Source of the DNA: Lophium mytilinum
Lineage: Eukaryota
DNA: 64,000 nt
Assembly (NCBI GenBank): GCA_010093605.1
Contig: MU004184.1
Location: 2,304,801-2,368,800, forward strand
Direction of reading: 5' to 3'
How positions within the stretch are numbered: the first letter of the stretch is position 1; each line of letters begins with the position of its first letter. Of this stretch, positions 1 through 64,000 are shown one piece after another. The position numbers were made by a program, and so were the translations under genes. The notes under the pieces are model-generated. The model searched no databases and was not told the DNA's origin. It saw only the letters and a list, made by a program, of their open reading frames with translations.

Positions 1-2948
1 CGCTTTATGCTGCAGATGCAAACGAAACTCAGGGACAGGATCCGGACATATCTGGCGCTGAATCAAGCGCAAACCAAGAACAGGAAAACCTGAAAGAACA
101 ACACAATGCCGCCGAGTCTCCAAGTGGCAGACATGCTTCACAGGACAATGTTGGGAGCAATGAAAAAGAGCATTCAGTGACCGAATCACCTCGCGGTACG
201 CCCGTGGGTGTAAACCAGGATGCCCCAGATGAAACCGTTCCTGCTGCTTTGGCCAAAGCAGTCGATCTTCTAGCGATGGTCACCAAAAGTATGCCCGAAG
301 CATCTGTACGGACAGGAAAGCTAAAAAAGCCGACTCTTGGAGACCCCGCTAGTCCAGCCAAAAAGAACCACCATGAAGCGAGCGTGTTTGATGTGCCGGA
401 TACACCGCCGAGAGCTTTCAAGGCCAGATTGAAGAAAACCATTACATACCACAAAAAACCAGCCAAGGACGCGGCCAAACCGAAGACAACTCGAATACCT
501 ATGAAGAGCGTGGTTCCCAAGAAGAAAGCGCCGCCACGAGGTCTGAAGTCGAAGCCCGTACCACCAAAGAAGAACGCGCAACCAGCGAAAGAGAACCATA
601 ACAGTAACAATATCGCTCCGGAGAGCTCCGAACCTTCCTCAGACAAAGTGAAGACGAAACCGAGCACGTCAAAGGCGAATGAGAAAACGCAGGATCGGGC
701 TGGAGGGGCAACACCGTCTAAGTCTACACTGCCCAAGCGCAAACCGACCGCCCTTTCACGTGCAACGGACAAAGCAGCACCCTCCGAGGCTGATCTTACT
801 ATCTACGATATCCCGCCAGACGAGCCAGAGAAAGCTGGCAAACTGAAAAGACCTGTGCGACGCTCTGTAGCAAAAGTGTTCAATTACAACGTGGAGGAAG
901 AGTCGGGCTATAGAAATGAAGAATCGGAATATGCGAACCAGGGGCCTACCCAAGAGTCGACCCAAGAGGCTCCACCGAACCCGAAGAAGCGCAAGCTCCA
1001 AGAGCCTCCAAAGACGACTGTAGCAGGACCGGGGAAGAAACGAAAATCTAACAATCAAATTCCAATACCTGCATCTGAGTCAGGTAAGAAGGGATTGGCC
1101 GGTCGGCTTGTGGGAATATCGCCACCCGTCACAGCGGCAAAGTCTACACCAATCACCGAGAAGCAAGCATCATTAGTAGTAGGAAATGATGGTTCTCAGA
1201 GTGATGATTTTATGCCTCTCATTGCGTCTTCTCCTCCGGTCTCTCAAGCGTCACCGACTCAATCGAAAGCCGTCGATCATGCTCACGGCAAAAAGCGCCC
1301 GGCAGAAACACCTCCAGTAGAAACACCCAAGGCAAAACGAAACAAACTATTGGAGTCATCGCAGCGTCTCGAGTCCACTAAGACACAGCGAAGTGTACGT
1401 AGCCGGACACATTCAAGTCAAGTTCACGTCAATGAGGCGGGGAGCCCATGTGCGGCTGATACCGAAGAGCGATCAGGAAAAACCTTGCTCGATGGCTTAC
1501 GAAACAGAACGACTTCTGAATGGTCTACAAACTCTAGACCTGGGAAACGACGAGGATCTGAGTCTCCTACCAGGGAGCACAATAACGCCCTATCGAAGGC
1601 CGCATTCATTGTAATCAGCGACAACAAGGGCGAGGCAGTAGAATCGGATTACGGCAGCTCATCTGAAGCGGATGAGCCTAGTTCACAGCAAGTTTTCTCA
1701 AGCAACACCAAGCCTGCACCGGCCTCACCAAACGCTGCCTCTCAGGCATTATCAGGCTATGCCGACGAGGAGGAGCTCAGGACGATAGGAGTAAGAGCAG
1801 AGGAGGCCAACGCGGCCAGTGACCCATTTAATCCACGACATCGGGCCTACGCCAAGGGACGTAATGAGAACTTCACGAGACGTCTCAGTGGACAGAATCC
1901 GTACGCAACGCCAGTCCCACCGCTTCGAAAGAAGGCGATGCCACGGAAGCCATTGTCTGAGCGTGTTGCGGAGAAGTCGCTTGGAGAGCTTGCAGTGCCA
2001 CATCTTGAGAAGACAATGGAGGTACTCTTCACCACAGAAGTCGTGAAGCTGGCGCAGAAAGTCGAGGCGATTGTCCAAGCTCCTACAACACCTGCGTTTG
2101 CACACGGGACCGAGAATGAGTTCAGCTCGTACCAGCCCCTGGTAGAGCCGCGAAAAACACTGGGCGTACAGATTGCTCAGGGCTTCAAGATCCCACCTAA
2201 GCCGACTATCCAACCGCTCTCCACCCCTACACCCACGAACGACCCCAATCTCAATCACAATATCGACGAGAGCGACACCTACGCGAATGACAACGACGAG
2301 AATGACCCCGACCAGACCCTCGTCGAACCTCATGGCAGCATGTCTCTCCCCACCAAATCCCTCGCCCCTGACCCACCCTCTTCACCGCCCGTGAGGGCAC
2401 GAAGTCAGAGCATCACCAGCGTCCGCAGCCTACACAGCTCCAGCTCCTTTGTTGAGACAGCGCAGCAGGTGCAGGTGCAAGAGGAAGAAGCAGAAGAAAT
2501 GGAGTGGGAGGCGGCACTACAGCCACATCAGCGGGCTGTTAGTGATGCGTTGCTAAGATTGTCGAAGGTCAGTCGATGATCGCTCGCAGACCTTCCCGTC
2601 ACCCTAGATTTCATGAATGCCTTCTTTCTATTCTGCTCTTCTTCCCCTTCTCCATCCTACTTTTCATCTCGCTCTTACTCCTCAATCTACGCGGCGTTTG
2701 AGTTGCGCTTTACTAACCCGAAGCAGCGCTTCATCCGCCACCTTGTTGACTCAGAAACGGCGCTATCCGACATTGTCGCTGAGTATGAGCGCGACGGGCG
2801 TGAAGTCATCAACCGTTTCGTCAAGAGTCACAAGAGCGATCATAATGAGATGATAGTGAGAGCGGAGACGCAGAAGAGGAAGCAGGTGGATGAGCTGAAG
2901 GGGTTTGCGAAGAAGTTGACGAAGGCTAGGATGGAGTTTGAAGGGTGA
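1..2948 (+). CDS. Large low-complexity Lys/Pro/Ser-rich hypothetical protein with C-terminal helical/coiled-coil region; 5' end lies outside the window
   Basis: Frame of ORF 177..2579 is open back to position 3. GT donor at ~2568 (aag|gtcagt) and branch/acceptor (tactaac...gcag) at ~2712-2727 join it to the terminal exon RFIRHLVDSETAL...MEFEG* ending at 2948. Confidence 0.75.
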
Positions 2949-3430
2949 TAGATTCGTCGCATCTTCTAGGCGTTATTCAAGTTTGCGGGGCTACCATAGG
3001 CGGCATTTGCTAGTGCTCATGTCGACAGCTTGACGAACAATGTTTTGGACGGGGCGGTGCAGGGTATGTGTATAACGTCTTGATTTTTAACGGTTGTTTG
3101 GGGTGTCAAAGTCGATATATTTTCTACGGCGCAAATTGCAAATACTTCTACCAACTACAGTTCAAGAATCGAAGGAAGAGCAATGCCCTTCAACGGAAGG
3201 GCTCTCTCATTGCACTAGCCATTTCGCATTAACCATCTCTCGTGAAACATCTCTCATGCTCGTGAACGACCTCTCCAACCCAGTTCATCTATCATGAAGA
3301 TGCAGATGCAAAGAAAACCTGCTCCTAGCACCCAACTCCCGCTCTTCTAGACCCGCCCCAAACGCCATACGCCCGCATCCAGAACCTCTGCCGCCACCAC
3401 CCTCCACAAGAGGGAGGGCGAGAGAGACGA

Positions 3431-4841
3431 CTACAGCTTCTCATTCTCCTCCCCAATCCTCGGCGGACTCTTACTCTTACTCTCACCTTTCCCCCGAAAC
3501 GGGCTCGTGCTTCTCCTATCAAGTCATTAGCACCCATCACCGCCAGAAGAGCAGCACTCAACAAGCCCAACAAGTAGTAAAAAAAGGAGTCCACCCACGA
3601 TCGCCGCCGCTCCCCCTCCTTCCGCCTCTCCTCGATAATCCGCAGCATCGTCTTCCGCCCCGCCGCGGGGTCTAGCTCGCGATTCGCCATGCTCATATTC
3701 ACCTTGCCGTTCGCGTCCGCCGTCAGCAGCCGGTGCAGCAGCAGGTGCTTCATAATCAGGCATACGTAGACGCCGCAGTCCGAGGAGTTGTCTTGCTGGG
3801 GTGTGTCCCCCATGTTCACGAAGCGCAGCGGTTTGCCGCCGAGGAGGGTCGCCATTTTTTGCGTTACGGTGCGTGCTTCGGCGTCGTTGGAGGGGCAGAG
3901 CGAGTCGTAGTGGAAGGCGACGCCGTCGAGCACGGACACGACGAGGAGGGTCCAGTGCGAGCCGCCTTCGGCAACTTCGACGTTGCGGTTGTCGTTTATG
4001 GGGAGGAAGATGTGCGTTGTGAGGGTGAAGTCGGGGAGGGCGTCTTTCAGGGTGAGCGGGTTTGGGGTTTGCATGAGCATGAAGGCCATGCTGGGGCGGA
4101 GGAGGGTGATTTGTGCTTTGGGGTAGGCGGTGAGTTTTTCGTGTTCTAGGTATCTGGTGGTTTGTTAGGCGCGCGCGCATTTGGAGGGTTGCTCCGGTGA
4201 AGAGGAGGGAGAGGGAAGGGAGAAGTACTCCTCCCAGAATGCGATGGCCTGGGGGTGTTAGCTTAGTTGTGGTTTTAGGAACAATGGGAGGGAGGGGATT
4301 GGCCTGTGTATACTGGGAACCGCTGCTTTGGGGCTAGAACTGGCTGCAAGATCCCGCTTCAGGTGGTACAGAGAGGTGAATACCCCTCCAAGCAGGAGCT
4401 TCGAGAGGTAGTCCTGTCTGCCTTGAAGTCTCCGAATTCTTGTAGCCCACAAAAGCACCCAAAGCAGCGGCGAGCGAGTATACACACGCCAATTCCCTCG
4501 AATCGCAGAGGAGCTGACATACGTTGTCGGTCAACCAGTCATTCTTTATGCTCTCCAAATCGCCCCGCGTCACTATCGTTCGCAATCAGTGTCGGGTCGT
4601 CGCGTCGCCGAGGCGGGAGGGTGCATACCGCGAACATCATGATCTACCAATCGCTTAGCGGGAGCGTTTCTCCATGATATGGAACGTGTACGTACAGCTT
4701 AAATAGGCCTCGTCGTCGGGATGGAGCTAGACAGAAGGGCGCGTCAGTCTGTAGCCTTGGTTGGAGTATTGGATGGGCGCAACTCACCTTGCCGCCGAAT
4801 TGACGGCTGATCCTGCCCTTTATGTTGTGGAATCCGGACAT
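3431..4841 (-). CDS. DEN1: NEDD8-specific cysteine protease (Ulp1/peptidase C48 family, SENP8/DEN1/DenA-like), multi-exon
   Basis: Motifs IFLPIND, GGSHWTLL (catalytic His), FHYDSL, PQQDNSSDCGVYV (Gln/Cys) and N-terminal DWLTDN-AIAFWEE, reconstructed across several GT-AG introns. ATG at 4841; stop TAG at 3431-3433 after ...SPPRIGEENEKL. Confidence 0.9.
4292..4499 (-). other. Long imperfect fold-back hairpin occupying most of the longest DEN1 intron
   Basis: Sense-strand arms ATTGGCGTGTGTATACT/AGTATACACAGGCCAAT, GCCGCTGCTTTGGG/CCCAAAGCAGCGGT, GGCTACAAGA/TCTTGCAGCC, TACCTCTC/GAGGGGTA and AAGC/GCTT close on a 4-nt loop at 4394-4397. Confidence 0.85.
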
Positions 4842-5494
4842 GATGTCTACTGGCAGAGGATATGTATTGAGGAACGAGAAGGCGGTCTTTTGGGAGTTGG
4901 GTGTCGGGATGTTCCTTGGTGTTGAGGTTGCCTGCGATCCTCGATTTCTTAGCGGGGGATGTGACGACTGCGGAGATGACGTCGCGTCGAGGCCGTGTCT
5001 GTGGCTTATGTTCACTTCAACACCAGCATTGCCTTCGTAGGATGACGGTAAGAGAGCACAGGAGAAAGATGTGTACGCTAAATGTTCATGGTTTTGATTG
5101 GATATGCTAAGTCTCATCAATTGAGAGACTTTGCTCATTGCGGTACACCTGGGCGGTGGTATTTTCTACAATTTCTGGAAGTAAGGAGAGAAAGAATACC
5201 CAAATAACCTCTCATGGCATATCTGCAAATTTTCTGAATGAACTGAGTGCTGAGAAAGTTCATGTTTTCGATTTAAACATGCGGGTGAGATGCCGTACCA
5301 CTCCAGTTGTGCAGGTTAATATTTCTCTTCACCTTCATTTTCCCCCTAGCTTCATTTCATCACATCTTGCTTCTTTGTGTCAGATTCGGACGTAGCTGTC
5401 CGTGAGCAAGGTACTGGAAAATGCTAGGTAAACTGTTGGCTTGAACTCAAATGGCTACCATGAGCAGTCGAATATCTGAATAAGACGTCGAGTA

Positions 5495-5711
5495 CAGTCC
5501 TAGGCTACAAGTCTGGGCACACGGACTCGGCTCTGACTTGCTCACTTGACACCACTGTTGGGGGTAGCCTGGCTGCTAAGCAGACGATTAGTCAAAAGGC
5601 AGTCTAATCTGCACTGCGTAAAGCTTTACATCCGCCCTTGAGTCTTCGAAACTCTGCGGGGGACCCCAAGCAGTGGCGTACCAGTGTGCCCAGACTTGTG
5701 GCCTGTCACTG
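5495..5711. mobile_element. Tc1/mariner (impala/mimp-like) MITE, copy 1 (best preserved)
   Basis: 28-bp imperfect TIRs CAGTCCTAGGCTACAAGTCTGGGCACAC / GTGTGCCCAGACTTGTGGCCTGTCACTG flanked by TA on both sides; 217 bp, non-coding; homologous copies at 41.3 kb and 53.2 kb. Confidence 0.85.
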
Positions 5712-5749
5712 TAGCCTCGTCCTTTCCCCTCTGGAGAAAAGACTTTTTC

Positions 5750-6814
5750 TCATAGATATTTCGCCCCATTCCAAACCTCCTCCCAAATCCGCTCTTGTTT
5801 TTCTCTCTTCTGAGTCCTGTCAAGCCCCTCACAATCCGGTCCAGACACCCCTCTAAAAGATCTCTCAACAACCAGCACCACATTATCCACCTCCTTCCTC
5901 TCCCCATCCTCCGTCAGCGCAGGCACCCTCCACACCCTCCAATTTATCAAGCAACTTTCACATTCCAACACCGAGCCACGCACACTATCTTCCATAAGCT
6001 CGAATTCCTCGCAGCAGTGGAACCGAACCACCTTGCTAATGTCCGGATCATAGATGGACCTGTGCCGACACAGCGGGACGGGGACAGCGCGCCGCAGCTT
6101 CCGCAGAGCGGCCAGCATGTCGTCGGCGCCATACCACTTCGAAGTCGGGACCTGCATGAGCAGATGGCGCGACCAAACCCTGCGCGCCGATTTCCCGCAA
6201 ACAGCCTGGGCGGCCCGGCAGACGCGCGTTTCAGGGCACAAAACCAGCTGGGCTGGCTCGAAGGCGCGGGCGATGTGGAGGCGTCTACAGCCGCTACAGC
6301 CGTAGTTGCGGTGGAGGAGGGGGAGGCGCTGTGCGTGCTCAGCGGCGCAGAGGTCTTTGTATCGCTCGTGCTGCACGACATCACGGATCCCCTGCACGTC
6401 GCTGAAGCTTAAGATTCGGAGTCCTGGTTTGAGGACTACGTGGAAGCGTGTGCATGTTAAGCGGAGCGCTAGACGCGCTGCTGGCTGGAGATGGTCCGAG
6501 ATCATCAGTAGCAGCTCGGAGGGGAGTTGGTAGAGCGGGCTCCTGGTTTCATTGTGCTGTCGTTCGGGCTCTCGGCGCTTCCAGTAGTACAGGTGGGCGA
6601 GTCTTCGTGCTGGCCCGGCGATGGTATCGTGGAGGTTGCGGAAGCACGTTGAGATGTGGCCGTATCTCCTAGGCCTGTAGAGGATCCATTGTTTGTGGCT
6701 GGGGGAGTATTGGTACAGTAGGCCATTGAATTTCAGCTTGGGAAAGTCGCCTCGCTCGGCTAGGTAGAGGGCGAGGTCTGCGAGGTGGTTGGCTCTGGCG
6801 TTGTTGAAGGGCAT
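5750..6814 (-). CDS. F-box domain protein with Cys-rich C-terminal region
   Basis: 354 aa ORF with F-box motif SPLYQLPSELLLMISDHLQPAARLALRLTCTRF, followed by CSGC...H, CxH and CESC motifs. Confidence 0.8.
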   Translation of the reverse strand: MPFNNARANHLADLALYLAERGDFPKLKFNGLLYQYSPSHKQWILYRPRRYGHISTCFRNLHDTIAGPARRLAHLYYWKRREPERQHNETRSPLYQLPSELLLMISDHLQPAARLALRLTCTRFHVVLKPGLRILSFSDVQGIRDVVQHERYKDLCAAEHAQRLPLLHRNYGCSGCRRLHIARAFEPAQLVLCPETRVCRAAQAVCGKSARRVWSRHLLMQVPTSKWYGADDMLAALRKLRRAVPVPLCRHRSIYDPDISKVVRFHCCEEFELMEDSVRGSVLECESCLINWRVWRVPALTEDGERKEVDNVVLVVERSFRGVSGPDCEGLDRTQKREKQERIWEEVWNGAKYL

Positions 6815-7227
6815 GTTAGTGGTGGTGGTTGAGGGATGTGTTACGGGAAAGGAGGAGTCGAGGGTTTGGAGATGAGCGTGAAAAGTATATAGGGAAACCG
6901 GGAATGTGCAACTGTTCTATAATTCCGTGATGGCGCTCTGATCTGCCATGGTACCGTGGTTGCAATCGTTGGTTCAAAGGGGGATACCAAAGTCTTTCAA
7001 CCATGGAACAACGACCAAGGATTAAAGATATCCTTGGCGATCTATCGCATGTTGCCAAAGAGGGCCGCCATTAATCGACAGAACCGGAAGAATAGACATG
7101 AAACGCCCTTGTAATTATCGTACTCAATTTAGACAACGACCTGAGGTCCAGTATTCTGAATTTGATGCTAGAGTCCCAGCGACCCCAGAAGCGTGGCTCA
7201 CGTCGCCAAAGCAAGAATCCCACGCCC

Positions 7228-8336
7228 TCAGTGCTCGTCCTCGCTCTCATCATCGTCCTCGTCCTCTACTACCCTCTCCCCTTTCACGAACACCTCCGCC
7301 TCCGTTCTCTGCAATCCTGGGAACCCATCCGCCAATCTCTTCAATACTTCTTCTTGTACCAGTTCGAACCGCCTTTTCGGGTCCCTCATGTCATTTAAAT
7401 ACCTGAACGGGCGCCGAAACGCTGTCATGTACTTCTCCTTTGTCCAGCCCCACTCAATCGTAACATGCTTTGGAGTCGCGGCAATCAGAGACTGCATCGT
7501 TGCTTGCAGCTTGTCAGGCACGTGCTCAGATTCCCTTTCAAAGAATTTCAACAGCGCTCGCGGGGTCGCGCCGTTGTATATTATCACCACGCGTAGCTCC
7601 CGGAGGCTGCGCATGTAGTGCAGTGCACGAAAACGAGCAGGGTCGGGACCCGAGCGACCTAGGTCGGTGTGCCCATCGAGAGGATTGAACCTTGGAGAAG
7701 TCTGTTTGACGTTCAATTCGAAGATCATGACAAGGCGCTGGATGTGCTCAATATCCCAGTTGTGGTTGGTGACCCGGACGTGGTTTAGGAGGCCGGCGTA
7801 AGGAGGTGGGAAAGACTCAGGACCGGGGTTATAGCAGCCGGGGACATCGAAATGACACGGGTAGTGAGAATAGTGCAGCCAGGCCGAGGAGGAGGCAAGA
7901 ATCAAGCCGAAGGTGAGCTGGGGGTACAGCGCCTCTTTCACTTCCTTGCTGACTTGCTTGCAGATTTCCAAGATCGCAAATTTCTTGAGATGAGGCGCTG
8001 GACCTTGAAGTGATAGTCTCTCCCCATACAGCGTTGCGCCTTTGTCCTTTACTAGCTTTGATTTCCATAGAACTATGCCTTGCTTAAGAGCGAGATCGTA
8101 GACCATGTCGCGGAGTTCGCGCGGGAGATCCAGAAAGCGGAACGCGCCGGTAGGCTTCCAGTGAGAGTGCTTGCGCTTCTTTCTGCGCTTCGTTGGATAA
8201 TCATGTGGCCGGGAAACGTAGAGGATGCAGTGGGGAAGGGGGAAGGAAGGTGGGGGGGATCTTACGCAGGTGGTGGCCTCCCAGAAGAGGAGTCGCTCGA
8301 CGAGGAGTCGCTCGTGGTGGAAGAAGAGTCGCTCAT
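7228..8336 (-). CDS. F-box-like (FRFLDLPRELR) family protein, paralog 1 of 4
   Basis: Motifs FRFLDLPRELRDMVY, CKQV, HFDVP, WDIEHI, RFRALHYM and RTEAEVFVKG. Inferred ATG 8336 with phase-2 intron 8183-8265; an unspliced ORF from 8436 is also open. Confidence 0.8.
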
Positions 8337-8938
8337 CGTCGAAGATGTTGTCGTAGGTGTGAAGAGCTTGGAGATAAGTGGCCTTTTTGAAGGAGACGGG
8401 GAGAAATGATGTTCCGAGGACTAGGTCATGTGACATGGGACGTGAACATTTGCCAAGAATTTTGATACAATGCTGATTGCGTGCATCACCACCTAATTCC
8501 TACAACTGTGGGCGCCGTCTGGGGTAGCCCGGCCGGTTTACCGATCCGTCAAAATGATGAGACGAAACCTTCTTCATATCCTTGAAAGTACGTTGAGGCG
8601 CCTGCGACGGCGGAAAGCAGGTGAACACAGGTCTTTGATTCCTTGATGCCTGAAAAGAGAGGCAAGACTTGTTTTCAATGGAGATGGTATACAGTACCTC
8701 GTAACTCTGTGCACACCTAGATGCCGCTGTTTGGGGTGGTCTACCTAGTTTACTGATGGTTTAAAACCATTGACTTGCTCCGTCTTGGAAAGGTGTTGAA
8801 GCACCCGTGACGGTGGCACAGATGTTTACACAGACTTGAGCTATGTTCAACGGTGCAGACCTCTTTCAAGTTCGAGATGGTTCTTTCTGATTACCTCTTT
8901 TCATTCGGTACCTACATGTAGAAACCAGCCCATTCCCG

Positions 8939-10024
8939 CTAATACCCTCTTAAGGGCAAAACGTGCTGCACCAGACAACTCTGCCGGCAAAGCGGACACT
9001 CAGGCTTCTCCCTTGCCCAATCCCCAATGCAACCCCAACAAAACACATGCCCACAGATCGTGACGCTCGGGTCCTTCATCTCCTCCAAACAAAGCGTACA
9101 CTTCCTCTGCTGTGTCCCATTGATCCATTCCATCTCCGTCTCGTTCTTTAAATCATACCTCGGCCGCCCTAATACCTCCGTCTGCGTGATCCGCTGTAAG
9201 CTCTGCGGATCCTGCGTGTGCGCCGTCGACGACTCAAATAGCAGCGCATTATTGGCGCTGTATGCATCGGGCGCTAACGAGACTTCGACGCCATGATCGA
9301 GCACCACACTCGATCCCATCACCGATGGTGTGTTCGCTACGGTGACGGTATTTTGCATATGCAGATACGCCTGCACAGCCATTTGGAGCACGAGGAGCAC
9401 GCCGAGAACCTCGTACCCGACGCGCTGCTCGCTCTCCTCGACTTTCCGCGTGAAGATGTATCGTAGGCCCCAAATGCGCTTCCCGAGGTGGTAGTACGCG
9501 CCGCTGAAGTAAAAGGTTGCTAGCGACACAGCATAGAGAGGAGAGGGCGATGTTATCGTGTCCAGATTATGTAGGATGTAGGACTGCAACTTGTATCCCG
9601 CGCTCCCTTGCTCTTTCTGTCCCTTTCGCGCTCGCCGCCGCAGATTTGCTTCGAGCTTCGCGCGTATCCGTCTGCGAAAGGCGGGCAGAATTCGCCCCAG
9701 GCCATAGGGTACCAAGACAGTTGATATGATGTAACCTGATCGCCGCGCGAGATTGGGTAGACGACGTGTCGCGTCTTCTACTTGCACGATGTCCGTGTAT
9801 TCTTCGCCCAACGTGCGGTTGCCGAGTCCTGTGGTGAGGCCAAGGTAGAGGAGCTCGGCGAAGGTGCGGGCTTCAGTAGTATATGCATGCGCAGTACGGG
9901 CCCCGTAGAGGTTGCGGAGGATCGTGGAGAGGTGTTGCAAGAGGAGGCCTTGGAAGTAGGCGTCCTTTTGGTGGGAGCGGATTATGTCAGGGGAGGCGGC
10001 GAAAGGGTGGGTGAAGGCGGGCAT
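8939..10024 (-). CDS. PEX10: Peroxin 10, peroxisomal RING-finger E3 ligase
   Basis: Pex2/Pex12 N-terminal motifs (FAASPDIIRSHQKD, TLGEEYTDI) and a C-terminal C3HC4 RING (CTLCLE...CGHVFCWGCI...CPLCR). Confidence 0.96.
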   Translation of the reverse strand: MPAFTHPFAASPDIIRSHQKDAYFQGLLLQHLSTILRNLYGARTAHAYTTEARTFAELLYLGLTTGLGNRTLGEEYTDIVQVEDATRRLPNLARRSGYIISTVLVPYGLGRILPAFRRRIRAKLEANLRRRARKGQKEQGSAGYKLQSYILHNLDTITSPSPLYAVSLATFYFSGAYYHLGKRIWGLRYIFTRKVEESEQRVGYEVLGVLLVLQMAVQAYLHMQNTVTVANTPSVMGSSVVLDHGVEVSLAPDAYSANNALLFESSTAHTQDPQSLQRITQTEVLGRPRYDLKNETEMEWINGTQQRKCTLCLEEMKDPSVTICGHVFCWGCIGDWAREKPECPLCRQSCLVQHVLPLRGY

Positions 10025-10430
10025 TCTCGCCTTTGAGATGTATTCGGAGAGGAGGAATGGACGGTCGGACGGAAGAGGCGATTGATGTGATGTAGAATGG
10101 CATGAGATTCAAGCTATATCATGGAGTTGAGGTTCAGGGATCCGACCTCGGCATTTCTGCCAACAGTGACTAAGCGGTCCTTCTATGGTTATCACTCTTC
10201 CAACGCTGCATCGCATGTTGATTCTATCTAATTTGTGGACTAAAAGGTAGCTATCTGCTAGCCGCCATACTTGTAAGTATATCTTCTAAATACCTAATAC
10301 TATAAAGGCGAATACTCGCTCGCCTGCCTCTACCTCTCCTTAAGATCTTAGACTGTCCCGTAAACTTCAAACAGCGTTGCCATGTATTTTGTGGAGATGT
10401 ATATATAGTAAAGGCAGAGTTATATAGATT

Positions 10431-10825
10431 AAAAAAAGAATTTTCAAGGAGCAAAACACCACCCTCGTAAGAGGGTGTAGCCACCTCGGAGAGGTTTCTT
10501 TAGATCCATCCTGGAGGTCCGGTCCCAATGTTTCAATCCATCGAATCTTCACCGGCCACTCTCAGCCTCACGCACCAACTGCATACGGCCTCTTTACCGG
10601 CTTCCAAGCCTCTCATGCCGCCTCCGAGCTGGTTCCGAAGAATCAGCTTTTAACACCATAAGTCGAGTCGAGAATCGCCGACTGCTGGGGTCGAACGCCA
10701 GACCAACTTCCAAACTCAGGTGAGGTTGTCGACGGTGGGTAAAACCCACCTCGCGAGGTAAGTGCCTGGATTCGGCCGCGGGCTTACACTCGGTGTGGCC
10801 GACCAGTTGAGCTGCTGGGAAATTA
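10431..10825 (-). ncRNA. Candidate RNA polymerase III-transcribed structured non-coding RNA (identity unresolved; SRP RNA not excluded)
   Basis: On the minus strand: TATATAA (10859-10865), A-box-like CAGCTCAACTGG (10803-10814), B-box-like CGTTCGACCC (10688-10697), C(UUCG)G hairpin (10628-10647), long 5'/3' complementarity and a T7 run (10431-10437). No credible ORF. Confidence 0.55.
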
Positions 10826-11868
10826 GTAGATGAAAAAAGGGTTCAGATTTTACTTGACTTATATAGACCGAGGAGTGCGACGCCGCTTTAAGAATTCAAT
10901 TAAGCTTAACGTTAGGACCTCTACTAGCACTCCCCATTGCTGGCACTAAACGAGTTGAAGATGAAGAACAGCACTTTCTTTTCTGTTTTGTCGTAGCAGT
11001 TCCGGATCTTCATGGTCGCACGCCCTCACTTCCCATGGTCTTACGGACATCCTCAATCACGGATGCCCCTAGCACACCCTCTCCGAAGCCCGCCACACCA
11101 TCCTCCTCTGTCAAACTCGCGCCCGCCTCCTTGCCCGCCACTCCACCCACCGCTTGCCTGCCTCCCACACCTACACCTCCACCACGACCACGGCCCCTTT
11201 ACCCACCTCCTCCGCCCGCTCCGCCTCCTACCCACCGACCCCATCACCACGTGCGCCGCCCGATCGAACCGCGTCATCTACAGCCTCCTCTTGATTTCCA
11301 AAACCCTAACATCTACACCAACGTCTTCGACTTCAACCCCACCTCACCAGCTTCCTTCTCCTCGTTCTCGTGCTTGGCTCGCTACTCCAAACCCCGATCT
11401 GCTTCACTCTAGGTAAACAGGCAGGCTGCTCACGCTGTAGTCTGAAAAGGGGTTGAGTTTATGAGAAGAACATTTTGTAGACATGGATGGCTCTGGTGCG
11501 CGGATTTACAATGCCATCGAAAGGGAGTCATCGCGAGAGTTGTCAATAGGCTGAAATGAGATGGAGAATATCTACCTCTATCTAGTACTATCCAGTTCCC
11601 GTTTCTGGCTCTTTGTATTATGGCAGTGAAGACTCATTTGTATCCCATTTCGGATTCTCGCCGTTCGTGACTTATCGTCCAAGTGTATGCCTGAGCATAG
11701 CACGTCGATCAGCATCTGCGCATTCTCATCTTCTATCGATCGGCGTCTTTCAGGACAATATTATAACTCAGGTCAGCTTTGACTCCTTTAAGGAAGTCGA
11801 AGACACCGTCTTCAGCGGCACGGTACGGGGCGAACACTGCTACGATGGCAGCCTTTTCAATCTTTCCT

Positions 11869-13725
11869 TTAATCACTCTCACTCCCATCCTCGCTATCAC
11901 TGCTCTCCGAAGCATCAGCCCCAACAACAGCCTGCTCCTCCTCTCCCTTCTCTTCCGCCCTTCCAGACATGACAAAGCTAGTCAAGCACGTGATCCTAGC
12001 GCCCGTTTCGAAGGTCCCTAGTAACGTGCCTACCTGCTTCGCGTCTGCATTCTTTTCTAGCTCTCCGACCCGAATGCCCCATACGCGTACAGCTCCATCG
12101 CTGCTTCCAGTGACGACGAATAAAGGTCCGTTGACGAACGGTGCGAGGATGGTGAAGTCTTTGACCCGTCCGGCGATTCCGGCGAGCGCGCCGCCGAGAG
12201 TTGCAATTGGAGAAAGGGAGGGGAGGTCGAGTGCTGGCGCTTTGGCGGGGAGTGAGGTAGTAGGAGCAGGAGATGAGAAGGGAGAGGTGGTAGAGGTGGC
12301 GGTAGGGTAGAAGAGGATGCGGCCGTCTTCTGTTGAAAGAGCTAGGATGGGAGTAGTAAAGGCAGTTGAAGGTAGATAGCGGAGTTGATGAAGTTTTGTC
12401 CTGGGGGTGGGGAGGATTATGGCGGAGGGTTTGGAGTCCTGAGGGTGTTAGTATACCCAACTCTCATCAAAGTATATTGGAGGCGTGGCGAAGATATTGA
12501 GGAATGAAGAGAGAAATATCTGACTCACCATGCCAAACACCACGACCCCCCTTTCAAAGCCGACCACGTACTCCTCTCCAGCTGGATCCCATTCCACCTT
12601 CCTACCCTCGCCGGTGCCCCACCGCCCCTCCCCAGCTGCCGCAAGCAAGTCCCGGCTAAAGTTCAACACGCCTGCCTTCTTGCCCGTCACCAGATTCCAT
12701 AATCGCATGCATTTTTCACCCTTTCCCACGCTCAGCATGAGCTTCAGACTCGGATGCACAGCGATGTCGTTCACACCGGCCGGCACCTCTCCTGGCGCGG
12801 CAGTGTCTCCACTCGGCCGCCCCACCGCCTTCGGCACCGGTGCACGAATAGTCGATAGCGGTGTCCAGTCGCGTGTCCGGGTAATTGCAATCGTGTTGTC
12901 GCCAGCCGCACTCAGCAGCTTCGCTCGTGTGGGGAAGGCTAGGCACGTGACAGCAGACGAGTGATGAAGGAGGGCGCCGAGTTCACGGTTGCGGGGGTTC
13001 TCGGAGATGGAGGTCCCAGCTAGCGTGGGGAGTTTTGGGATGGAGGAGGGATTCGGCGGAACGGTGGAGAGGTTGTAGAGGTTGATGCGCTCGTCGGCGG
13101 AGCCAGTGGCTAGGAGGACCGATTGGGCGGAGTTGGAGCCTGGGGTGGAGGCAGAATTGAGGGGCGAGACGGCAAGACATCGGATGGAAGAGGTGTGGGC
13201 GGTGAAGAGGAAGGTTTCTGTGAAGGGGAGGGTGGGTTTGGAGTCTTTTGAGGTGGTGTCTTTTTTGGCGATGGCTGAGCTGGTGCCATTCGTCGCATCT
13301 ACAGCCTTGATATCGCCGTTGGTCTGAGAGGTCGAATTGTCCTGAATAGCTTCATCCTCAATAGATTCGTCACTGGGATCCTTGGGCTCTGACGCGTCTT
13401 TTGGTTCCGGGATGCTTCTTGAAATGACTGCGGTGAAGCCATGGAGTGTCCTCTCATATGATCCCGTGATAATCTGGACAGTGGCCGAATCGACATCCTC
13501 TCCCAATTGAACAACCGCCGACTCAGGGACGACATCCTCGACAACTGGGGTCTTCTTCTGGACAGCTCCATTCTCTTTCTTCTTGGCATCTCCATTGCTC
13601 TTCCTAAGGGCAGGCGTCTGTGAGTTTGCTGTTTGGCGTGCAGGTTTACCGGCGTCCTGTTTCCCCCTCTTTGTGCTCGCACGCAGTGCTACACCCTCCA
13701 CGCCGTCAAGTTTCCGTTTCGCCAT
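11869..13725 (-). CDS. MAK11: WD40-repeat 60S ribosome biogenesis protein Mak11/PAK1IP1
   Basis: MAKRK start; motifs IITGSYERTLHG, FTAHTSSIRCLA, ATGSADERINLY, HPSLKLMLSV and LWNLVTGKKAGVL. One intron at ~12441-12528; the second exon ends in an acidic tail (SSDSEDGSESD*). Confidence 0.92.
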
Positions 13726-14027
13726 GGCTGTTCTGTCCAAGTCGTAGTATTGTGGTGTATATGCAGTTGTAGATGGTGAAGTGTGAGGGTGGTACTTTTT
13801 TTATTCTGCCACGCTTGGGCTGACCGCCTCCCCGTCGTGCCAGTCTTATCGGGGCCAGGTTCCGTGGTAGCAGGCCATCTCTCCCGCCGACACCACCGTC
13901 TCTTGTGCTCGGTGCCATCACGACTTCATCACATTCCATCAACAAACCCCTCCAGCTCCGCCCCAAATCATCGACCCTGGACGTACTCGCGAATGACGGA
14001 TGTCGTTCAGGCAGGTTCGGCCTTCAT

Positions 14028-17000
14028 ATGTCCCTAGACGAACTTCGTGATGCGACAGCCAGGGCGAAAAAGAATGAGATCACGTAAGTCCTGCTAGCTT
14101 TTACGGTCGCAGAACGCAATTCGCGATAGAACTGCGCAATGCGAAACCAGAAAATCGCTCTGTTTGTTTTGCCTAAGCGTGGTTGTGCTTATATCGGCGT
14201 TGTAGTTCCTGTGAGCTCTCCCGCAAGCGTAAACTGCGCGAGCTCTACGCCTATACCACCTTGTTGAGCCCCCAACACCGCCCGCAGCCTGCGCTCGACT
14301 TCGACTTCGACTTCTTCGACCACGAGCCCAACGAGAATGAGCTGCACTACTTAGACCAGAATGACATCTCCAAGTAAGCATTTCTTCTATTTATTTCAAT
14401 CATATTATTTATCGCCCTCGGCAATACTGATGCGGCGTGTAGAGGTCGTCACTTTCGCGACTCTACCTTACTCTCGCCCTACGAAAATGCGAAGCTGTCA
14501 CCAAAGTCTATCAATCTATCAGTTCCCAAGCCTGCGGACGCGCTCGCGTCGCCCGCGTCTCCTGCCAATTACCTTCAGGTCGCCGCCGGCGAACGTCCCA
14601 AGAGAGTCTCTGCCTCGCCGCCGCGACACCAGCCTGCTTCGACCCCCGAACCTTTGACTGCCAATGACGCGATGCCCAAACGGAACCAGAAGTCCTCGAC
14701 GAAGGCATCAAAGTCCACCCAAGCTGCATTGAACTCTGCTGCGCCTGAGGAGGATGCGGACGCGACCAAATCTGTTACTTCGAAGCCTGACGAACCCACC
14801 CACGACAATGACGATAATCAGGCAAGCACCGTGTCCGAAGAACCGTCTGTGGATCCCAAGAAAGCAATGCCAAAGACTGCCGACGACATAGCCAACTTAC
14901 CAGACTCTGCCCTTCCCAATCACGACGCTGAAGCACCACCTCGACCGCCGCAGGTTGTGCACCTACCCCCGAAGGAAGCACAGGAGAAACGCTTGGAAGA
15001 GACGACCCGCGCATTAGAAAAGACGGCTGAAAGGGAGCGGAAGGATGACGAGAGACTCGGACTGCCTCATGCGGGAGACCTTGCTTCTTCGCCGTCGTCG
15101 ACCATGGGCCAATCGACAGCGACACCACGACCTAATCAACGTTCGCCTGATACAAGCCCGGAAGAGGAGACTTTCCCTGATGGAATCTCGCAGATAGCAG
15201 GTGGATTGACTGAACGGAATCCGAAGGGATTGCAGGTCAATACTGGACGAGATGCTACGCCGGACACACCTGATGCACAGACCCAACTGGAGCGCGAACA
15301 AGCGATACGGGAGATGAGAGATTCTACCAAGGAAAATGGTGTATCAGGCACTGTCGGCGTGCATTCCCTTGCCGAATCGCTCATTGAGCACGCCGAGGCA
15401 GTAGTCGATGATGTCCAGGCTAGTGAAGGCCTTCAACAAGCGGACATATCTCAGCAGCATTCATTGCCAACGCCCTCTACCACCATCGCGGATCATCTCG
15501 AGTCAAGTCAGAGCAAACCGGATCTCATTCCAGCAGAACCACAAAGAACGCCGAGCAAACAAACCACCCCTCCTGCCGATGTCGAAATGGAAGATGCGCC
15601 TGGCCCTGTAACGAAGGATACCCAGTCGACAGTTCGATCGCCGCCTGCTCGCATGGTTACTCGTGTTTCGTCTGGAGCTATGCGGCAAAAATCGGTTTCA
15701 GAGATTTTGGGCGAGACCCCACATGCCAGTGGAACGCTAACCCCCAGGTCTGGTCCTGTGACGCCATCTCGTCCACGCCCTGCAGTAAGCAGACGCAAGT
15801 CGAGGGCTTCGACCATAGTTATCGCCAAACCGGATGTTGCACGTCCTTCCAGTGCTGTCCAATCACTCAACGAAGACTATGCAGCGCTTCGAGGAGCTTC
15901 CCAGGATGATACCAAGGATTATCTCCAGGGTTTGTTTTCGTACCAAGCGCACCACCCGCCTCGATCTACGCCTCTGCAGGAGCTACTCCAGTCCGCGAGG
16001 AAAACCGTTACCACATCAAATACTCTGGCCACACTACGGGAATGTCAAGACTACAAAATACTGAAGCGCGTATACCAGTTGCAGAACGCCAACCGTTGGT
16101 CATTGCGACAGCTTCAGAGATGTCGAGAGCCGCCTCGGCTCACTGGTCACATCGACCATGTTCTTGCCGAGATGAAATGGATGTCTACGGATTTTAGGGA
16201 AGAGCGGAAGTGGAAGCTTTCGATTTCTGCCACTATCGCCGAGTGGTGTGCCGACTTCGTCAATAGCAGTCCAGAGGAGAGGAAAGCAAAGCAAATCAGA
16301 GCCCGACGACCACCACATCCTCAAGGGAACGAGGAGGATATGGCGGATGCCCCCACGCCGGATCTGATGTCTTCAGGACCGAACGAGACAGAGAACGAGT
16401 CGCTACCCGATGATGACGAGCTCTTTGCAAGATTCGGCTCCAATCCTCCCTCGGGCCTCTTCGCTCTTGGGTTCAACGATGTCATGATCAAAATGGATCG
16501 GACGCCTTATTGGGAAGAAACTCTCCGACAGTTGCCCGCATATGAACCAACTCTGGAGTCTGATTTCAATGATGCATCGGCGGCATTGATCTCAGAACCG
16601 TCCATCCTCCCTGTTTCAAGGTTGGTTACTAGCAAGATGAAGTCGCTCGTCAACGGCCCCCCACGTAAGCGCAGTCGATACGACTATGATCAAGAGGATG
16701 AGCCTCCCAGCCGTCCGCTCAGCAGATCACAAACAACTACCGAGCATTCCATGCCCTCAACGCCAGGACGTCGCTTCAACAGGAATGATCTGGATCCAGA
16801 GATGACGGATGTTGCTCTTTTCAACCCGGAGAACAAGCATGTGCGAGATCGAATTCAAGCCGGCCACGCTTTCCGACCGCCTTCCGAATTTGCCATGCCA
16901 TCGACGAGTTTCTTCGAGTCTCGGGCATCGTCTCAATGGCTTTGGGAGGAGGATCAGAAGCTGCGGAATTTCGTCAAGGACTATACCTTCAATTGGTCGC

Positions 17001-18800
17001 TGATTGCGTCCTGCATGGCAATGCCATCGATGTTCACATCCGGGCCGGAGCGACGAACTCCTTGGGAGTGTTTCGAGAGATGGGTGCAATTGGAGGGTCT
17101 GCCAGCTGAGATGTCCAAGACTCAGTACTTCCGAACTTACCAGTCCCGATTGGAGGCTGCACAACGAACAGTTTCTGCTCAGCAGCAGGCTTTGCAACAG
17201 CAGCTGCAACAACAAGCTCAATCTGCCGGACAGCCATTGTCTTCACAGGTGCGGAGGCGAACCACTCAGCCCATCCGGGTGGAGAGGCGGAAGAACAACC
17301 GCTATCTTGCCATTATCGACGGAATGAGGAAGTTGGCTCGGAAACGCGAGTCGGCGGCGCACAAGCAGCAAGAATGTAAGCTCCACCACTTTCTTCCTCT
17401 CGCCATTCCTGTTCTATACATCTTAGTGGGTGCTATAATATAGTAGAGGCCCTTGATATAGTCTTTTTTTTTTGTTTGTTTTCTCTTTTCACTGTTGTCT
17501 CATCCTATTTCTGGTCTTTGCATGAACGTGTCTCTCAATTGTTCGTTCTCTTGTTTGCGTCTTCGTTGTCGTATATGCATCATCTGAATGATATACTTAC
17601 AATATCTTAGCCGCCAAAGCTGCTCAGCTCCGCAAAGCACACGAGCCTGTTGCGCCGAAGACAAGCGTCCATACCCCGCAAGAGTTCAGCAGACTTCATT
17701 ACGAGCGAAACGAGAAAACGCGTGAGAGACAGGAGATCTACCGACAACAAATGCAAAGGCAGGCTGCCGCCGCACAACGCCAACCCCAAGCTCCAGGACA
17801 ACCTAACCCGGCAAATGGGGTCGGTCAACCTCAGCGAAACAGCACTCCCAACGGAACTCACATTCCAAGCCCCTTATCAACAACGACTGCACAGTCGCAA
17901 ACTCCCAACCCGAACATTCGAACTGGATCACACCCCGGCCAGCCCGTTATGCAAGGGAACTTCCCGAACGGCAGTATGCCCGGAATTCCTATGGGGGCCC
18001 CGAGCATCCCTCAAGCCCCAATGCAAGCCAATATGCAGAACCGACAGGGCATGCCCCCTCCGGATTCGGTCAGGCTCGCCATGCAGCGGAGCCAGTTCCC
18101 CAACACCAATCAACACCAATTCCAGCTCCAGCAACAGCAGATTAACATGGCTAGTAATCTGGCTGGAGGTATGAACGGTGGCAACGGCATCCCTAACCAA
18201 GCAATGATGGCTTCCATGGGTGGCCAAGGCATGAATGGTAGCCCGAACATCTCCATGAATGGCATGCAAACGTCAGCCGGATCTCCGCGGATGGGCCAAG
18301 TCAATCCAGCCGGCTATCAGAACTCCTCCCGGCCCCTATCCAGCGGCCATCTCCCCGTCCTCAACCAATACATACAACAAGTTCGCACCCAGCATCCAGA
18401 TTGGTCCCCGGAGCAGGTTCAGAAACAAGCGACGCATATGGTGCAGAAGACAGTACAAGCTGCGCGTAACTCGGCCATGAGCGCGGCCACAGGCTCTGCC
18501 TCGGCGATGGGCTCGGCTTTGCCTACTGGGAATGGCTTTATGCCCAATGTCAATGGAAATGGTGGAGTTGGCGTTGCAGGGTCACCAAGCCCCAACTCGG
18601 CCCAGTATCATACGCAGATGGCTCGCCAAATGATGAATCAACGGCCACAAGCGCAAGGGCAGGGTCAGATGGGACAAGGCGGCAGTGGCAGTCCACAGCT
18701 TGGCAACGGGAGACCACCATCCAGGAGTGCGAGTGCAACTCCAGGCACTGCTGGCGTGCAGAGCCCCGGAATGAAGCAAGCACAAGTCGCGAGAAACTGA
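14028..18800 (+). CDS. EAF1: NuA4 complex scaffold subunit Eaf1/Vid21 (HSA and SANT/Myb domains, Gln/Met/Gly-rich tail)
   Basis: RKRKLRELY N-terminus; HSA region (LQNANRWSLRQ, EMKWMSTDFREERKWK); SANT (WLWEEDQKL...NWSLIA...RRTPWECFERW). Introns at about 14084-14205, 14374-14442 and 17376-17610. Confidence 0.95.
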
Positions 18801-19381
18801 GTAGACGTTGGTCTTGTATATATTTTCTCTTTCTCTTTTCTTCCTCGTCTTCTCGTTTCTTCTCCAGCGAGCGTTTCTGCTGGATGGACGGATTATTGGT
18901 TGGGTGGGGCTCCCTTGGGTTGTTAGGGGTTGGCGTTATGGCGATAGTATGCGGGTAAAGCAGCAATGCTACTTTGTCTGGCTCGGTAAGCATGACGGAC
19001 CGCAAGGGTTGGTCTGGTAGAGCTACTTTATGTGGTGGGCTTTGGTTGTAGCTGCTACCTATATGGTAAAGCTACTCGCTTCCAATATTGAAGATGTTCA
19101 ATTTCGAAACCTTGAAGTTTCTTTCACCATGACTGTCATCCGTGGCGACTCTTGGCTACGTGTTGTTGTTCCCATTGATGTTGGTGCCCTTAATTCACTG
19201 CATTGCTGCCCCTGGCCGCCGGGCCTCAACATCCTTACCTTGACTGCCCTCGACAAACTACCTTCATACCATCACCTCACCCAACACACCCTCCACCACA
19301 ACCAGGCTCACATCACCCACAGCATTAACTACATCCATTCCAAAGAAAACGCTGCGTCTCGTGCAGAGCGCCCGGACGACT

Positions 19382-20563
19382 ATGCAGAGTGCCCAGAAGT
19401 CGTCAGGCGGGCCACGCAAGTAAGTTCCTCCCACCAGCCTAATTCTACACACTGCAATAGACACTAATCACATCTACAGAGCCCGCAAACGCCGCGCCAG
19501 CCACAACGTCTTCTTCACCGTCAAGAAAAAGAAGAAAGTCAGCATGCCCCACCCCCAGCCCGAACCCGAGCCTGAGCCCGAATGGCAACCCACCGGCCCC
19601 TTCCGCTTCCTCGATCTTCCGCGGGAATTGAGGGATATGGTGTACGAAGAGGTTCTGGCCCCAATCACCTCGCTCGACACAACTACCGCCGCCAAGGTCG
19701 TCTCAGACAGAACCCAGGTAGTCCTACCGCACGAACGACACAAGTACCTGACCGACCAGCCTCTCGTCAAGGCCGCGCTGCTGCAGACCTGCAAGCAGGT
19801 GAACGGGGAGGCGAGTGACGCGCTGTACCGCACTCACACCTTCCTCGCGACCTTCGACCGCCATACGAAAGGGACAACAGAGACGAGGCGGTGCCGAAGA
19901 TGCATGGTAGTGACAACAGTCTACCCGACTACGCGCTACTTCGACGTGCCGCAACACTTCTACTACCCTACCAAGGACCCCGCGACCCGCTTCCCGCCGC
20001 GTTTTAGCGGTAGCCTGGACGAAAAGGCAAAGGTGTTCCATGAGTGGGATATCGAGCGTGTCCGGAAATTGGTGTTGCTCTTCGATAACTCTGACGAGGT
20101 GTTTTCGCAACGTCTTTTCCACTACAACAAAGGCGATGTTGTTGCGGGCCGCCGGGTGATGGGCTACCCGCATCGGTTTAGGGGACTGCACTATATGCCG
20201 GCGCTGAAGGAGGTGAGGGTGTGCGTTATGTATGCTGCGGCTACGACGTGGGGAAAGGCGTTCGAGCAGGGGAAGCTGAAGGTGGTGAGGCCGGGCATGA
20301 GGGTTTTCCTCAAGTCGATTATGGAGGCGGTTCCGAAGGGCGTGGTTATCAAGTGGGGTGGGACCGGGGAGGGGTTTGAGGTATTCCCGAAGGAGTCGGC
20401 TGTTTGGGTGGAGGGAAGCCATTTGGGAGTTGTGGGAGAGGAGGTGCTGAGGGGGGTGACGGAGGGGATTGAGGGAGTGGAGAGGCTCGAGGCGGAGGTT
20501 TTTGTGAGGGGGAGCATGGTAGAGGATGATGAGGATCTGGAGGCAGATGGCGCCATGAATTGA
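19382..20563 (+). CDS. F-box-like (FRFLDLPRELR) family protein, paralog 2 of 4
   Basis: Same motif series (FRFLDLPRELRDMVY, TCKQV, YFDVP, WDIERV, RFRGLHYM, RLEAEVFVRG). ATG 19382 with phase-2 intron 19420-19479. Confidence 0.85.
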
Positions 20564-20995
20564 GAACGAGGGAGCGAGCGTGAATCAGATACAATCTTGG
20601 TATGGTGAGGCTTTTGAGGCCAAGTTCAAGCGGTCGTAGAGCACTCGAACCAGTGCCCGTTAATTTTCTTTCTATTAAATCAACATAGGGCTCATCCAGG
20701 TCATTTGAGCTTCAAATTAGGCTGGTGTGCAATAGGGAGCGATATCTCGTCCTGGGCGGCAGGTTTTTGGTTTGAAGGCTCGTGAACATGACATCGTGAG
20801 TTCTAGAAGTTGAGTAGGTATGAGGCGTCTCACACAGTTACCCGCACGTGCAAAACACTCCCGCCAGCCTCATGATCTTCGCTTCCAATTATTGCAGCAA
20901 ATATCCTCATACCTTTTCACTTTTCGTGCCGGAAATCACGCACCCGAATCCAATCCAAAGCAGCTTAGCAACTCTCCCACATACCATACCATCCG

Positions 20996-21738
20996 CTAGA
21001 CTTCTTTCCCAACATCTCCCCCCTCAACCCCCTCCCCAGCCCCCAACGCCTCCCTCAACTTCCCCCTCAAAATCTCCACCAACCTCCCCACATCCGGCGG
21101 TCCCCCTTTACCGATAATGTTCTTATCATAGACTCCCGCTCTAAGGAACTTCACCGGCCCCCTTGCACTCACCGCCTCCTTTCCACCTGCCTCTGTGGCA
21201 CTGCCTTTGGCCTCCAGCTCCTTCACCGCTTCCAAAACTTGCTCCTCAATCTCCGGCGGTGCTTCCTTGCCCAAGACCACCAGGACCGGAAATCTGCGTT
21301 GCTCCACTGCGCGCTGCGCGTTCGATCCGATGCCGGTGCGGTGAGGGGCGGATAGGTCGCCGGTTAGGAGGAGGGGGATTTCGGTGAAGGCGTCTTCGAT
21401 TAGGGAGTGGTGGACGGCTTGGGGGGTGTTAGCTTGTGGATGCTGGATGGGGAGGAAGGCGCCAGAAGAGACGATCTTATGATTGGAGATGAGGCAGTAA
21501 AATGGGAGGGCGAAAATGGGCAAAGAGAGGAATAAAAAAATCAGGAAAGAGAAGAAAGGAATGGGGTCCACCAACTATCGAATTCCGGCGCGAGTCGCTT
21601 TGCGAGCTCGGCCCCGATTTTCTCGTAGGCGCCTATCATGGCGATTGGGATGCCGGTGCTGCCTGGGTTTGGAGCTGGTGTCTGTGGCTCGTGGGGAGTG
21701 GTGCTGGGGAGGGATGGGGAGGCTGTGGGCTCTGCCAT
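20996..21738 (-). CDS. Small two-exon hypothetical protein
   Basis: Exon 1 MAEPT...IAMIGAYEKIGAELAKRLAPEFD, then an intron with GCTAAC branch point ending near 21420, then exon 2 VHHSLIEDAF...GKEV*. Confidence 0.65.
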
Positions 21739-22516
21739 TTTGGAATGTGGCTCTTGCTGATTTGGTCGGAAGTTTCGGGAGAGTCGATTGAAGTAAAGAG
21801 GAAAGGAAAAGAAGAGTAGAAGAGCTTATAAGTACTGCTCGTATTGGACTCACAAAGGCTTGCTTATATATCAAATATATGAGGTAATATATACTTCTCG
21901 AGTACGTCGGCGGTCGGCGAAAATCGCCCGACCGTGTCATGCATCGTAAGAGAAAGTGAACGCGTGACGTAGGGAGTGAGAAGTGGTTGGTCTTGTAGAT
22001 TCTTACGTTTGAACTGTCGGGAGCAAACGGGACCATGGCGGTTGAGAGAGTCGATGCAAACTTGGGACAGTTTTGTTATCAAGAGGTTGTGTAATTAGAC
22101 GAATTGAAACGGAGGGTGTCTGAATTAGCGAGCCGAGTATCGGACTGCTAGCTGTAGATATAAAGATTTTAGGTCGTTGATCATGTATAACTGCAGGGAT
22201 TTCCTTCTGATGACAGCAGACACAGCTTTCATCATGATCACAGGACACAAATTCGGGCACCCGGACAGAGAACTCTCCGGCCACCAATCTTGGTCGCTCG
22301 ACACTATCGTGGAGGGTAGCCCAGCTAGTAGGTGTTCAACCAATCAAAAGACATCCTACTCTCCGCTGCGTCGACATTTGCATCGTATTTGGAGGATTCA
22401 AAGCCTAAAGGTGCACCCTCAGCAGTGACGCAGTAGTATGAGAGTGTCCAAACTTGTGCCGTACGACTGTATGGTCCATATGTGCAATCTTCAAACTAGT
22501 CTCTTCCTCGTCTTAC

Positions 22517-24846
22517 TCACAACTTCGCAACACTCGCCCTCAATCCATCCAGGTCCTCAACCGTCCAATCCACATACTCATCCTCTCCCTCCAACCCCTC
22601 AACCTTCGGATGCCCAAGCGCATGCGGCCAAAACAATAACTTGTCTACCTCTTTCTCCGACTTCCCCTCCTCTTCTGCCCTTTCCCGTATCTTCCGTAGA
22701 TCAACCCCATCGTTGCGCAACGGGACTTTGTTCTGCTTATTATTATGCATCGGCGCAATACTCGAGCTTATCCGCAGAAACACAGGAACAGCGTACCGCG
22801 GCAACCTCGCACGAGCGTATGCGAGAAGTGCCGTATAATCGAAGCTCTCACGTAGTTCTGGGGGGATGAACAACGCAGCACAGCCAGCACGACCGTCGTG
22901 ACCGGGCACTTCGACTCCGTACACGTTTGCTTCGACAACGCCGGGGAAGTCGCCGAGTACGTGGGACACTTCGGCCGTGGACACGTTCTCACTCTTCCAT
23001 CTGAAGGTGTCGCCGAGGCGGTCCATAAAGTACCATCGCCCGTCTGAGGTTCTTCGAAGGGCGTCGCCGGTGCGGTAGTACAGGTCACCTTTTTTGAACA
23101 GGTTCCGCTCGAACTTCTGCTCTGTGGCTTCGGGATTCCGCCAGTAGCCTGGGAACGCGGACTCTGTTGGAATCTTGACGATGATCTCGCCACCTTCGTC
23201 GAAGGATTTTTGGGTCGCAAACCCCGTGATTGGATCGCGGACGATGGCATTGGTTTCGTGGTCGATTTCGACGGGGACGTAGGTGTTGCGGGTCAGGAGG
23301 CGGATGATGGCACCGTGGTGGCCGACGGCTGAGGTGAGATAGGGTCCTGGTGTTTTTGTGAGTATTGCAAGCCTGAGGTTTGAGATTATCTAGGACGGAA
23401 GCGCTCGTACCTTGACACACGTTCAACAGCCCAAACACCCCTTCTGTGCTGTTGAAGAACTCGCCCACCTTCTTGATCCCGAACCGGTCTACAAACCGCG
23501 ACCATACATCCGGTCGTAGCCCGTTCCCGAACATCACATGCACTCTATGCTCCCTATCCCGCGGGCTTGGGGGCGCTGCAAGCAGGTACCGTGCCGTCTC
23601 GCCGACATATACGAAAGCGGTGGAGTTGGAATCTCGTACTTCATCCCAAAAGCGAGAAGTGGAGAATCTCCTGCCAATGCAGACAGTTGTGCCGGTTATC
23701 ATACAGCTAACGGAGACAGTGCAGCCCGTGCCGTGGTAAAGGGGCATGCAGTCGTACCAGCGGTCGCCGCCAGGGCCGGACTTGATGCCAATGGCGCCCA
23801 TGCGGGCGCTCGTGAGGGCGTCGGCGCGGCCGATGGGAAAGGGGCAGGCTTTTGGTTTGCCCGTTGTACCGCTATTGGTGTCAAGGTACGTTCTGGTCAA
23901 GAATGCGAGAAACGGGGTGTAGAAAGTCCAAAAGCAGAGATTTGATTGAAGAGGTGTCGAGCACGTGATTTGATATATGTTGAGAGAATGTAGTATGGAG
24001 CTTGCGAAAGAGAAAGACGGGAGGCCAGAGGAAGGGCATTCATACCTGGTATACAGCAGTATCATCGGAAAATCTCCCTTGACCCCCTCCCTTAAAATAT
24101 CATCCGGCCTCCTTGGCTCCAACCTCCTAATCTCCCCCTTTTTCTTTTCATCCAAAATCACTATACGCATCCCCAACTCACCCTCAATCCTATCTCTTAC
24201 CTCCTCAATCCTCTCCCTACACCCGGTATTCTCATCCACAACCAGCAGCTTCGCATTACTAAGTTTCAAGCAATGCACCAACGCATCACCACTCAGATTA
24301 TAATTTATCAACGCCGGCGCTGACCCCACGGCCCACGACCCCATCATCCCAAACATGAACTCTGGGCGGTTTGTGAGGTAGAAAGCGACCAATTCGAGGG
24401 GTTTGAGTTCGTTGGCGAGGAAGAATTGGGCGTAGCGGCAGCATTGCGCGTACGTTTCGGCCCAGGTGTAGCAGCCATCGCGAGACCAAATGCATTCCGC
24501 GTGGGATGGGAGGCGTTTTACTTGAGCTTCGAAGAAGTTCCAGAGACTTATGCGGTTGGCTTTTGCTAATAGATCCCAGAAGCGTTAGAATTGATTTGAT
24601 CAGTTGTAGAGCAAGGAACGGCTGGTGTACCGGCTGTAGCAAAGTCCTTGGTCGATCTTCGAAGTAGGTATAGACGCTTTGCATCTTGTGAGAGGGCTAA
24701 TTTAGCATCGAGATATGCGGCAGCTGCTGTAGTGGCGGCGATGGTAGCTAGATAAAAGAGGGGTTAGCCGATGGGTCGTGAAGCAAGGAGGGTTTGGTGG
24801 TAGCACAAATATTGCACAATGCTATTGTCTACGTACCGAGCGCCAT
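22517..24846 (-). CDS. FAT1: Very-long-chain acyl-CoA synthetase / fatty acid transport protein (FATP family)
   Basis: AMP-binding motif YT-SGTTGKPKA (split by an intron), PLYHGTG, YVGETARYLL, GNGLRPDVW, EFFNSTEG and the FATP signature DRLGDTFRWKSENVST; multi-exon. Confidence 0.88.
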
Positions 24847-25469
24847 ATCTCAACCACCTTTGGTCTAATTGAGTTGTAACTTGGTCTCTAGAAAACAACA
24901 CTCACGACAAACGTAGCGGTGAAGAGCGCAAAGGTTTAGGGAACTCGAAGGAAGCAGCTAACGAGCTCGAGTTATGCAGGTTTACTGCGATTGAGGACGA
25001 GGCTATACAGTACGAGGCGTACTCTCGAGGGGAAGCATAGTGGATAGTATCGAAATTCGTCATGCCTATCATATGAGGAGTTGCCGCGCTACAGTGCCGC
25101 TGTGTCTGCTTGTGCCGAGGCGATTTGCAAGAAATTGATAGCTTTCCCCACACGGAGTACCCCACACGGCAGGAACGGGCAGGTTCTGATAGTGGGCCGC
25201 TAGGGTGGAAGGGGTGAGGTTATACAGCGTTAGTTTCGGGATACGAGGATGATTCAGCATATTCGGTATCATCAATGAAGGCGGCGGCTGCAACACCATC
25301 ATCTATCTCACGATGTTTCGATTTCATCATCGGACATGCTTAGAAGATAATTCTACATTACAGGAAAGACTAACCAAAACGCTAAGTAGCAGAACAATAG
25401 CCTCCAACGCCCGAGAAGAAAAAGACCGCCAACGCCCTAACAATACCCTATACGCAATACGCTCATGCT

Positions 25470-26501
25470 TCAGAACGCCAACAATCCTGCAAATGCAATC
25501 AACGAAACTACAACTACACCCTTCGCCGTTGCCAGCGACAGTCCCGATGCCGAGCCCGTCTCCGTGGCCGCTGTCCCCGTGGCTGTCCCAGTTCCTGTCT
25601 GACCAGCTGCTGCTCCTGTCGTCTGCGAAGCACCCACAAGCACTGTCGACGCCGCAGCAAGGTCCGTTGACTGACCAGGGCCCTCAAGCCCACCGAAGTA
25701 CGTCGTCGTAAAGCCGCCTGCCGATCTCGAACTCCTAACACTCCCCGTCGTGCTAGCAGACGCAGTCGTAGCGCTCGCATCCCCAGCTGAAGTCGTCTTA
25801 GATGCCCCACTGCTCGCAGCAGCTGCTGTACTCGCCCCTGTCGCAGTAGCCTTCCCATCGCAACTCACCGTCCCGCCCAAGTTCACTACCATCGGCACTC
25901 CTGCTACCGAATCGACGAGCCCGTTGTCATCCTGGAACTGCTTCACATCGAACGCCTCTCCCTCCTTCGGCGTCTTGAGTGTAGTGATATTGTCGTTCCC
26001 GGGCTGGTTGTAGAACAAGAAGGCGTACTTCCGCCCATCGCCCGTCTCGCCGAACGCGCCAGGAGGCTTATATTCCACGATCGCAGAGGAGTTGGACGAG
26101 ATGGAGGTGATGTCAAAGTTGTAGATGAAGTTGGGCTTTGCGTAGTGCAGAGTTCGCGCGGAGTCGCAGGAGATGTCGAGGAGGAGGATAGTGTACTTTG
26201 TGGCGGTGGCGATACCGGAGGAGTCGCCATAGGCGAATTGGGGCTCTTTGGCTACATCTAGGGATGGGTGTTAGTGGGAGGTTTGATACAGAGGGAAAGT
26301 TAGGGGTAACATACCTGCTTTCTTGAAGGTTGTCCCGGGTCTGAAGCCGTTTTCGGGGTCCCCGACGTAGGAGACTTGGAAAGAGACGCTGTCCGTCTCG
26401 AAGCCGATGGATAGATCGGCTGGGATGCTTGTATTCTGAGCATGAGTTCGGGCAAAGAGTGCTGCGGCGCATGCCACGTGGGTGAGGTATGCAGCCAGCA
26501 T
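25470..26501 (-). CDS. Secreted, probably GPI-anchored PEBP-like protein with Ser/Thr-rich stalk
   Basis: Signal peptide; intron ~26259-26313; PEBP-like YTILLLD and EYKPP...RKYAFLFYNQP...FDVKQF motifs; Ser/Thr/Ala-rich region; hydrophobic C-terminus. Confidence 0.8.
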
Positions 26502-27406
26502 TCTGAGAGAAGAACGGATTGATAATTACACAATGGAAAGGTAGGTCTAGAGGTATACCCTTGAAGAAGAAATCAAATGCTTGAACAACTAGGAAACAGA
26601 ACAATATAGACGCGTAAAACCCGCAGATCAGATCGTTGGTGCCTTCAACTTTGTGCGCATTCATCGTATTATATACCACCCCTCACTCCAACACTACACC
26701 AAGCCCCAAACCTGCGCCGCACGTCGCGACAACCACCGCAATGCAGAATTCAAACTATAATTAAGCTTATTCCGGTGCGCTCGCTAGTAAAAATACCAAG
26801 CGCCATGAGGACGAGAGAGGCGCAGCCGTTTTAGGAGTGTTTCACGAAGGGCGCTTCCGGTATTCTGGCATTCCGACGTTGTGTGAGTGTTGTAAGCGCC
26901 CAACACTGAGTTCCTTTATTTATAAGAGCTGTGCCGCACTCTTGCAGCTATGCGTTGTTGAGCGCCAGGAAAGAGGTCATTTGGGATTGGCGATCGGGCT
27001 GGTTATTTCTAACTGATGGCGGCGAGGATGCAAGGTGGTGGGATTATGAAACGCCAACATTTGTGGGTTGTACGACCAACGAACATTCTGAGATCATGAG
27101 GATGATTCGAATGACGGGAGTGCTTGAAACCGATTATACTCGTTGTAAGCATCGGCGAACTCTCGAGCGTAGAATCGATTGGTATCTTCGAGACTCGTTG
27201 TGATTCGCTGTTTTATGGGTGCACGTGACATAGGTTTCATTCATCCTCTCCATCTCTCCACTAGCTCTTCCGTTGTGGATGTTTGAAAATCTATTTCCAT
27301 TAATTTGAGTATCGAGTTCAATAACGCCAACCAATGCTACGCAATAAAGTTTTCCACAGCAGTATAAATCGACAAGGCCTTTGCAGGAAGGAGACAACAC
27401 TCGTGC

Positions 27407-27956
27407 TTATTTCCCCTTCGGGTTATTGTAGTGGGACTCGTAAAACTTCTCAGGCCATATCCCAGAGCCCTATTGCAAGTCACGTCAGCCTACGAAATCC
27501 GGGAAGATACATTATACGCTGTACCCACTTTCGCCGTCTGGCTTGAGAAGTTTTCTTTGAAATACTCCGTATCAACACCTGAAAGATGTCAGTTGGAGTT
27601 CGTGAGGATCGTGATGTCGAGGGCAGTACCCTTGGCATCTGCGTGTCGTGGTGTTTCGTCGTTGGGGTCGCCTGACGAATATTCGTATTAGCAAATGTTG
27701 CGATTGTAGCGGTCTTCAAGAGCAAGGCCCATGAAGTATCAGGAGCTAAATAGGAGCCTCGAAAGAGATACTGCATACCGCGCTTCGTTCCCGTGGCCGG
27801 CGTGTGAGTTCTCGCTCCTCCCCCTGATGACCATCGATCCTCTATCCTCTTGACGGCTTTTGTGCGGAAGATGTTGGCTGGCGCGAAATAAAAGGCTGTC
27901 CCGACGCAACCTGCTCCAATGGCGACATTCCGGATGTTGCGGGGCGTGAAAGACAT
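27407..27956 (-). CDS. Small multi-exon hypothetical protein with N-terminal hydrophobic segment
   Basis: MSFTPRNIRNVAIGAGCVGTAFYF...IEDRWSSGGGARTHTPA, with GT-AG introns leading to a last exon GSGIWPEKFYESHYNNPKGK*. Confidence 0.65.
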
Positions 27957-28475
27957 TGTTAGAGACAGAGAAGATGCCTAAAAGTCCGAATGTATGAGAT
28001 ATTATTGAGATTCAATGTTCATCAAGTTGATAGAAGGATTAAGAAAATGGCGCTGAGCGAGACATTTTGATAATACATAACTAGCTGATGAGATCACTAA
28101 AGGTAACCTCTAGACCCTTGATGGTCTTTCGCCAGGGGTCTGTTATGTCATTCCCTTTGAAAAGTGAATATGGGCGTCATCGACCTCTCGATTTCTATAT
28201 ACGGCTTAGCGAGATCTCACGCGGCTGTACCTAGGGCTGAGGCTGAATCTCGGCAAACGCGGGCTGAGAACTCCTTGGCGTGCTGAGGGTTACGCAACGC
28301 CATACCGAAGGGGTAGGCGTCTGCGTGTCCATAACTTTTCTCAACACCACGTCTACATCGTGAACCTACCCGCCCAACTCACCTAAGTCGCTCTTTCAAC
28401 GCTGAATGCCGGACATATTGCACGGGAGTGGTGGAGTGATTTCATATAGGGGAATCAGTGGCAGCCTTCTCCAGG

Positions 28476-29943
28476 ATGGACGGTGATCCAGCTGTAGAGC
28501 CAGAGTTGGACGCTTTCAGTCGCATACTGCCTTTACCTTACAGAGTCGCGTTGATTATAGTATTGGGTATGTAGTACTATGTATAGGGAGTACCAAAATG
28601 CAAGCTGACCATCTTCAGGTGTATGGGCATGGGGATTGAACCTTCACTACCTTTCCCTTATAAAAATTGTACGTTTCCTCATGGCACCAAATCCAACAGA
28701 TACTAATGATTGCAGGATGTGCCTGCCTTAATTCGATACCCTTCTCGCGCCTCTCCAACCCACCCGCCTCACCACCTCTCCTGCTATCGCGTCGCAACCT
28801 TCCTCACCATCCCCCTCGCTGTCTCCCTCCTCTTCTTCTGGGCCCTGACCCATGGCTCCGCTGCCGCAGTCCAACGATGGGAAGTCCTCCCACAACTATA
28901 TCTACTGGTCCTCGTCTGCGCCTTTGCGCTCCCCATACCGTTTCTCTCGCGCTCCGGCCGCTTTCGCACCCTCGCGACATTCAAGCGCATTAGCATAGGC
29001 GGCCTAGCTGAGGCGCAAGATGGAAAGTTTGGTGATATACTACTCGCCGATGCCCTCACCAGCTACGCAAAGGTTCTTGGGGATCTATTTGTGGCGCTGT
29101 GCATGTTCTTTTCCTCCGAACACTCGTCAACAGGGCGGCCGGACCGCGCGTGCGGTGGGAAATTCATAGTGCCGTTTGTTATCAGCATACCGAGTTTAAT
29201 ACGGCTGCGGCAGTGCTTGATTGAATATTTCAGGGTCAGGAATGGGAATAAAAGGAGTGGTGGCGTGGCGAGTACAGGATGGGGAGGGGTGCATTTGGCG
29301 AACGCTCTGAAATACTCGACCGCGTTTCCGGTGATTATTTTGAGTGCGTTGCAGAGGGGGTATGATCCGGCGAATATTGGGATGAGTGAGGCTGGGCTGT
29401 TCCGGTTGTGGTGAGTGAGAGACCTCCTGTGAGCTTGACCCTCTGGTTACTAACGATTTTGGAATATAGGCTTTTCTTCGTTTTCCTAAACTCCTTTTAC
29501 TCTTTCTTCTGGGACGTCGCCCGCGATTGGGACCTCACCCTCTTCAGCACTTCCCAAGCTCGCAACTCCCCCGAGCATCCCTATGGCCTTCGCCGTCACC
29601 GTTACTTCCACGCTCCGGAGCTCTACTACGGCGCTATTGTGATAGATTTTATGCTTAGGTGCACTTGGAGTTTCAAGCTCAGCCCGCATCTGGACCATTT
29701 CAACGATCTAGAAGGCGGCATATTCCTAATGGAAGTACTCGAGGTGCTAAGGCGCTGGATTTGGATTTTCTTTAGGGTTGAGACCGAATGGGGTGAGTGA
29801 CCATTTCCTATCGCAACCTGATCTACCAGGCTGACGGGTCGCATTTGCTGACGTTCGAAAACACAGTCCGTAATAATCGTGGCCCGGCGCCAGATGATAT
29901 CCTACTTGGCGATATGGGTAGCCAGAAGTACGATTCTGATTAA
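28476..29943 (+). CDS. ERD1: EXS-family membrane protein Erd1 (ER protein retention)
   Basis: MDGDPAVEPELD start; motifs FGDILLADALTSYAK, RLRQCLIEY, HLANALKYS, SFFWDVARDWDL and LRRWIWIFFRVETEW; four introns; stop at 29941-29943. Confidence 0.93.
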
Positions 29944-30254
29944 GGCTACTCGCGTTGAGACATTGGTTTGCGCCTTTTCCGGCATAGCATAGCGACAAGA
30001 GGCGCTGTGTTTGTAGGTACGTTTTTAGTACGGCGTTGATAAAGAAAAGTACCGAAAGGGGAAGATATGAATTAGTAATCTTATAAGCAGCTCGGGCGTG
30101 ATCTTTTACGCTACATAGATACCATGCATCGAAGCATTCTGTAAGACTTATGCCCATCTTGTGCACGTGCATGCCAAGACTCACAGTTTCATAAACCTCT
30201 TCGTCGCGTTTAGAACTCTTCGCCCTCACTTCCACCTCACCTCACTTGTCAAAT

Positions 30255-31218
30255 ATGGGTCGCAAGAAGAAGACTTTCATATCTCTGGAAGAATTGGAGA
30301 AGGGCGAGGAAGGGGAAACCCAAGGCGAACTGTCTGAAGACGCCCACAAAGCGGACTCCCGAAAAGCGCCAGTGTCTGTTTTCCTGCAGACTTCCTCCCT
30401 TTCCTTCATGCTTACATTATCCTAGTGGCTCTATGAGATCTCCAAACAGTCTGCGCAATGTCGTCCCAGCAGCATACTCCAAAGAAGAGCGAATGTCGGT
30501 AATATTCTTAAATTATTTTCCTATATTTAACACTGACTCGGCATCATCAAATAGTGGCCTTGAAAACGAACGTCAATCTCCCTTGCTGCGCCTCCCTACC
30601 AACATCCGCAATCGCATCTACAAATACGCCACCGAGAGCTGCTGGGTACACATCAGCTATGTCGTACGGGGAGAGACCTTGACCCCGGGCGACTGCTGGG
30701 GCGTACCCCAGCCTTCCTACTTTCAACGCGTTTATCATCCTGACCAACTTGGCGGCTACTACTACACCTTCCGCCTCGATCCGAGATTTCCACTCGGACA
30801 CAGACTCGGTAACCCAGAGCCAAACCGCCTTCCACTTGTTTGCGGCCAGCTGTACAAGGAGACCGTGCTATTGCCGTACGAACGCAACGTATGGTTGTTC
30901 GAGGATGCGCACGTGTTCCGGCAGTTTGTGGAGAAGGACCGGAAATGGCCGGTGGCGCAGCGGAGAGCGGTCAGGACGGTGATGACAGCTAGTGAGCTGT
31001 ATGTCAAGGATCTATGGAAGAAGCTGTTCTTGCGGCTGGAGACGGTGATCGTGCGGGGACAAAAAGGGGAGCTCACATACGTAGACCCGCGGCTGAAGAA
31101 AGAGACTACTGCTGGGACGGTTAAGGGTAAAGGCAAAGCGACAAAGAACTCGTTCGGAAAAGCGAAAGGATCAAGGAAGAAGAAGAGTGAGCGAGTGGAA
31201 CTCAAGGAGGGAGAGTAA
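30255..31218 (+). CDS. F-box-like hypothetical protein (SPLLRLP.IRNRIY type)
   Basis: Motifs QSPLLRLPTNIRNRIYKY and LPLVCGQLYKETVLLPYERNVW; Lys-rich tail; probable 5' exons from ATG 30255 (exon boundaries tentative). Confidence 0.7.
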
Positions 31219-32009
31219 TGGTTTTTTCGGAAGAGTGAAGCTGCAGAGAGCGGATTCGAAGCTAAAAGGAGGAGTAAAAGATGCGCAGCTGGTAATACAG
31301 GTGCAGGCGTGTCTGTTCCCGAAACACGATAACCCAATGCACTACTCAGGCACAGTTCCATGCTCCACTTGAGTAATCGGTAGGTCACGGTTCCTCGCTC
31401 GAGTGGCCTAGTCTCTGAATGTGCGTCTTAGATCCCCCCTCTAATCAAGCGAAGTCGTACGACTACATACCTTTGTACCCTCCAGCACCTACAGCAAAGT
31501 CTACACCCCTACTTACTACTGTCCGAGGTCCCTTCATTGCCTTATCAGACATTCAGATAAAATGTAAAGCCGAGACAGGGCAGATTACAGCGATTCCGGA
31601 CGATTCCAATCGACTTACCAAACTGTGACAGATGTCGTTTGGAGTAATCTGTTGAGTGACTAAAAAGTGAAAAGCAAAGTCAGACCCAATTGCAAGAGTT
31701 AGTGCGCACACTCATGTCATAGCATTTGTAATGATTATTCAACTTAACGAGGGGCGTCGACGACCTCACGACTGTAAGAGATTTTGAGCGGAATGGAAGA
31801 TAGCAACAGAAGTTGGGAGTACGGCAAAGATGTTCAGAGTAAGCAGACTCGTAAGAAGCTGCAGAAACCCCGCCTATAATGGCAGTCTTGTGCCTGGCAC
31901 TTTAAGAAAATGACTTGACTGACAGACGAAAGAAAAGCTGGAGAAATTGATCCCAGCCCTTAAACCCTTCGGGTTCTTTCAAACATAACCTCATCGTGCC
32001 AGAGCCGCC

Positions 32010-33232
32010 TCAACCTTGCTTGCTCTTTCTAGGTCTCAGAACACGGGTCGTCACCAGCTCCACAGCCCTCGAAGAAGATGTTTCGTCCTCGCTCTCACCT
32101 GTCAAGTCTGGATCCACCTCCTCAGGCGCACAGCCCTTAGGAAAGAGGTCGGCATCCGTCCTCTCCAACCCCTCAAACTCATCTGCCAGAGCCTTCAACA
32201 TGCTTTCTCCCACGTAATCATGATCTGCGAACTGTTTTGGATAAGGCAGCATATCGTCCATTTCCTTCTCCGTAGCGCCCCACCGGATCGTCGTCGACTT
32301 CGGAGTAGCAGCGATCAACGACTTCATCATAGCTATGAGCTCCCTTGGTGCTTCAGTAGACTTGCCCAGGAAGAAATCTCGTATCGAGCTATAAGTGAAT
32401 TTCTTGCAGTAGCTGAACACCACGCGCAGCTCCTTCAGCTTTGGCATGTAGTGCAGAGCGCGGTATCTTGCAGGGTTCACCGCCAAATTCGCCTCTGTTA
32501 GCCCCCTTCTGCACTTGTCGTAGACTTCCGCATATTCCTGTAGCGGGTTGAAGTTGAAGGTCCGATCAGAATTGAAGGACGGATAGGAGTTGTGGTGAGA
32601 GTATTGTGTCGTCGTCGTAAGATTGAACAGCATGACGAGCCGCTGGATCTGCTCAATATCCCAGTCATGTTCAATGATCTCCTTCCCGTAGAACTCGCCT
32701 TGGTAGGGGGAAGGGAAGGGCGGGGCCCGTCCCCCGTCGAAGTGATGTGGGATGTCGATGTGGCATGCTTCGTAGAAGGTAGCAAGGAAGGTATGCGTGC
32801 GGTACAGAACCTCCTTGGCCTCCTCATTCACCTGCTTGGAACATTGCAGGAGAGCGACGAATCCAGCCTCTTTTTCTCTGCCTATTTTCGGCCCTCGATA
32901 GGTGTTGGCATTGTAGATGACCTTGTTCCGGAGCGTGTCTTCAGCGAGTGGTTTGATGATATACTCGTAGACTAGGTCGCGGAGTTCGCGAGGCAGGTCA
33001 AGGAAGCGGAAAGGGCCAACAGGTTCCCAGAGAGGCTCAGGCTTTTGCTGGGGCGTCGGTTGAGGCTTGGTGGCTTTGCTTGTCTTCCCCCATTTGCTAA
33101 AGTGGGGGGTGTCAACCTTTTCTCCGCGCGTACGCTTCCTAGTAAATCGATTAGGATGGATTCTCAATTGTATGCTTTGCGATGAGGGGGATCAACGTAC
33201 TGAGATATAGACGCTCTAGTAGCGGCTGGCAT
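32010..33232 (-). CDS. F-box-like (FRFLDLPRELR) family protein, paralog 3 of 4
   Basis: Motifs FRFLDLPRELRDLVY, CSKQV, HIDIP, WDIEQI, RYRALHYM and RTDADLFPKG. ATG 33232 with phase-2 intron 33139-33200. Confidence 0.85.
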
Positions 33233-33592
33233 AGCTACGATGACCTGATAGGGGTGTGGATTTTGTGACTACCGGCAAGTTACTCGAGGTTGGGTGGTAT
33301 TCTCAGAGGAGGTGATGGTGCGGGTAAGTGAGTTATCCTTTGTAGGACGGCTGAACCCTTAAGGACACGAACGTCTTAAGGGCATGGTTCTGGTGGTGAA
33401 ACGATTGCAATCTGCGTGTTGCGATCAACTAGCGTTGTCTTTCTTTCAATGGTAACGAGCATTCACTGCCCATTCTCGCCCCACCGTTCAAGACTACCTA
33501 ACCAACCTCAACGAACTCCTTCGTCTTAGTCATTAACACCGTTCTAGAGAACCAGCAACCGCCACATAACGCCATAAACACAACCCCACAAC

Positions 33593-34867
33593 ATGTCTGT
33601 GTCATCTGCGTCCGCCAAGCCTGATTCGCCACACACCACGTACGTGATTCCTCTCCACAATAATCCAACTTTGACTAATGCACTTAACAGGAAGCGCAAG
33701 CTCGACGAAAATTCCATTGTCTGCTTCAGCAACAAGAAGAATAAAATGTCCGAAGATATCAAGTCTGTGTCGGAGATTTCGGTGGAGGCCGAGCTTGTCA
33801 CCCCATTTCGCTTTCTCGATCTTCCTCGCGAACTTCGCGATATGGTCTACGAATACGCATTTCAACCACTGAGCGAAAGCAACTACACTCGTGGTCCAGT
33901 CATCTTCAACAAACCTCACCCGACTTCCTTTCTCCATCCTCCCAAATCCTTTCACGGCCCTCTTAAGAATCTCGCTCTCCTAGGAACCTGCAAGCAAGTC
34001 AAAGAAGAAACGCAAGAGGCGCTGTACAGGAAGTACTACTTCTGGGTTGGCTTCTCCTACCGCTATCGTATTAGACCACCCTCCAAGCGCCCTCCAACCC
34101 TGCGCCACTTCGACGTTCCGGAGACCTACTTCCCAAGTCTGTCGTCGTGCCCGCCAGCCTGCGCAGATCCCTCGCGAATGATCAACCACCAGTGGGACAT
34201 CACACACATCCGCATGTTAATTTTGACGTTCGAATGCACGGCAAACGCCCTGGGAGGCTCCCTGTGGGAAGAGTATGAACCCCTCTGGGACTTCGAAGAC
34301 CCCGATAACAACTCGGTTGCGTATCCATGCCGTTTCAGGGCGCTACACTACATGCCCTCCCTGAAAGAGGTCCGTATCTTGATTCAGTACTCCGACAACA
34401 CATATGGAGCTTTGCGACGTTTCTTGAAGGGAGAGGTGAAGGAGGCGCCGGATACACTGAAGCAAATGATGCGCTCGCTGATTTCTGCGGTTCCGAAGGG
34501 TGTGGAAATCATGTGGGGGATCACTGGAGCAGAGGCGAGCAAGCTCTTCACACACTTTTGGCAGTACTGGCAGCCGGACAGAGAGAAGGCCCTGGGGTGG
34601 TATGAGTTCGCGCTTGCGAGTTGGAAAGTGTTGAAAGGGGTAGTGGACGAAGCTGGAGACGGAGTGGTGCGAACGGATGCAGAGGTGTTTGTTAAGGGTC
34701 ACAGCACTGGGACCGGAGTTGGTGTTGGAGCTGATGAGCTTGAGGACTCTGAGTGCTCTGGAGACTCCGGCGTGTCTAAGGATGCTGATATCTCTCAGAG
34801 CTCTATTGTCTCTCAGAATTTTGATGTCTCTGAGAACTTCACTGGGTCAGATGCTGAAGCGGAGTAG
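33593..34867 (+). CDS. F-box-like (FRFLDLPRELR) family protein, paralog 4 of 4
   Basis: Motifs FRFLDLPRELRDMVY, TCKQV, HFDVP, WDITHI, RFRALHYM and RTDAEVFVKG; in-frame 51-nt phase-2 intron 33640-33690. Confidence 0.85.
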   Translation: MSVSSASAKPDSPHTTYVIPLHNNPTLTNALNRKRKLDENSIVCFSNKKNKMSEDIKSVSEISVEAELVTPFRFLDLPRELRDMVYEYAFQPLSESNYTRGPVIFNKPHPTSFLHPPKSFHGPLKNLALLGTCKQVKEETQEALYRKYYFWVGFSYRYRIRPPSKRPPTLRHFDVPETYFPSLSSCPPACADPSRMINHQWDITHIRMLILTFECTANALGGSLWEEYEPLWDFEDPDNNSVAYPCRFRALHYMPSLKEVRILIQYSDNTYGALRRFLKGEVKEAPDTLKQMMRSLISAVPKGVEIMWGITGAEASKLFTHFWQYWQPDREKALGWYEFALASWKVLKGVVDEAGDGVVRTDAEVFVKGHSTGTGVGVGADELEDSECSGDSGVSKDADISQSSIVSQNFDVSENFTGSDAEAE

Positions 34868-35210
34868 ACGCAAGGCGGTTAAACCGGGGCTTCGTTTGAT
34901 AGAGTACTGGAGAGTACGCACTTCAGGTAGGGGTGACTTTCCTTTCCTCTACTTTTTTCCGATTCCGATAGGCACAGCATTTCTTGTCACTTTAGGAAGC
35001 AGTGTTCTCACGATATCACAACACAAGTCTAGCAATCGCTATAAAGTTTGAAGAAAGTAGGCATGAGATCCTATCCTGTCGCAACGAAGAAGTTGAAAAA
35101 CTAGAAAGCCGTTCAGGGTCCTTCGTAAGGCAACACAAAGTGCGAATATGTAGACACTTGTCCATACCCCAAGGACCACCTAGCCAGATACACCAGCTGT
35201 ATTCAAAGTT

Positions 35211-35681
35211 CTAGAATCGGTAGCAGTAATACCGTGCATAGCACGTCTCCTTTTCCCCGTCCTTTTCCTGGAAAAGCTCCAACCCATTCGCCATGTAACA
35301 CATCAACCACCCCTTATTATCAACCCCATACCCATACGGTGGCACCGGAAGCGATCCGTCATGCGGCGCCCATCCCACGTTGTCAATACTCATCCTGAAT
35401 CCAGACTGGTTGAACGCGGCGATGCTGTACTTGTCTGCCTGCAGTGTATGGCCTTCGACCTTGGGGAGTCTGCCTTTGTTGTCGATTAGCTTTTGGTACC
35501 AGGTGGGATCCGAGGGCGCGTATTCAGGGGACTGCTTGTAGTACGCGAGGCTGACGTGGGTGGTGCAGTTTGTAATGGCGTAGCTGTCGAAGGGCTCGAC
35601 GGGTTGGGGTGGGCTGCTGGGGGAGGAGAGAGTGGAGCTGATGAGGGAGCAGAGGAGCGCGACGAGAGTCGAGCTATACAT
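35211..35681 (-). CDS. Small secreted cysteine-containing protein (156 aa, effector-like)
   Basis: Signal peptide MYSSTLVALLCSLISSTLS; four Cys in the mature part; ends CYARYYCYRF*. Confidence 0.75.
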   Translation of the reverse strand: MYSSTLVALLCSLISSTLSSPSSPPQPVEPFDSYAITNCTTHVSLAYYKQSPEYAPSDPTWYQKLIDNKGRLPKVEGHTLQADKYSIAAFNQSGFRMSIDNVGWAPHDGSLPVPPYGYGVDNKGWLMCYMANGLELFQEKDGEKETCYARYYCYRF

Positions 35682-37505
35682 TTTGGATGGTGACGAGTGA
35701 TATTGATATTGATGTTGATTGTGTGGAATAGTTAGGGTATGAGTAAGATAAATGAAGTTTTTTGCGGATGTAGAACGTTTCAATAGAGTGAGGCCATTGT
35801 CGTACTAGCACCACTATCTCTAGTACATGGCTTTGTTTGATTGGGCATGCAACAAGGAAGAGTTAGCATTCCTTTGATCTTTTAGAACAAGGAGTATGGA
35901 CATCACGTGATGTCAATATTTGCGTCAGCTTGCTTACTCAGCAGAGGTCTCATCTCGACTTTACCTGGTTCCACCCTACTGCTTCGCTCTTATAACATCG
36001 AAACAGTCTTCTCTGGCTGCATCATCTTCCCATCCACTCGACACTGCATTAGAGCTCGCTGCCCTATCACAATACCTTGCGGCTCCAATGGCGATATTCC
36101 GACTGAGCATAGGACACCAAACTGATGTGGTTGCTCTTCCTGCCTACGTAAGAGATTAGAACGACCTCAGGTCGCTCGTCTTCATAGCGACAAACTCTTA
36201 GAGGTCTAGTGCTAAGAGTCAACGGCCCATTTAAAGAAAGCAATAAAGAGAAAATGCGGATTGGTGGTGGGCTTCGCCGATTCTCTTCAGCCCTGCCAGC
36301 TGCTCTCATCATCAGCTAGCCTTTCGAAGGCATCTTCCTAATTCTTGTCACTACAAGCGCCCCAAAGAACTATCTCGGTTATTTCGAGCTTTCAGAATTC
36401 AGGTATCCAGCTTTCTCCAGGTATGAAGTGTATTCGTCTATATTGAGTCAGCAATATGACTATTGCTGATGCTTGCAAATGTTCTGATTATCGGTTTCCT
36501 GGTCTTCAGCTCTAGACTGAGGGTAAGGTCAGCCACCTCATGAGTCATTGGAACAACCCTTCTCTCTGTACCGTTGAGCACAAAAACAGAGTTCCAACAG
36601 TCCAAGCGGAACTCTCGAGGCTGGGTATCCCATTATAACAGCCGCTTCGTTGCTAGGCTCGCAGCTCATCCATGTTTACGTAGCGCGAAGAGATTGAACC
36701 AGTACGCCCGGTCGATGGATTGGAGCTGAAGCCGGTTCTACCGTCTGCTATGAAGGTCCTCGATCGAGAGCTCATGGCGTCACGCGCTCGGGTGATGCTA
36801 GAATGGGAGGTTTTCGAGCTGTCTGTAAGTTTTGCCCTCGATATCTGTCCTTTTTCATGTGGCTGATCAAACTCTAGAACGATGAGGGACGTCGGAGCTT
36901 CGAAAATTGCGCATTCTTTTACGATTTAGCCTGGACAATCTTTTGGATCGTTTCATGCTCTTGCGACAAATTCCTTCGTTTATCTTGATTTTAAAAACGG
37001 TGCTCTCTTCAAAGGCTATACGTGAGAATAGGTGCATAAACAGATTCCTTGAATCCGTGGGGTGTTAGGCCCCCTTCTGTACATGGGTTTTGATATGTAG
37101 CGTGGGGAGGAGGTGAGCACTATACTCCATCGGATCTATCCCTCGCTCAAGATGCCCTGCATTTCATTCCTTCCAATGGAGCGTATAGTTTCTGCGTATA
37201 CTATACCGGATTCTCTGCCGCACACACCCGCAGTGGTGGATCTACTACAATCAAATCGAAGTTCGATGAAACTGGCCTCTAAGAACTTGGATGGAAGTGG
37301 TTTAGCGTGCTGACGCTGCTAAGGATGCGCCAAAATAGCTTCCATAATCTTCCTCCTCAAACTTATCAATCCGCATGCTGCTGACTCGCTAACCCTACAG
37401 CTGACGACAGATAATAATTTAGGCCCAAAGTATTTAAGATAAGAAAGACCATGACGGACCTTGCAGAAATTATACCTCTCTTATTCCTTTTAGACGGAAA
37501 ACACC

Positions 37506-39241
37506 ATGACATCCGCCATCACAACTGAGTTTGGGACCGCGATCCCCGCATTTGGCTCGGGTGACTCTAATCATATTATCACGAGTCATTTGCCAACATG
37601 GGACGCCACCGTGGCCTTTGGGAATTTCGATATGTCGATGTTGATGCGTATAAAGACTTTGTACCCGCGAATGATGCCCCATAAATACATTGCTCAAGTC
37701 AGCCCCGAACCTTGGCTCATTCCTCTCCTCGCTATGCTAACATCGAACAGCTCACAGAAAAAATTGTTGCTTTGAGCGGAGTAGAAGGCAAAAGATGCTT
37801 CCTCTTTCCCTCCGCTGTGTCAGCCGCTCAATGCGTCGAATTTGCAACTTCTGAAAACCGAGGGAAGGGCGCGGTGCCTAAAGATAACATCTTCATTCGT
37901 ATCTTTGATGTTCATATCAGGGTATGGGCCGTTTTCTTCCCGCCTCCGCCACCATTCGGCCCCGACCACAAGCCCCCAGGCGTTATGGGATCATTTTGGT
38001 CGAACGCCGGAGTAGGACTATCCACACGCCAGGGCGCAGATGCAATGGATCACATCGAATTGCTTCATGAAGTCTCAGCCACCGATCCGTTGACCATAGC
38101 TGAGTCCTCTGAGTCTTTTGCTACACTTCGCAAACGCATTACGTCTCTTATCCAGCGTGCACCTATCGATGAAGCTCGAGCGGCGAAGGTCACACCCGAT
38201 GATGTATATCTTTACCAGACGGGCATGTCCTCTATTTATAGCATTCATCGTTACCTTCTCTCCTCATCACGGTCTGGATCTACTGTGCTTTTCGGCTTCT
38301 CTTTCCATTCCACCTTTCATGTCTTCGAAGACTTTGGCCCCGGCTTTAAACTCATCGATAGCAGAACGTCCGAGAACCTAGACGAGCTCGAGAAATACCT
38401 TAAATCGGAGAAAGACGCTGGCCGCTTCGTTCAAGCCGTTTGGTCCGAATTCCCTTCCAACCCGGCCCTCACAGTGCCTGACCTCGTGCGCCTCCGCACG
38501 CTAGCCGATGAATATGGTTTCATTCTGGCTGTCGACGACACCATCGCTTCCTTTTGCAATGTCGACCTCCTTAGTACCGCTGACGTTCTTGTGTCTTCCC
38601 TCACAAAATCTTTCTCCGGCTATGCAAACGTCATGGGCGCCTCCGCTGTCCTCAATCCCTCGTTGCCTCAATACAGCTTCTTGAAACACCTCTTCGCCTC
38701 AGACTACCAAAACGACCTCTACAACGCCGATGCCGATGTCCTCGAAAAGAACAGTCGTGACTACCTCGAGCGCTCAGCTATCCTCAACGCAAATGCAGAA
38801 AACCTTGCAACCTACCTAGTCGCCCGCTCCCAGCTCCCCGATTCTTGCATTAGCCGCGTGCTCTACCCTTCCACCATCCCATCTGTCGCAAACTTCACAC
38901 CGCACCTCCGTCGCACGACGCCAGATTTTAAACCGGGGTATGGGTGCTTGCTAAGTGTAGAGTTGAAGACTATCGAGAGCACGATTGCGTTTTATGATAA
39001 CCTAGATGTACATCAGGGCCCGCATCTTGGCGCGCACTTGACACTCGCGCTACCGTATGTGAGAGGGTTACATGCGAAGGAGTTGGATAAGGTGAGTGAG
39101 TTTGGGTGCTTGCCGACGCAGGTGAGGGTCAGTGTAGGGTTGGAGGACGGGGCGGCGTTGAGAGAGATATTTGGAAGGGCGGTCGGGTTTGGGGATGAAG
39201 CTTTCAAGAAGGAAGAGCAGGCGAAGAAGGCTATTGCTTGA
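37506..39241 (+). CDS. PLP-dependent cystathionine gamma-synthase-like enzyme (Cys/Met metabolism family, Str2-like)
   Basis: Motifs HLPTW, YPR, VYLYQTGMSSI, EFPSNP, LAVDDTI, SLTKSFSG (PLP lysine), GYGCLLS, GPHLG and VRVSVGLE; intron 37698-37750. Confidence 0.9.
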
Positions 39242-39405
39242 AGGTGGTAACAGCTGCTGATATGCTCATTACGTTGTCTCGGATATTTGTATTGACAGTC
39301 ACGTGACCCTCGGTATTCACATCCTCCTAATTCGCCCATTAGACGAAAAAGTACAACACACACTCTAAGATAGGGTCACCACCCCACTCACTTCCAGCAT
39401 TCAAC

Positions 39406-40857
39406 ATGGCGATGCCGTCAGTCCCAGTGTCCGCGCCCGATAACCCTCTCTACATCGAGGAAATTCTCGAGAACATCCTGCTGCGAGTCGACCAGCGCAC
39501 TCTCTTGCGCGCCCAAGGCGTAAATCGGTTCTTCTACAACTGCATCCAGTCTTCTACGTCTCTGCAAGATCGCCTCTTCTTCCGTTCTATCACTCCGCCT
39601 AGCTCCAGAGGATCGGACGAGGCCGACGAGGGTGCAGCGAAATGGACAATCAACCCCTTGCTTCGCAGCCCGTTCATTCCCTTGGTTGCGAGGCCAGGAT
39701 TCAGATTCAATACGGACCATGGAAACGATCCAGGGACGCTGGATCAACCACTTACAATCTATACGATCGTGACTTCGACATGTACGATCGCTGTCCAGGA
39801 ACGCAATGGCACTCGCACATATCGTACGCACGTCGATAATTGTTCGGTAGACCTGTCGAGAGACCCTCAGTCAAATCTTTGCGTGATTGTTGCCGACATT
39901 GCAACCATCAATGCTGTCAATGATGGCAATGTCGTTCATAGGCAGTCTGTGTCCCATAAAAATCCACTAGCTGCACCGGCAGTCTCAAGTCTCTTGCCGG
40001 ATCCACAAGCCGCTGCAATTGCGCCTTCTGGGAAGCTCTTCACCCAATTAGCAGAAATTTGCCTACCGGAGTCACCTGCTCGATCGTTGAGCAACCCTTA
40101 TAAGAGACCCCCTTATCGATACTGGTGCTGTTTCGGTCTCGATGAGTCGGTTTGTGGCGGGCGTCAAAATGTGATGCCAACGAAGTACATTCCAATTCCG
40201 CTGGATGTTAGCAGCAACCTCCATCGCAGCAGGACTCGAACCAGGAGCGCAAGTATCTACGCAACTGACGTCAGCTGGCGTGATATGCAAATCACGTATC
40301 CTCCGATCACAGGCTTTCTAGTTCATGCAAGAAACAGCAGGCTGGAATATCCACGGGGTACTATACTTGGCTCCAGTGAAACCATCGCCACGGTCGTGTT
40401 TCCTTTGAGGCCCAGCAGCCTGCTATCGGTTTCCGGCCGAACGCCATCCTATTCCGCGGCGTATTTCTGGGAAGATGGCAGGCGGGCCATGGATCGAACC
40501 AGGCTCGATTGGTCCGAGTCTGAAGACGGGAAAACGGAGAGTGGAGCTCTACATTCGATATACTACATGCAGTCCCCGACTGGGCTGACATTGGGGCTTC
40601 TCCATGATCTGGCCTACCATATCTGTGCGCCTCAAGATGAAAGTGGTACCACCAAGCATCCACGTGCCACGTGGGTTATGTACATCTCGAGCGCGAGCAG
40701 TGACGCCACAAGCGGCAAAGCCTTGAAGAAAAAGTGCGACTTAGAACTGATAGTTTCGGTGGGAGATGCAAAAACAGTGGCAGTGGAGCGACCTGTGGCT
40801 CAGGAAGATCTTCTTGATCCGAGAGTCAAGGCTGCTTATGGCGATCCGGAGAGATAA
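39406..40857 (+). CDS. F-box domain protein
   Basis: 483 aa ORF with N-terminal F-box (IEEILENILLRVDQRTLLRAQGVNRFFYNCIQSSTSLQDRLFF), INPLL and SWRDMQITYPP motifs typical of fungal F-box expansions. Confidence 0.82.
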   Translation: MAMPSVPVSAPDNPLYIEEILENILLRVDQRTLLRAQGVNRFFYNCIQSSTSLQDRLFFRSITPPSSRGSDEADEGAAKWTINPLLRSPFIPLVARPGFRFNTDHGNDPGTLDQPLTIYTIVTSTCTIAVQERNGTRTYRTHVDNCSVDLSRDPQSNLCVIVADIATINAVNDGNVVHRQSVSHKNPLAAPAVSSLLPDPQAAAIAPSGKLFTQLAEICLPESPARSLSNPYKRPPYRYWCCFGLDESVCGGRQNVMPTKYIPIPLDVSSNLHRSRTRTRSASIYATDVSWRDMQITYPPITGFLVHARNSRLEYPRGTILGSSETIATVVFPLRPSSLLSVSGRTPSYSAAYFWEDGRRAMDRTRLDWSESEDGKTESGALHSIYYMQSPTGLTLGLLHDLAYHICAPQDESGTTKHPRATWVMYISSASSDATSGKALKKKCDLELIVSVGDAKTVAVERPVAQEDLLDPRVKAAYGDPER

Positions 40858-41328
40858 CAAAAAGGTGGTAGTGGAGCGGCCTATGACTCGGGAAGACCTT
40901 GAAGTTCCAAAGATAAGGCTGCTTGTGGATGGTGCACGGGATCAATGGATAGTGGGATGCTTGAGGTTAGATGAGGAGGAAACAAAGCTGGCAACTCTGG
41001 CACGTCCATATGGCGCGGTGGTCTTCAATTCCCAGATCTTCCATGCACCGGACATACAACCATCCAAAGCTTTCCGTGGAGCTGACAGTTCTGGTGCGGC
41101 CTGATAAATTACTTTTGATTGTAATCTGTCTATAGCCAAGACTTCATTGGTGCTTGATTTACGGATACTGTGCAAAGTGATACTTCAAAAACTATGATAA
41201 GGTAGCATTCGTATTGAAAGGGACAGACCATCCATTTGTCTAGGATTAATCTCGTGAATCTCACTTTCTGCCTTTCCTCTTCCACCTCAGAATTCCTTCT
41301 CAAACTATAGGATAGGCGGGGAGACGAC

Positions 41329-41555
41329 CATGATAGGTCATAAGTTTGGGTACACTCGTTCGCCCTAGCCTAGTGCACCCCTACACAGTATGGAGAAACT
41401 AAGGCTAATGCCGAGTTTCAAACAGTGCAAATTAGATTGCCTCTTGACTGATTGGTTACTGAGTAGCTAAGCTACCCCCGACAGTGGTGTCGAGTGAGCA
41501 AGATTCAAGCCAAGCAGAGATGAAGCCGTGTGCCCAGATTTGTGACCTAATACTG
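41329..41555. mobile_element. Tc1/mariner-type MITE, copy 2 (degenerate, inverted relative to copy 1)
   Basis: TIR remnants TGATAGGTCATAAGTTTGGGTACAC and GTGTGCCCAGATTTGTGACCTAATACTG. Internal GCTACCCCCGACAGTGGTGTCGAGTGAGCAAG matches the reverse complement of copy 1. Confidence 0.8.
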
Positions 41556-41905
41556 GATAGTTCTGCGCACTGGGTTATCGACGATATGGCAATGTGCCCA
41601 TGGTTTCAAATCTGAAGTGCAGATACAGTATTCTTGTATATTACAATGTAGAAAATGATTTCTGAATAGTGCTACTCTTCAATCAGAGACCTATGCTTAG
41701 CTACCGCACTGAAAGTTTCGAATCAGAAAATGGCACCTCCTCCATAACGAAATGGGAGCCGTGTCCACCTTAACAATCAGTTGAGGGCCGAAACCTTTCG
41801 CTCTTTCATGCCCCGGATGGGAATATGCAAGATTTGATCTGACTTACCCACGCCGTGTGCACTGTTCGGCCAGGCCGCTCCTTCTGGGAGGCCGCATGCC
41901 CTCTA

Positions 41906-42331
41906 CTAAGTGTGCCGGGGAACCAGATGGGGGTCCACAAACATCGCTGTTCGGCACGTAGGGCAAAGATGTCTTCCTCTCAGAACTGATTCCTCAACGT
42001 GCTTGCGCAAACATTCTCGGCCAAACACATGGCGGCACTTGTCGACGATGACTGGTTCATGAGTATTGCTGTACTCACCCAAGCATATGCCACAGGTGCC
42101 TAGAGAGCTAGTGAAGGTTTGGATGTCGACTTGAGGGCGGGAAGTGGGAGCTTCGTTGGAACGGTTGGCATAGAACGAGTTTATAACCTGCTCGAATATT
42201 CCTTGCTGATCTATGAGTTGGTGAAGCTCATGTTCTAGGACTGTGCGACGATCATGTTGTTGCTGTCCGACCTCACCAATGAGACCTCTTGATTTCACTT
42301 TCACATTGAAGGCTGTTTTCTTGGGAGGCAT
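41906..42331 (-). CDS. Small RING-finger protein (tandem paralog)
   Basis: CGICLGEY...CRHVFGRECL...CPTCR; the C-terminal ~70 aa is highly similar to the neighbouring gene. Confidence 0.75.
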   Translation of the reverse strand: MPPKKTAFNVKVKSRGLIGEVGQQQHDRRTVLEHELHQLIDQQGIFEQVINSFYANRSNEAPTSRPQVDIQTFTSSLGTCGICLGEYSNTHEPVIVDKCRHVFGRECLRKHVEESVLRGRHLCPTCRTAMFVDPHLVPRHT

Positions 42332-42503
42332 TTGGAATATGGGTTTACTTTATCAAAGCAAAGATACTGTATTATTAGCAGCAGTGATCGACATGCCTTC
42401 TCAACGACTTCTAACTACTTTATCTTGTTACGTAAACCTACAGATAGGAGAGAAGATAAAGAGCTAAAGAGACACCTTGGGACAGATAGTGAAGCCCATG
42501 CTC

Positions 42504-43589
42504 TCAACCCTCAAACATCACCGTGCGGCAGGTTGGGCAAAGATGCCGCTGGCCCAGAGCCGACTCGTTTACATGATTCTGTAAGCATTCGGAGCCGAAT
42601 ATATGCCGGCACTTGTCCAAAATAATTGGCTCGTGAGTACTGCTGTACTCCTCTAAGCATATTGGGCAGGCACCCAAGCTGCTGGTGAAGGTCTGCATGT
42701 CGACTTGGGTGCGATTTCCACCTTGAAACATAGCGGCCAGAGCTGCCCTTGCCCTTATCCGGTCCATCGTCATCTGGCGCTCTGCTTCCAGAGTGGCGAC
42801 CCTCTGCTCTGCCAAAGTGTGTCGAATAGTTGCAATAGTGAGTCTATGGTCGTTGGCGGCCATACCATTCTCTATGGCTCGACTGTATCTGATGTCAGTG
42901 TGTCGCATGCTCTCCACAATTTGATGAGCATTCTGCTCTGCGTTGTTTGGTAGCTGGCGGAGTGTCTCAAGGTACGCCTGACGTCTAATGCGCCGAGAGA
43001 CCGCTTCTGAGTATCCAGCTCGTAAGTTGACTGAGCGCTCTACTTCTTCCCTGATAATACGTTCCAACATTTCCTGGATGATTTGTTGCTGAGGGGCGGG
43101 CAATCCACCGTCTTCTCCCGAACTGTCTTGACGGATGGTAATTTGTCGAGTACCAGAAGCTCTTGCCAGAAGTCGTTCAGCGCCACACTCGACCACAACG
43201 GCGGCAGGTGACTGCATCGCTACTAGCCGGACACGAGATCCGACACCCCTGATATACGCAGAACCTAGAGCGGTGTATTGACTGTCCTGGCTGAGGAAGG
43301 CGATATGCTCGGATCCGGTGACGATGAAGTCGCGCGCCTCCTGTAATGGCAGAGCTGGCTCGTCTCCATTTCTAGACTTTACGGTCGCGCCTTGAGGTAC
43401 TCGTATTGTGATGGAATCTTCGTTGGTAACCACAAGAAGCTCACCAAGAGCAGTGGCGAATGTCATGATGGATCGGTCGTCGAGGTATCCTCGATGGAGG
43501 GCATTTTGGGTCAATGCATGAGCAGTGTACAACAAAAGGCATGCGGAGTTCGATGAGTGGTGACCGAGGCTATTCATCTCAGTAGCCAT
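42504..43589 (-). CDS. RING-finger protein with central coiled-coil
   Basis: 361 aa ORF; CPICLEEY...CRHIFGSECL...CPTCR at the C-terminus. Confidence 0.82.
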   Translation of the reverse strand: MATEMNSLGHHSSNSACLLLYTAHALTQNALHRGYLDDRSIMTFATALGELLVVTNEDSITIRVPQGATVKSRNGDEPALPLQEARDFIVTGSEHIAFLSQDSQYTALGSAYIRGVGSRVRLVAMQSPAAVVVECGAERLLARASGTRQITIRQDSSGEDGGLPAPQQQIIQEMLERIIREEVERSVNLRAGYSEAVSRRIRRQAYLETLRQLPNNAEQNAHQIVESMRHTDIRYSRAIENGMAANDHRLTIATIRHTLAEQRVATLEAERQMTMDRIRARAALAAMFQGGNRTQVDMQTFTSSLGACPICLEEYSSTHEPIILDKCRHIFGSECLQNHVNESALGQRHLCPTCRTVMFEG

Positions 43590-44133
43590 GTTTTGCGGTT
43601 TGGTTGTCGCGCAGTGGCACGGTTGCTGGGTTGGTGAGGTGTGGGTTTTAGGTTTTGGGTTGTGTGTTGTGATGGGGGAAGAAAATGAAGTCGGAATGAG
43701 TGAGATTTACTTAAAGTGCGGCTGAGCCCACAGATTCAGTAGAGCCGTGAATGCAAGTCTTCATTTTACAACTAGAAGACGAGACAGTCGATTGATTGCA
43801 CTGATTCACCAATGCGCCTCCCCTGCTCTAATCTGCGGGCTTGAGATCATTACATCCTGTTCAAGATTTTAGAGTATGCCCAGGGGGAAAGGCGTCGAGT
43901 TTGAGTTCCCCAAATCATGTATCACAGTGGTCAAATACGGAAAGTCATACTCTAGTAGTTCATATCAGCGCTTATATGGCTATGCCTGCTGAAAGTACCG
44001 GTTTTCATGTACAAATCTGACTTATTAGTACATGTGCTTGGAAGAACAGTAACATTTCATTACCCTCACCATCACCCTACGCACCCGAAGCCTCGGCGTC
44101 CTGAACATCCTGAATGTCTTCAACATCCACCAT

Positions 44134-46408
44134 CTACTCATCTTCCGACAGGGGCTCCCATACGGGTGACTCCGGAGAGGTTGCTCTAGGCGGCAAGCGG
44201 TGGACATCCTTCCACCCCATGAGGCGATTCGACTCTCCAGGGATACTTGCGGAAGATGTAGCTTTACCGCTCATATCATCCAAAGACTTCACACCGCGTT
44301 TGTTGACGTCCTCGAGCTGCTCATCAGACAGATCCTGCTGCGAACAGAGCTCGAATACGGTCTGCTCCCAGTTTGGGTCTTGCATGTCAAAGATAATGTC
44401 GTGCTGGAAAAGGTAATGATCACGCATGACTTTCAAGCTACCCCTAACAGGCTTTTCTTCTTTGGGACACATGGAGCAACTGATAGCGACGTGCGTTCCG
44501 TCGCTATTCTTGAGTATGCATTTATGCGGCCAGAGAGGGGTGCTCATGAATTTCTTAGTCGTCGCGTCATCGGCCCTCGCGCCTCGCTGTGCACGATAGT
44601 GATACGGGGTAGGAATACGTGGCTCAGTGATATCTGCATCAAAGAACTCTTTCGAACATGTTAGCAGCTTGTTCGGAGGGCTCAGTGTTGTAAATTTACT
44701 TACGATTGTAATTTTTCTCCCCAAGACTCCGTATTTCTAGCACCGTTTCTTTTGACACGACTTGACGGCCACACATTTTCAAGGTTACTTCGGCCGAATA
44801 GGGGTCGTAGATATACGGGATGAGCACATTGTGCTCTACCACCATATGATCCAACATCTTTTTCAAGTTGTTTCTAAAGGCTCGCTCTCCTGTGCAGAAC
44901 TTGCAGTGGATAGCAACAAAAGAACCATCGCGAGCTACGAGAACGTGCTTCACCCACTCGGGGATTATCAAATCTATCCTCGGTATCCACTTTCCGTGCT
45001 CCGCATCGCTATCCGGAGTACGGGGTCTTTGGTAGTCTATCGGTTCATTTACGAACCAATTCAACCACTTTGACTGATAGTCATGTTCGACAAGATGTAA
45101 GTCGTTTTCCGGTCCGTCATTTTCCAGAGGCTCTTCTCTCTTGGAGTGGGAAGCCGCAAACGGTGAAGCTTGCCCTTGGGCTTTGTTGCTTTCGACAGGG
45201 GGCGAGGTAGTGGGCGTGCCGACTCGATCTACAGTGGAATTCGCAGAAGTCTTGTCTAGAACGCGCTGTGACGGGGCGGTGTTCGTTGGAAAGGTGTTGT
45301 GTGTGCGGAGATCATTGAGGCCCTGGGGATACAACTCGGTAGTCATAGGAGTGACTCCTTCGTTTGTATTTTCCGCTCGGCTGTGGGGGTCGGAGGCCGG
45401 TACAGCCAAACCAATTCGCTGGGGAGGTTTCGAGTTTGAAATATAGTCCAGTTCGGAATTTGAAGTATCAGACCCCGATACTCCATCCGAGTCGTCGAAG
45501 CCATCTGAGTGATTGAAAGCGTCTCGAGCCTTAGCTTTGGTGCCGTCGGAAGTTCTGAAGTCGTATCGAGGCTGTTTACCCTGGGATACCGTCGGAGGCT
45601 TGCAACGTATCTTCTTAATGACCGGGCGACCTTGGGCACGTGTTTTCAGAGCTTCGATTTCTGTCGGGGAGTAGGTCTTGTTACGGCAATCGGCAATAAC
45701 ATCGAGAGGAGATAGTACTTGGTCGTGGAATCGGAGTAGATGGGCACGAAAGCCCTCAATGCCATTCAGGTATATCAAGCGCCGCCGATGGTTGCCAGTT
45801 GCGTTGCCGTGACAGACTGGGCAAATTAGATCAACATATTCTCCCTCCGGCGTCCAAACTACTGTAGGATAGCGGGATATCCTATGTCTCGAGGCGTCTT
45901 CAAGCGTAACATCCACGGGAGAACCATCAGGATCCAGCGCCAGCGGAATCGAGCCGGTCAAGTGCTTGGGAGGGGTTACCGCCGCGAATGATATAGCGGT
46001 CTCCGCATTTGGTGTGGGTGGGACGCTTGAAGGATGGGGGGTATCGGCCGTGGGGATATGACATTTAGACAATTCTAGTTTGAGGCGCGTCTACAAGAGT
46101 TAGTCGGGAAACTGTAATGGGTCGTGCCCACGCGCAATGAGATCCACATTCTGCTGGGAAAGAACACTTACATCCATGATATGGCATACGCCTTTCGCTC
46201 CCTCGTAAAGCTTTGCGCGCTCCTTCACGAGTGCTTGAACTTTATTGCTGTCAAGACTCTCGCCGCCCTGCATATCGATCTCAATGTCGATATCACCAAG
46301 GCGTCTTCCGACTCGATAAAGCAGGAGGCCACGAGTTCTCACAAGGTCTGCCGTGGTGCCGAGCGGCTGGGGTTCCTCCTCGATGCCGTCCATGTCAATG
46401 CCGTCCAT
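44134..46408 (-). CDS. Uncharacterised protein with three CxxC...HxxxH zinc-binding modules, paralog A
   Basis: Three listed ORFs join in frame through introns 46091-46189 (phase 0) and 44649-44703 (phase 1). Modules: DLICPVCHGN...GIEGFRAHLLRFH; AIHCKFC...DHMVVEH; AISCSMC...DHYLFQH. Confidence 0.8.
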
Positions 46409-47312
46409 GGCTGATGGAGTGGGTCGTCTAATGACTTCGAGAACTGTAGAATTGCAGGAGACACTCAGATGAGCGGAGCGGGAAGTGAACCTGGATTTAG
46501 GGATGTGGACAAGCCGCCCCGAGGAACCGAAAGTTTTTGCGTGATGACGCAACAGGTAGGAAATTAGCGGCAAACACTTGTGGTGAATTGCTACACCCGA
46601 TGGCCCTAACCACCCTCTAGAAACAAGGCACTTCAACCGATCCCATGTAAGAGAAGAGGCCCCGCTAGGCAACGTTGGACTGGATCGAAACCTCTTTGAA
46701 GAGGTTTCGGTCTAGGATATATGCGTATTGCTCTTTTCTATCGTCTTGAAATTTGGGATTGTGATGAGGGTTACGTTCTGATCGTATTCCGATTATGCAC
46801 ATTCCTAGTGACTCCTTCGATGGCTAAAGCAATCGTCTCCAATGTCAATTCTTCATGTGCCAAAATGTATCACGATGTTATAGCTCCTGTTAGGGTCCAT
46901 GCAGAAATTATATCTCGGTAAGCCAAAAATGTAAACCTGTATAACGGTATAAGGGCTGAGCTGCCGTTAGCCAATATCGAATAATGCTTGGTCTTGATTT
47001 CTCAACACAACGTGGCCTTTAGCGTGTTGAAATACTGCGGGGGACTTGTATTAGCTATGCTAAAAACCCTACGGTGAAGTGATCATGATGCGTTATCCAG
47101 GATCCATCTGTTCGAGCCCACCGATTAAGTAGTAGTGCTGGGGGCGTGCTAAACCCCGGTATCTAGTAAGATTTAGAGAAAATGCGCACCACGTTTCCGT
47201 GCACTTGTACTTCTCATTAACGAGGATACGAGAAGGGAGAGTTTATCGGAGAGAGAAAAAGAGAGGATGCAAAACGTATACGCTTTCCAATTCCGCAATA
47301 TGGGTGGGTTGT

Positions 47313-47585
47313 CAGGGCTGTCAAGCAATCAACCAATTGCTCCGTTGAATTGAATTGATTGAAGTCTTGGCAATCAATTCAATCAATCGGCTATCTGGAG
47401 AAGGTTCAATCAATCAATCAGGAGGGTCTGAATTGGTTGACCATACAAATGACTGTCAATATTGTCAATATTGCCAATATTGACGGTTTCAATCAATTCA
47501 ATCAACTGAGACCTCTGCTGACTAAGCCGTCAATTCAATCAATCTCGAGGGGGCTGATTGATTGATTGATTGCTTGACAGCCCTG
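47313..47585. mobile_element. hAT-type MITE (273 bp)
   Basis: 20-bp perfect TIR CAGGGCTGTCAAGCAATCAA; 8-bp TSD TGGGTTGT/CGGGTTGT (7/8 match); subterminal CAATTCAATCAA repeats. Confidence 0.88.
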
Positions 47586-48129
47586 CGGGTTGTATAAATT
47601 AAACGTGATAGGCTCGCCTCGCCTCTATCGCACCCTTATAAGCATACTAAAGGAAGTTCTAAATAGTTCCTACTTGGGAACGCCCATGTGCACGGACGAT
47701 GAAATTACGTTCGCGCCGTGACGGTTTCATGTCTCTTATTAGACTCTGTAGCACTGGCGAGATGAGGAACTATTCTAAAAGAAGCGAAAAGAGGCATCCT
47801 TGGGCTCTGTCGATGGAAGTGGAAAGCTAAACTTGGATGTGCTATGCTAGCGCCTACTCTATATAAGTTGTGAATGAAAGTTAAGTTATATAGTTAGTGT
47901 AATTTTCGCAGCGACCACCAATCACACCCGCTTAGAGCAGCGAGCATTTCGCTCGTTAGTCCGTTGGTCGGGCGGGCTCCGGTCAGTTGTACCTGTGCAC
48001 TCGGTCTCACGCCTCCCACAACAGATTACCGTGAGGAGGTCGTTACAGCTGCACTTGTATAATCGGTCGGTACCCCTAACCCTGCTACGCTGATGGATAA
48101 TGTAGCGCCCTGGTCTAAGTAAAGTAGGT

Positions 48130-48257
48130 GATATCCTACTGGAGCATCTAGGCTTAGCCTGGAATTGGATTATGCTCTTTGCGGTGCCCTTACTGAGTGT
48201 CCAGGCCTAGCCTGGGTTCGAATCACGCTTAAGGCACTTCACCTTTTTTGCTTTTTT
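48130..48257 (+). repeat. tRNA-like (B-box-containing) repeat / degenerate tRNA pseudogene, copy 1
   Basis: GGTTCGAATC at 48215-48224 followed by T-runs; ~100 bp similar to 54648-54765; TGGTCTAAG (tRNA-Leu D-loop-like) just upstream; no complete cloverleaf found. Confidence 0.6.
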
Positions 48258-49723
48258 ACTTTCGCTTTGCTCGTCACCTAACTAACGATCGTCTAATTAT
48301 GGAGTTTTCTTGGGATTACTATCCTAAACACATTAGCGCAACCACATCTTCACTTCTTCCCGCATATTAGGTGGTCTAGGCGGACAGCGAAGCTATCTAG
48401 CGCAGGGTCACAGGACGTTTTTAACACCCGAGACTGCTGTGAGAGCATGAGCTACTCGCTGATCCTCGAATATTGAAATCTGGTCTCTGAAGAGGCCTGC
48501 TCGAAGATAATCTGCCCCACCCCGAGCGATTCTCAGGTTGTCACCCCATGCTTCGAGGCGCACCACCGGGAAGATCAGGCTCTGTCGGAGTTCTCGCTGT
48601 AACTGAGGGACCCAACACGCGCCCGAGATCAAGCCTGTCAATATTTCGGAGTTTGTGCGTTTGGCCGGGGTCCTAAAGGTCGCATAGATCCTCTAGTATC
48701 GAAAGAGGATATAGATCGAGCTATGGAGCAGCATTCCGCTAGCCGGGACAGCATTCGCTCCGGCAGTACAATCCCAGACAGTTTGGCCCAGGGAGCGAAG
48801 CCGTTGCTCAGGAGTAAGAGTCTAGTCTCGTAGAATTTATCTCGTAAGCATATTCGATGGAGGGAGTCGTGAATGTTTCCCCTCCCGGAACTACGACGGC
48901 AGGGCTAGGCCGAGTAAGATCACTTTCTCACTCAGCAGTATATACCCAATTAATCGAACACCTTAGAAGCCCGTCTGTCCATGTTGAAGCAGAATTGAGA
49001 ATATTATCCGAGAGCGGCTTTGCAACGACAGTCAGTCAGAGCGAGCTCATCGACGCCGCGCATCCCCGTAACCCTTCACCAGAGACCGGAGCCAGCTTAA
49101 ATTTTCACTCATGAACACCTGGTCTGTCTCCGAGGACACAAGGAAGTGTGCTTGAATTTTGAGGGAGTGCGGATCCTTAAGCCAGGAGAGGAGATATCGC
49201 AGCTGCCGCCTTGCAAGTTACATCCTCAAAGCGCCTGACACTCGTTCCGGAAGACCTATTCATGGCGTCTCTGTTGCTATTCGATGGGGGGACTGCCCTC
49301 GAGACATCCCACCCTGGCGCGCTGGGCTGAATAGTATGGGTGTTCATCTCATCAACATGGCTATGGTTTCAGCCTAGAACATATAAGATGGAGAGGGTTA
49401 TGTTCTGGAACCGCAAGCACGAAATGGAACCCAAAGAAAAAACTGCGGCGCATGCAGCAAACGGGGATTGCTTTCGACGGTACCTCAAAGCTACATAGAG
49501 ATATTGTGCAACATAAGGTACACCAAACTCGAATGGTGAGCAACATTTAAATCACAAGCGTTTTAACTTCACGCAATTGATCGTACATATAAGCACTGAA
49601 CGCAAAGAGTGAATTGAGTACTTGGTGGTTCGCGAGTGCTATCGCGGTACAGTATCTTATCACCTAACGTACGGCCTATGTACCTCATTTGTGAAGGCAG
49701 TAAGCTGAGAGACTACTGCATTC

Positions 49724-51568
49724 TTAGATGGCGCGTCCTGATGCTTCTATACTCTCGGCCGGAAGAGCGAACACACCGACAGATAAGCTCTTCTCATTGC
49801 CCTGGTCGACCGGTGTCCCTGGCTCGGGCGAGTCCGACGGAGCCGGGAGCTGATGCTTGCGCTTCCTAGCCAACTTTTCCCTATGGGCGAGAAAGGCGAT
49901 GGTGGTGAAGACGATGATGTTGAAGCCCGCGACTACGGCGGCGGCGCGGTTGCCAGGAGTGACGTATGGTTGGTGGATTTGCTGGAACCAGACCAGCGGG
50001 ATCCAAGCTTGGAAGGTGTCTATACATAGCGTTGTTAGCAAAGTTGCAAAGGTCTTGGTCTAAGTATACTCACATTGGAGAGTGTTCATTGCGGCTGCAG
50101 TGAAGGCTCGTTGCTCGGCATTATCGGAGATAAGCTCTGCCATCCATGCCATTGTCAAGGGCACCATACTTCCTCCGATGGATGATACGATGTACAAAGG
50201 TGCACGATGTGAGAAAGGGCCCATGACCGGGGTGACAACCAGCAAGACGAACACAACGATGGCGATCATGTTGGAGAATAGAATGACGGGCCATCGGCGC
50301 CCTCGTAGTGGCCCGTCGGAGAGCCAAACGCATGTCAGAGAGTACACAGCCGTGAAAGCGTTACCGAGTGTGGGGTATTCGTTCTGTCAAGTGATATCAG
50401 TATCGGGCTTTACCATGCGTTCAACACAACGATCCGGAAGAGAACTTACGATTTGGGCGATCGAGTAGACCTTTGGCTTCCCCTTCTTGTTGTGCGCCTT
50501 GAGCCAGAAGACAAACGCCGTGAAGGGTTGGGACCCAAATGGCTGCATCGTGAAGATGAGTGTGAAAAGGAGGGTTTTCCAGCTCGTCAGAAAGCCGAGG
50601 AAGGTTTTGACGGTGTACGGCTTGCCTTCGGGTTTGCGACCGGCCCTTGCCATTCTTTCTTTGGCAATTTGGATATCCTATGTAGGTGTGAGATGTGTTT
50701 AGTTCCAGCTCTGCGCACCACATGAACACTTACACGCTCGCTGAAAATCCAGCTGGGTTTGGCGGTCCCTGGCGTGTCCGGTAGGAAGAAATAGGCCAAG
50801 ATGGCAATAGGCAACGAAATGACACCATTGATGACTGCAACATGTTAGCCAGAGGCTCACGACGTCTTCGGTAAGCGATCTCGTACCAAATAACCATCTC
50901 CATCCAGCAAGACCCGCATGACCGTCGAGGCCATTGTAGATACCAGCTTGCAAGAAGCCACTGAAGATGGGCGCAATCGAGACAGCTGACTGCAGGATAC
51001 CGTTTCGCTTTCCAAGCTCGCCTGTCGTAATGTGTTAGCAATCGTGTCCTGAATAGGCAAAGGATAGCAGCGTACGTTTATTATACCAAGACCCGAGCAC
51101 GTAGTAAAGAGCAGGCCAGTATCCCGCCTCGAAAAGACCAACGATGAATCGAAGTCCTAGGATTGCATGATATGACTTGGCACCAGCTAGGGCAAACGTA
51201 AAGACGGTCCAGCCAATCTCTTGAAAGGGGATCCAGATGTGAGCAGGGACGCGAGTCAGGATGATGTTGGACGGCCACTGCCCAATGATATAACCAACGG
51301 TCCAGGAGACGACGATGTAGTTGTACTGATTACCATAGAGGCCGAGGTCCTCTTTCATGCCGGAGACGAAAGCATTGGTGATGTTGGAGGTGTCGATCCA
51401 CTTGATCAGCATTCCAAGGGTTCCGAAAGTCAAGAGCGTAGCGTCCAGCTTGAAGAGAAATCTTCGTTCCTCTTTCGATACATCGGCGGAGTCCCACAGC
51501 CATCCTCGCCAGCTACGGGAGACAGTTGAGGACGTCGAGGACGTGATTGATGCGGCTTTCTCAGCCAT
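49724..51568 (-). CDS. MFS transporter of the allantoate/pantothenate permease family (Liz1/FEN2-like)
   Basis: Motifs ERRFLFKLD, IDTSNITNAFVSGMKEDL, GYIIGQWPSN, LRFIVGLFEA, LGSWY-ELGKR, GLAGWRWLF and FFLPDTP; multiple GT-AG introns. Confidence 0.9.
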
Positions 51569-53211
51569 TGTGGGCCAGTGAAGATGCGAACTGCTTATGA
51601 GAAGAGTGGTGGGCAAGGAAGGCCAAGATTGTTGGACAGGAACATGGACTTCAAGCTGAAGATATAGAAAACATGGTTCATATCTAGAGATAGCTTTTGC
51701 CGCCGCTGCAATTTTTTCAACAAGGCTAGATGCTTTGCTTGCTCTGTGGCGCACACGAAGTAGAGTCCTGACGCACCACATACCCCAAAACTGCAAGCGC
51801 TTCCAACCTGTTACTCCTTACCGTATGAAGCCCGGACATGCTGCACTGATTACGAGGTAAGACACCCTCGGAAAACAATACCGTACCTGCTGTTCCATAC
51901 AACCTAGCTCCCCAGCTGCGATTGGTCACCCGCCCCTGTTACCGCTATCAACGGCCTTGATCAGTGGTATTGAACAGTAATTCTCATAGCTCCCGCAAAC
52001 AAGGTACCTTGGAATAAGCCTGCCCCTGCCCGTGGCGTCTAGCAGAAAGAGATAGTTGCCGTGTCTGGGTTGTGCTAACAATCGCGGTACGCGTCTAGCT
52101 GATTCGCAAGAGGTGGCAATTATTTCGAACGAGCAGCGATCTGGCGACGCTAGGTTCTAGAATCTCGATCTTGGCCAATCCACTGGAGCCTCTATACACA
52201 GGTGGCTGTTATGACACCACCTTAGGCAGGAATGAGAGCAACGATAACAGCGTGTTTAGCAACGCCGTGCATATTGGAAAGATAAGGGAGCTCAGAAGCA
52301 GGTCATGAGGTCTGATTTGAGGTTCGGTCTGATTGTTCAGCAGAGGGGAAGAAGGCTAGATGTTTTCGTTGCCATTGCCCATTTTCCATGCCGATGACGT
52401 GACATGGTACTCCACCGACCTCGGTACCGAATTAATGTCTAGCGTCACTCGGCTAGCAATTCACCCCTGTTGTGTGGTGGGACGACCCGAGCATGTGGGG
52501 GAGCTGCAGCGAGACCCCAACAAAACGTGACGAGCTTCTGAAGCTCTACTACCTAAGTGCCTACCGGGCTTACGCCGAGGCCACAACGGCTAAAAGTTTT
52601 GTCAACGAGGGTAGAGCTGATCGAGCTATTCAAGCCCTCAAGCACAGCGAGATTACAAACCGCCTGCACTTGAATGTTTTCCAGGTAGCCTAAAGGGGCC
52701 ACACTGTTCTATTATTGAAGTGCAGCTTCAAATGGTCTTGATCAAGCGTCGTTTCGCCCTGCTTGCGAGAGAATATAAGAGGCTCTCCACGGAAAACATT
52801 CACCAGAGAGGGAAAGACATAGCAGCACGTGCACAGCTAAGTAATGTTCTTTCCGGGGCAAAAGGGGGCTTCTCGTGCCCAAAGCGAACTCGAGAGGTAG
52901 CGGCATACCGACCGCGAAGACAACCTTTCTGACGCAAAGCTTAAAGCCCCAACGGAATCGACGGCGACGACGAGGCCGCGGAGGAAGAGAGCTTATTCCA
53001 CCAGGAGGATCAGCGAGAACCGTAAACATTGCCAAATGATCGCAGTGGTTGAGACGTGGTAGTCGTCGTATCAGGTGTTCTGTCCGACAGACTTGCCTCT
53101 AACGATTATGGTGCGTAAAAGAGAGCTCGTAGAAAAGAGCGTATAGTTCAGAAAAGCAAAAGGAGTTCATTCGGCCGAGGGTGAAAATTGAGGATCTTGA
53201 CCACTATCCAG

Positions 53212-53438
53212 AAGTGACAAACGTAGGTCTGGGCACACTGGCTCGCCACTGCTTACGGTACCCTGACAGTGTTTCGAAGATCTACGGGCGCTGTCGAGTT
53301 CTAAGCAGTGTAGATCAGACTGCCTCTTGACTAGTCAGCTGCTCAGCAGCCAGGCTACCCCCCACAGAGGCGTCAAGTAAGCAACATTGGCGCCAAGCAG
53401 TGCCGGATCCTTGGGCCCAGACTTATGATTTAGTCCTA
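53212..53438. mobile_element. Tc1/mariner-type MITE, copy 3 (degenerate, inverted relative to copy 1)
   Basis: GTCTGGGCACACTGG..CGCCACTGCTT, TTTCGAAGA, AGACTGCCT, AGCAGCCAGGCTACCCCC and GCCCAGACTT all match the reverse complement of 5495-5711 in order. Confidence 0.8.
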
Positions 53439-54647
53439 TATGCGGGATCTCCGTTGTTCTCTTTATTGTTGGCGGTCGCCCCTTCGCGTCGCAGCATAAT
53501 CATGGTGTTGAGCGCGTTGCGCAAGCCCCTTGGTCGTGTGTAGCAGTTGAAAATGCAGATTAGTTAATTCTAGAATGGACTGGAGCTTCAAAGGTGTATC
53601 CACGGGTGAGGGAGTTCGCATGGTTCGACCTCGGCGCAGGCATCTAGACCCAGCCCGTCGGGTGGCTAGCCACGTGCCAGCGTGCTCGTGAACCACGGTA
53701 GCGGCCTCCTTTCTTAACAGCTCATTCGTTCTATATTTGGACGTCTCGGCGTGAGTCAATAGCTCGCATCTCTGCTGAAGTCACGCTCTTGTAGACCTAT
53801 ACAACGGTAAATCCACCTTCTCTGGCAGACAATCTGTTGTTGCGTTTCTCCTTCATTTCTTCCCTCCCACCTTCGACTTCTCATCGCCATTCCTGCGTAT
53901 CGCGGCCCTCTTACATTCATCATCCACCTCACGATGGTCGTTGCTTCTACGGGAAGCAATTCGTGTACTCGCCTTCTGGACACGGTGGCACTCGCGCGAA
54001 GCACGCATTGAGCGTTCTGTTGCCGTGGACACTGTCATCATTGTCGGAACCATGGCCACCGTATCATGGTGGTCTTCTTGGGAGCATACATCCAGTCACG
54101 AATGCAGGGTTGCGAATCGCCAGTAAACCCCCGCGAAGGCGATTGATATGGTTCAAGAAGTCACCATTAGTTTCACGATCAATCCTGATTCAATCAGAAG
54201 ACTATGGAGCTTATCATGTGATTGTGGCGTGAAAGCTTCAGCTGGGAGTGATCATGGAAGATTGCTTCTGCCAAGTTCGTAGCGATGAGGTGATTCTCAT
54301 AGCGAGCATTACAAAAATAATGGAGGACCGGTCTAACAAGACCGATACTTTCAACCTGTGCCATTGCTCTATGAGTTTTCGTAAATCTGCTTGGAGGCGT
54401 TGCGTCTAATTAGATTAGCTAGAGAAAAGACTAGCGATCAGTATCTTTCACCTTGAATCGATCAAGCTCCAAATTCAATTTAAATACCCCAATTCATGGT
54501 GCATTCTTTATAAGAGGTGTGAATGATCATCAGACTATACAGTTGGTTTAATTTTCGTAGCCCCACCAGTCTTAGGGACTGGAACATTTCGCTTGTGACT
54601 CTGTGGGTAGACGTACCGATGGACTGATGATGTGGTTGCTTCTCTAA

Positions 54648-54765
54648 GATATCCTTCTGGGGCGTCCAGGCTTTAGCCTGGAATCGGATTACGCACCTTT
54701 CCCGAGTGTCTAGGCCTAGCCTGGGTTCGAATCTCACTTAGCGTTTTTCTCTATTTTTACTTTTT
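54648..54765 (+). repeat. tRNA-like (B-box-containing) repeat / degenerate tRNA pseudogene, copy 2
   Basis: GAGTGTCTAGGCCTAGCCTGGGTTCGAATC is nearly identical to copy 1; B box at 54724-54733; downstream T-runs. Confidence 0.6.
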
Positions 54766-56115
54766 GCTCCAACGAGGCTATGTGCCAATTACGTGATTTT
54801 GTAGCGTCCGTGTGGTCACTAATATCTCTCTAGGACGTGTACCCACTCCATTGTTCTTCACAAACCTAGCATCCAGGTCTATTTCTCATCTCCGCGTGAC
54901 TTCATGTGTATCTTCAGTGGCCTGTCAGCTGTGCCGACGTTTCGAGTTCATGTGCTCACTACCCCCATTTTGTCTGTAAAGTGACTAGAAGTCTATGTTT
55001 CGATTTGCGAATCTTAGGACCTCGATACAGGTGCGAGTTAGTTTCGTCGATGTTGGGACTGGTCGTTATAGCTCGTGCTTGGGTCAGCGAGTACGTCTTC
55101 ACAAATCTGTACCGGCTTACGGTGGTGAATATAACGGCCTGTTCCCATTTCGTCGAGTCCCTTCCCCTCCGTACGCCCTTCAAAAGCCTTTGAAGGTCCT
55201 TGCAGTTCCATGGGCTACATAGGCAATGTAGCCCGGCACCCTTTTCCAGTGTCCAATGTAACTTTCATAGACCGATAACCGCCGGACTAGGCTTCATCTA
55301 GCGGTGCCCTCTCCAGGCCCCTTATTCTCTTCGAAAGCTTAGGTAGTTCAGTGCTCGAAGAAAGCGCCTTTCACTCTCTCCGCTCGTCTGCCAGAGTACA
55401 ATCTCGCACATTTCGTTGCCAGTGCATGTGACAAGCCCAGGGTTTCTTCTCGGCCCCGTGTACCGCTCGAAGACGCCGCGCGATTTGCTTCAAGAAATCG
55501 AGATATAGGAGCCGTGGACCGGTAAAGCCGCGTGTAGCTTGGTTACTTCCGTAGTCAAGGCCTCGTTGTCTAATTTGGGGCCATGCCACGCTCGAGGGAA
55601 GATCTCCGGTGGAGATTAGGGCTCGCATTTCGTCGTCCAAGTATTAACAGTCGTACTTAATGCCCGCGGAGTAGCAGCAGGGGAGATGTGGTTCGCCGTG
55701 TGGAAGAAGAAGGCACGTGGCTTGATGATGTTGATGGGCATGCGGATTCTGGATGTTATTCCAAGTAGAGTATCGTCTGACGGAGTGTAAGGCGAAGGTT
55801 ACGGGTTTGAAGAACCTGCATGGAGTATTAGTATGTCTTTACACTTTTTTGTGATATTACCGAAGGAAGATTTGGCCATTCAGTTTTGAACGCAAGAAGC
55901 TGCCGCAATAGTTCCAGTATCAGGGACTTTAGCTTCGTGTCGTCGCACTGATCACGCATGACGATAATTTTGATTTGCAAGAGGAATCAAGTCCCTTTCG
56001 CGATGGGTCGGTACAGCTATCCGACTATCTGACACTCCCTCAACACATCTAGCCCTGTAGCAGCTGTCCATGCCGGTCGTTCAGGCATTTCTTCTCACTC
56101 TCCAAGCTAGTCTTC

Positions 56116-58811
56116 TTACTCATTCTCATGCTCAGCGCCAGCAGGAAGGTCCAATTCGATACGTATATCGCGTCTAGCTCTCCGGCGGGCAGCCCTCCTT
56201 TCATCAAACTTCCTAAACGCGTTCTCGACCTTCAGTATATTATGGTCGTTATATCCACGCCATTCCCTATACTGCGGCCCTGTCTTCTCCTCCAAAGCGT
56301 CATACATGTAGATAACTCTACACTCTTCCCATTCTTGCAGGATGGTCATGCCTGAGAGCGCGCTGGCAGGCTCCCACGTACAGCTGTTTATGTCGTCAGT
56401 ATGCAAGAACTTGACATATGGTTTTGCGGGCGGCCGACGTACCGATGCAATCCCTGATCTGCCCATTTGATCAAATACAGCATTTCGCCGCCCTCGTCAT
56501 TTTCGGCGAGGATTCGCTCGATAGGGAACTCCTCGCTGGAACTGTAATCGTTGGAGTCGGCTGTAGAAGTCACAGAAATGGTACCGTCGTCGCTGTCATC
56601 CGCCGCTTCCCCTATTTCCCATCCTGCATTTCACATTAGCACCATACCCGCACTCATTCGAGAATAACCACATACCATAATAGTAGTCACGATCCATAGC
56701 ATAGATGAAATCAACTAGAATTGGCGGTATCATATCGCCGGCACAGTCCTCAATGAGTTTTGCTTCCCAGTTTGAGGTTGCGAAAAACTTTCTTCCGTGG
56801 TCGGTTATGTAGTGATCCCGGAGGGTGTCGATGTGGCGGGGTTTGAAAGGTTTCTTTTGGTAATGGCAGATTCTGCAGCGGATTTCTCGGTAAGAGCCAT
56901 TGGGGAGTTTTATGATGGGGGCCCAGGCTAGGAGTTCTGCTTCTTCGAAGGAGGATAGGAGAGGTTGTTTTGGGGGTGGTTGCGTTTGATTCTCGATGGT
57001 GATGGGTTCTTCGTATTTAGCGAGGGATGTGTCTTTTGCGGCGATAAGGTGGTCTTCTCCGGTGATGGCATTTTCATCTTTGGCGAGTGAGGAGTTTTCT
57101 TCAGCGATCGGGTGGACTCCTTGAAGTGGCAAAGGGTGGTTTTCTTGATGTGGGATAGGGTACTCTTCTTGAAGTGGGATAGGATGATTTTCTAAATCTA
57201 GAATAGAATGATCTTCTGATGGCGAGATAGGAATATGCTCTTGTTCAGGAGGCTCTGGTTGTTCGATGGGAGAATCAAATCGCACTCGCTTCGGTGGGTT
57301 ATCCCGCGCTCCGCTTTGCTGGTGCAAGGCTGCAGGCCATGGGCGTTTTGTCAGCGTGTGCTGCTCTGTTTTGGTATCGTACGGGGAAAAAGATGAGCTT
57401 GATTGGCCTGGGGGGACGGAAGATGTTGAACGAGCGTGTGATGGGGTCCTATGGTTCGGAGCAGCTGAGGGAAAGTGTAACATGCCTTGAGGCCCGACGG
57501 CAATGCTGTCCAAATCCAAATCTCCAAGCGGGAGTACTTCATCACCGGCAGCGCTCTGCTTGCATGCGCCGATCTTCTCCCGGTCGTATGTTTCGGTTGA
57601 CAGCGTGGCGTGTGACCGCTCTAACCCGATATCATTCACACGTGTCTCTTCCACAATCCGGGTCTCGTTAGCCAGCTGGACTTGCCCTTCTGTGCTGAGA
57701 GAACAGACGTCCCTGACAGGAGCTGCAAGGCCTGCATGTGTACTCGAGTCTGCCGGTAATATATGAGGCGATGTATGGTGAAGGGGAGGAAATGTGCGGT
57801 CTTCGAGTCCCGGCTCCAACGTCGCGCCGCCACTTGTCAGAACATAAGTGGAAGACTGACGCAGTTGACGAAAAAAAGGAATTTCGGAAACAGTCTGCGT
57901 CTTAGTAGGTAGAATTGGTTGTTTCGGTTGATCCCATGGTCCGTGGGCCTCGCCTGCCGCCTTACAACGCCGCCTTGTGGTCTTGGGTGCATTCCGCTCG
58001 CCAGTTAAAAGGGCAGAAACATCCGATTCAGAACCGAGGTCTCTTCTTGTACACAGGGCTAACACTGCACGGGCGCTGTGTGGTTGGTTCTCACCGTGAT
58101 CCCGCGCGATATGGCGTTGGAAACCCTCGACGCCTGTGATCAGCTCGAGATCACAGCTTCCGGGCATGCTATAGGCATTACCATTACATATGAAACATTG
58201 CAACTCCACATATCTTCTATCAGGAGTTCGAACTATACTCCCCCATGCCGAAAGTCTCGATAAAAGACCTTCTACGGAGTTACTGTCCCAGTCCGGGCTT
58301 CTCTGTTGGTAATAACGAGCAGCGGGGATGACAGGGACAGGAGCCAGATATATAGGCGCGTCTTCTGGAGTTGCAGCGGTACAGCTGGCCATAGAAGGAA
58401 CACTCGTTGGTCTAGCGATAGGAGCATCCCCAGACGCTTGTATTTGGGAGTTACCGTTGTCGTTGGTTGTCCTATTTATAAGGTTTCGAGCATTTGTATA
58501 GGCCTGTAGAAGCGTCTAGTAGGGTTAGAACAAGCCTTTTAGGTAGGCGCTTTGTAAAGCTGAGCTCGGGAATATCGAAGTGAACTCACATGTCTCTCCG
58601 TGGCAAGGCGTTCGAATTCTGCAAGAATATTCTGCTCGTGAGCAACAATGGCTGCAAGCTCTTGTGGAGGAAGGGTTCCGCGAGTTTTGTCGTCCAATCG
58701 GGCTCGGGTATGCTGCCAATGCCCTTCAAGTTGTGCTTGCGATCGCTGAAGCTCTACGAAGTTGGCGTGAACCACCCTCTCAGAGGTCAGGTCCGTAACA
58801 TTACGGTCCAT
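56116..58811 (-). CDS. Uncharacterised zinc-module protein with C-terminal chromodomain, paralog B
   Basis: Four exons joined in frame through introns 58516-58589, 56624-56675 and 56384-56442. Two CxxC...HxxxH modules, then EEFPIERILAE...LYLIKWADQGLHRCTWEPASAL...ILQEW (chromodomain). Confidence 0.82.
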
Positions 58812-59620
58812 ATCTTCCGTCTGCAGCGTGAGGGCGTCACTGTCAGATATTTGAAGAGGTTGACAGGAGGGAAGCAGTAAAGGACACGGTGGCTAGAAAC
58901 GGAGATGGTGGGGAGAGGCATTCAAGCACCACATACCTCTGTACGATGGCCTTGTTTGGCGGGGGCTGCGATGTATTAAGTAGTGCTTCCGGGCCATTTA
59001 CTATATAGTAGGGTAATTCTGAGGAAGACTGCGGTGAATCGGAACGCTCGGGGACTATCCCGGCAAACGCGATATTCTATGAGTGGGATCCAGGCGTCTT
59101 TAATACCGACTCGGCCTTGTGAATTTGAGAGCTTATCGTCGTCGAGTAATTGTCGGTATGTGGTATCGTATATGAACGGGCTTCCGGGGCTTAGCTATCA
59201 ATATTGCTTCAATCGATTCAATCAAGTTAGAGGAGCACAGGACTACACTGTAACACTATATTGATCATACCACGAAACGTAAATTGCAGGAGGTGTGAAA
59301 CAGAGCTCGACCAAGTGAGTTTCCTAGCTAATGCAAGCTTAAAAATTTTAGTTGTAGGCTCAAACGGCAATTACCGGGGACACTTGCGGACGCATTGAGG
59401 CAGTAGGTCAGCACGAGTCGTCCGATTGAGGACGCCCTCTCATATTACTCTCAGCCCAATGCCTCCGATCGACGACTGCATTTGAGTTCAGCCCCGCTTG
59501 GGTGGATATAATTTCTGCATTCCGCTACTTTGCAGTGTCCTCCCCCGCGATCCAGGGACAAATCATAAGCCAGCAAAGTACCCGCAAGTGTTCAACAGAC
59601 TATTCCCGCCATTTCCAACT

Positions 59621-61636
59621 CTAACAAGCGCGGCCCACGTCAAAGATCTGCTTAAGCTCGCAGAGGGAGAGTGCTTTACCTGCACAGATATTGATCAGGT
59701 CTGCTTTCCATTTGGAGCCAGTGAAGAGAAGGCTACGATGATATTTGATGTAGTGATCACGCAGGTCGTCGATATGCCGGGGCACATGTTTCAGGCCATC
59801 TTGGTCGCATCGCACACAGCGCAGGCTCCAGAACTCGCCGTTTTCCAGTTCCACGATTGGTGCCCATGTGAGAAGCTCCGATACCTCAGCTTCACTTATG
59901 ATAGAGGTGTATGGCTGACGAGCTTCTTCGATCGTAGTTCCGACATGCTTGTCCGTGGGCTCTCCTTGTCCTTCCTCTAACGTTATCTCTTCTCTGTCTG
60001 CGGGCTTATCCTCTTCTTCCAAAGTTTCAATTTGCTCAATAGGATAATCAATTCCGGTATGCTCGTCCATGGGATGTACTAGTCCTTCCGTTGACGTAAA
60101 GCCTTCCCCTTCGTCTGCGGGCTTATCCTCTTTGTTGAGAAGTTCGGTTTGCTCAATGGGGGAATCGGACCGGACTCGTTTGCTTCCATCATGCTGTTCT
60201 TTAGGAATATCTGTGAAAGCCGACAGGAAGGGCCGCTTGGAAGGATCGGCTGGCCGCAGGTCACCTAAGATCAACCGAGCGTCAATTTCGTCTGAAGATT
60301 GCTCTAGAACATCCTTCTCCTCTTTGCTACGCTGGGGATCATCTTGAAGATACGTTTCCTCTGGATATTCCAGTCCAGAGAGGCCATCAGAGGCTACGAC
60401 GCGATCGGCGCTCTCATGAACGCTGAACGACTGAGGACCTTCCGAGAGGCTCACTTCAGGTATTTCGTCAGGAGCAATAGGTTGTGGACTCGCGGAAATG
60501 CTCGACTCCTCGTGCGGCGTAGTAGTGGGTTGCGAACCGGCTTCATAGGCCCCAAGATTGGGCTCCAGATCTGCTTCTTCGAGGGCAGCAAGAAGAGCTG
60601 TAATGCCTTGCTCTACGATTCGATCGATTTCTTGATCTGAAGGGTCTACCGCAAATGGAGCATCCGTTAGAGCATCCCAAGGTAGCTGAATTGGCTCAGT
60701 ATCCGACAGAAGGTGCGAGGCTGATGTATCCATGCTCTCTAGCTCGGCGATATTTCGCAAGGCAGGCGCAAAGAGCCCACTGGAGTTGCATATTACAACG
60801 GGCTGGAGTAGACATGGTACCTGCTCGATTTGAGAGTCGCCTGCCATCAGAGCAACAATGTCTTCTTCAGAAAGCGTCCGCATCCAACATCGCGTGACCA
60901 CCTCATTGAGAGAGAGTACCGTATCATGATTACGTTCCAAGTGGTGACGAAACCCCTCCGAGCCCCTAATGAACCGACCCCCCAGCGTATTGCCGTTGCA
61001 CTCGCAACACCGAAGCTCGAGGCATACTTTCTCTAGCGTACGTATGATAGTCGGCCACTCTGCCAGATCGATCTCATCTCCATCGAAGGGTGTAACCGTG
61101 CCAGAAACGCTTGTGGTAGACGGTTGTGTTGGAGGTCTTACGGGTCCGTCAGGTTGGGCTGGGACAGTGAGCGTGTCTTGCACTGATCTCGAAGATTCGC
61201 CAGTAGCATTGTCATTGGAACGTCCGGAGAGGGAGGCTGCCATAGGCCTTGAGTTCTGGGAGATAGTAGCCCCGTCGGTACCCCAGTTTGTTGGGTTGAG
61301 TACATTTGCACAATCTTGCAGAAGTGTCTAGTATAGTTAGCATTATACTTAGATTATCAACATATATTAAACCATTGGGCGTTGGTCATTTATTCTGCCA
61401 AGGAAGAAACTTACAAATTTGGCGCCAGAAAGCTGATGAAGCCTTGCTAATAACTCGCGATATTGCTTTTTAAGTCCCAGAGCCTGCATATGCGTACAGG
61501 GATTGGCAGCGAGGCTCTCTATCTGGCGTAACAAATCCCCGCATTGGCGGAGAAGCTGTGACTCGATGTCACTCAAGGATGTATAGTAGGTGAGAACATC
61601 CTTCGGAGAAGCGAAGTTTCGTCGATACATGTACAT
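59621..61636 (-). CDS. Uncharacterised protein with two CxxC...HxxxH zinc-binding modules, paralog C
   Basis: Exon 1 (ATG 61636) joined by phase-0 intron 61328-61414 to the 540 aa ORF. Modules: ELRCCECNGN...GSEGFRHHLERNH; SLRCVRC...PRHIDDLRDHYIKYH. 3' end may splice further. Confidence 0.8.
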
Positions 61637-62299
61637 GGCTTGCAACCACAGCAACAGCACCCTTTCCGAAAAGATATGCAATTGTAGAGAGACTGGGAAA
61701 TTTTGATTGGAGTAGAGGATATGTGGAAAGGGAGACAGAACCCGGTAGTGGTGGTATAGGCTGGAGGAAGAGAGATTTCGGCACGATTTTGGGATTCCCA
61801 GGGAGGCTTTATAGTACTGTGTGACAGAACACCTGTGGACGTGGCCCATTCACCCGCTCAGGGCAGCCAACGAGAAGTGATATCACACTACCTCTGTAAA
61901 GCATTATGTGCCCGTCCGTGAGGTTGTTTTCGCCATTTTTTGCTAGTGCTATCTCCTGAGTCTGCTCGTCGGTTTCTGCGGAGGCTAGCGCTTTCCCAAG
62001 CACTCATTGCCATTTACCCGATGCGAGTAACACAACTCTCTAGTGGTGATTTCCCATACCCTTTAGTATAGAACCTTATACCAGTGAATGGAAGGACCGC
62101 TGCCTGGGAATGTAGCACACAAGCCTCTATTAGTTTCTCTGAACTGAGTGCAAGCGTTCAAACAACCGGTAAGTGAGCAAAGTTCCTGGAATACTGGTCT
62201 AAACAATGATTCTTCAGCTTTGCTTATCATCCTGTAGTGACCTGCCTCCGATGAATTTGTCGAAAAGCTGCCAGGATAAAAATACAGAATTTCAAACAG

Positions 62300-64000
62300 A
62301 AGATGTACTTCTACAATTAATAGTAAGGAGTTATAACAGACGAAAACTATGAGTGCACGTACTACCGGAAACAACTTCTAGCAATAGTGATCCAAGGCCA
62401 GCTAAACTTGTACTACATAAGAGGCGTCGTCAACTTTACCTCCCGATCGAACCATCCGATCTCAGACTAGCGCTTCGGCTCGTTCCCGCTTCGCTTCGGA
62501 TCAGAAAGTGGGGCGTAAGACCTGAGACCACGTGCAACACGTCACGTTTGCTTAAAATAAATAAGACTAAGACGACGAACTCCGGTTTCCAATTTCTGTA
62601 ACGTAAAAGCTGGGAAGAAACGACACCTCATGTCGTATTTTCCCGCCGTTTTCAAACGGCCCGTGCCGGCTACCTGCTAGTATTTTCGGAAGGTATGAAG
62701 AAAATTGAAAGGGTTTCAAGAATCTACGCATGTACGGGTTTACATAGGCTGCCGTCGCAGTAAGCTGAAGAATAATCGGACAGTGAGCGTCCGACATCCG
62801 CCACTATTCTGAGCTGTCGGTGTTTAATTACTGTTCTCTTGGCTTTGGGCAAATGGGAACAATCTTGAAAGTATTGCAAGATTCTTCCGCGGTCTTGCAA
62901 AGGCTGATGTCGCGATGGCTATACTGCTCGAATTCATACATGCAGAGTCGGAGGTTCACGAAGTTCAAGTTGAAGACGTTTTCATCGCCCGATTGTCTCG
63001 ACTCCTGGTCGAAGACAGTTTGGGAAGAGTTAAAACAAAGCCATGAGGCCCTCCCTAGTGTTGGATCACCGAAGAGTAGTACTAGTCGACTAGAATCCCC
63101 CAGCTATTTACCTCCTTCCTTGGCATTAGGTAGTAGAAAACATGGACACTAACCACACATTGCCCTCTGAGGATGCGATTCGAAAGTCACAAGTGATTAT
63201 TTATACTCTCCGAGTGAGGTGCTCGCACAGGCGCACATCGTGGTTAGATCTAAAATCCTCCGACGCGACGAGAAGATCAAACCATTGGCGTGAAAGGTCA
63301 TGGGGGGTAAAAAGTTGAAAGAGTTGCAAGATTTTACGTGGACGTCTAAGTCGGAATGCTGAAAGGTGCTCATTCAAGGCTCCTTAACACACGCATTCGG
63401 CATACGAGGGTCACAAGTTCAAAGTTGGAGATTTGGCCATTTCAATGGTCATATTCGGATCACTTCTAACTAACTACTCGGAGGGAAGAATCAGGCTCGG
63501 CTAGAAGCAACAGTGAGAAGAAGCACAATGAATCTGCTGTTCATCAATGTAGAAGAAAGACTCTAAGAGTTCGATCGCCTTTCTTAATCGAAGAAACCAT
63601 GATGAATGTTGGTGAAAAACCCGGGGAACCCACTGAGGAGTAGCACCGATCTAAGACCGGGAACCAAGACGGATGATGCCAGAGGGGTGGGTCGTTGTAC
63701 ATCTTCGGCATTGCCATATCCTTCGTCCAAGTATGATTGAAAGGGAGGCTTGAAGTCGGCTTTTCGGCCGCAAGACCTGCGGCCGGGAAGACAGTTAACC
63801 GGCCAGCGACAGATACTGATCGAGCACGAGGTGGTGGTGCTGAGCCTGGTGCGGGTTGCGACGAGGCGGACGAAGGGATCTGCGATGGCCATACTAGCCA
63901 TCCGCACAGGAAATCTTGTGAAGTAGTTTAAGATTTGATGGCGAAGAATTTCAAACTCTTGCTTTAGGAGCTGGAACTCCAGCTCCTTTGGACTGCCATC
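62300..64000 (-). pseudogene. Possible highly decayed Helitron-like Rep/PIF1 helicase relic
   Basis: Broken minus-strand frames give, in the expected order, QILNYFTRF, SFNF..MTFHA, GD..RL, GRASWLCFNSSQTVFDQESRQSGDENVFNLNFVNLR and FPVVRAL. These resemble fungal PIF1-type helicase segments from memory; many stops and frameshifts. Confidence 0.35.

Follow-up and report, generated by a model that had tools for sequence, protein, structure and literature searches.

The minus-strand stretch of ~380-400 bases that lies 5' of PEX10 in the window (the whole 64-kb stretch of DNA analysed here) appears to be a conserved gene for a folded RNA. PEX10 is encoded on this strand too, and its start (10024) lies 400-800 nt downstream of the stretch. 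The feature is more than a chance pattern, because its limits match the limits of cross-species conservation and because the substitutions found in relatives keep minus-strand pairing. Among the identities proposed in an initial annotation, that of an undescribed fungal Pol III non-coding RNA is best supported, by the conservation, by strand-specific substitutions that keep the structure, by an invariant B box and by the lack of any Rfam match. An undescribed, constrained family of Pol III RNA genes is the best reading of the unit, which we hold tentatively, at slightly less than an even chance. The coordinates of its features are collected in the table.

Table. Sequence and structure features of the predicted RNA gene, in 5' to 3' order of the minus strand
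Feature	Position	Strand	Basis or remark
TATA box TATATAA	10865-10859	minus	sequence; ~28-34 nt 5' of predicted start
Predicted RNA 5' end, A10831 after T6-C run	10831-10828	minus	putative start
A-box-like element CAGCTCAACTGG	10814-10803	minus	sequence
5' hairpin CUGGUCGGCC...GGCCGAAUCCAG, UGUAAG in loop	10807-10766	minus	MFE, centroid and MEA folds
UGUAA	10788-10784	minus	sequence
Hairpin GGUGGGU-UUU-ACCCACC	10750-10734	minus	sequence and predicted fold
Conserved core, 91-97% identical in organisms B, E, F	10718-10544	minus	X3 record 11, X10 record 1, X14 records 4-7
B box GGCGTTCGACCCC	10699-10687	minus	loop of short CUGG/CCAG stem
Invariant 38-nt stretch	10679-10642	minus	candidate functional site
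C(UUCG)G hairpin AGCUG-A-UUC-UUCG-GAA-C-CAGCU	10648-10627	minus	sequence; kept in 4-sequence consensus fold
Domain closed by GCCGGU/GCCGGU, with helices GGCC/GGCU and UAUGCA/UGCGUG and invariant GAGAGUG	10601-10551	minus	predicted and consensus folds
Variable 3' domain, three small hairpins, ends in T4	10543-10453	minus	predicted fold
Hairpin CACCCUC-UUAC-GAGGGUG	10477-10460	minus	within 3' domain
Internal T4	10456-10453	minus	sequence
T7 run	10437-10431	minus	strong Pol III terminator or fail-safe terminator candidate

Read from the sequence, the unit has a hybrid type 2 Pol III layout, with a TATA box near -30, A and B boxes and a T-run terminator. These motifs could be read directly on the minus strand as first annotated, while the distance from A to B box, given there as ~105 nt, measures ~115 nt from start to start. 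The A-box-like element fails the strict A-box pattern TRGCNNANNGG, which matches nine other places in the window; its homologue in organism F, at a loose alignment end (10803), is a more canonical tRNA-type A box. The exact B-box core GTTCGANNCC (10696-10687) is not significant alone, because the pattern occurs three times in the window with 2.17 occurrences expected by chance. The remaining two matches (40232 and 47110) are not tRNA-like by eye. In the contigs that cover it the B-box core is unchanged, with a single listed exception, an F contig in which the final C (10687) differs. At the 5' end, similarity to a non-syntenic relative (X14 record 8) extends to 10828. The listed differences from relatives reach up to 10806, and the TATA box lies outside this range. 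TATA-like boxes are present on both sides of the unit. The interior of the predicted unit contains T4 runs only and no run of five or more; T4 is a weak terminator in some yeasts. The terminal T7 run reads T5-C-T4 in one F copy and T3-A-T3 in organism C (change at 10434). Taken singly, the Pol III promoter motifs are compatible with chance frequency.

The comparison with relatives covers a small sample of ~13 short contigs from four runs, in which the window organism is A, and its statistics are modest (P about 0.01-0.04). With 10350-10950 as query, contigs of four other organisms match ~10433-10828, a span that coincides with the predicted RNA, and only in the close relative C do the flanks align as well. 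Between A and C, the unit body has diverged by ~2% and the flanks by 10-20%. On the 3' side, three differences in 133 nt (10471-10603) compare with 12 in 116 nt of tail and flank (10355-10470; Fisher p=0.014). On the 5' side, two differences are listed in 10727-10806, with a total of 26 over 10727-10928; 20 differences are unlisted individually, and we infer their placement on this side. Beyond the conserved core, the contigs of B, E and F show unlike sequence or end. The core bears one- and two-base indels among relatives, and coding is therefore ruled out. Inside the core, the 38-nt stretch has zero differences in the fully accounted contigs (X3 record 11; X14 records 4, 5 and 6). The 3' domain is 83-93% identical in F, where three contigs diverge at 10447-10453, and in E it is replaced from 10544 on by unlike sequence with a T5 run. 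Among 18 runs no RNA run was listed, and X14 bears an RNA label as a guess only; its contigs, one of them 6171 nt long, continue into unlike sequence, and because of this extension they are not counted as expression. For X3, X10 and X14, interpretation is confined to the parts of the stretch that their contigs cover. Exact-pattern scans gave no match for a 25-mer in metagenome contigs, two matches for a 20-mer in metagenome contigs, zero and two matches in genome contigs and none in viral contigs. All four loci from these scans (L001-L004) share just a 20-21-mer with the window. A TPP-riboswitch-like motif suggested by these four bacterial or metagenome matches was dropped, as those loci are without any Rfam match.

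The predicted minus-strand fold consists of several short hairpin domains. The C(UUCG)G hairpin and two other local hairpins of the initial annotation are present in the sequence, and complementary words exist for its long-range pairings, although only some of these appear in predicted folds; the rod-like fold it had described is unsupported. By folding energy the minus strand is no stabler than its shuffles, with z -1.33 for 410 nt (8/100 shuffles equally good) and z -0.94 for the core (37/200), and the plus strand scores better in the same two tests (z -3.36 and -3.03, with no shuffle equally good). The substitutions and a paired insertion, on the other hand, preserve pairing on the minus and not on the plus strand. 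In the minus-strand MFE fold, 13 of the 18 substitutions at paired sites keep the pair (null 10.2, P=0.038), compared to 6 of 17 in the plus-strand MFE fold (null 5.95), and the retention differs between the strands with Fisher p=0.044. The consensus fold of the window and three reconstructed relatives over 10546-10670 has an energy of -43.4 and an SCI of 0.99 on the minus strand, versus -20.5 and 0.81 on the plus strand. Insertions on the two sides of the UUCG loop pair with each other: they contribute an extra C-G pair in X3 and X14 and an extra U-G pair in X10, and in the same hairpin A10630>G leads to a U-G pair. In the GCCGGU-closed domain, U10596>C and C10587>U keep the pairing on the minus strand only. 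The 5' hairpin retains a G-U pair with C10806>U and loses a pair with G10804>A. The MFE fold contains a long-range helix between 10720-10704 and 10644-10626; the local UUCG hairpin is preferred to it, as the paired insertions are compatible with this hairpin alone. No candidate for an mRNA-type intron within the gene (GU...YAG, by eye) is convincing, each being either too short or part of the best-conserved sequence. Taken as a whole, the feature as initially annotated is confirmed in part.

With the fold and the conservation at hand, two readings that do without a Pol III gene can be weighed. The first is that the motifs came together by chance in ordinary intergenic DNA, which would agree with the frequency of the single motifs and with a minus-strand fold no better than shuffles. 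We find this hardly credible: the cross-species similarity is confined to exactly the unit, its divergence lies below that of the flanks, and a hairpin carries a paired insertion. The chance reading is contradicted by the comparison of contigs across species. The second reading takes the stretch for conserved sequence that is part of a Pol II transcript or of regulatory DNA, such as a lncRNA exon, far-upstream or 5' UTR sequence of PEX10 or an enhancer, in which the Pol III motifs are coincidental. The position upstream of PEX10 on its strand would suit this, as would motifs that are each at chance level, TATA-like boxes on both sides and the better thermodynamic z-score of the plus strand. 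It is nevertheless improbable. The core recurs with unrelated flanks in other organisms, several times in F, and is therefore not tied to PEX10. The way in which substitutions fall speaks for a minus-strand RNA that folds, and the conserved span ends, like a compact gene, at the T runs on one side and ~30 nt downstream of the TATA box on the other.

The unit matches no described RNA family. Rfam gives no family match anywhere in the window at gathering score, and at E<=10 the searches of 10100-11200 (1.1 kb) and 10425-10845 (421 nt) return spurious weak matches only (UnaL2, isrD, CRISPR-DR9, Ocean-VII, MEG8_1). The Rfam check called for by the initial annotation thus found no SRP, RNase P, MRP or snRNA family at E<=10. 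Its suggestion of a divergent SRP RNA is not sustained, with no match to the SRP clan (Metazoa_SRP, Fungi_SRP and the others) at this threshold and with no instance, on either strand, of the helix 8 motif in the pattern it had used (AGG - GNRA tetraloop - NGCA, searched by regex). A regex search of both strands for the consensus patterns of CR-I/CR-V (P4) of RNase P finds none either, and there is no RNaseP_nuc match. Sm site and snoRNA signatures are absent from the unit by regex. Its longest uninterrupted helices have ~7 bp and it forms no long hairpin, which speaks against the milRNA precursor that was also considered initially. The motif of the U1 5' end, ACUUACCU, occurs on the minus strand at 10763-10756, ~68 nt inside the unit. 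U1 snRNA was rejected as a candidate, since this motif is altered in all covering F contigs and is not at the RNA 5' end, and since there is neither a Sm site nor a Rfam U1 match. The initial negatives for RNase P, RNase MRP and snRNAs therefore hold, except that this one motif is present but not conserved.

For RNase MRP, excerpts of PMC1796607 give 5'P4 as gaaAGuCCCC and 3'P4 as acnnnanGGGGCUnannnu, 80-500 nt apart. The unit has no match to the 3'P4 half, no 5'P4 half with a complementary partner, no minus-strand match to CR-IV AnAGUnA inside its limits and no Rfam RNase_MRP match. A GAGAG at 10563-10559 is invariant in relatives. It lies within a short GGCU/GGCC hairpin or loop (10567-10554) and thereby resembles the GARAR motif on the P8 loop of RNase MRP, as described in excerpts of PMC1796607 and PMC3737539. 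In contrast to RNase MRP, P4 halves, CR-IV and Rfam signal are lacking, and in the 4-sequence consensus fold GAGAG is unpaired, within a different domain and outside any hairpin loop. The pentamer occurs twice on the minus strand (10614 being another site) and once on the plus strand, and is therefore not specific.

A diverged or interrupted housekeeping RNA (SRP, RNase P, RNase MRP or snRNA) that the Rfam models have missed is very unlikely. Its size and Pol III layout would be like those of the yeast SCR1 and RPR1 genes, and the UGUAA near the 5' end, ACUUACCU and the invariant GAGAG with its fit to the P8 motif would suit such an RNA. All the other motifs searched for (CR-I/CR-V, P4, CR-IV, helix 8, Sm) and any Rfam match are missing, however, GAGAG is not specific, ACUUACCU is changed in F, and several copies per genome are unusual for SRP, RNase P, MRP or snRNA genes. 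Six core words of the unit, in DNA or RNA letters, do not occur in the literature searched. PMC8216456 presents alignments of 17 new fungal RNAs, among them a 144-nt Pezizomycotina 'intergenic structure 2', and the unit may be identical with one of these. Nothing similar to the unit is contained in the excerpts of PMC5640933.

Two or more of the relatives have several copies whose flanks or modules differ, as would be expected of a SINE. In organism F four different downstream flanks are observed (at 10433, 10447, 10450 and 10453), and each part is represented by several variant contigs; in organism C a copy that has diverged is present in addition to the first (record 13). Because the unit belongs to such a small multi-copy family, it could be a short mobile element. 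It would then represent a single member of a dispersed, low-copy SINE-like repeat promoted by Pol III, whose head is of the tRNA-promoter type, whose core is conserved and whose tail can be exchanged. It would have no host function, and its conservation would reflect recent spread or the element's own needs. This reading, which the initial annotation had listed, remains a serious rival through the copies and flanks in relatives, even though we consider it less likely than a gene family. The contigs with the B and E cores are short, and at the core edges they end or continue into unlike sequence, with a different 3' end in E, and a shared core with swapped modules, as in the E copy without the whole 3' domain, is typical of SINEs. 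RIP is inefficient below a certain repeat size, and the ~390 bp of the unit are near that limit.

Several expected traits of a SINE are missing at the same time. The best flanking repeat, of 12 nt with 11/12 identical, is not significant as a target-site duplication (shuffle P=0.156; 12/249 real-sequence control pairs score equally). The unit sequence has no poly(A) or simple-repeat tail. ARAGORN reports no tRNA in the 64-kb window, none at the 85% threshold and, with the threshold lowered to 75%, no calls other than those containing 'introns' of 49-369 nt; the initial statement that the unit does not fold as a tRNA is confirmed by this negative result even at relaxed thresholds. Internal A and B boxes are present in the 5' part as in a SINE, but their ~115-nt spacing is atypical and unlike a tRNA head. 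The unit is single-copy within the 64-kb window, with none elsewhere in it. A MITE was also rejected, with no inverted repeat pairs in 10200-11100. At the locus shared by A and C, the slow divergence of the body relative to the flanks makes the unit unlike a decaying insert, and the substitutions, like the paired insertion, leave an RNA fold intact on one strand. The closest described SINE-like element is the tRNA-related AfuSINE2 of Aspergillus fumigatus, and the A and B boxes, T run, size, low copy number and missing cloverleaf of the unit fit its description in excerpts of PMC5063351. Similar to AfuSINE2 in these excerpts, the unit is within 140-493 bp, has a low copy number, a terminal oligo-T, a degenerate A box with a better-kept B box and a 5' part without cloverleaf, and resides in a filamentous ascomycete. 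This likeness is one of description, and in contrast to AfuSINE2 as described there, no target-site duplication is detectable and the A-to-B spacing is ~115 nt. A further difference is that the unit body diverges several-fold slower than the flanks at the shared locus, with substitutions that preserve the fold.

Two groups of functional RNA genes offer parallels to a constrained Pol III RNA gene. Yeast SCR1 (SRP RNA) and RPR1 (RNase P RNA) are Pol III genes with tRNA-type internal boxes and an upstream TATA. In promoter architecture only, the unit is like them: it is predicted to be a structured RNA gene of several hundred nucleotides with A and B boxes wider apart than in tRNAs, a TATA near -30 and a T-run terminator. 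Unlike both, it matches SRP or RNase P RNA neither in sequence nor in structure. The rodent BC1 and 4.5S RNAs are functional RNAs related to SINEs. BC1, 4.5SH and 4.5SI are animal RNAs of 90-150 nt, and the unit resembles them as a lineage-restricted Pol III gene layout that is kin to dispersed copies yet conserved. The unit, at ~380-400 nt and in a fungus, differs in size and host, and the likeness implies no homology. The 4.5SH and 4.5SI genes are described in excerpts of PMC10137851 as having, besides A and B boxes, a TATA-like box near -30.

We infer the following model for the preferred reading, a constrained Pol III RNA gene. A gene for a non-coding RNA would extend on the minus strand from ~10831 to the internal T4 (10456-10453) or to the T7 run (10437-10431), with a predicted RNA of ~380-400 nt. 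Its polymerase would most likely be RNA polymerase III, acting at a mixed promoter composed of the upstream TATA, a degenerate internal A box and an invariant B box ~115 nt further in, and the transcript would terminate at the T runs. The RNA is predicted to fold into short hairpin domains: a 5' hairpin domain, a ~175-nt core that comprises the B-box loop, the UUCG hairpin and the GCCGGU-closed domain, and a variable 3' domain of three hairpins. Related fungi, apparently Dothideomycetes, would share the low-copy family to which the gene belongs, and purifying selection would maintain the gene. The RNA may act in trans as the RNA of a ribonucleoprotein, with the invariant 38 nt as the likely candidate for a site that binds protein or RNA. 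The family may have begun as SINE-type copies or may still seed them, comparable to the rodent BC1 and 4.5S RNAs. Stated in full, the proposal is a new cellular ~380-nt Pol III RNA under purifying selection in a Dothideomycete lineage, the RNA of a new ribonucleoprotein and of about the size of SRP or RNase P RNA, with the 38 nt as its working site and SINE-like dispersed copies spun off from it. We regard this full version as possible but speculative.

To our knowledge, few RNAs are known to be made by fungal RNA polymerase III, and nearly all of them are from yeasts. A conserved, structured ~380-nt RNA of this class in filamentous ascomycetes that is absent from databases would, if true, point to an unstudied ribonucleoprotein. 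If the family is of the SINE type, it would be a case in which a short low-copy element persists and keeps its core conserved where the fungus otherwise mutates repeats. Under either reading the unit merits annotation, lest it be mistaken for promoter sequence of PEX10.

The predicted RNA gene, a minus-strand unit of ~380–400 nt running from ~10831 to one of two T runs, lies 400–800 nt upstream of PEX10, and the positions of PEX10 and the next recognisable gene place it in a spacer of ~2.4 kb. Only one copy is present within the 64-kb window, which holds no tRNA genes. The spacer (10025–12447) also contains ORFs of 113–154 aa at 11012–11416, 11613–11972 and 11969–12310 on the plus strand and at 11996–12460 on the minus strand, none with a Pfam match. 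On the minus strand, a 402-aa ORF at 7228–8436 matches DUF7730 (23.5 bits) and 2EXR (18.5 bits), both under the cut-offs.

Features of the predicted RNA gene and its neighbouring genes (window positions)
Feature	Position	Strand	Basis
TATATAA	10865–10859	minus	read in sequence
Likely start	near A10831	minus	T6-C-A context
A-box-like CAGCTCAACTGG	10814–10803	minus	read in sequence
GGTGGGT-ttt-ACCCACC hairpin	10750–10734	minus	read in sequence
B box GGCGTTCGACCCC	10699–10687	minus	read in sequence
C(UUCG)G hairpin	10648–10627	minus	read in sequence
CACCCTC-ttac-GAGGGTG hairpin	10477–10460	minus	read in sequence
T4 run	10456–10453	minus	read in sequence
T7 run	10437–10431	minus	read in sequence
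PEX10 ORF	8939–10024	minus	Pex2_Pex12 + RING domains; ascomycete protein
WD40 protein gene (next recognisable gene)	12448–13740

The motifs and hairpins described in the initial annotation are largely right, and all hairpins it named are present on the minus strand. The promoter motifs, each alone, are without significance. The B-box core GTTCGANNCC occurs three times in the window versus 2.17 expected, and the A-box-like element does not match the strict pattern TRGCNNANNGG. The similarity to relatives reaches its 5′ limit (10828) 31–37 nt downstream of the TATA box. Because the T runs and the points of divergence vary among copies, the predicted RNA may end at 10453 or at 10431: three of the four downstream variants in organism F part from the window just past T4, and one carries T5 there; ~15 nt beyond T4 a longer T run is found in the window and in one F copy; a change at 10434 splits T7 in organism C. 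Directly downstream of T7, at 10400–10428 on the minus strand, there are two more TATA-like boxes, CTATATAAC and TACTATATATAC, ~380–400 nt upstream of the PEX10 ATG, which may represent the PEX10 promoter. One F copy has TATATATAG at a comparable distance past its own T run.

A single alignment set is the sole source of relatives: 18 runs match part of the stretch, and four of them, from other organisms (B, C, E and F), were compared with 10350–10950 at a likeness of at least 80%. For B, E and F the similarity is confined to ~10433–10828. For C, both flanks align too (10355–10603 and 10727–10928), which makes C a close relative that carries the unit at the corresponding locus. Of the 17 differences between the window and C on the 3′ side, 15 are listed, with 3 in the 133 nt of 10471–10603 versus 12 in the 116 nt of 10355–10470 (Fisher p=0.014 for body versus tail and flank). 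The 5′ side has 26 differences in total over 10727–10928, and among those listed at least 2 fall in 10727–10806 and none above 10806; the remaining ones would lie upstream of ~10807. If this placement holds, the body would be ~2% diverged versus 10–20% in the flanks (p ~1e-6). Among the organisms further removed, identity is 91–97% in the core (10544–10718), counting substitutions and gap letters per record, and 83–93% in the outer 5′ and 3′ parts of the unit, and 10642–10679 is unchanged in every fully accounted contig. Indels of 1–2 bases are frequent in relatives, which excludes a coding exon. Exact 20–21-mers of the invariant GGTGCGTGAGGCTGAGAGTGG region also occur in four unrelated bacterial or metagenome contigs (L001–L004), which have nothing else in common with the window and no Rfam match; they are treated as chance, since ~1–2 such matches are estimated per scan.

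The minus-strand fold is not more stable than shuffled sequence, neither for 410 nt (z −1.33; 8 of 100 shuffles equally good) nor for the 182-nt core (z −0.94; 37 of 200). The plus strand gives z −3.36 and −3.03, respectively, with no shuffle equally good. Taken alone, the z-scores speak against the minus strand. Our interpretation is that the Watson–Crick helices are real and that the weak minus-strand z arises because G+U-rich shuffles also fold well. Among 32 listed substitutions in relatives, 13 of the 18 that hit base-paired positions in the minus-strand MFE retain the pair (10.2 when the same substitution types are re-placed, P=0.038), versus 6 of 17 in the plus-strand MFE, where the null is 5.95 (Fisher p=0.044 for the difference between the strands). 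Pairing is likewise retained on the minus strand only with A10630>G, C10587>U and U10596>C. The UUCG loop is flanked by two single-base insertions in all three other organisms covering it, adding a C-G pair in B and F and a U-G pair in E, whose plus-strand counterpart would be a mismatched A-C. For 10546–10670, with three relatives rebuilt from listed differences, the consensus fold reaches −43.4 kcal/mol (structure conservation index 0.99) on the minus and −20.5 (0.81) on the plus strand. These figures, from four sequences at 91–97% identity, favour a folded minus-strand RNA and are supportive, not decisive.

On the minus strand, the sequence directly upstream of the B box (10704–10720) is complementary to 10626–10644 in the 3′ half of the region forming the UUCG hairpin, so that the MFE contains a long-range helix instead of the local hairpin. 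The paired insertions speak for the hairpin, but the RNA may adopt either conformation. Two copies of an internal quasi-repeat, GAGGCU-(loop)-GCCGGU-R-AAGA, lie ~43 nt apart on this strand (10546–10569 and 10591–10612), and each can form a small GGCU/RGCC hairpin. Together with a third CCGG word (10522–10516, minus) the quasi-repeat suggests an old duplication within the unit.

None of the known families compared accounts for the unit. Rfam release 15 gives no match at gathering score in the whole window, and at E≤10 only spurious weak matches on 1.1 kb and on 421 nt alone. With the helix-8 motif also absent by regular expression search, the SRP RNA proposed initially fails. The proposed milRNA precursor fails too. 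The annotation's other exclusions hold: the same search finds no RNase P CR-I or CR-V and no RNase MRP P4 halves or CR-IV (consensus from PMC1796607), and relaxing the ARAGORN thresholds still yields no tRNA-like fold. An invariant GAGAG fits the MRP 'GARAR' motif, but this pentamer is nonspecific and the remaining MRP features fail. Sm site and C box are likewise absent by regular expression. U1 snRNA is ruled out because ACUUACCU at 10763–10756 is altered in all F contigs covering the site. The plus strand of 10756–10763 reads AGGTAAGT, a perfect 5′ splice-site-like word, and CTACTAATTTCCCAG at the extreme 5′ end of the unit (10815–10829, minus) resembles a branch point plus CAG; no matching partner sites were found for either. 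Core words of the unit are printed in none of the papers searched, the supplementary alignments of PMC8216456, the most relevant screen, being outside the comparison.

The main rival, a SINE-like repeat without host function, draws on the shared core, exchangeable ends and several copies in relatives, which look like a SINE family. Organism F has four distinct downstream sequences, parting at 10433, 10447, 10450 and 10453, and 2–3 variant contigs over each part of the unit; C has a second, diverged copy; the E contig is unlike from 10544 on, then has T5; the B core is on a 187-nt contig ending at both core edges. Set against this, the best flanking direct repeat, which includes the TATA and matches at 11 of 12 positions, lacks significance (P=0.156; 12 of 249 control pairs as good), inverted repeats and a poly(A) tail are absent, and the locus common to the window and C evolves under constraint. 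We consider this rival rather unlikely and rank it below an undescribed, constrained, predicted RNA gene of Pol III type that belongs to a low-copy family, which we tentatively put forward as the best explanation. The two readings are compatible, because dispersed copies alongside a functional master gene would agree with all data.

What the first reader, a model, noticed from the sequence alone, without database searches (positions are those of the whole stretch)
44134..61636. Three-member family of multi-zinc-module nuclear proteins, one fused to a chromodomain
Seen in sequence: three minus-strand genes (44134-46408, 56116-58811, 59621-61636), split into separate pieces in the ORF track, splice into the same architecture. 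Each has a short helical exon 1 and a phase-0 intron followed by Thr-x-Leu. Next is module 1 ([P/G][T/S][V/I][V/I].T.....[D/E]L.CxxC.GN...G.EGF..H[L/I]...H), then a long disordered linker. Then comes module 2 (W...[I/V]....G.[F/Y]..[I/L].CxxC...L.DH[Y/M]...H...[W/Y]...C). After a shared phase-1 intron, A carries a second copy of module 2 while B carries a canonical chromodomain, so the last exon has been swapped. B and C share a bipartite NLS-like KRP..(x13-14)..KRVR.DSPIEQ. Established knowledge: chromodomains bind methyl-lysine histones. Inference: a locally expanded, fast-evolving family of chromatin/DNA readers with an atypical long-spacer C2H2 finger, sitting among MITEs and TE relics. 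It could be a TE-silencing or genome-defence factor or a domesticated TE product. I do not recognise the family.
Basis: partly seen in the sequence, partly recalled or inferred. Interest (0 to 1): 0.75.

Follow-up and report, generated by a model that had tools for sequence, protein, structure and literature searches.

The report
Ahc1-like zinc-finger family capturing chromatin readers
These three fungal genes belong to a large, undescribed family built from repeats of one unusual zinc finger related to a subunit of a histone-acetylating complex, and one of them has picked up a slightly damaged histone-reading domain copied from another gene, which suggests, but does not show, a role as chromatin adaptors.

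Summary
The three genes are real. They splice cleanly (712, 836 and 642 aa) and show purifying selection. The domain's closest tested relative is the zinc finger of Ahc1, a subunit of the ADA acetyltransferase complex (profile match 96%; 27 bits against at most 9 for 37 classical fingers). Members do not carry the Pfam AHC1 label. BED similarity is weak and no transposase domain was found. B's chromodomain was copied at DNA level, intron included, from a resident chromodomain-CCCH gene. A paralog elsewhere carries a Bdf1-derived bromodomain instead of the finger; the scan noted what is probably that cluster before, on other DNA of this genome. Best reading: non-catalytic nuclear adaptors (coiled coil, Ahc1-type fingers, swappable last exon), about 50%. 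TE silencing or domestication is unsupported. Function is untested and no expression data were available.

The parts
44134..46408 (-). Gene A, 3 exons, 712 aa: helical exon 1, three zinc modules, no KRP..KRVR block
   Evidence: (identical to P0026)
45602..45913 (-). A zinc module 1 (canonical CxxC-GN...G..G..H-x4-H...C form), aa 139-242
44704..44983 (-). A zinc module 2 (divergent, Asn-less form), aa 449-541, followed by the phase-1 intron
44263..44574 (-). A zinc module 3 in the last exon, sister of A module 2, aa 567-670
   Evidence: 97/95 support, long branch
47313..47585 (.). 273-bp hAT-type MITE, 25-nt terminal inverted repeats, 7/8-matching 8-bp target duplication; not part of the genes
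49724..51817 (-). Unrelated MFS transporter gene between A and B (approximate limits)
56116..58811 (-). Gene B, 4 exons, 836 aa: helical exon 1, two zinc modules, NLS-like block, captured chromodomain
57964..58284 (-). B zinc module 1, aa 152-258
57259..57348 (-). B basic bipartite NLS-like block KRP-x16-KRVR..DSPIEQ (function inferred)
56680..56961 (-). B zinc module 2 (Asn-less form), aa 593-686
56119..56585 (-). Captured segment (acidic lead-in, chromodomain aa 718-768 with F720/W741/Q744, following helix), split by the donor's own phase-2 intron at 56442-56384
59621..61636 (-). Gene C, 2 exons, 642 aa: helical exon 1, two zinc modules, NLS-like block
60803..61099 (-). C zinc module 1, aa 151-249
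60149..60238 (-). C basic bipartite NLS-like block (function inferred)
59627..59905 (-). C zinc module 2 (Asn-less form), aa 549-641

Best explanation
A, B and C are intact members of an old Dothideomycete gene family that grows and shrinks by duplication. The ancestral gene has a short coiled-coil first exon, a phase-0 intron, disordered linkers, one to four copies of a ~90-aa zinc module, and a phase-1 intron after the last module. Shown: the module is an elaborated relative of the Ahc1-type C2H2 finger (beta-hairpin, CxxC, inserted hairpin, helix with H-x4-H, second helix with a fifth Cys). Shown: B's last two exons are a DNA-level copy of the 5' end of a resident chromodomain-CCCH gene, plugged into the phase-1 slot. 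Inferred: the proteins are non-catalytic nuclear adaptors; the coiled coil assembles them with partners, the zinc modules bind protein (or nucleosome) surfaces and do not read bases like a classical finger, and captured reader domains (chromodomain in B, bromodomain in a paralog on contig C19) change which chromatin they go to. B's chromodomain probably binds methyl-lysine weakly or with altered specificity.
For: Ahc1 link: the family profile scores the genome's AHC1 ortholog finger 26.8-27.2 bits, against at most 17.2 in 2000 shuffles with Cys/His fixed and at most 9.0 for 37 classical fingers; all 118 of 118 extracted AHC1 fingers score 20.0-27.3; hhalign 96.4%, E 1.1e-9 against 19.6% for classical C2H2; both AlphaFold models give strand-strand-helix-helix with the same spacing. 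Ahc1 is an ADA-complex subunit (PMC3159981, passages). Gene structure: first intron phase 0 in 12 of 12 models with an upstream exon; next intron after the last module phase 1 in 8 of 8 public models that have one. Chromodomain donor: 41% over 138 aa, E 2e-35, same intron position and phase, pN 0.37 vs pS 0.69. Bromodomain paralog: N-terminus matches the neighbouring family gene (score 91, 0 of 2000 shuffles), bromodomain 55% to a Bdf1-like gene. P0065 joins two modules to a PHD-like finger (E 7.5e-5, just under cut-off). Against base reading: charge +0.8 +/- 4.4 per 100 aa (n=252) vs +8.4 +/- 5.4 (n=37); Gly at His-7 in 206 and at His-4 in 163 of 252.
Against: What Ahc1's own finger does is not known to me, so homology gives a setting, not a mechanism. 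The AHC1 profile is narrow (all Dothideomycete-like, Neff 1.9) and in the reverse direction no family domain passes 20 bits (best 19.0; 10 of 277 above 15). None of 6 members listed carries PF25909. The first-exon helix does not match Ahc1's N-terminal coiled coil (0 of 14 significant), and is only loosely similar among members. Reader fusions are rare (Chromo in 1 of 150, PHD-like in 1 of 150), and unrelated genes in this genome also carry chromodomains or an Rsc7 domain, so capture need not reflect this family's function. Gene A has no KR..KRVR block. zf-BED matches 22 of 150 relatives.
Confidence: 0.5

Rival explanations
1. The modules are BED-like DNA-binding fingers taken from a hAT-type transposase; the family binds TE ends or boundaries and B couples this to H3K9me silencing.
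For: zf-BED matches 22 of 150 relatives at E<=0.01, 8 of them above the cut-off, and one genome member at 23.9 bits; weak hits in A and C. A hAT-type MITE lies 0.9 kb upstream of A. Tandem copies and H-x4-H spacing suit DNA binding.
Against: No transposase catalytic or dimerisation family in 150 relatives or 48 neighbouring ORFs. The two hAT relics score at most 0.8 bits (degraded, so a weak test). Most BED matches start at profile positions 10-18 and miss the N-terminal part. Modules are not basic. The MITE family is genome-wide. The Ahc1 finger scores far higher.
Confidence: 0.17
2. The family is a birth-and-death repertoire of small zinc-module proteins with a non-chromatin or minor role; the chromodomain and bromodomain fusions are incidental chimeras in a genome where many young genes pick up domains.
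For: Fusions are rare (1 of 150) and no second zinc-plus-chromodomain protein was found among 1111 candidates of 807-2569 aa. B's cage is incomplete. RING-chromo and other chromo fusions, and an Rsc7 capture, occur in unrelated genes. Dead copies exist (L117, L141).
Against: The captured segment kept its frame, splice sites and 44% identity while synonymous sites nearly saturated, which needs long selection. The same holds for the bromodomain paralog. The nearest relative of the module is itself a chromatin-complex subunit.
Confidence: 0.2
3. The proteins are sensors or decoys: copies of conserved nuclear domains (Ahc1 finger, chromodomain, bromodomain) act as bait for foreign effectors or selfish elements, as integrated decoys do.
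For: Clustered, fast-diverging paralogs; a degenerate reader domain fits a bait; HeLo and HET genes lie near 2 of the 16 fetched loci.
Against: No signalling or cell-death domain in any of 150 relatives. HET and HeLo genes are common in these fungi (recalled). No polymorphism data.
Confidence: 0.08
4. C and B are one gene making a 1468-aa protein with four modules and a chromodomain, as in the public model P0002.
For: The public annotation says so; C and B are on one strand 809 nt apart; a GT..AG pair 859 nt apart exists.
Against: B has its own ATG, its own family-type exon 1 and phase-0 intron, and a TATATA about 200 nt upstream. C ends in a clean stop after a complete module. A relative (P0108) aligns from residue 1 to both B and C separately. 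The family's other introns are about 47-125 nt long.
Confidence: 0.08

Closest known systems
Ahc1 / AHC1-like C2H2 zinc finger (Pfam PF25909), subunit of the Gcn5 ADA acetyltransferase complex
   Same: DG.WV.L.CxxC start, GF..H-x4-H helix, second helix ending in a conserved Cys; same predicted element order; helical N-terminal region, then disorder, then finger.
   Different: AHC1 is one conserved gene with one finger and a 13-residue Cys-His spacer. The family is multi-copy, has 1-4 fingers, a 17-26-residue spacer with an inserted hairpin and a near-invariant Asn (253 of 277), an extra strand and helix, and lacks the rest of Ahc1. The genome keeps its own AHC1 ortholog (L064).
BED zinc finger (Pfam PF02892) of hAT transposases, BEAF-32 and DREF (family members recalled)
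   Same: CxxC, long spacer, H-x4-H; weak Pfam matches in 22 of 150 relatives.
   Different: Matches cover mostly the C-terminal two thirds of the profile; no transposase; an extra Cys helix; neutral charge.
Pezizomycotina chromodomain-CCCH proteins (donor L105/L106; P0272, P0273) and HP1/Clr4/Chp1-type chromodomains
   Same: Acidic D.SIS(V/L)TST lead-in, chromodomain, following helix and the intron inside the domain.
   Different: B has only the first ~140 aa, at its C-terminus, with Gln for the third cage Tyr. It is not CDP-2 or Cbx2, whose chromodomains are C-terminal in otherwise unstructured proteins (PMC9720130, section 10), and the donor's function is not known to me.
Classical C2H2 fingers (PF00096)
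   Same: Cys2His2 ligands; weak structural echo (Kaiso 5vmu Z 2.8, rmsd 3.1, 49 aligned).
   Different: Longer spacer, no TGEKP-type arrays, Gly at two base-contact positions, 90-aa fold; profile match only 19.6%.

Membership tests
AHC1-like C2H2 zinc finger (PF25909) | Carries the Pfam family at its threshold | tested here: not met
   0 of 6 members listed (incl. gene A) carry it, while 120 of 120 AHC1 hits do. The model itself was not in the local Pfam copy.
AHC1-like C2H2 zinc finger (PF25909) | Detectable homology of the finger (hairpin, CxxC, GF..H-x4-H, fifth Cys helix) | tested here: met
   same element order
Ahc1 protein | Conserved N-terminal coiled coil and single-copy orthology | tested here: not met
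   0 of 14 N-termini match the AHC1 coiled coil; a separate ortholog exists at L064
Ahc1 protein | Membership of the ADA (Gcn5-Ada2-Ada3-Sgf29-Ahc2) complex | not testable with these tools
   needs pull-down
BED zinc finger (PF02892) | Pfam cut-off 20.6 bits | tested here: inconclusive
   Window modules 8.2 and 11.4 bits; 8 of 150 relatives above cut-off as summed repeats
BED zinc finger (PF02892) | BED fold | tested here: inconclusive
   No BED chain listed; small domains score low
Domesticated hAT transposase | Transposase catalytic or dimerisation domain in the protein or locus | tested here: not met
Canonical (group I, HP1-type) chromodomain | Pfam Chromo above cut-off | tested here: met
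   33.3 vs 25.1 bits (P0002)
Canonical (group I, HP1-type) chromodomain | Three cage aromatics (PMC9720130 section 10; PMC3605345 passages) | tested here: not met
   F720 and W741 present; Q744 aligns with the third aromatic of CBX5 and with Tyr in the donor, P0272 and P0273
Canonical (group I, HP1-type) chromodomain | Binding to H3K9me or H3K27me peptides | not testable with these tools
   needs a binding assay
Classical C2H2 finger (PF00096) | C-x2-4-C-x12-H-x3-5-H and Pfam match | tested here: not met
   Spacer 17-26 in 237 of 252; no PF00096 hit at E<=5 in the window exons

The most novel reading that the evidence does not exclude
The Ahc1 finger, a docking module of the Gcn5 acetyltransferase machinery, was freed from its single-copy parent in Dothideomycetes and multiplied into a toolkit of adaptors that compete for or redirect Ahc1's partner. 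By swapping terminal exons they send that activity, or block it, at chromatin chosen by a captured reader: a methyl-lysine chromodomain in B, an acetyl-lysine bromodomain in the C19 paralog. This would be a lineage-specific, modular re-targeting system for histone acetylation, and would reveal what the Ahc1 finger binds.
Probability: 0.15. Interest if true: 0.75.

Novelty: new variant of a known kind. Interest (0 to 1): 0.48.

Why it matters
It defines a well-folded ~90-aa domain family (611 representatives, named hits in Venturia, Cercospora, Pseudocercospora and Septoria among others) that current Pfam misses, ties it to a poorly understood subunit of a histone acetyltransferase complex, and gives a dated-by-structure example of a chromodomain captured with its intron. 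If the adaptor reading holds, it is a way for one fungal class to rewire chromatin targeting. If not, it is still a useful annotation: a new domain model and a correction of a fused public gene model.

Tried and rejected
Expression: no RNA holder listed for 55800-62000; the one same-label run laid on the region covered none of the three genes; no evidence either way. Complex prediction of two module copies plus zinc: no answer. Fold searches: no match at E<=0.001 in PDB or BFVD; best VIA Z 2.8 for the module and 2.6 for the AHC1 finger; this does not show a new fold. PDB sequence searches with the module profile, the AHC1 ortholog and P0065 found nothing significant, so the BAH-like look of P0065's N-terminus is by eye only. 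Metagenome DNA scan with P0009 found no relative. The idea that the chromodomain donor is CDP-2 (recalled) was dropped after PMC9720130 section 10 placed CDP-2's chromodomain at the C-terminus; the primary HCHC paper was not held. The idea that the Rsc7-capturing gene of e1-7640205 belongs to this family was tested and rejected (best 4.1 bits). Homology of exon 1 to Ahc1's coiled coil was rejected. Tiling about 350 kb more of contigs C4 and C19 added only one broken copy. No tRNA or Rfam hit in the region. Literature: searches (listings only) showed no description of the family; (AHC1-like, PF25909, Ahc1 zinc finger, AHC1 homolog) returned 0 papers; subscription journals and supplements were not searched, so a mention in a genome paper's tables cannot be excluded. 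In the domain tree 16 of 31 inner branches are unresolved. From the 150 relatives, 277 of 298 domain hits above 20 bits were aligned, and 252 of those fitted the pattern used for the counts.


Full report
Observation. Spliced at GT..AG sites with CTAAC/CTGAC branch points they give 712 aa (A), 836 aa (B) and 642 aa (C) with no internal stop. A is identical to a public protein, P0026, which its source labels a hypothetical protein of Lophium mytilinum, a Dothideomycete. The public model P0002 joins C (aa 1-623), a short linker and B into 1468 aa. I read them as two genes, because B has its own family-type first exon and a TATATA about 200 nt upstream, and P0108 from a related species aligns from its start to each. 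No transcript data could settle this. Synonymous sites between paralogous modules are near saturation (pS 0.69-0.87) while pN is 0.36-0.47, so these are old, selected genes and not pseudogenes.

One domain, not two. Profiles of 'module 1' (22 copies) and 'module 2' (5 copies) match at 97.4%, E 1.3e-11. All seven window modules match a profile built without this genome's matched proteins. 'Module 2' is a local variant that has lost the Asn found in 253 of 277 domains; the five copies in A, B, C and a fourth gene D group together (93/93, with long branches). D lies about 2.3 kb beyond the window end on the + strand and has its phase-1 intron at the same aligned position as A and B.

Family size. 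Two single-protein searches and a profile scan of the fetched loci give 19 loci outside the window, so at least 22 with A, B and C, in clusters on contigs C4 and C19 and singly on C5, C6 and C17, plus one broken copy. This is a lower bound. The profile finds 611 representatives at E<=0.001 in the 50%-identity library; I saw the best 150, of which 121 have two to four copies. Of 30 looked up, 17 carry an organism name; four were checked as Dothideomycetes and I recall the rest as such; 13 have no taxon. The gene plan is shared: the first intron is phase 0 within a helical exon in 12 of 12 models that have one, and the next intron after the last module is phase 1 in 8 of 8 public models that have one.

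What the domain is. AlphaFold gives a confident 96-residue fold (pLDDT 88.7): hairpin, CxxC, a second hairpin, a helix carrying H-x4-H, a second helix, a strand and a last helix. A fifth Cys follows in 210 of 252. Pfam gives no family at cut-off for the window modules. The Atlas listed PF25909 (AHC1-like finger) as a weak lead at 0.77. I found the genome's AHC1 ortholog with a recalled motif and confirmed it: 120 of 120 listed homologs carry PF25909. The family profile scores its finger 27 bits, above 2000 shuffles with Cys and His fixed (best 17.2) and above 37 classical fingers from the same genome (best 9.0); 118 of 118 AHC1 fingers score 20.0-27.3, as high as the window's own divergent modules. 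Profile against profile gives 96.4% versus 19.6% for classical fingers, and the AHC1 finger model has the same element order (pLDDT 63.5 overall). Against this: the AHC1 set is narrow, the reverse search peaks at 19 bits, 0 of 6 members carry PF25909, and the first exons do not match Ahc1's coiled coil. So the module is a relative of the Ahc1 finger, and the proteins are not Ahc1 orthologs. Ahc1 is a subunit of the Gcn5 ADA complex, tethered by Ahc2 (PMC3159981, passages). zf-BED is the other recurring hit (22 of 150, 8 above cut-off), but no relative has a transposase domain and the genome's two hAT relics score at most 0.8 bits.

The chromodomain. B's last 136 residues match the N-terminus of a gene on contig C15 at 41% over 138 columns, E 2e-35, including the acidic lead-in and the helix after the domain. 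Both have a phase-2 intron at the same codon inside the chromodomain, so the copy was made from DNA, not from mRNA, and it is not a retrotransposon chromodomain. The donor is a long chromodomain-CCCH protein with homologs P0272 and P0273. The copy has stayed under selection (pN 0.37, pS 0.69). Methyl-lysine binding needs three aromatic residues (PMC9720130 section 10; PMC3605345 passages). B keeps F720 and W741 but has Q744 where CBX5, the donor and both homologs have Phe or Tyr. It is therefore not canonical, and binding may be weak or altered. No second zinc-plus-chromodomain protein was found.

A second capture. Between two family genes on C19 lies a 270-aa gene with a 47-codon helical first exon and phase-0 intron, whose N-terminus matches its neighbour (score 91; 0 of 2000 shuffles, though heptad repeats inflate such scores), but which carries a bromodomain 55% identical to the first bromodomain of a Bdf1-like gene in place of the finger (the name Bdf1 is recalled). 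An earlier scan note, e1-7640822, seen afterwards, appears to describe this cluster. P0065 joins two modules to a PHD-like finger. However, unrelated genes here also carry chromodomains or an Rsc7 domain, so reader capture is not special to this family.

Surroundings. The window is gene-rich, about 50% GC, without a RIP signature. An MFS gene separates A from B. One 273-bp MITE is real; its ends match a 3.6-kb hAT relic and it has 25 matches genome-wide. Of 48 ORFs near 16 family loci none is a transposase.

How it most likely works. Shown: gene structure, domain identity, Ahc1 kinship, DNA-level capture, selection. Inferred: nuclear location (NLS-like blocks in B, C and D; none in A), a coiled coil for assembly, zinc modules that bind protein and not bases (near-neutral charge, Gly at His-7 and His-4), and re-targeting by captured readers. 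I put this adaptor reading at 0.5, an incidental-chimera reading at 0.2, the BED/TE-defence reading at 0.17, a decoy reading at 0.08 and the fused-gene model at 0.08.

Verdict. A real, apparently undescribed domain family (searches; subscription journals and supplements not covered) that is a new variant of a known kind of finger, with a clean case of chromodomain capture. Function is untested. Interest 0.48.

Noticed in passing
L042:3081-4860 (+), about 2.3 kb beyond the window end: Gene D (P0021, 559 aa), the fourth member of the local cluster, with a classical KR-x10-KRVK NLS and the same phase-1 intron position as A and B.
   Followed up: yes
L047:5523-6394 (+); broken copy at L141: Family-type first exon fused to a Bdf1-derived bromodomain instead of the zinc module; a second, broken copy lies on contig C1.
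   Followed up: yes
window 47313-47585; L165:1677-5266: hAT-type MITE; both ends match a 3.6-kb degraded hAT element on C21; near-identical copies on C15 and C5, one with a perfect 8-bp target duplication.
   Followed up: partly
window 48154-48256 and 54673-54765: Two ~79%-alike stretches with a GGTTCGAATC B-box-like motif and a T-run, like decayed tRNA genes or SINEs; ARAGORN and Rfam found nothing.
   Followed up: partly
window 53299-53390: Short multi-copy stretch hit by several high-depth contigs of run X1; probably a repeat remnant.
   Followed up: no
L159:4695-5846 (-), L161:4682-6505 (-), L160:3003-4910 (+): Other genes with C-terminal chromodomains: one behind a RING-like finger, one behind an unrelated domain, one in a long acidic protein. 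Chromodomain fusion seems recurrent in this genome.
   Followed up: no
L105/L106 (contig C15): Conserved chromodomain + CCCH fingers + unnamed C-terminal domain protein (homologs P0272, P0273); no Pfam for the C-terminal part; role unknown.
   Followed up: partly
L050:4022-5413 (+): Two zinc-module ORFs in one frame separated by a single stop codon: an unrecognised intron, read-through or a recent break.
   Followed up: no
window 7231-8499, 19424-20560, 30214-31215, 32013-33191, 33578-34864: Five dispersed DUF7730/2EXR-like genes, all below cut-off or borderline: a second expanded family in the same window.
   Followed up: no
P0065, P0031: Relatives with other partners: PHD-like finger with a BAH-looking N-terminus (by eye only) in P0065; CUE-like repeats in the Venturia protein P0031.
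   Followed up: partly
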